Shown one piece after another: positions 1 through 36,588 of a DNA stretch of 36,588 nt. The first letter of the stretch is position 1. Each line of letters begins with the position of its first letter. The notes beneath the pieces were generated by a model. It worked only from the letters and a program-made list of their open reading frames with translations. It searched no databases and was not told the origin of the DNA. Origin of the DNA: Alphaproteobacteria bacterium (lineage in GTDB: Bacteria > Pseudomonadota > Alphaproteobacteria > Micavibrionales > UBA2020); assembly GCA_029266795.1 (NCBI GenBank), contig JAQSWE010000015.1, forward strand, positions 1 through 36,588. Direction: 5' to 3'. A program made the translations under genes and the position numbers.

Positions 1-239
1 ACGCAGATAAGCCCGGGGCACATCTTGCGCGCCTCGTGCACGGGGGTGCCTGTTTTGACCCCATAGGCCTTTGCCTCGTAACTGGCGGCAATCGCGCTCG
101 TGTATTCGGTTTCGACGGGAATGACAGCGACCGGCTTACCGCGCAAGGCAGGGTTCAGCTGCTGCTCCACGCTGGCGAAGTAGCTGTTAAAATCGACATA
201 GAGCCAGCGGAGCTGTGTGGGCGGTGCAAATTCGGCCAT
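1..239 (-). CDS. Y-family DNA polymerase (DinB/ImpB-like), 5' part only; the gene runs off the left window edge
   Basis: Not in the ORF track because it is open at the edge. Reverse-strand ATG at 239-237 translates to MAEFAPPTQLRWLYVDFNSYFASVEQQLNPALRGKPVAVIPVETEYTSAIAASYEAKAYGVKTGTPVHEARKMCPGLICV. The block VDFNSYFASVEQ...LRGKPVAV matches the conserved N-terminal catalytic-Asp motif of Y-family polymerases. Confidence 0.75.
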   Translation of the reverse strand, partial: MAEFAPPTQLRWLYVDFNSYFASVEQQLNPALRGKPVAVIPVETEYTSAIAASYEAKAYGVKTGTPVHEARKMCPGLIC

Positions 240-282
240 GTTCCTATTTTGTTCCGAATCTGGCACAGGAGTCAAGAAAAGC

Positions 283-319
283 AAAACCGCCGCCCGCAAA
301 TCTGCAGGGCGGCGGTTTT
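283..319 (-). terminator. Rho-independent terminator after the 335-595 gene
   Basis: Perfect inverted repeat aaaaccgccgccc (283-295) / gggcggcggtttt (307-319) with an 11-nt loop. A/T runs lie on both sides, and it sits 16 nt downstream of the minus-strand stop at 335. Confidence 0.7.
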
Positions 320-334
320 GTTAACGCGGAAAGC

Positions 335-595
335 TTACTCGACGCCGGGAGCGGGAGTCGGCTGCGGGGGCATGTTTTCGTCGAAAACAGGCGCGTCCGT
401 CGTGGTGGTCACAGTCGCTTCACCGGCAGCGGGCGAAATATCGTTCAGCGTGCTGTCATTGGTGCGGTTGATGTAACCAACTCCAAGGATGAGTGCGATG
501 GCGACAACGCCGGCGATCGCCCAGTTGCGGCCGGAATTACGTTCGACCGGGGTTGTGTAACGCGGGGTCGTGTTGAGATCGTTTCTGTCTTCCAT
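335..595 (-). CDS. Small single-pass membrane protein, no family recognised
   Basis: 86-aa ORF with one hydrophobic span (NWAIAGVVAIALILGVGYI) and a Thr/Pro-rich tail. An AGGTGA Shine-Dalgarno lies a few nt upstream of the ATG, and a terminator lies downstream. Confidence 0.6.
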   Translation of the reverse strand: MEDRNDLNTTPRYTTPVERNSGRNWAIAGVVAIALILGVGYINRTNDSTLNDISPAAGEATVTTTTDAPVFDENMPPQPTPAPGVE

Positions 596-670
596 GATTT
601 CACCTGTATTTTTTGTTGTTACTCTTCTTGCAGCTTAAGGGCCAACGGCCTTAATCCCAAATAGTTTCTT

Positions 671-708
671 CAAAAAAAGACCCCGGAAGCCGCGAGGCGT
701 TCCGAGGT
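671..708 (-). terminator. Rho-independent terminator after the EF-hand gene
   Basis: On the minus-strand RNA, cctcggaa pairs with ttccgggg (one G-U pair) and is followed by a T run (tcttttttt). It lies about 30 nt downstream of the stop at 736. Confidence 0.55.
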
Positions 709-735
709 TTTTTCGTTGAAAAATCAACGCGAAAA

Positions 736-1005
736 TTACTTCGCGAGTTCTTCTGCGGTCACTTTGCCGTCTTTGTCAGCGTCAGCAGCTTCGAAGGTTT
801 TGCCTTCAAGTTTCGCTGCGTCGAATTCTTCTTTCGACAGGGAGCCGTCGGTGTTTGCATCGAGTTTCGCGAAATCGACAGCTGCGGGGGTGGTTGCAGC
901 TTCGGTCGCAGCTTGGGTTGCGGGAGCAGCTTCTTTGGTAGCGTCAGCAGCGAAAGCGGGAGCTGCGAATGCGAGGACTGCGGCAACGAGGAATGCGTAT
1001 TTCAT
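736..1005 (-). CDS. Secreted EF-hand calcium-binding protein
   Basis: 89 aa with Sec signal peptide MKYAFLVAAVLAFAAPAFA. It has two canonical 12-residue EF-hand loops, DANTDGSLSKEE and DADKDGKVTAEE. Confidence 0.8.
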   Translation of the reverse strand: MKYAFLVAAVLAFAAPAFAADATKEAAPATQAATEAATTPAAVDFAKLDANTDGSLSKEEFDAAKLEGKTFEAADADKDGKVTAEELAK

Positions 1006-1082
1006 GTTTCTATTACTCCGTAAGGGTTTTTTTGGTGATGAACCTAATGGACTTAGGTCTCACTACCATAATATGCTGGCTG

Positions 1083-1130
1083 TGCTAGAATGCAAGGAAT
1101 TTGTAAGGAAACTGTAAGGATTACGTAAGT
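1083..1130 (+). promoter_or_regulatory. Candidate extended -10 promoter (TGcTAGAAT) plus three phased GTAAG repeats upstream of the GNAT-dusB genes
   Basis: tgctagaat at 1083-1091. tgtaagga at 1102-1109 and 1113-1120, and cgtaagt at 1124-1130, give an exact 11-bp period. I found no good -35 element. Confidence 0.3.
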
Positions 1131-1133
1131 CAA

Positions 1134-1391
1134 ATGTCAGAAAACTTTTCAAATAACGAAAAAACGAAGCGTTTTGAATTAGATACCGGAGAGGCCGTTG
1201 CCTTCGCCAATTATCGGCTGGAAGGCTCTACCCTGTTCATTGACTATGTTGAAGCCCCACCTGCCCTGCGTGGAACGGGGGCCGCAGGCCGACTCATGCA
1301 GCACATTGCCGACCTTGCCCAGTCCAAGGGGTACAAGATGGTCCCGATCTGCGGCTATGCCGCCGCCTGGATCAGCCGGAACGTGAAATGA
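1134..1391 (+). CDS. Small GNAT-fold N-acetyltransferase (YjdJ-like, about 85 aa class)
   Basis: The segment STLFIDYVEAPPALRGTGAAGRLMQHIADLAQSKGYKMVPICGYAAAWISRN fits the short GNAT family pattern (acetyl-CoA loop R-G-x-G-x-A, C-terminal P-x-C-x-Y). Its stop overlaps the dusB start in ATGA (1388-1391). Confidence 0.7.
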   Translation: MSENFSNNEKTKRFELDTGEAVAFANYRLEGSTLFIDYVEAPPALRGTGAAGRLMQHIADLAQSKGYKMVPICGYAAAWISRNVK

Positions 1392-2410
1392 GCTTTGATA
1401 TCGGCAGCATACGGATCGACGATCCGGTGTTCCTCGCCCCCATGACGGGGGTGACGGACCTGCCGTTCCGCAGGCTGGTCAAGAAATACGGGGCGGGCCT
1501 CGTCTTCTCCGAAATGATCGCCAGCCGCTGCATGATCGAGGAATATCGCGGATCGTCCAAGGCCTCGCCCGATTACGGCGATGAAAAGCCGATCGCCGTC
1601 CAGCTCGCGGGCTGCGAGCCGGATATCATGGCGGAGGCTGCCCGCATCAATGCGGGCCGCGGCGCAGCCATCATCGATATCAATTTCGGCTGCCCCGTGA
1701 AGAAGGTCGTCAACAAACTCGCAGGTTCGGCGCTGATGCGCGAAGAGCCGCTGGCGGCAGAAATCATGGCGGCGACAGTGAAATCGGTCGATGTGCCGGT
1801 GACCGTCAAAATGCGCCTCGGCTGGGACGAGCACAGCATCAACGCGCCGAAGCTGGCGAAAATCGCCGAAGATGTCGGCATCAAAATGATCACCGTCCAT
1901 GGCCGCACGCGCAACCAGATGTATAAAGGCACGGCGGATTGGGAAGCGATACAGGCCGTGAAGGACGCGGTGAAAATTCCCGTCGTCGTGAATGGCGATA
2001 TCTGTTCGCCGCAGGATGCGGAACGCGCGAAGCGCATGTCGGGCGCGGATGGTGTGATGATCGGTCGCGGTGCCTACGGCAGGCCGTGGGTCGTGCGCGA
2101 CACGATCAGCTTTTTCCGTCATGGCATGATCGCCCCCTCGCCCGCCCCTGCCGAACTCGCGCAGGCGATTGAGGAACATTACGACGCCATGCTGACGCAT
2201 TACGGCAGCTATAACGGCGTGCAGATCGCACGCAAGCACCTGACGTGGTATTGCAAGGACCTGCCGGGTGCGTTCGAGTTGCGCGCCGAAGTCAACCGGA
2301 TGGAGAATCCCGATGATGTCAAAAACAGGCTGGCGATATATTTCCGCGCGCTTGAAGATATGGCTTTTATTCCTGCTACTGCCGGTATCAGCGCAAGCAG
2401 CGCCGTTTGA
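1388..2410 (+). CDS. dusB: tRNA-dihydrouridine synthase B (NifR3 family)
   Basis: 340 aa with LAPMTGVTDLPFRRL, VQLAGCEP, DINFGCPVKKV, VTVKMRLGWD, ITVHGRTR and VVVNGDI. These are the classic Dus TIM-barrel motifs, including the catalytic Cys. Confidence 0.9.
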   Translation: MSFDIGSIRIDDPVFLAPMTGVTDLPFRRLVKKYGAGLVFSEMIASRCMIEEYRGSSKASPDYGDEKPIAVQLAGCEPDIMAEAARINAGRGAAIIDINFGCPVKKVVNKLAGSALMREEPLAAEIMAATVKSVDVPVTVKMRLGWDEHSINAPKLAKIAEDVGIKMITVHGRTRNQMYKGTADWEAIQAVKDAVKIPVVVNGDICSPQDAERAKRMSGADGVMIGRGAYGRPWVVRDTISFFRHGMIAPSPAPAELAQAIEEHYDAMLTHYGSYNGVQIARKHLTWYCKDLPGAFELRAEVNRMENPDDVKNRLAIYFRALEDMAFIPATAGISASSAV

Positions 2411-2948
2411 CGAAAGTGCGCTCATCGCCGCAGGAGTAGCGCAGACGGCCTTCACTAAATCCTATGACGGCGCATATATCAGCATCCCCTACCCTAACGG
2501 CGACGTGCCGAAAGAAACGGGTGTGTGCACCGATGTCGTCATCCGCGCCTATCGCAAGCTTGGCGTTGATTTGCAGAAGCTCGTGCATGAGGACATGAAG
2601 AAAAATTTCAACGTCTATCCGAAACAATGGGGCCTGAAAAAGACCGATACCAATATCGATCATCGACGTGTACCGAATTTGCAGACTTTCTTCACGCGGA
2701 AGGGCAAAAGCCTGCCGGTGACGGAAAACGGCGCGGATTATAAACCGGGAGATATTGTGACTTGGGATCTCAGCTACCCCAAACGCCCCCTGCCCCATAT
2801 CGGCATCGTCACGGACAAAAAATCATCCGACGGAGAACGCTACTTGATCGTCCACAATATCGGACGCGGCGCGCAAGTGGAGGATATGCTGTTCGAATAC
2901 CACATCACCGGCCATTACAGGTATGAACCCGAAATTCAGGTACCGTAA
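2313..2948 (+). CDS. Secreted DUF1287-family protein
   Basis: Start chosen at ATG 2313 (or 2316) because MMSKTGWRYISARLKIWLLFLLLPVSAQA is a signal peptide. The body (GVCTDVVIRAYRKLGVDLQKLVHEDM...NIDHRRVPNLQTFF...YKPGDIVTW...HIGIV) matches my recollection of DUF1287. It overlaps the dusB 3' end by 98 nt. Confidence 0.75.
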   Translation: MMSKTGWRYISARLKIWLLFLLLPVSAQAAPFDESALIAAGVAQTAFTKSYDGAYISIPYPNGDVPKETGVCTDVVIRAYRKLGVDLQKLVHEDMKKNFNVYPKQWGLKKTDTNIDHRRVPNLQTFFTRKGKSLPVTENGADYKPGDIVTWDLSYPKRPLPHIGIVTDKKSSDGERYLIVHNIGRGAQVEDMLFEYHITGHYRYEPEIQVP

Positions 2949-4105
2949 CGGCGCGGCGGCGGACTGAATGCGGCAGGCGTGGGATTGTCCGACAATGTCG
3001 GGCGCGCTTCAAACGGCGGTGCCAGCGGCGGGTTTTTCATCGTCGCGCGGCTGTGATGCAATCCGCGCTCCGCTTCCGATACCGTTTCATCCATCGTCTC
3101 GACAGCCTTCACGGGATATTTGCCGATCGAGGTTTCGCCCGACAGCATCACGCCGGAGGCGCCCTGCAATACAGCGAGGTTAACGTCACTCACTTCCGCA
3201 CGTGTCGGACGCGGGTTTTCGCGCATTGAATCGAACATCTGTGTCGCAACGACAACAGGCTTGCCCTGTTTAATCGCTTCCTCGATCAGCGCGGCCTGCA
3301 CACCCGGCACCTGCACTAGTGGAATTTCAACGCCAAGATCGCCGCGCGCGACCATGATCGCATCGACGGCTGCAATAATTTCTTTCATGTTCGTAACCGC
3401 TGCGGGCTTTTCCATCTTGGCGATCAGCTTTGCGCGGCCGTTGATCAGCGCCTTGGCCTCCTTGATGTCGCTCGCATCCTGCACAAAGCTTTGCGCGATC
3501 CAGTCCACGCCGTGCGAGAGTGCGAATTCAAGGTCAGACTTGTCTTTTGGGGTGAGTGCGTCAACATGGCGTGCGAGATCGGGCACGTTCACGCCCTTCT
3601 TCCCGGAGAGTTCCGCACCATAGACAACCTCGGCAATAACGAAGCCTTCGCCCGCCTCCGCGATCTTCATGGCGACATTGCCGTCATCCATCAGGAATTT
3701 CGCACCCGGCGCCAGCGCGGCCATCACATCCGGATGCGGGAAGGACACACGGGTTTCATCGCCCGGCGTGGGATCGAGATCGAAGCGGATTTTCTGGCCC
3801 GGCACCAACGGCACTTTCATGTTGTCTTTGAAAGAACCGATACGGAGTTTCGGCCCCTGCATATCGGCGAGGATGCCGATGGGCGCGCCGATGTCTTTTT
3901 CCAGCTGGCGGATGAGCGCGATGCTTTTCGCATGTTCTTCCTGCGTGCCATGGCTAAAATTGAGCCGGAACGTATCCGCCCCGGCTTCATATATCGCTTT
4001 CAATGTCTCGTATGTGCTGGTGGCGGGCCCCAAAGTGGCGATGATCTGGGTTGCGTTGTTGCGGGCCTGCACTTTGGATTTTGCCTTCTCGAATTCTGCT
4101 TTCAT
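2936..4105 (-). CDS. pyk: Pyruvate kinase-like protein with A and B domains but no C-terminal domain
   Basis: IIATLGPA, FRLNFSHG, LADMQGPKLRIG, MVARGDLGVEIP, VVVATQMFDSM, PRPTRAEVSDV and MLSGETSIGKYP are present. Start taken at MKAEFEK (ATG at 4105). The ORF ends about 45 aa after the A domain in a Pro-rich tail instead of the ~110-aa C domain. Confidence 0.8.
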   Translation of the reverse strand: MKAEFEKAKSKVQARNNATQIIATLGPATSTYETLKAIYEAGADTFRLNFSHGTQEEHAKSIALIRQLEKDIGAPIGILADMQGPKLRIGSFKDNMKVPLVPGQKIRFDLDPTPGDETRVSFPHPDVMAALAPGAKFLMDDGNVAMKIAEAGEGFVIAEVVYGAELSGKKGVNVPDLARHVDALTPKDKSDLEFALSHGVDWIAQSFVQDASDIKEAKALINGRAKLIAKMEKPAAVTNMKEIIAAVDAIMVARGDLGVEIPLVQVPGVQAALIEEAIKQGKPVVVATQMFDSMRENPRPTRAEVSDVNLAVLQGASGVMLSGETSIGKYPVKAVETMDETVSEAERGLHHSRATMKNPPLAPPFEARPTLSDNPTPAAFSPPPRRYGT

Positions 4106-4193
4106 CGACACCTTGTTGAATGACTTGTGTACCCCAAATCTATCGTGAATCACAGCTTGGGTCAAACGGCGGGGGACAAGAGGATGGATTCAT

Positions 4194-4727
4194 TCAGATA
4201 AAGTCGAGTGCGCAGAGATGCGCATAAAAGGCTTCGCGGATGCGCGCATCTTCATTGGGATACAGCCGCTGCAATTCGGCATAAACCCAGAGCAGCGTAC
4301 GATGCACGGATTGCACGGTTTCCGACTGCGCATCGAACCGCAATCCGCGCCGCAATCCGTCGATATAATCACGCTCCAGCGCGATAGCGTTGCGCAGCTG
4401 CTGGTGAACGGTGCGCAGTTTGTCGGGCGGCGACAGCGCATCGAATTTCGACAGGATGATGCCGTAATTGTCGGGGGCTTTATCGCGCTGGCGCAAGGCT
4501 TCCTGCGTTCCCACACGCTCGATCACTGCAAGGTCGGTGACGGCAAACATATCGGAAAGATAGCGTTTTTCCGCCTCGATCATGTCAGCCGAGGCGATGT
4601 CGAAGGTCCGCTGCTTTACATTGGTCAGCCGATACGCCTCGGCCAGATCCAGCTCCTGCCGCAACTCATCGCCAGCATAGGCGGCGGCGGACAACAGGCA
4701 GAACAGGGCGATCATCAGGGCTTTCAT
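4194..4727 (-). CDS. Secreted alpha-helical protein, no family recognised
   Basis: Start at MKALMIALFCLLSAAAYA (Sec signal peptide). 177 aa with GC3-rich codon usage like its neighbours. Confidence 0.6.
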   Translation of the reverse strand: MKALMIALFCLLSAAAYAGDELRQELDLAEAYRLTNVKQRTFDIASADMIEAEKRYLSDMFAVTDLAVIERVGTQEALRQRDKAPDNYGIILSKFDALSPPDKLRTVHQQLRNAIALERDYIDGLRRGLRFDAQSETVQSVHRTLLWVYAELQRLYPNEDARIREAFYAHLCALDFI

Positions 4728-4820
4728 GAATACCTCTGCCCTTATCCTATCCAAACAATCGGGTTGACGGAAGCGCAGGCACGGCTAGACTGCCGCCATT
4801 CAAGCACAAGGAGATTCCAG

Positions 4821-5045
4821 ATGGCCGACGTCACGATCAACCTGCATAACAAGGATGTGAAAGTCTCCGTGCCCGATGGCGGCGACCTGACAGAGAATTT
4901 CAACGAAGCCTCCGCCTTCGTGCGCAGCCTCGCTATGAACATGAAAATCCGCGACGTTGAAGCCGGCATCACCCCGCCCCGCGCGACCCATGAAGTCGTG
5001 AAGGAAAACGGTGAATGGCGCCTGAAACGCTTCCGCTTTTCCTGA
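4821..5045 (+). CDS. 74-aa hypothetical protein
   Basis: ATG at 4821 is preceded by AAGGAG (4808-4813). The product is MADVTINLHNKDVKVSVPDGGDL...GEWRLKRFRFS. The upstream part of track ORF 4218-5045 is antisense to the 4194-4727 gene. Confidence 0.6.
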   Translation: MADVTINLHNKDVKVSVPDGGDLTENFNEASAFVRSLAMNMKIRDVEAGITPPRATHEVVKENGEWRLKRFRFS

Positions 5046-5098
5046 TTTTTCCAATCTTTACAATGCCTCAACCGTCTGTATTTGAACAGCTGGTCAGT

Positions 5099-5127
5099 TT
5101 GACATATTATTTGGCGCGTGATACAAC
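5099..5127 (+). promoter_or_regulatory. Candidate sigma-70-type promoter of paralog 1
   Basis: TTGACA (5099-5104), 17-nt spacer, TACAAC (5122-5127). The -35 context ttgacatattat resembles the ttgacataattat context upstream of paralog 2. Confidence 0.3.
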
Positions 5128-5181
5128 AACGCCATAATAATAAAAAACGGCCATTCAAACGGATATAGAGGATCAACAAAA

Positions 5182-5985
5182 ATGACGTCACTCCACCCCG
5201 ATACTTTCAACAAGAAAGCCGCCAAGCCCGCACAGCTGGATGCACCCGCCTACCAAGCCATTCTCGAAAAACTGCTCGCCCAAGGCGAAGGCTGGGGCAA
5301 GAACAAACAGGTCGGCGCTTACCTGCTGGAAAAGCTGGAATTCGAAACGATGACCACCTCCGGCAAGGTCGAGACGCGCAACAGCGTCGATTTCGAGAAA
5401 AAAATGTACATCGTGATGGATACCGACCAGTACCCGTCGGAATACTTACGCAACCTCGTCATTCAAGACATCACGAAAAAATGGGGCGGCAAGCTCATCA
5501 AGGAACGCGACCTGAGCCAGCCTGAATTCAGCGGCCCCGGCCTCTGGCTCATCAAAAAAGGCAGCTTCGAAGGCGATTACATGCCCGTTGCCGGCCAGAA
5601 AAACACCTATGATCCGGATCCTGCAGCCTATCGCGTGACGCTCGCTGTAAAAACGCCGGTGAATATTCCGGTCCAATGGACGGGCGGCTTTGTCGTCGAA
5701 ACCGACGGCGATATTGCTATCCGCCAGAAAGACATCCCTGCCCTTGCGGCCGCGCTGCAGTCGATCCGCAAAGGCGAAACCACCGCCGAAGAAGCGCTGT
5801 TCACGACCGATGCAAAATCGGGCGAGAAAGTCGCGAAGTTCGACATCTACGGCATGGAGCCGAAATTCCGCGAAACCAACTACGCCCCCGTGCCGATCTA
5901 TCCGGAAACGGAAGCAGCGATGAATGCTTTCAAGAAAGCCCCTGCTGCCAAGCCCGCCGCCAAATCCGGCCCGGCAAACGCATAA
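5182..5985 (+). CDS. Orphan 267-aa protein, tandem paralog 1
   Basis: GAGGA Shine-Dalgarno about 10 nt upstream. No signal peptide or TM segment. Alignable along its whole length with the next gene (LEKLLAxGxGxGK, YIVMD, GPGLW, KKxSFExDY, EPDPxAF, IPxQW, KDIPALAxAxQS, KFDxYGMxPKF). Confidence 0.75.
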   Translation: MTSLHPDTFNKKAAKPAQLDAPAYQAILEKLLAQGEGWGKNKQVGAYLLEKLEFETMTTSGKVETRNSVDFEKKMYIVMDTDQYPSEYLRNLVIQDITKKWGGKLIKERDLSQPEFSGPGLWLIKKGSFEGDYMPVAGQKNTYDPDPAAYRVTLAVKTPVNIPVQWTGGFVVETDGDIAIRQKDIPALAAALQSIRKGETTAEEALFTTDAKSGEKVAKFDIYGMEPKFRETNYAPVPIYPETEAAMNAFKKAPAAKPAAKSGPANA

Positions 5986-6002
5986 CAGACTAACAAGCCT
6001 TT

Positions 6003-6040
6003 GAAAATGCGGGGGATTATCGTTTCCCGCATTTTCTATT
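6003..6040 (+). terminator. Rho-independent terminator after paralog 1
   Basis: gaaaatgcggg (6003-6013) pairs with cccgcattttc (6026-6036) and is followed by T-rich sequence. Confidence 0.6.
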
Positions 6041-6045
6041 CTTAA

Positions 6046-6074
6046 TTGACATAATTATGTTAATCCGTTAGAAT
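6046..6074 (+). promoter_or_regulatory. Near-consensus sigma-70 promoter of paralog 2
   Basis: TTGACA (6046-6051), exactly 17 nt of spacer, TAGAAT (6069-6074). It lies 27 nt upstream of the ATG at 6101. Confidence 0.55.
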
Positions 6075-6100
6075 GTTTCAATTAATTTTATGTGGGGACA

Positions 6101-6862
6101 ATGGCAGGAAACGCCACAGTAGCATTTCAGGATAAAGCAGCGCCGCCGCCCGTGATGGCAGCGGGCGAATATATGGCTGCGCTTGAAAAACTGCTGGCGG
6201 AGGGGAAAGGCTTTGGCAAGACAGAGCCCGTTGCCGCCTATCTGCTCCGCGACCTGATGCTGCTTGATGAAACCAACAACGCACAGGCCGTGAAAATCCA
6301 GCAGCTCTACATCGTCATGGACATCAAGCAATGGCCGAATGAATACGGGCGTTCACTGGTGATGCAGGACATCGCCGTGCAGTACGCGAAACGTGTGGTC
6401 GGCGAAAACGATATCAACGCCGCCGATTTTAAAGGGCCCGGCTTGTGGACAGTCAAAAAATCCTCTTTCGAGGACGATTATCTCCGAAGCGCCGGCAACA
6501 ATGAATACGGCCGCCCCAGCAATATCTGGGAGCCAGATCCGCAAGCCTTCCGCCTTGCCATTTCCTTCAATAAGGCCGCCACCATCCCAACGCAATGGGG
6601 AACATGGACGATCGAGGCGGGCGGCACGATGGCTGTGCGCGAAAAAGATATCCCCGCCCTTGCCGAAGCCGTGCAATCGGTGCGCGATGGCCGCGCGACC
6701 GCCGAAACCGCGCTATACACGGTGGGCCAAGACGGCAACCCGCTTGCGAAGTTCGACGTCTATGGCATGGCGCCGAAATTTCTTGAAGCGAATTACAAGC
6801 CTGTCAGTTTAAGTGAAGCCACGCACAAAACGACGCGTACTTTCAAATCACCGAAGCGCTGA
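6101..6862 (+). CDS. Orphan 253-aa protein, tandem paralog 2
   Basis: ATG at 6101 is preferred over GTG at 6092 because of the GGGG Shine-Dalgarno at 6094-6097. Roughly 40% identical by eye to the 5182-5985 product. The stop TGA (6860-6862) directly abuts the stop of the convergent M50 gene. Confidence 0.75.
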   Translation: MAGNATVAFQDKAAPPPVMAAGEYMAALEKLLAEGKGFGKTEPVAAYLLRDLMLLDETNNAQAVKIQQLYIVMDIKQWPNEYGRSLVMQDIAVQYAKRVVGENDINAADFKGPGLWTVKKSSFEDDYLRSAGNNEYGRPSNIWEPDPQAFRLAISFNKAATIPTQWGTWTIEAGGTMAVREKDIPALAEAVQSVRDGRATAETALYTVGQDGNPLAKFDVYGMAPKFLEANYKPVSLSEATHKTTRTFKSPKR

Positions 6863-8995
6863 TTAGAAGCCGCTTTCCCGCATCACAAGCGACATGAAAC
6901 GCTGCGCCAGCAGGCTGGCATAGCTGATGGGGTCTGCCTCCAGCACCACCGTGCCGGGCGTCGTATAATCCGGCATCCGCGTATCGCCAGTCAGGCGGAA
7001 TTGCGCGGCATAGATGGGGTGACGGGCGAGCGGGCGGATTGTGCCGCTCTCGCGCGACCGCTCCGCCGGCAGTGCGCCGCCAAAGACCGATGACAGTTCC
7101 GGCCAGAAAATATCCGTTGTATCGGTGTCCTCGATCCGGCCGAGCTCCACCGCGACACGGCTAAATGGCGACAGTTCGGAATAGAACCATCCCTTGGCAT
7201 CTTTTTTCAGCCGTGCGGCATCCTGTTCTGAAACATAGCCGGACAGCATCATTTTCTCCGGCCCGATAATGACCGCCAGCTGCGTGCCGGGATGCAGCCA
7301 GATACCTTCATGAATATAGGGCTCGAGGTCGCGCACCGTGCCGTCAAAGGGCGCTGTCACGATCAGCCGCGCCTTCTGCACTTCGTGGCCTTCCAGCTGC
7401 TTGCGGGCATTCTCGATATCGGAGTCCAGCGTCGGACGGTTGCGCACTAGCTCCGCCGATGCCTGTTCGCGGTCGCGAATGCTAATGAGTGCCGCCAGTT
7501 TCAATCTTGCCTTGGCGATGTCGTTATCGAGCTTTGGCGACATCAACTGGAACAGCATGTCGCCTTTTTTCACCTGCCCGCGCTCGACCGCCATCACCCG
7601 CTCGACACGCGCAGCGGTCGGGGGATAGATGCGGACATAGTTGGAGGCGTGCAGGACGGCGGGCGCCTCCACGGTTGCCTGCGCGGGCATAAAGCAAAAC
7701 GCCGCCACAACAAAGGCCAGCAGCAGCAGAAATTTTCCGCGCACGGATGATAGGATCAGCTTGCCGTTGCGCCCCCATACATACAATTCCCGCCAGATCG
7801 GCAACAGGATAAAAAACACGATTTCGACGAGGAACAGGATCAGGCCGAGCGGCTTGAAGAACAGGAAATAGACGAGGAAGGCGATACCGATGAACAGAAA
7901 GAACCGGTAGACAATGGTCGCAAAACCGAAAATCACCAGCAGGTTGCGCCGTTCCTGCGCCAGCAATTCGGGCGGCCCGTCATCCCAGCCCCAGAGCCAG
8001 CTGCGCAGTTTCCATTTCGCAAAGGCGAAGGCGCGGTCCTGCAGGTTGTCGATGCCGACGAGGTCGGAAAACAGGTAATAGCCGTCGAATCGCATGAGCG
8101 GGTTCAGGTTGACGAGCAGGGACGCCACCAGCGACACGATTGCCACCATGAAGCAGATGCTTTGCAGCATGCCGGGCGGCAGCATATGCCAGAGCAGCAG
8201 CGCCACGGCGGCAATAGTCATTTCCGCCATCACGCCCGCCATGGAAATGAAGATGCGGTCGCGGCGGTCCATCATCTTCCACGCATTCGTGGTCTCCGCA
8301 TATAGCACCGGATACATCACCATCAGCGCAACGCCGATGGTGTGAACGGGAATGCCGTATTTGGTCGCCATATAGGCATGGCCCATTTCATGCGCGACCT
8401 TGACGAAAATCGTCGCGATCAGAAGGTAAAAGATGCCTTCAAGGTTAAAGTAACTCATGAAGGTATGCGCGACTTCGTCCCAGCGCTGCAGCGTAAGGAT
8501 TGCGCCATAGCCGAGCAGCAGCAGAACGCCTGTAAAGAACGCACGCGTGAACATGAAACTGACATAGGGATAGGTGCGCTTCAGGAATTTCTGGGGCTTG
8601 AACAGCGGCATGGCGATATACAGGTAGCCATGCATCGCCTTTTGCCACCAGGAATGTTCTTTTTTCGCGCGTTCTTTTTCAAGATATTCCAGCATGCCGG
8701 GATTGTCGGCATGGACCAGCTTATGCGTCAGGAGGAAATTGACGAGGAACTGGATATCCGCTTCTTCCGGCTCCAGCGTCGTTTCTTTTTGCACAAGCTC
8801 AATCAGCTCGTTGCCCGTACGTACACGGGTGAAGCGGGACAGGCACTCGAATTCCAGCCAGCCTATTTTATAGTATTTGTTGGCGGCGGGATCGTAGAGC
8901 GTCCATGTCGGCGCCCCTTCCTCCGCCGGCGCAGGGTTCAGCTGCAGGTCCTGCCGCAGCCTTGGAAGGTAGAGTTCCTGTGGCTGTTCCATCAT
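6863..8995 (-). CDS. Fusion protein: PqqD/RRE-like N-domain + M50 (site-2-protease type) zinc metalloprotease + C-terminal HlyD/MFP domain
   Basis: 710 aa. Residues ~25-95 (TWTLYDPAANKYYKIGWLEFECLSRF...ELIELVQKETTLEPEEADIQFLVNFLLTHKLV) look PqqD-like. The polytopic core carries HEMGH and NLNPLMRFDGYY, the M50 HExxH and NxxPxxxxDG motifs. The C-terminal ~280 aa carry lipoyl-like and coiled-coil MFP features (VKKGDMLFQL, ...RLIVTAPFDGTV). Confidence 0.8.
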   Translation of the reverse strand: MMEQPQELYLPRLRQDLQLNPAPAEEGAPTWTLYDPAANKYYKIGWLEFECLSRFTRVRTGNELIELVQKETTLEPEEADIQFLVNFLLTHKLVHADNPGMLEYLEKERAKKEHSWWQKAMHGYLYIAMPLFKPQKFLKRTYPYVSFMFTRAFFTGVLLLLGYGAILTLQRWDEVAHTFMSYFNLEGIFYLLIATIFVKVAHEMGHAYMATKYGIPVHTIGVALMVMYPVLYAETTNAWKMMDRRDRIFISMAGVMAEMTIAAVALLLWHMLPPGMLQSICFMVAIVSLVASLLVNLNPLMRFDGYYLFSDLVGIDNLQDRAFAFAKWKLRSWLWGWDDGPPELLAQERRNLLVIFGFATIVYRFFLFIGIAFLVYFLFFKPLGLILFLVEIVFFILLPIWRELYVWGRNGKLILSSVRGKFLLLLAFVVAAFCFMPAQATVEAPAVLHASNYVRIYPPTAARVERVMAVERGQVKKGDMLFQLMSPKLDNDIAKARLKLAALISIRDREQASAELVRNRPTLDSDIENARKQLEGHEVQKARLIVTAPFDGTVRDLEPYIHEGIWLHPGTQLAVIIGPEKMMLSGYVSEQDAARLKKDAKGWFYSELSPFSRVAVELGRIEDTDTTDIFWPELSSVFGGALPAERSRESGTIRPLARHPIYAAQFRLTGDTRMPDYTTPGTVVLEADPISYASLLAQRFMSLVMRESGF

Positions 8996-8999
8996 AGGA

Positions 9000-10409
9000 T
9001 CAAACGCCCAGCTTGCGGCGCAGCGCGATCAGCGGGCGGCGCATGACGTTGAACATCATAAACGACGTTTCACCGTAAACCTTTGCCGTGCCGGTCCAGC
9101 CGACGCGGGGCATGTTTTCCTTGTCGATGAACTGTGCGCGAATGCGGTAGGTCATCATGCCGTCGTTGTCGGGGCCGGGCTGATAAGAAACGGTTTCGAT
9201 CTGTGCCGCGCGGGAGCTTAAGGGGCTGACGTTCAGGAAGAAACTGGCCGGAATATCGGGATTGATATCGATCATCGCATCGACCGGCACGCGGATCAGC
9301 AATTCGGTGTCGCGCGGCTTGGTCAGCAGCATCACCTGTTCGCCCGTGCGCGCCGGGCGGCCGGTGAGGGTTTTCGCGTCGGGGAAGACGACGACGCCGT
9401 CTTCCTCCGCCTTGATTTCGGCGCGCGACAGCATGTCGGCGGCGAAACTTGCTTCGGATTCTTTCGCCGCGATCTGCGCGCGCAGGACGTTCAGCTCGTT
9501 GCGCTTTTTGGGATCGCTCAGGGCTTCACGCTCCGTTTTATCGAGCGCGACACGCACGGTATCAAGCTCGCGCTGCGCGAGTTCCAGCTGGTTGCTCAAC
9601 ACGGTCGAATCCATGATCAGCAGCGTGTCGCCTTTTTTCACGGCCTGGTTCGGTTCCACCGCCGATTTTTCGATGATGCCGTCGAACGGCACCGTCACGA
9701 CGCGCGGGCTGCGTGCCACCACTTCGGCAGGCGCGGTTGCCGTCATGCGCGCCGGAATAAACATCGCCGCCACCAGCAGGGCAAGGAAAATGGCCGTGCC
9801 GGATTTCGTGGGGCGCAGCAGCTTGGTCATCAGCGACTTGCCGCCGCCGCCCAGCTGCCGTACCGCATGTGCAAAACCATCACCAAGGTCTTCGAGGAAA
9901 GCGATATCTGCGTCCTGAAACGCCTCGTCGCGGTCGAGCCACAAGCCGCAGGAGGTTTTGCCCTTCGCGCCCTTCATGGTGACGAGCATCGCATGGGATG
10001 ACGCCCATTCCTGCCAGTCAGCGCGTTCGCGCTCCGGCGCGTCGGCCACCGATATTTTCCGGCAGCGCGCGTCATTCTCCGCCTGCGGCTGGTCGCCGAT
10101 TTTCAGCCATGCGGCGTCGTCCTGATTGCGCAGCTGATGCGCGATCACCTTGCCCAGCCATTGCGCATAGGGGCCGCCTTCATCCAGCTGCACAAGGCCA
10201 GAGGCCGCTTCCAGCGTGACGGAAGTGCCGTCCCAGCGCCAGAACACGCCGTGACGATAAGGCACAAGGTTGAAGGTCTGGTTGACCATCATGAAGCCGA
10301 GTTCGGCGAGCGTTTTTTTATGGCGGACGTTTTTATGCAGGGTCAGCAGGGTCAGCAGCCGCTGCATCCGCGGATCCATTTCTGGCGCACGCGGGGGCGT
10401 GCCGGTCAT
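9000..10409 (-). CDS. HlyD-family membrane fusion protein with a ~190-aa cytoplasmic GAF-like N-terminal domain
   Basis: 469 aa. The N-domain (LAELGFMMVNQTFNLVPYRHGVFWRWDG...LEAASGL...) is followed by one TM (AIFLALLVAAMFIPA). The MFP body follows (TVPFDGIIEK...VKKGDTLLIMD, coiled coil, ...GVVVF). The start overlaps the upstream stop in ATGA. Confidence 0.75.
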   Translation of the reverse strand: MTGTPPRAPEMDPRMQRLLTLLTLHKNVRHKKTLAELGFMMVNQTFNLVPYRHGVFWRWDGTSVTLEAASGLVQLDEGGPYAQWLGKVIAHQLRNQDDAAWLKIGDQPQAENDARCRKISVADAPERERADWQEWASSHAMLVTMKGAKGKTSCGLWLDRDEAFQDADIAFLEDLGDGFAHAVRQLGGGGKSLMTKLLRPTKSGTAIFLALLVAAMFIPARMTATAPAEVVARSPRVVTVPFDGIIEKSAVEPNQAVKKGDTLLIMDSTVLSNQLELAQRELDTVRVALDKTEREALSDPKKRNELNVLRAQIAAKESEASFAADMLSRAEIKAEEDGVVVFPDAKTLTGRPARTGEQVMLLTKPRDTELLIRVPVDAMIDINPDIPASFFLNVSPLSSRAAQIETVSYQPGPDNDGMMTYRIRAQFIDKENMPRVGWTGTAKVYGETSFMMFNVMRRPLIALRRKLGV

Positions 10410-11485
10410 GGCGTGACGCTGGAATCTGGCGGGCTGTCGACCATGAGGCCGAGGAAGCCGAAGCCGGGTTTCTTGAAGACCGCTTCGGGTGCGAAGCTGG
10501 CGCGGCCGCTCATGCCGGGCAGCAGCACTTCGGAATAATTGTCGAGCTCGGCTTCGACCTGCAAAGATTGGGACACGGGATCGACTTCGCCATGGATGCG
10601 CGCGACCTTGGCCGAATAATGGCGGTCGGTTTCGGCGACATAGACGTCGACCGGCGTGCCGATGTTCAGCCAGCGCAGCCAGATGGACGGGATGAGGAAC
10701 TGCGCCTGCAGCGGCTCGCGGGAGACGATTTCCATCAGTACGCGGCCTGTCTGCACGAATTCATACTGGCTGGCGGTTTTCTTGACGACGCGGCCGGCGA
10801 AGGGGGCGGTGATCTTGCACAGCGAAAGGCGGTTGCGCAGCTGTTCGATCTGGGCGACCGCCTGCGCATTGTTTTCCTGCGCCGTCACCACCTCGATCTT
10901 GGAAACCACGTCGAGCGCCTTCAATTCGTTATAGGCGTCCAGCTGCGTCTTCGAGAGGCGCTGGCGGGACTGCACTTCGCGTAGGCGCGCGGTCTCCCCG
11001 CCGCAATCGAATTCGGCCAGCACATCGCCCTTGTTGAACAGGTCGCCGTCGCGGAAGGGCATCTTGGTGACGTGCGCATCGAGCGTGCTCGAGATAACGG
11101 CGATATTCTGCGCCACCAGCACAGCCTGCACCTGATGTTCGCCGGATTGTGTCGCGGTGGATGTAGAAGATGCCTGCATGAAATCGGGCGGCGGCTCTTT
11201 CGGGCCCTGCACTTGCGCGGCTTTTTCCTGTCCCATGCGGTCGGGGTCGCCGACGCCGGAGGCAGGTTCGATGGAATTAAGGTCGAGCGCGCGGACGAAA
11301 TCCATGCCCGTGAAGGCACCGCCGAAAGCTGTCTGGTTAAGCGGCGCGCGCGCAAGGCTGACGAAGAGGGAGCCCGCGATGACGGTCGTGAAGACGGCAG
11401 CGGTCAGCACGCGGCGCAAGGCAGCGCCGCCGCGCTTGCTGCGTTTCTCAGTGGTCGGGAAATATGTTTCGACCCAGTCCGTCAA
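10406..11485 (-). CDS. HlyD-family membrane fusion protein (periplasmic adaptor)
   Basis: 359 aa with an N-terminal TM (VLTAAVFTTVIAGSLFVSLA), a lipoyl motif (FNKGDVLAEFD), a coiled coil, and ITAPFAGRVV. Confidence 0.8.
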   Translation of the reverse strand: MTDWVETYFPTTEKRSKRGGAALRRVLTAAVFTTVIAGSLFVSLARAPLNQTAFGGAFTGMDFVRALDLNSIEPASGVGDPDRMGQEKAAQVQGPKEPPPDFMQASSTSTATQSGEHQVQAVLVAQNIAVISSTLDAHVTKMPFRDGDLFNKGDVLAEFDCGGETARLREVQSRQRLSKTQLDAYNELKALDVVSKIEVVTAQENNAQAVAQIEQLRNRLSLCKITAPFAGRVVKKTASQYEFVQTGRVLMEIVSREPLQAQFLIPSIWLRWLNIGTPVDVYVAETDRHYSAKVARIHGEVDPVSQSLQVEAELDNYSEVLLPGMSGRASFAPEAVFKKPGFGFLGLMVDSPPDSSVTP

Positions 11486-11490
11486 ACCGC

Positions 11491-13002
11491 TTATCCCCCC
11501 TTCCCTGTCAAAACGTCGTTTTCCAGCGCCTGCAGGTTGCGGCGCACGGTGGAAGAAATTTCCGGCAGCGCGACACCGTCGCCGTCGCCACTCCAGATAT
11601 CGATGCCGAGCGAGGAGACAAGCTGCGCATACGCTTCCTGCGCATCGCCGAAGGCGACCATACGGTTCGCGCCGGTGATCGCCGCGTCAATCTCCGCCAC
11701 CACTTTCTGCGGGGTCGCCATCATGCCCGTTTTCGCAAAGCCCGCCGCGCGGCGCGCCAGCTGGCGGCTGTTTTCGTCGACTTCGGTTGCGGCGGCATAG
11801 AATTCTTTGAGGTATTCAAATCTCAGCCGCGCGAGTGTCACTTGCGTCATGACCGCCGCGACCAGCGCAGCCCGGCGTTTTTCGGTCAGCGCCTGATCGG
11901 CCTTCGCCCGCTGGTAGCGCGCGGGCAGCGTCAGCAGTTTCGTGATGCTCTGCGTCAGGCTGAAGGTCCAGTCGACCCAGTCATTTTCGGCAAGGAAGCT
12001 GTTCGCGTCATGCTTCGCGCCCAGCACGGCGGATGCACCGGGGAAGGTCGAGAAGATTTCGAGTTTCACGTTGCGCGCGGAGATCGACTTGTTCAGGAAC
12101 TGCTCGTGCATTTCAGGGCGGTGCATCAAGGCGATGGAATGCAGCGCGTCGTCGGAGCGGCTGAGGCGCGGCAGGCTGCGGCCTTCCAGCCAGTCGGTGT
12201 CGGAGATGTCGAGGCGCAGCGGCGCGCCCGGCGGCAGCGCGATCAGCGCCTTCAAACCCGCTTCCGCCAGCAGCAGCCTATCCTTCAGCGTCATGAGGGC
12301 GGCGCGTTTATCGAGCAGCGTGCCTTTCAGCGTCTTCGCATCGCCAAACGGAATGACGCCCGCCTTCACGGCGGCATCGAGTTTCTTGGTTTCGGTATTT
12401 GTCGCAGCAATCAAATCGCGGATCTGCGGCTGTAAACGTTGCGCAGCCGCCGCGCGCCAGTAGGCGGCATAGACTGCCGTCACGACGTCTTCAAATACTT
12501 TGCGGCGGCGTTCCATGGAAACTTTTTCGCGGTCGGATGCGCCGCGCGCGCGCGCAATCGCAAGGCCGGCATCCAGCAGGTTCCAGCTGGCATCGAGGCT
12601 CGCCGTGTTGCGGTATTGGTCTGTCGAGATCGAGGGCTCCAGCGACTGCACGCCGGTCTGCAGAGAGCGCGAGGAAGATCCGCCCGGATTGTTGCGGCCG
12701 ATGCGGCTCGCGGTCAGCGATGCCGTGGGCAGCGCGTCATAGCCCGCAAGCGCGGATTCTTTGCGCGCGACATAGTTTTCCATCTGCGCGACTTTGGCGT
12801 CGAGATTATATTTGATGCCGCGCGCGATCGCCATTTCAAGCGTGAGGACTTCGCCCTGCACTTCCGGCGGATAGGCGACGCGCATGTCTTCCGCAATCGT
12901 GCGGCGCATTTCGGATGGCTCCAGCGCCTGATTACTCGAGCAGGCAGCCAGCAGCGCAATAAGCGGCAATGCGTAAGCTACGCATTTGGTGCGGTTATAC
13001 AT
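11491..13002 (-). CDS. TolC-family outer-membrane efflux lipoprotein
   Basis: 503 aa with lipobox LIALLAACSS and two repeated alpha/beta halves typical of outer-membrane factors. It is first in the four-gene operon, 5 nt from the next gene. Confidence 0.8.
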   Translation of the reverse strand: MYNRTKCVAYALPLIALLAACSSNQALEPSEMRRTIAEDMRVAYPPEVQGEVLTLEMAIARGIKYNLDAKVAQMENYVARKESALAGYDALPTASLTASRIGRNNPGGSSSRSLQTGVQSLEPSISTDQYRNTASLDASWNLLDAGLAIARARGASDREKVSMERRRKVFEDVVTAVYAAYWRAAAAQRLQPQIRDLIAATNTETKKLDAAVKAGVIPFGDAKTLKGTLLDKRAALMTLKDRLLLAEAGLKALIALPPGAPLRLDISDTDWLEGRSLPRLSRSDDALHSIALMHRPEMHEQFLNKSISARNVKLEIFSTFPGASAVLGAKHDANSFLAENDWVDWTFSLTQSITKLLTLPARYQRAKADQALTEKRRAALVAAVMTQVTLARLRFEYLKEFYAAATEVDENSRQLARRAAGFAKTGMMATPQKVVAEIDAAITGANRMVAFGDAQEAYAQLVSSLGIDIWSGDGDGVALPEISSTVRRNLQALENDVLTGKGG

Positions 13003-13012
13003 TCTTTAAAAT

Positions 13013-13035
13013 ATTCTTCTATGAACAAGAAGAAT
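13013..13035. promoter_or_regulatory. 8-bp inverted repeat immediately upstream of the TolC-family gene start
   Basis: attcttct (13013-13020) / agaagaat (13028-13035) with a 7-nt loop, 11-33 nt upstream of the ATG at 13002. It could be an operator or an RBS-occluding hairpin. Confidence 0.3.
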
Positions 13036-13225
13036 TCTCCCCAATTTTCCCCACCTGAATCCTAACCTAAATTTCTGTTTCATAACAATATTATTTAACA
13101 AAGGCTTAAGGGCGATTTCCATAGAGAGTCAAACGGATTCAAAAATGATTCAGTATGGAAAGTTGCGGGTTGATTTCGGAATCCCTGCCGTTAAACTGCC
13201 ACACATATCAAAAAGGAATTTAACG

Positions 13226-14293
13226 ATGAGCAGCTCTGCCATTCCCCGCGCGCAGGATGCGCCGGCACCCAATCACCTGACCATTCCGGCAGAGTGGTAC
13301 CATTCGCCCGAAATATACGAAGCGGAGCGTGAAAAGCTTTTCTTCCGCGAATGGCAGTTGTTCTGCCACGAGGCGCTCGTTGAAAAACCCGGCCAGTATG
13401 TCGCCTATACGCTCGCCGGCCGGCCCCTCCTCGTGCTGCGGGGGAAGGACGGGCAGCTGAAAGCCTTTCACAACGTCTGCCGCCACCGCGCCTCGATGGT
13501 CTTAAAAGAAGGCGTCGGCACGACGCAGGTCCTGCGCTGCATGTATCACGGCTGGGTCTATGATACCGACGGCCAGCTGGCGAAAGCGCCGGGATTTGGC
13601 GGCGACGAGAAAGACCTGTGCGAACGCACGCACCTGTTCAACATCCATGTCCGCAGCGTATCCGGCCTCGTCTTCATCTGCATGGCCGAAAACCCGCCGC
13701 CTTTTGAAAAGGCGCTGGGTGGGCTGGTCGAGGCGCTGCAAGGATCCGGCATCGAAGGGTTCAAGTTTTTCTCGACCGCATCGCACCCGATGAAATGCAA
13801 CTGGAAAACCTATATCGAGAATTACATGGAGGGATACCACATCCCCGTCATCCATCCCGAGCTCAACAAGGATGTCGATTTCAATACATATAAGGTCGTG
13901 ATCGGCGACCGCATCGCGCGCCATGAAACGGGCATCCGGCCGGAACGCGCCGATGTCGCGCAGAACAGCGGGCTCTGGGTCTGGCTCTGGCCGAATGTCG
14001 CGATCAATATTTATAAAAACGGCATGAACCTCGAAATCGTCATGCCGACGGGACCGGAGACGACCGAGCTGCGCTACTGCTACCTGTTCCGCGATGTATC
14101 GGATGCCGCGAAGGAGGAAAACCAGCGCGCCATCGACCTCAGCTTCCTTGTCACGCAGGAAGACGTGGATATCGTGGAAATCGTGCAGAAGAATTTATCG
14201 GCGGGCGTTTACCATGCGGGGGAATTGTCGCCGCGCCATGAAAACGGCGTCGTTTATTTCCACGATCTGGTGCGGGCCGTTCACGCGAAGTAA
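13226..14293 (+). CDS. Rieske [2Fe-2S] non-heme-iron oxygenase, alpha subunit (choline-monooxygenase-like class)
   Basis: Rieske motif CRHR...(17 aa)...CMYHGW and mononuclear iron motif NYMEGYHIPVIHP. Start at ATG 13226 (AAAGGA Shine-Dalgarno) rather than 13145. Confidence 0.85.
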   Translation: MSSSAIPRAQDAPAPNHLTIPAEWYHSPEIYEAEREKLFFREWQLFCHEALVEKPGQYVAYTLAGRPLLVLRGKDGQLKAFHNVCRHRASMVLKEGVGTTQVLRCMYHGWVYDTDGQLAKAPGFGGDEKDLCERTHLFNIHVRSVSGLVFICMAENPPPFEKALGGLVEALQGSGIEGFKFFSTASHPMKCNWKTYIENYMEGYHIPVIHPELNKDVDFNTYKVVIGDRIARHETGIRPERADVAQNSGLWVWLWPNVAINIYKNGMNLEIVMPTGPETTELRYCYLFRDVSDAAKEENQRAIDLSFLVTQEDVDIVEIVQKNLSAGVYHAGELSPRHENGVVYFHDLVRAVHAK

Positions 14294-14395
14294 AGAATCG
14301 CCGTAATGCTCAAAAACTGTATAAATAGCGATTTTTGCGGTGCAATAATACCGTAATATCTTATTTTATCTTTTATTATCATATACTTAAACTAC

Positions 14396-14424
14396 TTTAC
14401 AAAATCACGCCCATACGGTACATT
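14396..14424 (+). promoter_or_regulatory. Candidate promoter in the AT-rich leader of the 14457 gene
   Basis: TTTACA (14396-14401), 17 nt of spacer, TACATT (14419-14424). Confidence 0.25.
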
Positions 14425-14456
14425 GGTATGTCTTTAACAGCGTATGAGGCGACATC

Positions 14457-15380
14457 TTGACTACTCCGCTTTCGGAGAACTCGATCCCGTCCACTTCCCC
14501 TTCCGCCCATCCCGTATCGGGATTCCTGCGCAGCGCCGGCAAGGCCATCTACAATCTTTGCGAAACCGCCGTGCATACCGTGCGCAAGGGCTACGACAAT
14601 TTCCACCTGCGCATCGCGGAAGGCAATTACCGCATTCAGCCGAAATCGCTCTGGACCCTTATCACCGGGCAGGGTAGCAAGCCCGAAATCGATGTCGCCG
14701 TAACCAAAGTCGGCGGCGCGATGATGGATACCGGCCGTTCATTCGGCAAGCGCATGATGTGGGCTTCCGCCATCGCGCTTGTTTCCATGCAGGCAATGGT
14801 CTGGGTCGCGGGCGGCATCGCGCTTGCGGGCGCCGGCCTCTTCGTCCTTGAATACATGCAGTCGCGTCGCGCAGGCCGCGAAGTGATCCGCGAGGTCAAT
14901 TTCGCGGGCCAGCAGATCGAAGGCACGCGTGCCGATCTGTATCACCTGCACAACGCGCAGGAAAAAATCATGAACCTCGGCGGCACGTTCGCACAGGCAT
15001 CGATGGAATCCACATCAGAAACGATTGAACGCATCATCAACAGCGTCGCCGACAATGCCAGCCGCGTGAAAGTCATCGACCCCGGCCGCTATAACGCAGG
15101 CTGCGAAGGCTATGAGTTCTCCGAACCCGGCATCAAGCTGGTGAAGAACCGCCCTGCACCGCCTGCGATCTTCCATGCGCAAACCACCTCGCCCGCTACC
15201 ACTTATGCGCTGGCCGATATGTCGGTGAAATCTACCTTTGACGCCGCAGCTGCATACACGCCGGAAGAAGTCGCCAAACGCTTCCTCGCGCTCGAAGAAG
15301 CCCTGCCTGCTGACGCGATGGCGAAGGTGAATGAAGCGCGCGCACAGAAGGCAAGAACGGCGCACATACGCGCGGCATAA
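14457..15380 (+). CDS. Hypothetical membrane protein (central double hydrophobic span)
   Basis: 307 aa. TTG start with a GAGG Shine-Dalgarno 7 nt upstream. Hydrophobic region MMWASAIALVSMQAMVWVAGGIALAGAGLFVL. No family recognised. Confidence 0.55.
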   Translation: MTTPLSENSIPSTSPSAHPVSGFLRSAGKAIYNLCETAVHTVRKGYDNFHLRIAEGNYRIQPKSLWTLITGQGSKPEIDVAVTKVGGAMMDTGRSFGKRMMWASAIALVSMQAMVWVAGGIALAGAGLFVLEYMQSRRAGREVIREVNFAGQQIEGTRADLYHLHNAQEKIMNLGGTFAQASMESTSETIERIINSVADNASRVKVIDPGRYNAGCEGYEFSEPGIKLVKNRPAPPAIFHAQTTSPATTYALADMSVKSTFDAAAAYTPEEVAKRFLALEEALPADAMAKVNEARAQKARTAHIRAA

Positions 15381-15452
15381 CCCGTTGCCCTGCATAGGAA
15401 ATCAGGGTTTTTAACCCTTTCCTGCTATAATGTCCTCATCAGGAAACAGGAC

Positions 15453-16463
15453 ATGACAGCAGAATATATCAGCATTCATGGCGATGCATCCGGCGCGGGC
15501 GGCGTTCCGCTGCGCGACGCGCTGATCGGCATTTATGCGGCCTATTACATGGGGTCGCAGGATAATCCCGTCAAAGACCACCTGAACGCCCATTTCAATT
15601 TGCGCGCCAAGAACGCCTTCAACATGACCGCCGCGATGGAACACGCCTTTGGCAAGGAAGACAGCCCGTGGATCGTGCTGGATCATTTGTCCGACAAGCG
15701 GCGCGATGCGGAGAATAAAACCGAAGCGCTGCACGGCGCGCATTTCCTCACTCTTTATCACCGCGCATCCGGCCGCGTGATGATCGCGATGCCGGGGCTG
15801 GAATCCGACGACAATCCCGGCGATACGCTGATGGATATCAAGGAAATGGCGATTGGCGGCATGCGCGGGCAATCGACCGCGCTCTATAATTACACCATGC
15901 AGGTCGAAAAAATGATTGCCGATGGCGCGTTCAGGGGCGCGGATGGCAATCCTCTGCCCGTCACCGGCGGCATCGTGATCGGCGCGCATTCCATGGGCTG
16001 TACCGCCGCGCAGATGATGGCGATTGGCGGGTATCAGACGGTGCTGGTCGAACCGCGCCCCGTGCATGACGGCCTCATCAACCGCATCGCGGACAATTAC
16101 GCGAAAATCACCGGCCATGACAAACCGGATGCCGAAACCGTCGTCGAAAAACTCGACGCGTCAGCGGTGAATATCCGCAGCCGTCATTCAAATGTCTGGA
16201 ACAGCATTATCCTGCCCTGGATCAAGCAGCGCGAAACAGGGCAGAGCTTTGCCTATACGACCGAAGGCCACAACGTCGTTCCCGCCGACCGCGGCATTGG
16301 CACCTTCCATCGCGTCGAAATGTCCGTGCCATCCATCAACGGCATCCGCGAGGCGCGGGCCTATGAGGAGAAGGCGATTGTCACGCAGAACACGCACCAC
16401 AACAACCTGATAACGGATATCCTGCAAAACGCGGCGAAGAATAAACCGCAGCCCAAAAAGTAA
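15453..16463 (+). CDS. Putative alpha/beta-fold serine hydrolase (lipase/esterase-like)
   Basis: 336 aa with a nucleophile-elbow motif GAHSMG inside IVIGAHSMGCTAAQMMA, preceded by beta-strand-like hydrophobic stretches. No signal peptide. Confidence 0.5.
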   Translation: MTAEYISIHGDASGAGGVPLRDALIGIYAAYYMGSQDNPVKDHLNAHFNLRAKNAFNMTAAMEHAFGKEDSPWIVLDHLSDKRRDAENKTEALHGAHFLTLYHRASGRVMIAMPGLESDDNPGDTLMDIKEMAIGGMRGQSTALYNYTMQVEKMIADGAFRGADGNPLPVTGGIVIGAHSMGCTAAQMMAIGGYQTVLVEPRPVHDGLINRIADNYAKITGHDKPDAETVVEKLDASAVNIRSRHSNVWNSIILPWIKQRETGQSFAYTTEGHNVVPADRGIGTFHRVEMSVPSINGIREARAYEEKAIVTQNTHHNNLITDILQNAAKNKPQPKK

Positions 16464-16487
16464 CCCCGGCTTTCGCCGGGGTTTTTC
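16464..16487. terminator. Bidirectional rho-independent terminator between convergent genes
   Basis: ccccggc (16464-16470), loop tttc, gccgggg (16475-16481), followed by ttttt. Confidence 0.75.
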
Positions 16488-16488
16488 T

Positions 16489-17298
16489 TTATTTGTTTCC
16501 GCTGAGCATGCTCTCCGGAATATTCAGGAAGTTTCCGCCCGAGCCGCCGCCCGTGATTTTCGGCAGCTGGCCGTCCCATTTCTGCACGGCTTCATACATG
16601 ATGAGCGACTGGTTTTTCGCCAGCGCCTCGTTCTTGATCATCATCGATTCAGCATCCGCACGCGCGGCGATCAGGCGCTGCTTGGCCTGTTCCTCGATCT
16701 GCACGGTCTGGTTCTTGGCCATCTCGGCGCTCTGCACCGCGACCACCTTCGCCTCGACCGCGTTTTCAAACTGGTCCTGGAAATCGATGTTGGTCAGCGC
16801 AAACGCCGAAATAGAAATGCCCTGCGCCTTCAGGTCGCTGGCGATCATTTCCTCGATGCCGTTCTGCGCCTTCAGGCGGTTGGCGATCAAATCCATCGCC
16901 GCCCACTGGCCGATCACGTTCTTCATCGACGACGTGATAACCTGCGGGATCAGCTTGTCCGCCCAGAAAATGCCGACTTCGGAATACATCTTGACCGTCG
17001 ATGCGGCATCCAGCGAATAGTTGAGCGCGTATTTGATTTGCGCCTGCTGCACGTCCTTGGTGTAGACCGAGGTGTCGCCGTCGAGGCGCATAATGCGGTT
17101 GTCCAGCTGCGTGATGCTCGACATCACCGGCACCACGATATAGACGCCGGGCGGATAGGCGTCGGGGTCGACCTTGCCGAGCGTTTTCTTGACGCCGGTA
17201 TGGCCGGCATCGACCACGATCACGGTCGAGAGGAAGAAATAGCCGCCGATCAGCAGCACAGCGATAATCACGGCAAGTTTTTTGCCAAAGCCTTCCAT
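16489..17298 (-). CDS. SPFH/band-7 (prohibitin/HflC-like) membrane protein
   Basis: Start at MEGFGKKLAVIIAVLLIGGYFFL (ATG at 17298), the N-terminal TM. The SPFH body follows (VVDAGHTGVKKTLGKV..., ...NIDFQDQFENAVEAKVVAVQSAEMAKNQ). The track extension to 17472 looks non-coding. Confidence 0.8.
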   Translation of the reverse strand: MEGFGKKLAVIIAVLLIGGYFFLSTVIVVDAGHTGVKKTLGKVDPDAYPPGVYIVVPVMSSITQLDNRIMRLDGDTSVYTKDVQQAQIKYALNYSLDAASTVKMYSEVGIFWADKLIPQVITSSMKNVIGQWAAMDLIANRLKAQNGIEEMIASDLKAQGISISAFALTNIDFQDQFENAVEAKVVAVQSAEMAKNQTVQIEEQAKQRLIAARADAESMMIKNEALAKNQSLIMYEAVQKWDGQLPKITGGGSGGNFLNIPESMLSGNK

Positions 17299-17436
17299 TT
17301 GCGGGAACCTTTCATGCAAATTGACGATATTAGAATGGGGGTTTTGCGGGCGCGCCATCTGGCGATAAACTTTCGAAAAAAGACTGTCAGGACTGGATAT
17401 TAGGTCTATTTCTTGCAACGGGCAACGGGGCTGCTG

Positions 17437-17465
17437 GTATTTCGCATTCCATATCAGCGAAATAC
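17437..17465. promoter_or_regulatory. Perfect 9-bp inverted repeat upstream of the RND operon
   Basis: gtatttcgc (17437-17445) / gcgaaatac (17457-17465) with an 11-nt spacer, about 70 nt upstream of the adaptor ATG at 17535. Confidence 0.3.
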
Positions 17466-17534
17466 GTCCCAAAGCGCAGGATTTACGCCAGTCTTGCGTA
17501 TCAACCAGACCGCAAAAACCGGGAAAAAACTGCC

Positions 17535-18585
17535 ATGACCAAAAAACCCGTCATTATCTCCCTCCTCGTCATCGCCGCGATCGCCGCAGGTGGGTGGTAC
17601 TGGTATTCACATAAATCAGCCGGTGGCGACGAGAAAAAGCCCAAAGGCCCGCAGGCCGTCGTGACCGCCGTGGTCGAGGCGCGCGATATCACCTCCACCA
17701 TCAACGCCGTCGGCTCGCTCATCGCGGATTCAGGAAGTGCTGTTCGAAGAAGGCAAGCCCGTCAAAAAGGGCGACACCCTGATCAAGATGGATTCCAGCC
17801 TCATCGAAACCGAATACGCGAAAGCCAAGGCCGCGCTCGATGTCGCCGCCGCCACCTTCCAGCGTGACGACAAATTGAAATCGGGCGGCTTCGTCGCGGG
17901 CCAGCAATGGGATGTCTCCCGCGCCGATTACCGCGCGGCGCAGGCGGCCGTATCGAACGCCGAAATCCTCGTCACCAAAGCCGTCATCAAGGCGCCCTTC
18001 GACGGCGTTGCGGGCCTGCGCAATTTCTCTCCCGGTGATTACGCAACCGCAGGGCAGGAACTCACCAACGTCGTATCCCTCGACCCGCTGAAACTGGAAT
18101 TCACCGTGCCGGAGAAAGACTACGCCACCGTCAAGCAGGACCAGAAAATCAATTTCGTGGTCGATGCCTTCCCCGACCGGAAATTCACCGGCGATATTTA
18201 CGCGATCGACCCGCGCATCAATCCCGAAAACCGCAACTTCACCGTCAAGGCGACCATCCCGAACGGCGACGGCGCCCTGCGCCCCGGCATGTATGCCCGC
18301 ATCAGCATCGAAACACAGACGCGCCAAGCCGTGCCGATGCTGCCCGAACAAGCCATCATGCCGCAGGGTACTGACAACTATGTCTACACCATTAACGGCA
18401 ACAAGGCGCAGCGCAAGAAGATCACGATTGGCGAGCGTCAAAACGGTTCTGTCGAAGTGCGCGAAGGCCTGAAAGCAGGCGATAAGGTCATCACCGCCGG
18501 CCTGATGAAGCTGAAAGACGGCAGCGAGGTTGCCGAACAAAAGCCCGACGCCGCCGCCGCCCCTGCCCCCGCCAAAGCGGAGTAA
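17535..18585 (+). pseudogene. RND efflux periplasmic adaptor (MFP), split by an internal deletion plus frameshift near 17727-17737
   Basis: Frame A (17535 onward) gives the TM anchor and VVEARDITSTINAVGSLIAD, then nonsense. Frame B (track ORF 17737-18585) gives (R)IQEVLFEEGKPVKKGDTLIKMD and the full MFP body. The conserved segment normally between them (about 11 aa, consensus-like ESVxIRPEVAG) is absent. Confidence 0.65.
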
Positions 18586-18591
18586 TAACGG

Positions 18592-21500
18592 ATGACACTT
18601 CCCGAACTTTGCATCAAGCGGCCGGTTTTCGCGACAGTGATGAGCCTCTTCCTCATCCTGCTCGGCCTTGTCTCGTACTCGCGCCTTTCCGTCCGCGAAT
18701 ACCCGAACATCGACGAGCCCATCGTCACCGTTTCGACCAGCTATCTTGGCGCGAGCGCGGAGATCATGGAATCGCAAGTGACAAAAGTGCTGGAGGATTC
18801 ACTCGCCGGTATCGAGGGTATCGAGATCATGTCATCGATCAGCCGGTCGGAAAGCAGCCAGATCACCCTGCGCTTCGTCATCAGTCGCGATCCCGATGCC
18901 GCCGCCAACGACGTGCGCGACCGCGTATCGCGCGTGCGCTCGCAACTGCCCGACGAAGTCGACGACCCCACCGTCGCCAAGGTCGAGGCCGATGCCCAGC
19001 CCATCATCTACCTCGCCTTCACCAGCGACCGCCTCTCCGCCATGGAGATCACCGATTACGCCGACCGCTATGTGCAGGACCGGCTGCAAAACGTGGAGGG
19101 CGTGGCGCAGGCAAACATCATCGGCGAGCGCCGCAAATCGATGCGTCTCTGGCTCGACCCCTTGCGCCTGGCTGCCGCGAAACTGACACCCGCCGATGTC
19201 GAAACCGCGCTGCGCAGCCAGAACGTCGAAATCCCGGCGGGCCGCATCGAAAGCAGCCAGCGCGAATTCACCGTCCTGTCCGAAACCGACCTGCGCAGCG
19301 CCGAACAGTTCGAAAGCCTGATCCTGAAGCGCGACGGCACCACTTTCGTCCGCCTGCGCGATGTGGGCCGTGCCGAAGTCGCGGCGGAGGATGAACGCCG
19401 CGTCGTGCGCTTCAACGGCAAGAACGCGGTGGCGCTCGGCATCGTCAAGCAGGCAACGTCGAACCCGCTGACCGTGTCGCAGGGCATCCAGAAGCTGCTG
19501 CCGGACATCCGCTCATCGCTTCCCGAAGGCATGAACATCGAAATCGCGCATGATACTTCCGTCTTCATCGACCGCTCGATCAAGGCTGTCTACCAGACGA
19601 TTGTCGAGGCCGTCGTCCTTGTCCTGATCGTGATTTTCTTCTTCCTGCGCTCTTTCCGCTCCACCTTTATCCCGCTCGTCACGATTCCCATTTCGCTGAT
19701 CGGCGTCTGTTTTGCGATGTATGTGATGGGCTATACCATCAACACGCTCACGCTGCTCGCCTTCGTCCTTGCGATCGGCCTTGTGGTCGATGACGCGATC
19801 GTGGTGCTGGAAAATATCTTCCGCCATATCGAGGAAGGGAAATCTCCGCGCGAAGCATCGCTGATCGGCGGCAAGGAAATCGCCTTCGCCGTCATCGCCA
19901 TGACCATCACGCTCGCCGCCGTCTATGCGCCCATCGCGCTCTCCACAGGCAAGACCGGCAAGCTGTTCGTCGAATTCGCGCTGACGCTCGCGGGCGCGGT
20001 CATCATTTCCGGCTTCGTCGCGCTGACGCTCACCCCCATGCTGTGCTCCAAAATGCTGTCGGGGCATAAGGAAAAACATGGCCGCATTTACAACGCCATC
20101 GAAACATTCCTCGAAAAACTCACTTCGGGCTATGGCCGCCTGCTCGGCCTTGCGCTATCTTGGCGTTTCGTCATCGTCATCATTGGGCTTGCGGTTGCGG
20201 GCGCGAACGTCGCGCTGCTGATGCTCATCAAGTCCGAGCTTGCCCCCATCGAGGACCGCGGCACCATCGTCGTGCGCGCGAGCGCCCCCGAAGGCTCCAC
20301 CATCAATTACATGACCGAGTGGATGAAGAAGCTGGAGCCCATCGCGGCATCCGTGCCGGAAATCGACCGCTATTTCGTCGTGGCCGGCAGCCCGACCGTC
20401 TCCGACGGCATCGCTTTCCTGCGCATGAAACCCTGGGAAGAACGGGAGCGCAAGCAGCAGGACATCACCAAGGAACTGACGCCTAGAATCCTGCAGGCGA
20501 CCGCCGGCATCAGCGCCTTCCCGCGCAACCCGCCGTCGCTCGGCGGCTCCGCCCGCTCCAGCCCCGTGCAGATGGTCATCCTGACCAGCGGCACCTATCA
20601 GGACCTCGACAAGGCCGTAACGCAGCTGGTGCAGGATTTCGCAACCTATCCCGGCATGGTCGATGTCGATACCAACCTGCGCATGAACAAGCCGCAGCTG
20701 AACATCAAGCTCGACCGCGACAAGACGGCGGCGGTGGACGCCGATATCGACGACGCGGGCCGCACGCTCGAAACCCTGCTCGGCGGGCGTCAGGTGACAC
20801 GCTACAAGGATAACGGCGAGCAATACGACGTCATCGTGCAAGTGAGCGACGACCTGCGCACCCGCCCGCAAGACCTGACCGATATCTATGTTCGCAACCA
20901 GAAAAACGAGATGATCAAGCTCTCCAACCTCGTGACCATCGAGGAAACGGTTGCCCCGCGCGAGCTCAACCACTTCAACCAGCTGCGCGCGGCCGATATC
21001 ACCGCCAGCCTTGCCCCCGGCTATGCGCTGGGCGAAGTGCTGACCTATGCCGACAAGCGCGCCAAGGAGTTGCTGCCGCCCGGCTTTATCGTCGATTACA
21101 ACGGTGAATCGCGCGAGTTCAAGAGTTCGGGCGCCAGTATCGTGCTGACCTTCGCGCTCGCCATCGCTTTCATCTATCTCGTCCTCTCGGCGCAGTTTGA
21201 AAGCTTCGTCGGGCCGTTCATCATCATGCTCTCCGTTCCGCTCTCCATCGCAGGCGCGCTGCTGGCGCTATACCTGACGGGCGGCACGCTCAACATCTAC
21301 AGCCAGATCGGGTTGGTGACGCTCATCGGCCTGATCACCAAGCACGGCATCCTGATCGTCGAATTCGCCAATCAGGCACGGGAGAGCAACGACAAGCTGG
21401 GCCGCCGCGAGGCCGTGACGCAGGCATCATTGATGCGCCTGCGCCCCATCCTGATGACAACCGGCGCGATGGTGCTGGGCGCGCTGCCCCTCGCCCTTGC

Positions 21501-21642
21501 CACGGGCGCGGGCGCCGAAAGCCGTCAGCAGATTGGCTGGGTCATCATCGGCGGCATGGGCATCGGCACGTTCTTTACCCTGTTCATCGTGCCGGTGGTT
21601 TACAGCCTGCTGTCGCGCAAGGACATGCCCAAACATGGTTAA
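18592..21642 (+). CDS. RND (HAE1-type, AcrB/MexB-like) efflux permease
   Basis: 1016 aa with N-terminal KRPVFATVMSLFLILLGL and a 12-TM, two-large-loop architecture. VVDDAIVVLENI and other RND signatures are present. Confidence 0.9.
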   Translation: MTLPELCIKRPVFATVMSLFLILLGLVSYSRLSVREYPNIDEPIVTVSTSYLGASAEIMESQVTKVLEDSLAGIEGIEIMSSISRSESSQITLRFVISRDPDAAANDVRDRVSRVRSQLPDEVDDPTVAKVEADAQPIIYLAFTSDRLSAMEITDYADRYVQDRLQNVEGVAQANIIGERRKSMRLWLDPLRLAAAKLTPADVETALRSQNVEIPAGRIESSQREFTVLSETDLRSAEQFESLILKRDGTTFVRLRDVGRAEVAAEDERRVVRFNGKNAVALGIVKQATSNPLTVSQGIQKLLPDIRSSLPEGMNIEIAHDTSVFIDRSIKAVYQTIVEAVVLVLIVIFFFLRSFRSTFIPLVTIPISLIGVCFAMYVMGYTINTLTLLAFVLAIGLVVDDAIVVLENIFRHIEEGKSPREASLIGGKEIAFAVIAMTITLAAVYAPIALSTGKTGKLFVEFALTLAGAVIISGFVALTLTPMLCSKMLSGHKEKHGRIYNAIETFLEKLTSGYGRLLGLALSWRFVIVIIGLAVAGANVALLMLIKSELAPIEDRGTIVVRASAPEGSTINYMTEWMKKLEPIAASVPEIDRYFVVAGSPTVSDGIAFLRMKPWEERERKQQDITKELTPRILQATAGISAFPRNPPSLGGSARSSPVQMVILTSGTYQDLDKAVTQLVQDFATYPGMVDVDTNLRMNKPQLNIKLDRDKTAAVDADIDDAGRTLETLLGGRQVTRYKDNGEQYDVIVQVSDDLRTRPQDLTDIYVRNQKNEMIKLSNLVTIEETVAPRELNHFNQLRAADITASLAPGYALGEVLTYADKRAKELLPPGFIVDYNGESREFKSSGASIVLTFALAIAFIYLVLSAQFESFVGPFIIMLSVPLSIAGALLALYLTGGTLNIYSQIGLVTLIGLITKHGILIVEFANQARESNDKLGRREAVTQASLMRLRPILMTTGAMVLGALPLALATGAGAESRQQIGWVIIGGMGIGTFFTLFIVPVVYSLLSRKDMPKHG

Positions 21643-21988
21643 GAAACCTATCCTCGAGAACAAGCACAGGGCCGTCATTTCCCAGACGGAGTTCGCCAAG
21701 CGCATGGCGCACTGGCTGGGCGTGACGCTGCTCATCATCTTCGTCTCGCTCGCCGTGGGCGTGCTCGGCTATCGCGGGTTCGAGGGCATGGCATGGATCG
21801 ACGCGCTCCTCAACGCCTCCATGATCCTGGGCGGCATGGGCGAGGTCGATGCGCTGCATACCGTTGGTGGAAAATTGTTTGCGTCCTTCTACGCGCTTTA
21901 TTCCGGCATCCTGCTGGTCGTTTGCGGCGGGTTGCTGCTGGTGCCGGTGTTCCACCGCGTGCTGCACCATTTCCACGCCGAGAAATAA
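21634..21988 (+). CDS. 118-aa membrane protein with K-channel-like TM1, pore helix and TM2 layout and a degenerate filter
   Basis: ATG at 21634 overlaps the RND stop by 9 nt. WIDALLNASMILGGMGEVDALHTVGGKLFASFYALYSGILLV aligns by eye to the pore region of 2-TM K+ channels, with LGGMGE in place of TVGYGD. Confidence 0.55.
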
Positions 21989-22024
21989 AAAAACGCGGCC
22001 CGTTTCCGGACCGCGTTTTTTTAA
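21986..22024. terminator. Bidirectional terminator between the membrane-protein gene and gdh
   Basis: aaaaaaacgcggcc-cgtttcc-ggaccgcgttttttt: a GC stem with one mismatch, flanked by an A run and a T run. Confidence 0.7.
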
Positions 22025-22036
22025 AGCATTATTTCC

Positions 22037-25000
22037 TCACTTCGCCTGATGCACCAGCTGGCCGATGCGCTGGCTGACCAGCACGAGCATGTCGAGATCG
22101 ACCTGCGGCTGGGTGCGGAGTTCGTTCACGAGCGCGTTGATCTTGTTGGTGCGCACGCTGTTTTCTGCGAACCACTTGTCGACCATGGCGCGGTCGGGCT
22201 TTGCGTTTTTCTTGACCGAGCCCGCAAAGGCCATCGTCAGCGCCGCCTGATGGATGTAGAAATCATCCGTCAAACCGCCCATGATGCGCGCCTGCCACGA
22301 GGTTTGCGGCACCAGCTCCGCCACCTTGCGGCGCAGCCAGACGAGGCCGAGGCGGTCGCCCACCACGAAATACATCTCCGCAATCGCCTTGATATCCGCG
22401 CCGGAACGGCGGGCGATGGAGGTAATGTCGGTGGCCGACGAGAGCAGTTTCGCAACCGCGATGTCGGATGCCAGCGCTGGCGTCATGCCGCTTTCGGCGA
22501 AATGCTTTTCGTCCTCCTGCACGGATACATGCAAGCCTTCGGGCACGATTTTCGCGACCGATTTCTTCAGCATCTCGACGCCCGGCTGGAAGGCTTCGAC
22601 TTCTTTTCCCACATTCAGGTCGCCACCGCCGAAGCGCAGGTACCAAGTGACGGTGCGTTTCGCCACCACGAACACCTCGTTCAGCGCGTCCAGTTGCACG
22701 GTTGCCGGCACCTTGTTGTCGAGCGCCTCGATCGCCGCCCACATCTGCGGCAGGGCGTAGGATTCCATCACGATGATGAAGGCCTTCACGACCTCGCCCA
22801 GCGGCGCGCCGGTTTTCTGCATGCGCGACATGACGAAAACGGGGCCCATGCGGTTGACGATCATGTTGACCAGCTGCGTTGCGATGATTTCGCGGCGCAA
22901 GCGGTGCGCCTTGATCTCGTCCTTGTATTTGTGCAGCGCTTTCGGGAAGTAGTCGAACAGCAACCCTTCCATCCGCGCATCGTCCGGCACATCGGTTTTC
23001 AAAAGTTCGTTATAGATATCGATCTTCGCCCAAGAGGTGAGGATGCAAAGCTCAGGCCGCGTCAGACCGCCGCGTTCCTTGGTCAGACGTCCCAGCGCCT
23101 CGTCATCCGGCAGGCCTTCAAGGCTGCGCTTGATCAGGCCGGATTTCTCCAGATGGCGGATCAGGTCGATATGCATGCCCAACTGGTCGCGGGCGATTTT
23201 CTGCTGCAGCGACAGCGATTGCGACTGCTGGTAATTGTCGCGCAGCACCAGTTCCGACACTTCTTCCGTCATGTCGGCCATGAGTTTATTGCGTGCCTCC
23301 ATCGAGAGTTTCCCGCGCCCGACGACGTCGGACAGCAGGATCTTGATGTTAACTTCATGGTCGGAGCAATCGACGCCGCCCGAATTGTCGATGAAGTCGG
23401 TGTTGATGCGGCCGCCGTTGCGGGCGTATTCGACGCGCGCGAGCTGCGTGGTGCCGAGGTTCGCGCCCTCGCCGATCACTTTCGCGCGCACATCTTTCGC
23501 ATCGACGCGCAGGTTGTCGTTGGTCTTGTCGTCGGCATCCGCATGGCTTTGCGCCGCCGATTTGATGAACGTGCCGATGCCCCCCAGCCATATCAGGTCG
23601 ACTTGCGCCTTCATGATGCTGCGGATCAGTTCGTCGGGCGTGACGCTGTCTTCGGAAATGTCGAAGGCTTTCTTGATCGCCGCCGACAGCTTGATCGTTT
23701 TCGCCGAGCGGTCGAACACGCCCCCGCCCGCCGAGATTTTGTCCTTGTTGTAACCGTCCCAGCCGAGACGGTTGTCGAACATGCGCTGGCGTTCGACAAA
23801 GCTGGACGCCGGATCGGGGTTCGGGTCGCAGAAGATATGCACGTGGTTGAACGCGGCCAGCAGCTTCATCTGTTTTGACAGCAAAACCCCGTTGCCGAAC
23901 ACGTCGCCCGCCATATCGCCCACGCCGACGGTGGTGAAAGGCTGTTTCTGGATGTCGGTGCCCATTTCGCGGAAGTGGCGCTTCACACATTCCCAGCCGC
24001 CGCGCGCGGTGATGGCGATGCCTTTATGGTCGTAACCCGTCGCGCCGCCGGAGGCAAACGCGTCGCCGAGCCAGAAGCCGGCCTTTACCGACAATCCGTT
24101 CGCGTGGTTGGAGAATGTGGCTGTGCCTTTGTCCGCCGCGACGACCAGATAGGGGTCGGGGCCGTCATGGCAGACCACATCTTTGGGGCGCACGATCTTG
24201 CCCTTGACGCTGTTATCGGTGAGGTCGAGCAGCGCCTGCACGAAAATCTTGTAGCAATCGACGCCTTCCTGCAGGTATGCGTCGCGGCCGCCCGTTTTCG
24301 GCGGCTGCTTCACGACGAAACCGCCCTTCGCGCCGACCGGCACGATGACGGTGTTCTTCACCTGCTGCGCCTTCATCAGGCTCAGGACTTCGGTGCGGAA
24401 ATCTTCGTGGCGGTCGGACCAGCGGATCCCGCCGCGGGCGATGTCGCCGCCGCGCAGGTGGATCGCCTCGACGCGCGTGGAATAGACATAGATTTCCACA
24501 TGCGGGCGCGGCAGCGGCAGTTCGATGATGTTTTTGGAATCCAGTTTCACCGCGAGCAGGTTCTTCGGCTGACCGTTTTCGTCCGTCTGGAAGTAGCTGG
24601 TGCGCAGCGTTTTCTCTATCAGCGTTTTGTAGCTGCGCAGGATACGGTCATGGTCGAGCTTTTGCACGCCACCCAGCATCTCGATGATTTTCTCGCCGGC
24701 AAGGCGCGCTTTCTCCGCCGATTTCGCGCCCGCTTTCGGGTCGTGCAGCAGCTTGAACATCTCGACCAGTTCGCGCGCGATTTGCGGGTAGGCCGCCAGC
24801 GTTTGTTCAATGTAAACACGGGAATACGGCAGGCGCGCCTGACGCATATAACCGGAATAGGTGCGCAGCACCATCACTTCGCGCCAGTTGAGGTTCGCGC
24901 GCAGGACAAGCTGGTTGAGCCCGTCGCTTTCCGCGCGGCCTTTCCACACCTGAATGAAGGTTTCTTCGAGGTTCTGCATCGCATCCAGCACGGGCAGGAT

Positions 25001-26731
25001 GTCGGACAGCGGCACGGGTTTGGATTCATGGTACACCTTCAGGCGGTATTCGCCCTTGGGCGCCGCATGCAGGCGGTAGAATTCGACGCGGATATCGTCC
25101 TTGCCGTCGTGATGCACCATCGTTTCCAGCTGGCGGATGTCGTGCACGGCGTTGCGGATTTCGATGGACTCGTGATAGGCGGAGGGGAAGGCGCGGCCAT
25201 AGGTAAAGGCCAGTTCTTCGCCCTTGATCTTGCCATAGACGTCGATCAGGACTTTTTTCAGGCGCTCGGCCCATTCGCGGGACAGCTCGATCAGCTGCGC
25301 TTCCAGCTTCGCATGGTCATAGGACGCGCCACCGTCTTCGACGCGCACGGTGAACAAGAGACGCGCGAGCAGGCTGTCATCGAGCGTCGTGAAGAAATTC
25401 GCGACGCGGCCATTCAGGCCGTGTTCCAGTATGCGCTCCGCCTGCAGGCGGAATTTCGTGTTGTAGCGGTCGCGCGGCACGTAGAGCAGGCAGGACATAT
25501 GCTTGCCCATCGTGTCCATGTGGGAGAACAGCGCGACGCGCTGCTTGATCTGCAGGCGCAGGATTCCGAGCGCAAGTTTCTGCAGGTCTTCGGCGGAGAC
25601 CTGGAACAATTCGTCGCGCGGCATTTTTTCGAGGATATGCTCCAGCGCCTTGTAGTCATGCGTGCCGCGGATGAAGCCGCCATGCTCGATCGTTTCCGCC
25701 ACTTTCTGGCGCACCATCGGGATCTCGCTCGTGCGGCAGGAATATGTCGAGGAGGTGAACAGGCCGACGAAGATATGCATGCCGGTCAGCTCGCCCTTGT
25801 CGTTCACTTTTTTGACGACGATGGCATCCATCGGGACGCGGCGGTGGACGGTCGAAATTTCTCCCACCAGCTTGCCGATCGAGACAGCCCAGCGGCTTGC
25901 ACGAAGTCCTTCGATCAGGCGGTTTTCGGCATCGTCGCCGATTTCGATCACGCGGCCGCCTTTCAGCACGCCGAGGCTGGAACCCGCCAGCGTCGCCGCC
26001 TTGCCGCCCGCGACGTTATAGGCGCGGTAGCCGAGCAGCGTGAAATTGTTGTTTTTGACATAGGCGAGGAAATCGCGGGATTCCTGCAAATCATGCTTGT
26101 CGTGGTTCTTGGCAAAGCCGGCCTCGAATACAGACACGTCGTCGATTTTCGCCAGCATGGCGCGCCAGTCGGATGTTGCCGCGCGCACGTCGTTCAATGT
26201 TTGTTCAAGCGCCGTTTGCAATTTGCGCATCGCATCGGTCGTCAGCATCTGTTCCAGCTGTACATACACGCAAGATTCCACCAGTTTCGCATCAGCATGC
26301 TTGCCGGCCTGAACCGATTTCAGCTTGCTGCCCTCGCGCTTGACGGAAAGGATCGGGTGGAACAGCACATCGATGTTGAAACCGTGGCTGAGCAGGGCGG
26401 AGGCGATTGAATCGATGATGAAAGGCATGTCGTCGTTGACGATCTGGATGACCGTATGCGGTATATGCCAGCCGTCGCGTTTCAGCTCGGGGTTGAAGAC
26501 GCGGACTTTCAGCTGGCCGCTCGCCCTCTCTCCTGCCCAGTCGCACATCGAACCCGCAACGCGGGAAAGATCTTCCGCCTTCCAGCCCTGCAAATCATCG
26601 GGCGGAACCTGCTGGTAAAAAGCGGAGAGGAATTCGTGCAGCAGCTGGTTTTCTTTTTTCGCTCCCTTCCCTTCTCGCGACGCGATCAATGCGTTTTGGA
26701 TAAGGCGGTCTTTTTGGGGCGACTTGGACAT
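22037..26731 (-). CDS. gdhB: NAD-specific glutamate dehydrogenase, giant (~180 kDa) class
   Basis: About 1565 aa from ATG 26731 (MSKSPQKDRLIQ...). The size class (about 1600 aa) matches the large bacterial GDHs. Catalytic-region blocks such as VPVGAKGGFV, GPDPYLVVAADKGTATFS and GDMAGDVFGNG are present. Confidence 0.9.
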   Translation of the reverse strand: MSKSPQKDRLIQNALIASREGKGAKKENQLLHEFLSAFYQQVPPDDLQGWKAEDLSRVAGSMCDWAGERASGQLKVRVFNPELKRDGWHIPHTVIQIVNDDMPFIIDSIASALLSHGFNIDVLFHPILSVKREGSKLKSVQAGKHADAKLVESCVYVQLEQMLTTDAMRKLQTALEQTLNDVRAATSDWRAMLAKIDDVSVFEAGFAKNHDKHDLQESRDFLAYVKNNNFTLLGYRAYNVAGGKAATLAGSSLGVLKGGRVIEIGDDAENRLIEGLRASRWAVSIGKLVGEISTVHRRVPMDAIVVKKVNDKGELTGMHIFVGLFTSSTYSCRTSEIPMVRQKVAETIEHGGFIRGTHDYKALEHILEKMPRDELFQVSAEDLQKLALGILRLQIKQRVALFSHMDTMGKHMSCLLYVPRDRYNTKFRLQAERILEHGLNGRVANFFTTLDDSLLARLLFTVRVEDGGASYDHAKLEAQLIELSREWAERLKKVLIDVYGKIKGEELAFTYGRAFPSAYHESIEIRNAVHDIRQLETMVHHDGKDDIRVEFYRLHAAPKGEYRLKVYHESKPVPLSDILPVLDAMQNLEETFIQVWKGRAESDGLNQLVLRANLNWREVMVLRTYSGYMRQARLPYSRVYIEQTLAAYPQIARELVEMFKLLHDPKAGAKSAEKARLAGEKIIEMLGGVQKLDHDRILRSYKTLIEKTLRTSYFQTDENGQPKNLLAVKLDSKNIIELPLPRPHVEIYVYSTRVEAIHLRGGDIARGGIRWSDRHEDFRTEVLSLMKAQQVKNTVIVPVGAKGGFVVKQPPKTGGRDAYLQEGVDCYKIFVQALLDLTDNSVKGKIVRPKDVVCHDGPDPYLVVAADKGTATFSNHANGLSVKAGFWLGDAFASGGATGYDHKGIAITARGGWECVKRHFREMGTDIQKQPFTTVGVGDMAGDVFGNGVLLSKQMKLLAAFNHVHIFCDPNPDPASSFVERQRMFDNRLGWDGYNKDKISAGGGVFDRSAKTIKLSAAIKKAFDISEDSVTPDELIRSIMKAQVDLIWLGGIGTFIKSAAQSHADADDKTNDNLRVDAKDVRAKVIGEGANLGTTQLARVEYARNGGRINTDFIDNSGGVDCSDHEVNIKILLSDVVGRGKLSMEARNKLMADMTEEVSELVLRDNYQQSQSLSLQQKIARDQLGMHIDLIRHLEKSGLIKRSLEGLPDDEALGRLTKERGGLTRPELCILTSWAKIDIYNELLKTDVPDDARMEGLLFDYFPKALHKYKDEIKAHRLRREIIATQLVNMIVNRMGPVFVMSRMQKTGAPLGEVVKAFIIVMESYALPQMWAAIEALDNKVPATVQLDALNEVFVVAKRTVTWYLRFGGGDLNVGKEVEAFQPGVEMLKKSVAKIVPEGLHVSVQEDEKHFAESGMTPALASDIAVAKLLSSATDITSIARRSGADIKAIAEMYFVVGDRLGLVWLRRKVAELVPQTSWQARIMGGLTDDFYIHQAALTMAFAGSVKKNAKPDRAMVDKWFAENSVRTNKINALVNELRTQPQVDLDMLVLVSQRIGQLVHQAK

Positions 26732-26896
26732 GCGAAACACCTGCTGTATAAGGATTTTTGCTTCCTCAATCATACGCCTGAGGCATGGACAATTAGTTAA
26801 ACCAAGCAGGGACAATTGCCAACCGAAAACGGAAGCCAAAATCATCATAAAATCCGGTACTTAAGGGGTAAAATCTATGCTGCGGTGCAGCGTCCG

Positions 26897-27106
26897 TCAG
26901 AGGTCGTCATCGGGCTCGGGTAGGTGCGCGCAGAACAGGGCGAAAAGGGGCCCGATGCCCGGCAGCAGCACCGCAAAAACAGACCACCAGACACGGAACG
27001 GTACGCGTTCTTTTTCGGTCGCCGGCGGGTTCGGCCAAAGACGGTTGAGCACCACCGCGCAGAGCACAAGATGCACGGCCAAAAAAATCCAGAGGTTCTG
27101 TTCCAT
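26897..27106 (-). CDS. Small 2-TM membrane protein, PLD-nuclease N-terminal (PLDc_N)-like
   Basis: 69 aa. WIFLAVHLVLCAVVL, then WWSVFAVLLPGIGPLFALF, resembling the P-x-I/V-G-P-L motif of PLDc_N mini-proteins. Confidence 0.55.
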   Translation of the reverse strand: MEQNLWIFLAVHLVLCAVVLNRLWPNPPATEKERVPFRVWWSVFAVLLPGIGPLFALFCAHLPEPDDDL

Positions 27107-27254
27107 GTCGGGGAATGCCTTTGCGGGGCGCAGCTATAGAGCCTGATTAGATTCTCTCAACTTTGATCTCAAGTTTCAACGGTTTTTTGCGTGTATAACG
27201 CGTTGTCACGCGCAGTTCCGCAAGGGCGGCAACGGCTTGCGCGGAAAATAATTT

Positions 27255-27292
27255 TTTGAAAAAGAGGCCGCGCGTCACGCGTCGTCACGCGG
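27255..27292 (-). terminator. Probable terminator after the 27296-27532 gene
   Basis: The minus-strand RNA ccgcgtgacgacgcgtgacgcgcgg folds with 7 closing pairs and is followed by cctctttttc. The stem is built from a 10-bp tandem repeat, cgtcacgcgt/cgtcacgcgg. Confidence 0.45.
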
Positions 27293-27295
27293 TTT

Positions 27296-27532
27296 TTAGC
27301 CGCGTTTTGGCTTCTGCGGCTGTGGCGCGGGCTTTGATTCGTCATTCGCATGGAGGCCCGCACTACGCACCGATCCGCAAGACGCGGGATCGAACACCGA
27401 TGCCAGCACGGCTTCGCGCCAATCCACGCCCTTGCCCTGCGGCAGCACGCTGTCGATCATCTCGGGCGCGGCTGCGCCGAGGCTTTCCAGCCAGGTTTTC
27501 AGCGCATCGGTTTGCTTTTTATCTGCCGTCAT
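27296..27532 (-). CDS. 78-aa hypothetical protein
   Basis: MTADKKQTDALKTWLESLGAAAPEMIDSVLPQGKGVDWREAVL... Third-position GC and codon choice match neighbouring genes. The opposite-strand ORFs look like antisense artefacts. Confidence 0.45.
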   Translation of the reverse strand: MTADKKQTDALKTWLESLGAAAPEMIDSVLPQGKGVDWREAVLASVFDPASCGSVRSAGLHANDESKPAPQPQKPKRG

Positions 27533-27683
27533 TTCTTGAACAACCCCGTTAAAATAACCAACCAATAATACGGGAATCGTATTAAAGATTTCTTAACAAA
27601 ATAATCCCATATCATCTTGCCATATTTACCGTGCCTTAACCCCCATGTGACAGAATACGTCTAGTTTTGAAAATGGGGACGAT

Positions 27684-28628
27684 ATGCTTCACGCCTTTTC
27701 CAGCACCGCACGAAAGGAATTGCCCGCCGGGCAACGCGGCGCGCTGCTGGCCGTGATCGCGGGGCATTTGTCGGAAGGCCATGCGACGGAAGCGGCCTGC
27801 GCGCTGCGCCAATATGCCGCCGTTGAATCCGACACCGGCATGCTGGATACCGTCATCACCAAAACGCTCAACACGCTGTCAGAAACCGCGCATGACAAGC
27901 TGCCCGATGTTTTCACCGGCTTGTTCGCCCATACCTCCCAGCCCGCCGCGCATATGCTGTTCGCGCAGAAGCTGTTTGAAAACGCCCGCGATATCACCTG
28001 CGACAAGGCCTTCGACGGTTTGCTGGAGGTGTCTCACAAGGACAAGGCGCTCGCCCGCTACACGGTCAAGAAAATGGACGCCGTTATCTGCGCCTTTGCC
28101 GATGCGAAGAAAATCCCGGATTTCAAGGAACGCGTCGCGCTGATCGGCGCGATTGGCTTGGGCCATGCCGCGAATGAAGAAAAACTGAAACACACCGCGC
28201 GCCATCTGCTGCTGGAAGAAATGGCGAAGGCGCGTGACGCGGCATCAATTGCCACCATCCTGCGCGCGACCGTGAAACAGAATACCCCCGATGCGGAGAT
28301 TGATAACGCGGCGGCGGAACGCTGGGCCGCGATTGTCGCCCCCCTGCCCCGCGCCGAAAAATTCAAGGCAGCTTTGGATGTGGCCGAAGTGCTGAACAAA
28401 CCGCGCGCCAACCATATTGAACACGGCAAGACTTTCGCCGCCGCCCTGCGCACCATTATCTCCGTCGCGCAGGATTGCAGCAAAGAAGGCGGCCTGCCCG
28501 AAAACGTCACGCTGGCCCTGATCGGCATCGTGCGCGAAGGCTTCGACAAAACCGGCGCCGCCACGCAAGCGCTAAAACAAGCGGCGGCGAAGCCGAAGTT
28601 CTCGCTGAAGAATTTCCTGCATATTTAA
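27684..28628 (+). CDS. 314-aa all-helical hypothetical protein
   Basis: GGGGA Shine-Dalgarno upstream of the ATG and a strong terminator downstream. Ala/Leu/Lys-rich, helical-repeat-like sequence. No family recognised. Confidence 0.6.
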   Translation: MLHAFSSTARKELPAGQRGALLAVIAGHLSEGHATEAACALRQYAAVESDTGMLDTVITKTLNTLSETAHDKLPDVFTGLFAHTSQPAAHMLFAQKLFENARDITCDKAFDGLLEVSHKDKALARYTVKKMDAVICAFADAKKIPDFKERVALIGAIGLGHAANEEKLKHTARHLLLEEMAKARDAASIATILRATVKQNTPDAEIDNAAAERWAAIVAPLPRAEKFKAALDVAEVLNKPRANHIEHGKTFAAALRTIISVAQDCSKEGGLPENVTLALIGIVREGFDKTGAATQALKQAAAKPKFSLKNFLHI

Positions 28629-28640
28629 AATTCCGCGCAT

Positions 28641-28677
28641 AAAAAAAGCCCCGCTGTTTCCAGCGGGGCTTTTTTTG
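28641..28677. terminator. Bidirectional terminator between 27684-28628 and ahpC
   Basis: aaaaaaagccccgctg-tttc-cagcggggcttttttt: a perfect 10-bp stem flanked by A and T runs. Confidence 0.8.
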
Positions 28678-28688
28678 AGTGAAAGCGA

Positions 28689-29234
28689 TTACGCCGCTTT
28701 TTTCGACAGGGTGTCTTCGCCCTTGTTCCAGTTGCACTGGCACAGTTCGTCGGTTTGCAGCGCGTCGAGGATCCGCAGGACTTCGTTTACGTTGCGGCCG
28801 ACTTTCAGGTCATTCACCGAAACGTGGCGAATGACGCCGTTGGGGTCGACGACGAAGGTCGCGCGGTTGCAGACGCCCGCTTCCGCATGCAGGATGCCGA
28901 GCGCGGTCGAGAGTTCGCGCTTGATATCGGACAGCATCGGGAAGGGCAGGTCTTTCAGGTCTTTGTGGTTCTGTTTCCAGGCGAGGTGGACATAGTCGCT
29001 GTCGGTCGAGAGACCGAGCACCTGTGCGTCGCGGTCAGCGAAGTCTTTGTTCAGCTTGCCGAACGAAGCGATTTCGGTGGGGCAGACGAAGGTGAAATCT
29101 TTCGGCCATGCGAACAGCACCAGCCATTTGCCTTTGAAGGAAGCGTTGGTCAGTTCCTTAAAAGCGGTTTTCTGGTCGTCGGAAACGACGCCGGTGAGTT
29201 TGAATTCGGGGAATTTCTGGCCGATTGTCAGCAT
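28689..29234 (-). CDS. ahpC: Peroxiredoxin AhpC (actinobacterial/AhpD-partnered type)
   Basis: MLTIGQKFPEF..., WPKDFTFVCPTEI (peroxidatic Cys), LPFPMLSDIKRELS, and DELCQCNW (resolving Cys region). Strongly resembles my recollection of M. tuberculosis AhpC. Confidence 0.9.
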   Translation of the reverse strand: MLTIGQKFPEFKLTGVVSDDQKTAFKELTNASFKGKWLVLFAWPKDFTFVCPTEIASFGKLNKDFADRDAQVLGLSTDSDYVHLAWKQNHKDLKDLPFPMLSDIKRELSTALGILHAEAGVCNRATFVVDPNGVIRHVSVNDLKVGRNVNEVLRILDALQTDELCQCNWNKGEDTLSKKAA

Positions 29235-29389
29235 GTAAAGCACCTTTCGATTTTGTGTTCCAATATTGTGTGATGAAAATGGGGTTGAGGGGGCGAATTG
29301 TCAAGGATTCCCGCCAAATATTCACGCATTCCGCATGAAAGACTGTAGTTACAGTGCATTGCTAATATGTGATTATGTATAATGCAATG

Positions 29390-30202
29390 TCAGGCGAGAA
29401 TATTCACCGCAGGCGGTGCTCCTGACGTGGCGGCGGCCGCGACATGCTGGATCGCGCTGACAGCATCGCGCAGGGTGTTGTTACCGGCGGTAATGTCGCG
29501 GTTATTGGCGACGCCTTTTTCCTGCAGCCTGCGTTTGGCCGCCTCCAGAATGCGTTTGAGATCTTCCCGCGCATCCTTCGCGGCCTGTACGAATTCAGAA
29601 TCCGCGCGCCGTTTTTGGGCATCGACGGCAAGGGCGCTGCCCTGCTGCTGAATTTTGTCGCGCAGCGCGGCGCCTTCTGCCTCCCGCTGCTTTTTGATGT
29701 CGTCCAGCGCTTGGCGCACGGTTTCCGGCGTTGCGGCGGCGGGCTGTTCGGTGCCACCCGCTTGTGCGGCGGCATCGGCGGTTTGCGCCGTTGATGGGGC
29801 TACGGAGGGCGACGCGCCGCCGCCCGCGCTGCCATAGTCGCGCACAGCCTGTTTCAATTCATTCGCCAGTTGCGCAGCCTGCCGCGCGGCAGCTTCGGGA
29901 TTCACGGCGGCCAACATCCGCAGCATGGCGAGTTTTTCCTTGATCTGCTTGATTTTCTCGGCGGCATCGGCCTTGCGCTGTTCGGCCAAGCTGCTGCGCG
30001 AAGATTGCAGGCGTTGCAGCAGGTCCTGTGATTCCTGATACTGCTTGCGCAAATCCCTGGTTTTTTCTGGATCGGCTTTTTCAAGATGGTCGAGCAGCGC
30101 GTTTTGGGGAGATTGTTTTTTGGCGGCGGACACATTCGCGGCCCCCGTTTTCAGGAGCGAAATAAGCGTCGTCTGCGCGGTAAACGGCCCGAGCGCGGTC
30201 AT
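29390..30202 (-). CDS. 270-aa coiled-coil, low-complexity hypothetical protein
   Basis: ATG at 30202 has a GAAGG Shine-Dalgarno 8 nt upstream; the track start at 30226 is TTG. Long heptad-like stretches (KIKQIKEKLAMLRML, DDIKKQREAEGAALRDKIQQQ) flank an Ala/Gly/Pro-rich centre. Confidence 0.55.
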   Translation of the reverse strand: MTALGPFTAQTTLISLLKTGAANVSAAKKQSPQNALLDHLEKADPEKTRDLRKQYQESQDLLQRLQSSRSSLAEQRKADAAEKIKQIKEKLAMLRMLAAVNPEAAARQAAQLANELKQAVRDYGSAGGGASPSVAPSTAQTADAAAQAGGTEQPAAATPETVRQALDDIKKQREAEGAALRDKIQQQGSALAVDAQKRRADSEFVQAAKDAREDLKRILEAAKRRLQEKGVANNRDITAGNNTLRDAVSAIQHVAAAATSGAPPAVNILA

Positions 30203-30244
30203 GACAATACCTTCTGTATCCGACAAGTGAGGCCTACTGGCCTG

Positions 30245-30260
30245 TTCTATAATTATAGAA
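30245..30260. promoter_or_regulatory. Perfect 16-bp palindrome TTCTATAATTATAGAA containing TATAAT on both strands
   Basis: Read directly from the sequence. It sits 43 nt upstream of the ATG at 30202 in the 86-nt gap after the Cys-rich protein gene. Confidence 0.4.
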
Positions 30261-30312
30261 GAAAGTTATTAACGAGCCGTTGCGGCTTCAATCCCTTGGC
30301 ACTGCAGGGCTT

Positions 30313-31245
30313 TTAGTCGCAAGTGATATCGGTTTTGTAGAAATTCCCGATCGTCAGCTTGCCCGTTTCACCCTGGCAGGCGATTTTTTTGACCGGCGGC
30401 AGCAGGATTTGCGCGCGCATCGCCGTTTCGGCGGTCATTTTCACCAGCTGCTTCTGCTCTTCCTCGCGGCGCAGACGGTCGGTTTCATCCTTTGGCGGCG
30501 CGGGCGCTGGCGTATCCGCAGGCGCGGGATCGCGGATCAGCGGCGCGAGTGTGTCGTAAATGGCGTCGGCATGTTTTTTCGACGCCGGCGCGCGCGCCGC
30601 GACCGATAGCAGGAAAACGCGGTCATCGTCGCCTGCGCTGCGCAGACGATCCACCAGCACGGGCATAAACTTTTCGGCGGAGCCAGAGTCAGACAGCAAT
30701 TCCTGCGCAACGCTTTTCTGGATCGGCGTCAGCGCGTAATCGAGGCCGCCTGTGAATTGCAGGATGCGCCAGTCGTCGCGTTTCGGTGAATCGGGATAGG
30801 CGGCCAGCAGAAGTCCCGCCACCTGCCCGCGCACGAAATTTTGCTTGAGCGTGCCGTCATCCAGCGCAGCCTCCAACTGCGGCAGCTGTTTGCGCACGGT
30901 GTCGGCATAGGCAGGGTCGGAAAGATATTCCTGCAATTTCGGGATCGCCGCCGCTTCGCGCAATTTGCCCGAAAGGCTGCCCGCAATCAGGTCCATGATC
31001 GCACGCGGGTCATGCGCGGCGGGGGCGAGCATCAGCGGCGTCTGGTTCACGACCGCCAGCGGCACGCGCGGCGTGACGCCGCAGACGAAATCGCCGTGCA
31101 AGCCGGTATCGCAGCAGGCATAGGACGGCGCGACGCTGATTTTCTCCTCAGCTTTCAGCGCGCAGATAAATTCATAGCTGGTATAGGCGGTGATTTTCTT
31201 GCCGTCGCCCGTTCGGCGCGGCGCAGGACGCTTGCGCCGCATCAC
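30313..31245 (-). CDS. Cys-rich hypothetical protein; likely the body of a secreted protein whose signal peptide is in another frame
   Basis: 310-aa track ORF (GTG 31245 / ATG 31242). It has 7 Cys, including ACC and a C-terminal CQGETGKLTIGNFYKTDITCD. See the signal-peptide mini-ORF at 31172-31315. Confidence 0.6.
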   Translation of the reverse strand: MMRRKRPAPRRTGDGKKITAYTSYEFICALKAEEKISVAPSYACCDTGLHGDFVCGVTPRVPLAVVNQTPLMLAPAAHDPRAIMDLIAGSLSGKLREAAAIPKLQEYLSDPAYADTVRKQLPQLEAALDDGTLKQNFVRGQVAGLLLAAYPDSPKRDDWRILQFTGGLDYALTPIQKSVAQELLSDSGSAEKFMPVLVDRLRSAGDDDRVFLLSVAARAPASKKHADAIYDTLAPLIRDPAPADTPAPAPPKDETDRLRREEEQKQLVKMTAETAMRAQILLPPVKKIACQGETGKLTIGNFYKTDITCD

Positions 31246-31315
31246 CGGAAAACAGCGACGCCGCAGCGATGATGACCGCTGCGGCGCGCATAAATGATTT
31301 TGTATGGATTGCCAT
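31172..31315 (-). other. 47-codon ORF encoding a Sec signal peptide, coupled to the terD-like stop and out of frame with the 30313-31245 body
   Basis: ATG 31315-31313 shares its A with the upstream TGA (TGATG). Translation is MAIHTKSFMRAAAVIIAAASLFSGDAAQA/SCAAPNGRRQENHRLYQL, with the stop at 31174-31172. It is below the track size cutoff. Confidence 0.5.
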
Positions 31316-31929
31316 CACGGGGGTGCGACGTTGACACCGTAGTTGCGGGCGATTTCGAACAGCCCGCCTTTCGAGCCGGTGCCGATCGCCTTGAATTTCC
31401 AGCCCAAGCCCTCGCGGAACAGCTCGCCGAAAATCATGGCGTTGTCGGATCCTGCGTCTTCGGTCAGGTCGAAGCGGGCCAGTTCAGATCCGGTTTCGGA
31501 ATTGACGACGCGCATATAGGCGTTCTTGATGTCGCCGAAATTCTGCTGGCGGTCGTCGGCGTTGTGGATGGTGACGGCGAAGGCGACTTTTTCGATGTCG
31601 TAGGCGAGCGTATCGAGGCTGACCTTGATGACTTCGGCATCATCGGCGTCGCCTTCTTTCTTCTCGCCGGTCGTGTTGTCGCCCATGTGCTGGATCGCGC
31701 CGGAATCTGTTTCGAGGTTGTTGTAGAAAATGAAATCGGTGTCGCGGCGGACCTTGCCCTCGCGGTTCAGGATGAAGGCGGAGGCGTCGATGTCGACCGC
31801 ATGGCCGTCTTTCGTTTCGGGCGCTTCCCAGCCGAGGCCGATGAAGACCTTGTGCAATGACGGGTCGACGACAAGAAGATCGACTTCCTCGTCTTTCTTC
31901 ATGATTTCTTTTCGAAGACTGATACCCAT
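31315..31929 (-). CDS. TerD-domain stress protein
   Basis: 204 aa. VFIGLGWEA...VDIDASAFIL...DFIFYNNL...GDNTTGE..GDADDAEVIKVSL...IHNA...FGDIKNAYMRVVN...ELARFDLTED match the TerD family Ca-binding beta-sandwich motifs. GGAGGA Shine-Dalgarno upstream. Confidence 0.85.
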   Translation of the reverse strand: MGISLRKEIMKKDEEVDLLVVDPSLHKVFIGLGWEAPETKDGHAVDIDASAFILNREGKVRRDTDFIFYNNLETDSGAIQHMGDNTTGEKKEGDADDAEVIKVSLDTLAYDIEKVAFAVTIHNADDRQQNFGDIKNAYMRVVNSETGSELARFDLTEDAGSDNAMIFGELFREGLGWKFKAIGTGSKGGLFEIARNYGVNVAPP

Positions 31930-31962
31930 TTTACAAATCCTCCGGCAAAAAAATTTTAGTCG

Positions 31963-32742
31963 TCAAAGCTTCTGCAACTGCTTGATAAGTTGCCGCATAT
32001 CATCCGGCAATTCTGCCTTAAATGATACTTTATTATTGGTTACCGGATGGTTAAATTCCAGCTGCGCGGCATGCAGCGCCTGACGCGGAAAACCTGTCAA
32101 ACCCTTGGCCGCCTTTTCCGGAACTTTGTGCGCGCGGATGAATTTCGGGATGCTGGGCTTGCCATACACAGGGTCGCCGACGATCCAGTGCTGCAGATGC
32201 GCCATATGCACGCGGATCTGGTGCGTGCGTCCCGTCTGCAACCGGCATTCGACGAGGCTTGCGACCATGCCGTAGGTTTCGAGCAGCGTGTAATCGGTAA
32301 TCGCGTCCTTGCCGCCCTCCACCAGCACCGCCATTTTCTGGCGGTTGGTGCGGCTGCGGCCGATCTGCGTTTCGATGCGGCCGGAAGTTGGCGTGACGTT
32401 GCCCCAGCAGAGCGCGTTATAGACGCGCTTCAATTTGCGGGATTCAAGTTGTGCGGAAAGCCCCTTATGCGCGGTGTCATTCTTGGCGACGACCAGCAGG
32501 CCGGAAGTTTCTTTATCCAGCCGATGCACGATACCGGGGCGCTTCACGCCGCCGATGCCCGACAGTTGGTCGCCGCAATGGGCGAGCAGCGCATTCACGA
32601 GCGTGCCGTCCCAGTTGCCCGCGCCCGGATGCACGACCATGTTCGGCGCCTTATTGATGACGAGCAGGTCTTTGTCTTCGAAAATAATGTCGAGGTCGAT
32701 TTTCTGCGGTGTGGGCAGCGCCTCCACGGCCGGCGGCACCAC
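31963..32742 (-). CDS. rluD: RluA/RluD-family 23S rRNA pseudouridine synthase catalytic domain; the S4 domain is apparently deleted
   Basis: LLVINKAPNMVVHPGAGN, GIVHRLDKETSGLLVVAKN (catalytic Asp) and RTHQIRVHMAHL are present. The track ORF starts at GTG 32742. An RluD-like N-terminus, MESLTIKVEEEDKGARL, lies upstream in another frame (ATG at 32806). Confidence 0.8.
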   Translation of the reverse strand: MVPPAVEALPTPQKIDLDIIFEDKDLLVINKAPNMVVHPGAGNWDGTLVNALLAHCGDQLSGIGGVKRPGIVHRLDKETSGLLVVAKNDTAHKGLSAQLESRKLKRVYNALCWGNVTPTSGRIETQIGRSRTNRQKMAVLVEGGKDAITDYTLLETYGMVASLVECRLQTGRTHQIRVHMAHLQHWIVGDPVYGKPSIPKFIRAHKVPEKAAKGLTGFPRQALHAAQLEFNHPVTNNKVSFKAELPDDMRQLIKQLQKL

Positions 32743-32840
32743 GATGGTGAATTTCGAGCCGCGCGCCCTTGTCCTCTTCCTCTACTTTGATTGTCAGGCT
32801 TTCCATGGTAACAATATAACCGAAGCCAAGGAGAAGTGTC

Positions 32841-33125
32841 ATGCAGGGAATGAAGATACTGGTGGGCGTCATGAGCCTGATGATCGTCATCTGCATCGGC
32901 CTGCTCGCCTATGGCCTGGCGACCAAAACGGGCGAATTGGCAGCGGAAAAGCCCAAAGCGACGGCCGAAACCATCACGGAATTGCAGTTGCCCGCCCTCT
33001 CCCGCATCGAGCGCATGTCGGGCGACAGCGATGGCGCGGTCCTTTATGTGGAATCAACGGAAGGCGACTATTTATATTTCGTCAGCCCCGCGTCCTCCGT
33101 GCGCATCCGCATTAAACGTCAATAA
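32841..33125 (+). CDS. 94-aa membrane-anchored hypothetical protein
   Basis: AAGGAG Shine-Dalgarno (32828-32833) and an N-terminal TM (ILVGVMSLMIVICIGLLAYGLA). Divergent from the rluD-like gene. Confidence 0.65.
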   Translation: MQGMKILVGVMSLMIVICIGLLAYGLATKTGELAAEKPKATAETITELQLPALSRIERMSGDSDGAVLYVESTEGDYLYFVSPASSVRIRIKRQ

Positions 33126-33213
33126 ATTCAACACGTTAATCCACTGCCGGAACTCGACTCACCCATATTCGTTGGCTGTCCAACAACATGTCCAACGTAC
33201 ACGGGAGGACACT

Positions 33214-33825
33214 ATGAAAGCCCATAAAGACGCCAAGCCCTTTGACCTGCCCCTGCGCGAAGACGCGTTGGTGATTTTGCAGGCCGATCACGACCATCTC
33301 CGCAAATTATTCGCCGAATTCCAGCGCCATGTCGGCCGCGATGAGGAAGACACGTCCGCCAAAGAGACCATCGTGCGCGAAGCCTGCGACCTGCTCGAAA
33401 TCCACACCCAGCTTGAGGAAGAGATTTTCTACCCCGCTATCCGCAAGGCGCTCGGCGAGGAAGAACTGATGCATGAAGCGAAGATCGAGCACGACACCGC
33501 GGACGAGCTGATGGACGACCTGCGCAAGCTGTCGCCCGATGACGAGATTTTCGACGCGAAATTCATCGTACTGTCCGAAATCGCCACCATGCACATGAAG
33601 AAGGAAGAAAAGGAAATCTTCCCGCTCGCGCGCAGCGCGAAGATGGATATGTTCGCCCTTGGCCGCAAAATCTCGCTGCGCCGCGAAGTGCTGGTGATCG
33701 GCAAGCGTATCGGCGAGACGCTGGACGAGATGAACCACAACATTCATCCGGTCGATGAAGCCTCCGCAGCCGATGCGGCTGGTTTGCTGCCCGATATTCT
33801 GGTCCCGCCGCCCGGCTTCCGGTAA
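33214..33825 (+). CDS. Hemerythrin/HHE cation-binding domain protein
   Basis: ATG 33214 with a GGGAGG Shine-Dalgarno. Ligand-type motifs: DHDHLRKLF, EIHTQLEEEIFYP, KIEHDTADEL and MHMKKEEKEIFP. Confidence 0.8.
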   Translation: MKAHKDAKPFDLPLREDALVILQADHDHLRKLFAEFQRHVGRDEEDTSAKETIVREACDLLEIHTQLEEEIFYPAIRKALGEEELMHEAKIEHDTADELMDDLRKLSPDDEIFDAKFIVLSEIATMHMKKEEKEIFPLARSAKMDMFALGRKISLRREVLVIGKRIGETLDEMNHNIHPVDEASAADAAGLLPDILVPPPGFR

Positions 33826-33878
33826 CAAAACCGGCGCTGAGGCGTAGGCAACACGAACTTAAATTCAGGAGAAGCGCG

Positions 33879-34439
33879 ATGAAAAAATCCGCAGCGAATA
33901 AAAAAGAAACCACCGCCCTTTCGCTCCTTGCGAAAGACTTTGGCACCGCCATGACCAACTTCCGCGAATTCGCCAAAGTAGTGGAAAAGGATGACAGCAA
34001 TATCGACCGCAAGGTCGAGCTGGTGCGCGAAACCTGCGCCGATGTGATGACGCATTTGCAGGTGCGCGAAGACGTCCTTTATCCCGCAATCCAGAGCGCA
34101 ACAGGCGATGAGGAACTGGTTAAACGCGAACTCGATGGCAATGAAACCGTCAAGGCGCTCATCAGCCGCCTGAACCAGCTTGAACCCGGTGACGAGCTGT
34201 TTGACGCCACCTTTATCGTGCTGGGCGAAACAGTTGCTGCGCATGTGAAGGCGGAACAGCAGATATTGTTCCCCGAAGCGCGCGCCGCTGGTCTTGATGT
34301 CGCCGCACTCGGCCAGAAAATCCTGAAACGCGAGGCTGAATTGAAGGCGCGCGAAGGGATTGAAGAACAACTGTCTGATATTAATATCACCGGCCACCAT
34401 GCCGCCGGTGTGATCACCAAGGCTGGTTTCCAGCCGTAA
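33879..34439 (+). CDS. Hemerythrin-like paralog with a partly degenerate ligand set
   Basis: AGGAGA Shine-Dalgarno. Colinear with the preceding protein (THLQVREDVLYP, AHVKAEQQILFP), but DHDH is replaced by DFGT and EHD by LDG. Confidence 0.7.
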   Translation: MKKSAANKKETTALSLLAKDFGTAMTNFREFAKVVEKDDSNIDRKVELVRETCADVMTHLQVREDVLYPAIQSATGDEELVKRELDGNETVKALISRLNQLEPGDELFDATFIVLGETVAAHVKAEQQILFPEARAAGLDVAALGQKILKREAELKAREGIEEQLSDINITGHHAAGVITKAGFQP

Positions 34440-34479
34440 CGAGGTTGACGTTCCCGCTATAGTGCGGGAATTCGCAAAG

Positions 34480-34527
34480 GCATCCCGTGCCGCCGCGTGT
34501 ACCGGCAGCACGGGATGCTTTATTTTT
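34480..34527. terminator. Bidirectional terminator between the hemerythrin paralog and the SDR gene
   Basis: gcatcccgtgccgccg (34480-34495) pairs with cggcagcacgggatgc (34503-34518): 16 bp with one mismatch, followed by tttattttt. Confidence 0.75.
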
Positions 34528-34530
34528 GCG

Positions 34531-35283
34531 TTACAGGAAAATCCCGCCTGCCGCCTCGATGCGCTGCCCGTTGACCCAGCGGCAATCATCCGACAGCAAT
34601 GCCGAGACAAGCGCGCCGATATCGTCGGGCAGGCCGACGCGACCAAGCGCCGTGCTGCTGGCGATCATGTCGTTCACCGCCTTGTTGTCACGCACCGCGC
34701 CGCCGCCGAAATCGGTTTCGATCGCACCGGGGGCAAGGACGTTGACAGAAATCTTGCGCGGGGCCATTTCCTTTGCCATATAGCGCGTCAGCGTTTCAAT
34801 ACCGCCTTTCATCGACCCGTAGGCTGCGTAACCCGGCATCGAAAAGCGCGCGAGGCCAGAAGATACGTTCAGGATACGCCCGCCATCCTTGATCAGCGGG
34901 AGTAGTTTTTGCGACAGGAAAAACGTCGATTTGAAATGTATATTCACCATCTGGTCGAATTGTTCTTCGGTCGTTTCCATGAAACCGGCATGGACGCCGG
35001 TCCCCGCGTTGTTAACCAGCGCGTCGAAATCCTTGCACCCGAATTTTTCCTGCAATGTTTTGGCCACCATCGCGGCGAAGTCACCAAATGATTTGCTGTC
35101 GGAAACATCCAGCTGCAGCGCCGCGCCTTTACGCCCTGTGGCGGTCACTTCGGCGACAGCCTTTTCCGCTTCGTCTTTTTTGCTGTGGTAGGTGATGATG
35201 ATGTCATGGCCTTTTTGCGCAAGGTGCTGCGCCATGTTCTTGCCGAGCCCACGACTGCCGCCGGTGATCAATACGATGCCCAT
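34531..35283 (-). CDS. Short-chain dehydrogenase/reductase (classical SDR)
   Basis: Start at MGIVLITGGSRGLGK (TGxxxGxG). NNAG motif; catalytic S...YxxxK (YAAYGSMKGG); PGAIETD. Confidence 0.85.
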   Translation of the reverse strand: MGIVLITGGSRGLGKNMAQHLAQKGHDIIITYHSKKDEAEKAVAEVTATGRKGAALQLDVSDSKSFGDFAAMVAKTLQEKFGCKDFDALVNNAGTGVHAGFMETTEEQFDQMVNIHFKSTFFLSQKLLPLIKDGGRILNVSSGLARFSMPGYAAYGSMKGGIETLTRYMAKEMAPRKISVNVLAPGAIETDFGGGAVRDNKAVNDMIASSTALGRVGLPDDIGALVSALLSDDCRWVNGQRIEAAGGIFL

Positions 35284-35285
35284 TT

Positions 35286-35831
35286 TTATTTTCCCTCTAC
35301 TTGGTCGATGCGTTGCAGAACCTCCGGCTTGTCCCATTCAAACGGGCCGGCGAAGGTGTCGACAATATTGCCGCGCGTGTCGATCAGGAAGCTGGTCGGC
35401 AGCCCCTGATAAAGTTTTTCCCACGCGGCCGGGATCTGCCGGTCGGTGTCGAGATAGACAGCAAGGCTGGACGCGCCATGTTTTTTCAAAAATTCCGCGA
35501 TTTTCTCGGGCGTGCCGTTGCGGTCGAGGCTGATGGCGACGACGGTCACATCCTTGAGCTTTGCCAGCGACGGCAGCTCGGCGACGCAAGGGGTGCACCA
35601 GGTTGCCCAAAGGTTAACCAGCACGCGGCTGCCCCGGAAATCTTCCAGCGTCTTTTTCGCGCCTTTGGCGTCGTAAAAAGTCACCGGCGGCGGGGTATTG
35701 TTTTTAGTGACGGTCGAGATATTTTCCTTATTATCAGCGGGATATGACAATACCATTGTGGCAATCCCGTAACCCAGCAGGGCGATCAGCGCGACAGCCC
35801 AGAGATAGACGATTTGTGGCTTTACCCGCAT
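35286..35831 (-). CDS. TlpA/ResA-family membrane-anchored thiol:disulfide oxidoreductase
   Basis: N-terminal TM and the thioredoxin motif WATWCTPC. The stop is 2 nt from the SDR start, so they are probably one operon. Confidence 0.85.
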   Translation of the reverse strand: MRVKPQIVYLWAVALIALLGYGIATMVLSYPADNKENISTVTKNNTPPPVTFYDAKGAKKTLEDFRGSRVLVNLWATWCTPCVAELPSLAKLKDVTVVAISLDRNGTPEKIAEFLKKHGASSLAVYLDTDRQIPAAWEKLYQGLPTSFLIDTRGNIVDTFAGPFEWDKPEVLQRIDQVEGK

Positions 35832-35889
35832 GGTTCTTTAACTCCAAAATAACAAAAAGGACTCTATAATAATAAGATGGTGGGTGCGA

Positions 35890-36021
35890 GATGAGAATAG
35901 CGGTACTGATGCTTCCGATAGCCATGCTTTTTCTGACCGGTTGCGGCGTCAAGCCCAATCAGGTTGACCCGCCTGCGAGCGTGGAAAAGGGCAAGGATTA
36001 TTTCCCCCGCACCTATCCTGA
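35890..36021 (+). CDS. Small lipoprotein (LptM/YifL-like) upstream of lysA
   Basis: Below the track size cutoff. MRIAVLMLPIAMLFLTGCGVKPNQVDPPASVEKGKDYFPPHLS has lipobox LTGC. The 3' end is ambiguous: the +1 frame from 36002 continues to 36064 and would overlap the lysA ATG. Confidence 0.6.
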
Positions 36022-36060
36022 CACCGCGACCGATCCGAACCCCCAACGGTATGTACCGAA

Positions 36061-36588
36061 ATGACCCAGACCACCGCCTATAAAAATTCCCGCCTGCGCA
36101 TGGAGGATGTGGAACTGGCATCCGTCGCCGAAAAATTCGGCACCCCCCTGTATTGCTACAGCGCGGGGCAGATCGAAAAGAATTACGAGGCCTATCGCCG
36201 CGCGCTGAAAAGCGTGACCGATGATTTCACGATTTGCTATGCGACCAAGGCGAACAGCAATATCGCCGTCCTCAAGGTGCTGCAAAAACGCGGCGCGGGG
36301 GCGGATATCGTCTCGGGCGGGGAACTCCGCCGTGCGCTGGCCGCCGGCATATCGCCGAAAAAAATCGTCTATTCCGGCGTCGGCAAAAGCGACGAAGAGA
36401 TCACCTTCGCCATCAAGACCGGCATCATGCAGATCAACGTGGAATCGGAGCCTGAGCTGGTATCCATTTCCCGCATCGCGAAGAAGCTGAAAAAGACCGT
36501 CGATGTTTCCATCCGCATCAATCCGAACGTCGACGCCAAGACCCATGCCAAGATCACGACGGGCAAGAAAGAGAACAAGTTCGGCATC
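36061..36588 (+). CDS. lysA: Diaminopimelate decarboxylase, N-terminal 176 codons; continues past the right window edge
   Basis: Not in the track because it is open-ended. MTQTTAYKNSRLRMEDVELASVAEKFGTPLYCYS...ICYATKANSNIAVLKVL (PLP-Lys motif)...GADIVSGGEL...KENKFGI. Confidence 0.9.
   Translation, partial: MTQTTAYKNSRLRMEDVELASVAEKFGTPLYCYSAGQIEKNYEAYRRALKSVTDDFTICYATKANSNIAVLKVLQKRGAGADIVSGGELRRALAAGISPKKIVYSGVGKSDEEITFAIKTGIMQINVESEPELVSISRIAKKLKKTVDVSIRINPNVDAKTHAKITTGKKENKFGI

What the first reader, a model, noticed from the sequence alone, without database searches (positions are those of the whole stretch)
6863..13002. TolC / MFP / sensor-MFP / [RRE-like + M50 protease + MFP] operon with no ABC, RND or MFS energiser
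Seen: four minus-strand genes are joined by a 5-nt gap, an ATGA overlap (10406-10409) and a 4-nt gap. They encode a lipoprotein TolC-family outer-membrane factor, a standard MFP, an MFP with a long cytoplasmic N-domain, and a 710-aa protein. That last protein has polytopic M50 protease motifs (HEMGH, NLNPLMRFDG), preceded by a ~70-aa segment resembling PqqD/RRE peptide-binding domains and followed by a ~280-aa MFP-like periplasmic domain. Established: characterised tripartite envelope-spanning exporters couple the MFP and TolC to an ABC, RND or MFS inner-membrane pump. M50 proteases of the YydH type process a RiPP-like peptide in B. subtilis yydFGHIJ, but an ABC exporter is encoded there. Inference: here the only polytopic inner-membrane component is a protease physically fused to an adaptor. 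This suggests leader recognition, intramembrane cleavage and hand-off into an MFP/TolC conduit. Three distinct MFP modules in one operon is itself unusual. I know of no experimental characterisation of this architecture.
Basis: partly seen in the sequence, partly recalled or inferred. Interest (0 to 1): 0.8.

Follow-up and report, generated by a model that had tools for sequence, protein, structure and literature searches.

The report
Protease-adaptor export cassette for giant proteins
The four genes are a real and widespread but uncharacterised envelope-spanning machine (outer-membrane channel, two adaptors, and a peptide-binding domain fused to a membrane protease and a third adaptor) that in other bacteria sits beside giant surface proteins carrying a conserved N-terminal tag, so it is probably a new route for exporting them, though this window holds no such cargo gene.

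Summary
Four tightly joined minus-strand genes encode a TolC-family lipoprotein, a plain adaptor (MFP), a GAF-domain MFP, and a 710-aa fusion of RRE (PqqD-like), M50 site-2 protease and MFP. The RRE and GAF folds were confirmed by modelling and Foldseek.

The cassette keeps the same gene order from Alphaproteobacteria to Nitrospira, Scalindua and E. coli plasmids. It has no linked ABC, RND or MFS pump.

No small precursor ORF of 30 aa or more is conserved nearby. About 70-85% of loci instead carry an adjacent co-oriented giant repeat protein of 1,000 to more than 6,500 aa. Its N-terminus is a basic stretch followed by L-A-L-E-[PSK]-R-[IL]-[ML]-F-D-[GA]-A, which matches NCBIfam's "LEPR-XLL" domain. 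A search starting from that motif recovers the cassette.

A distant sister system adds a dedicated SecA-like ATPase and a DUF3467 protein, which argues for protein translocation.

My best reading is leader-guided processing and TolC-dependent export of giant LEPR-XLL proteins. The energy source is unresolved. This window and its closest relatives lack the cargo gene, yet the cassette is under purifying selection. I found no published characterisation.

The parts
11491..13002 (-). TolC-family outer-membrane factor, 503 aa, lipoprotein (lipobox LLAAC at 12931-12963). First gene of the operon.
   Evidence: Pfam OEP 1.9e-21, 77 bits, two repeats. Sequence. Orthologue occupies the first position in 54 of 66 loci.
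10406..11485 (-). MFP1: single-TM periplasmic adaptor, 359 aa, TTG start. TM at 11354-11410, adaptor domains at 10493-11155. The alignment to the RND_mfp model stops at position 244 of 322.
   Evidence: TIGR01730 RND_mfp 124 bits (cutoff 94.9), HlyD_3 and HlyD_D23. TM. The same 359-aa gene was called in a relative.
9000..10409 (-). MFP2: cytoplasmic GAF domain (9837-10373), TM (9738-9794) and HlyD-type adaptor (9066-9710); 469 aa.
   Evidence: AF2 pLDDT 90. Foldseek gave 281 PDB hits at E<=1e-3 and the 50 best listed are GAF-containing structures, best 1.5e-7. HlyD_3 34 bits. The sister-system orthologues pass Pfam GAF gathering scores.
6863..8995 (-). RRE-M50-MFP fusion, 710 aa. Cytoplasmic RRE/PqqD-like domain at 8726-8944. 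Polytopic site-2-protease core at 7673-8563, with HEMGH at 8378-8392 and NLNPLMRFDG at 8081-8110. Periplasmic adaptor domain at 6866-7672.
   Evidence: The topology, about 7 TM helices plus a re-entrant loop with N-in and C-out, is inferred from hydropathy and from my knowledge of S2P structures.
13003..13144 (.). Intergenic region between the operon and a divergent Rieske oxygenase gene; the presumed promoter region.
   Evidence: Position only. The sigma-70 consensus scan found nothing.

Best explanation
The operon encodes an envelope-spanning apparatus that processes and exports giant surface or secreted repeat proteins made with an N-terminal 'LEPR-XLL'-type leader.

Proposed steps. (1) Inferred: the cytoplasmic RRE domain of the 710-aa protein binds the leader, which is a basic stretch followed by L-A-L-E-[PSK]-R-[IL]-[ML]-F-D-[GA]-A-A. 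In this window's clade the variant is LEKRL[LM]LDA[SA]. (2) Inferred: the fused M50 intramembrane metalloprotease cleaves the leader at the inner membrane; its catalytic residues are invariant. (3) Inferred: the chain passes into a duct formed by the three adaptor modules (MFP1, GAF-MFP2 and the C-terminal domain of the protease) docked on the TolC-family lipoprotein. (4) Inferred: the cytoplasmic GAF domain of MFP2 gates or regulates the process in response to an unknown ligand.

What is shown is the domain and fold architecture, gene-order conservation, two-way genomic linkage with LEPR-XLL giant genes, absence of a linked ABC/RND/MFS pump, and purifying selection. The energy source is unknown. 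Candidates are housekeeping SecA in trans (a sister system carries its own SecA-like ATPase), co-translational pushing, folding of the repeats outside the cell, or proton-motive force. In this window the cassette is intact but its cargo gene must lie elsewhere in the genome.
For: Architecture.

Gene order: TolC-MFP1-MFP2-M50MFP occurs in 54 of 66 loci with at least 4.5 kb of upstream flank (MFP2 in 62, MFP1 in 59) across Pseudomonadota, Nitrospirota, Planctomycetota, Bdellovibrionota and Desulfobacterota.

Giant neighbours: the commonest flanking family, in 49 of 83 loci, is a giant co-oriented repeat protein lying directly downstream of the protease gene or directly upstream of TolC. It is present in 42 of 58 loci with at least 2 kb on both sides, and about 7 more have other giant or LEPR-motif ORFs. 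In some loci TolC lies beyond the giant gene, so the giant gene sits inside the cassette.

Motif: found in 33 of 83 loci and in 0 of 83 reversed-sequence controls. It matches NCBIfam NF012209 LEPR-XLL. Consensus.

Reciprocal scan: starting from the motif in metagenomes, 8 of 11 fully visible genes have cassette parts within 3 kb.

E. coli: on an IncF plasmid a 4,459-aa Ig-like protein (N-terminus ...FALESRQLFDGAALAE) plus the four genes lie between IS5-like and IS1 elements with no ABC gene listed.

Precedent: the daptide protease MpaP is an RRE fused N-terminally to a site-2 protease and removes a leader with the motif ELExMEAP (bioRxiv 10.1101/2023.03.08.531785). Its NCBIfam model hits residues 33-398 at 2e-44.

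Sister operons: a giant gene whose product starts with LEPR[LV]LL[SN]AD in 3 of the 4, then a DUF3467 gene (annotated in 3 of the 4), GAF-MFP, PqqD-M50-HlyD and a SecA-like ATPase. A further short MFP is present in three and TolC in one.

Selection: dN/dS 0.09-0.14.
Against: All of the evidence is genomic or structural inference. No secretion, binding or cleavage was measured.

This window and its closest relatives (87-92% identical) have no LEPR-type gene within reach.

No motor is encoded in the window-type cassette, and moving thousands of residues without ATP has no precedent. A site-2 protease is not known to act as a translocon.

Foldseek E-values for the RRE match are modest (0.016, although probability is 1.0 and all of the top nine hits are RREs).

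A Vibrio LEPR-XLL giant protein described in the literature also has C-terminal RTX and serralysin-type domains, so some LEPR proteins may use a classical T1SS.

The motif regex fixed four positions, so only the flanking conservation counts as independent evidence.
Confidence: 0.6

Rival explanations
1. One reading: the cassette recognises, cleaves and exports a small RiPP-like or bacteriocin-like peptide, as YydH or MpaP do, and passes it directly into the MFP/TolC duct.
For: RRE-M50 architecture shared with the daptide and YydH/LiaK leader peptidases. The window lineage has no giant gene nearby, so a small unannotated peptide cannot be excluded there.
Against: No conserved small ORF family of 30 aa or more flanks the cassette in 83 loci; the small clusters found are antisense shadows of giant genes. 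No RiPP-modifying enzymes recur in a Pfam census of 110 flanking proteins. The giant LEPR genes are the conserved partner.
Confidence: 0.1
2. The giant proteins cross the inner membrane by another route, such as a classical ABC T1SS encoded elsewhere or Sec. The cassette only anchors or releases their N-terminus, as a regulated tether-and-release device analogous in logic to LapG/LapD control of LapA, with the GAF domain as the sensor.
For: There is no motor in the cassette. A GAF sensor is fused to an adaptor. One published LEPR-XLL protein has C-terminal RTX domains. The leader is followed by an Ala-rich stretch.
Against: Giant neighbours of the cassette lack GGxGxD RTX repeats: 0-1 per protein in 21 examined. 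ABC genes are almost never nearby. In the E. coli plasmid region the only genes listed between the IS5-like and IS1 elements are the giant gene and the four cassette genes. Three adaptors and a TolC would be superfluous for proteolysis alone. The sister system couples the same parts to a SecA-like translocation ATPase.
Confidence: 0.15
3. A conventional type I secretion or efflux system whose ABC, RND or MFS partner is simply encoded elsewhere; the protease fusion is an accessory.
For: An RND + MFP pair without its own outer-membrane gene lies 4.7 kb away in the window (17737-21642), and one lies near the cassette in L026.
Against: RND was seen near the cassette in only 2 loci of the output I could read (output partly cut). 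ABC_tran occurs in 3 of 110 flanking proteins and no pump family recurs. MFP1 matches only positions 9-244 of the 322-position RND_mfp model. The LEPR signal is N-terminal, unlike T1SS signals.
Confidence: 0.08
4. A regulated-intramembrane-proteolysis signalling device, which is the canonical job of site-2 proteases, or a small-molecule efflux system unrelated to the neighbouring giant genes.
For: M50 proteases usually cleave anti-sigma factors. GAF domains are sensors.
Against: No sigma or anti-sigma pair is conserved nearby. The two-way linkage with LEPR genes and the TolC and adaptor content are not explained.
Confidence: 0.05

Closest known systems
Type I secretion systems for giant adhesins (LapEBC/LapA, SiiCDF/SiiE, HlyBD-TolC)
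   Same: A TolC-family outer-membrane factor and HlyD-type adaptors are encoded next to a giant repetitive Ig/cadherin-like protein, with one-step export logic.
   Different: No ABC transporter. The signal is N-terminal (LEPR-type) rather than C-terminal. The giants examined have no RTX repeats. There are three adaptor modules instead of one. The inner-membrane hub is a site-2 protease with an RRE domain.
Peptidase-containing ABC transporters (PCATs, e.g. CvaB/CvaA/TolC, ComA)
   Same: A leader-specific protease is fused to the inner-membrane component, which works with an adaptor and TolC; the leader is removed during export. This comparison rests on my own knowledge.
   Different: PCATs have a C39 cysteine protease and ABC domains with a double-glycine leader on small peptides. 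Here there is an RRE plus an M50 metalloprotease, no nucleotide-binding domain, and cargo of thousands of residues.
RRE-fused site-2 proteases of RiPP pathways (daptide MpaP, NF041824; YydH/LiaK, NF058609)
   Same: An N-terminal RRE is fused to an intramembrane M50 protease that removes a leader. The NCBIfam daptide model hits at 2e-44 over the RRE and protease. Leaders share an L-[DE]-P...M flavour (ELExMEAP against LEPRxM); this is a resemblance only.
   Different: The score of 152 bits is far below the equivalog cutoff of 300. The RiPP proteases have no adaptor domain, no TolC and no GAF-MFP. They occur in Gram-positive hosts, act on small peptides, and have ABC exporters in their clusters.
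Sister system found here: giant LEPR-XLL protein, DUF3467 (in 3 of 4), GAF-MFP, PqqD-M50-HlyD and a SecA-like ATPase, with a short MFP in three and TolC in one (Rhodobacterales and Hyphomicrobiales plasmids)
   Same: Homologous GAF-MFP and RRE-M50-MFP proteins (27% identity, E 7e-50, collinear), and giant cargo with an LEPR motif.
   Different: It carries a dedicated truncated SecA paralogue (SecA_DEAD 1e-97 to 1e-104, SecA_PP_bind, P-loop_SecA) and a DUF3467 protein. SecA-like genes are absent from the window and from all 163 window-type and LEPR-scan loci.
Accessory Sec (SecA2/SecY2) export of giant serine-rich adhesins
   Same: The logic of a dedicated pathway for one giant adhesin with an unusual N-terminal signal. 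This is relevant mainly to the sister variant and rests on my own knowledge.
   Different: No SecY2 or Asp proteins. The envelope is Gram-negative with a TolC duct. The window-type cassette has no SecA paralogue.

Membership tests
Type I secretion system | ABC transporter as the inner-membrane energiser, encoded with the adaptor | tested here: not met
   No ABC gene in the operon. Walker A + LSGGQ ORFs are rare and distant in 83 loci. ABC_tran occurs in 3 of 110 flanking proteins. None is listed in the IS-bounded E. coli region.
Type I secretion system | HlyD-type adaptor and TolC-family outer-membrane factor | tested here: met
   OEP 77 bits; HlyD_3 and HlyD_D23 in three proteins.
Type I secretion system | C-terminal uncleaved secretion signal, usually with RTX repeats | tested here: not met
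   21 giant neighbours have 0-1 GGxGxD motifs each. The conserved motif is N-terminal. C-terminal signals as such cannot be scored with these tools.
Tripartite RND/MFS efflux pump | RND or MFS transporter encoded with the adaptor | tested here: not met
   None in the operon. RND was seen near the cassette in 2 loci only (output partly cut). No pump family recurs in the flank census.
M50 site-2 protease (Peptidase_M50, PF02163) | HExxH in a TM helix plus the downstream NxxPxxxxDG zinc-ligand motif | tested here: met
   HEMGH at 202-206 and NLNPLMRFDG at 296-305, invariant in 15 homologues. The Pfam score of 23.3 is below the gathering score of 27.2 for the window protein, but the E. coli homologue scores 34.7 and passes.
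RRE / PqqD-like peptide-binding domain | Winged-helix fold of three beta-strands followed by three helices | tested here: met
   AF2 model pLDDT 87 with strands at 18-25, 28-35 and 40-44 and helices at 46-53, 61-71 and 78-90. Foldseek top nine hits are TbiB1 with leader, CteB, lasso B1 with leader and TglHI; probability 0.63-1.0 and target TM-score up to 0.69.
RRE / PqqD-like peptide-binding domain | Sequence match to PqqD (PF05402) | tested here: inconclusive
   No hit for the window domain or 38 homologues even at E<=10, and no PDB sequence hit. Collinear 27%-identical relatives pass PF05402 (24.1 and 28.7 bits against a gathering score of 23.4), and PGAP names them 'PqqD family'.
RRE / PqqD-like peptide-binding domain | Binds a leader peptide | not testable with these tools
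   No multimer prediction or binding assay was available.
Daptide protease MpaP (NF041824 equivalog) | Score above the equivalog cutoff, in a daptide gene cluster (mpaA/B/C/D/M) | tested here: not met
   152 bits against a cutoff of 300. No daptide biosynthetic genes occur nearby.
GAF domain (MFP2 N-terminus) | GAF fold | tested here: met
   AF2 pLDDT 90. Foldseek gave 281 hits at E<=1e-3 and the 50 best listed are GAF-containing structures. Pfam matches are only marginal for window-type proteins but pass the gathering score in the sister system.
LEPR-XLL cargo (NF012209) associated with the cassette | An adjacent gene for a protein with the N-terminal LEPR motif | tested here: not met
   For the window itself there is no motif in any frame, and a leader HMM finds nothing N-terminal. 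It is met in most other loci.

The most novel reading that the evidence does not exclude
This is a previously unrecognised type of Gram-negative protein secretion system. An N-terminal leader (LEPR-XLL) on giant adhesin-like proteins is read by a RiPP-style RRE domain and cut by a fused site-2 protease. That protease forms the inner-membrane hub of a hetero-oligomeric three-adaptor/TolC duct, and the chain is exported N-terminus first without an ABC transporter. Export may be co-translational or driven by SecA; sister systems carry their own SecA-like motor.
Probability: 0.4. Interest if true: 0.95.

Novelty: new variant of a known kind. Interest (0 to 1): 0.85.

Why it matters
If the reading is right, thousands of bacterial lineages use an undescribed, ABC-independent route to put their largest proteins on or outside the cell. 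Those lineages include Nitrospira nitrifiers, Azospirillum and Rhizobium plant associates, Cupriavidus, predatory Micavibrio- and Bdellovibrio-like bacteria, and E. coli, Citrobacter and Hafnia plasmids.

It would extend the RRE leader-recognition principle from small RiPPs to protein secretion. It would add a fourth kind of inner-membrane partner for TolC-type ducts. It would explain the orphan 'LEPR-XLL' N-terminal domain. It would also raise a sharp energetics question: how are 5,000-10,000 residues moved?

The IS-bounded five-gene region on E. coli plasmids makes these questions directly testable.

Tried and rejected
1. par2 and par3 (5182-5985, 6092-6862) as cargo. They abut the protease gene and carry an 'LEKLLA' stretch near the N-terminus. 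However, the family is restricted to Micavibrio-like bacteria and occurs as tandem pairs far from any cassette. I rejected them as chance neighbours. ORF 4218-5045 is not a paralogue.

2. The 1,603-aa ORF 22037-26848 as a giant cargo. It is NAD-glutamate dehydrogenase.

3. A leader HMM against all window frames. The only hit (E 0.026) is an internal FDAAAAYT at residue 264 of ORF 14457-15380 and is not a leader.

4. Sequence-level PqqD detection (Pfam at E<=10, PDB profile search). Nothing was found.

I redid it with database homologues.

I redid it with 10 sequences.

7. The promoter and terminator scan was uninformative.

8. Ten literature searches found no description of the system. An 'M50' match in the Chem Rev tripartite-pump review was residue M507.

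9. A 634-aa AAA ATPase downstream in a five-locus subgroup is not general and was not pursued.

Full report
**1. The observation**

The window has four co-directional minus-strand ORFs at 11491-13002 (503 aa), 10406-11485 (359 aa, TTG start), 9000-10409 (469 aa) and 6863-8995 (710 aa). Read on the coding strand, the junctions are TAA-GCGGT-TTG, ATGA and TGA-TCCT-ATG.

- Pfam gives OEP for the first protein. It gives HlyD_3 and HlyD_D23 for the other three.
- The first protein has a lipobox (LLAAC).
- NCBIfam RND_mfp passes its cutoff for the second protein.
- The 710-aa protein carries HEMGH (202-206) and NLNPLMRFDG (296-305). Both are invariant in a 15-sequence alignment reaching down to 40% identity.
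- Its Pfam Peptidase_M50 score (23.3 bits) is just under the gathering score. The E. coli homologue passes at 34.7 bits.
- Hydropathy places one TM helix in each plain adaptor. In the fusion it places a polytopic core between a cytoplasmic N-domain and a periplasmic C-terminal adaptor domain.

**2. The two unusual cytoplasmic domains**

The N-terminal ~118 residues of the fusion were modelled with a 39-sequence alignment.

- The model has pLDDT 87 and three strands followed by three helices.
- The nine best Foldseek matches in the PDB are all RiPP recognition elements: TbiB1 with its leader, CteB, lasso-peptide B1 with its leader, and TglHI.
- Sequence methods alone do not see PqqD.
- NCBIfam's daptide-protease model aligns across residues 33-398 at 2e-44. 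That protease is published as an RRE fused N-terminally to an intramembrane site-2 protease.
- A collinear 27%-identical relative (E 7e-50) passes the Pfam PqqD gathering score over the equivalent residues.

The first ~200 residues of the third protein fold as a GAF domain. The model has pLDDT 90, and Foldseek gave 281 hits at E<=1e-3, with GAF-containing structures filling the 50 best listed.

**3. Distribution and conservation**

- The fusion has more than 1,200 database relatives in the word-indexed search.
- In the exhaustive search with the RRE and protease part, it has 2,808 50%-identity clusters at E<=1e-30. Almost all of the 150 best hits are 690-750 aa long, so the adaptor fusion is the norm among the closest relatives.
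- A scan of one genome per GTDB species found at least 413 loci. They come from Alpha-, Beta-, Gamma- and Zetaproteobacteria, Nitrospira (including Ca. N. defluvii), Scalindua, Bdellovibrio-like bacteria and Desulfobulbaceae.
- Of 66 loci with at least 4.5 kb upstream, 62 have the GAF-MFP, 59 have MFP1 and 54 have TolC, all in the window's order.
- Against a relative that is 87% identical, dN/dS is 0.09-0.14 for three of the genes.

**4. No pump**

- ORFs with Walker A plus LSGGQ motifs are rare, small and distant.
- In a Pfam census of 110 proteins flanking about 40 cassettes, the commonest family was ABC_tran, in only three. No RND or MFS family recurred.
- The window does have an AcrB-type pump with its own adaptor at 17737-21642. 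Such a pair showed up near the cassette in only two of the loci I could read (output partly cut).

**5. What is conserved next to the cassette**

I clustered all flanking ORFs of 30 aa or more.

- No conserved small ORF emerged.
- One dominant family emerged, in 49 of 83 loci. These are giant repeat proteins with cadherin, Big_9 and tandem-95 type repeats. They are co-oriented and lie directly downstream of the protease gene or directly upstream of TolC.
- With at least 2 kb visible on both sides, 42 of 58 loci have one. About seven more have other giant or motif-bearing ORFs.
- In some loci TolC lies on the far side of the giant gene.

The giants begin with a basic stretch and then a conserved motif, L-A-L-E-[PSK]-R-[IL]-[ML]-F-D-[GA]-A-A-A-A-T. 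The residues flanking the four positions I fixed in the regex are also conserved.

- The motif occurs in 33 of 83 loci and in none of 83 reversed-sequence controls.
- It is what NCBIfam calls the LEPR-XLL domain (NF012209).
- The giants examined lack RTX repeats.
- Relatives closest to the window's protease (40-55% identity: L003, L005, L026, L086-L088) all use the variant LEKR[LM][LM]LDA[SAT].

**6. Reciprocal test**

I scanned metagenomes for LEPR[IM][ML]FDG.

- The scan gave 131 confirmed sites.
- In the 80 loci fetched, the motif lies 3-147 residues from the start of the open frame.
- In most loci it is followed by hundreds to thousands of residues, more than 3,300 where the locus allows it.
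- Of 11 genes fully visible with both flanks, 8 have cassette components within 3 kb.

**7. Annotated examples**

In Azospirillum brasilense the order is an Ig-like giant, then TolC, an adaptor, a second adaptor and the fusion. All carry generic RefSeq names.

On an E. coli IncF plasmid the layout is as follows.

- A 4,459-aa Ig-like protein starts MTTIKNRRLRPRAHRFALESRQLFDGAALAE.
- The four cassette genes follow it.
- The five genes lie between an IS5-like and an IS1 element.
- No ABC gene is listed.

Of 5,426 complete E. coli genomes, 24 carry the protease-adaptor gene. This looks like a compact, possibly mobile region. It suggests that the five genes plus host housekeeping functions are sufficient.

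**8. A sister system with a motor**

More distant plasmid-borne relatives occur in Pontibrevibacter, Methylosinus, Alisedimentitalea and Mesorhizobium.

- Each encodes a giant protein of about 8,000-10,600 aa.
- PGAP names one of them 'LEPR-XLL domain-containing protein'.
- The N-termini of three read ALEPRLLLSAD, TLEPRVLLNAD and PMEPRVLLSAD.
- Three of the four then have a DUF3467 protein.
- All four have a long HlyD-type adaptor. The two I scanned pass the Pfam GAF gathering score.
- All four have a 713-726-aa PqqD-M50-HlyD-type fusion.
- All four have a 638-661-aa SecA-like ATPase. The two I scanned hit SecA_DEAD at 1e-97 to 1e-104, SecA_PP_bind and P-loop_SecA. The other two are annotated as SecA or as a DEAD/DEAH helicase.
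- A further short adaptor is present in three and TolC in one.

No SecA-like gene occurs in the window or in any of the 163 window-type and LEPR-scan loci. A dedicated preprotein-translocation motor in the sister system is the strongest indirect evidence that this protein family moves polypeptides. It also makes housekeeping SecA a candidate motor in trans for the window-type cassette.

**9. Interpretation**

The best-supported model is a dedicated processing and export apparatus for giant LEPR-XLL proteins.

- The RRE binds the N-terminal leader.
- The fused metalloprotease cleaves it at the membrane.
- The three adaptor modules and TolC form the duct.
- The GAF domain regulates the process.

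Only the architecture and the genomic linkage are shown. Binding, cleavage, direction of threading and energetics are inferred. I put 0.6 on this model overall.

The rivals are:
- tether-and-release of a protein exported by another route (0.15);
- a conventional system with its pump encoded elsewhere (0.08);
- signalling or efflux unrelated to the giant genes (0.05).

**10. The window itself**

The cassette is intact and under purifying selection. However, the window and its nearest relatives have no LEPR-type gene in any frame.

Two paralogous genes of a Micavibrio-type family lie convergent to the protease gene instead. That family is not linked to the cassette elsewhere. The cargo is presumably encoded elsewhere in the genome. 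I predict it starts with a basic stretch followed by LEKRL[LM]LDA.

**11. Novelty**

Ten full-text searches found no description of the fusion, the cassette or the function of LEPR-XLL. RefSeq names for these genes are generic and inconsistent.

I file it as a new variant of the TolC/adaptor exporter kind, with a new inner-membrane partner and a new class of signal. It may deserve recognition as a separate secretion-system type.

Noticed in passing
window 5182-5985 and 6092-6862 (+): Two tandem paralogous genes (267 and 256 aa) have no Pfam match. The second one's stop codon directly abuts the stop codon of the protease-adaptor gene. The family has 66 members, is restricted to Micavibrio-like Alphaproteobacteria, and usually occurs as tandem pairs.
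   Followed up: yes
window 17737-21642 (+): An AcrB-type RND pump (1,016 aa) with its own adaptor has no adjacent outer-membrane factor and lies 4.7 kb from the cassette's TolC gene. A similar pair lies next to the cassette in L026. TolC might be shared between them; I did not test this.
   Followed up: partly
L172, L173, L174, L176 (plasmids of Methylosinus, Pontibrevibacter, Alisedimentitalea, Mesorhizobium): A sister operon encodes a giant protein (LEPR motif at the N-terminus in three of the four), a GAF-MFP, a PqqD-M50-HlyD fusion and a truncated SecA paralogue. DUF3467 is present in three, a short MFP in three and TolC in one. RefSeq variously names the SecA-like gene 'DEAD/DEAH box helicase', 'prepilin peptidase' or 'SecA'.
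   Followed up: partly
L170/L171 (E. coli MS 115-1 plasmid NZ_CP146666.1, 123597-143348): A five-gene region (4,459-aa LEPR-leader Ig-like protein plus the cassette) lies between an IS5-like and an IS1 element on IncF plasmids. Identical copies occur in Citrobacter and Hafnia plasmids, and the protease-adaptor gene is in 24 of 5,426 complete E. coli genomes.
   Followed up: partly
L010, L020, L022, L033, L048, downstream of the protease gene: A Rhizobiaceae-like subgroup has three conserved extra genes: two of unknown function (about 360-390 aa) and a 634-aa AAA (PF00004) ATPase. The ATPase could be a motor specific to this subgroup.
   Followed up: partly
L008, L012, L035 (Nitrospira giant proteins, C-termini): The giant LEPR proteins of Nitrospira end in a conserved hydrophobic segment (G..L..G...W..R.G.LL....P.WR.FDP). 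It looks like a C-terminal membrane anchor, which would fit N-terminus-first export with the tail retained.
   Followed up: no
L078, L091, L098, L111, L157, between the protease gene and the giant gene: A 1.4-1.7 kb insert encodes a protein that looks like a phage tail-collar/MdpB-type protein (my reading of the sequence, not tested). In some loci a GNAT-like ORF is also present. In Nitrospira loci L008 and L063 the same gap holds ORFs that look like toxin-antitoxin pairs.
   Followed up: no
window 22037-26848 (-): A 1,603-aa NAD-specific glutamate dehydrogenase with a full domain set. It is unrelated to the finding.
   Followed up: yes
L059 5553-5984 and L090 8880-9260: DUF3467 homologues also occur next to a window-type cassette (Nitrospiraceae) and next to a short LEPR-motif ORF. 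This hints that the small protein belongs to the wider system.
   Followed up: no
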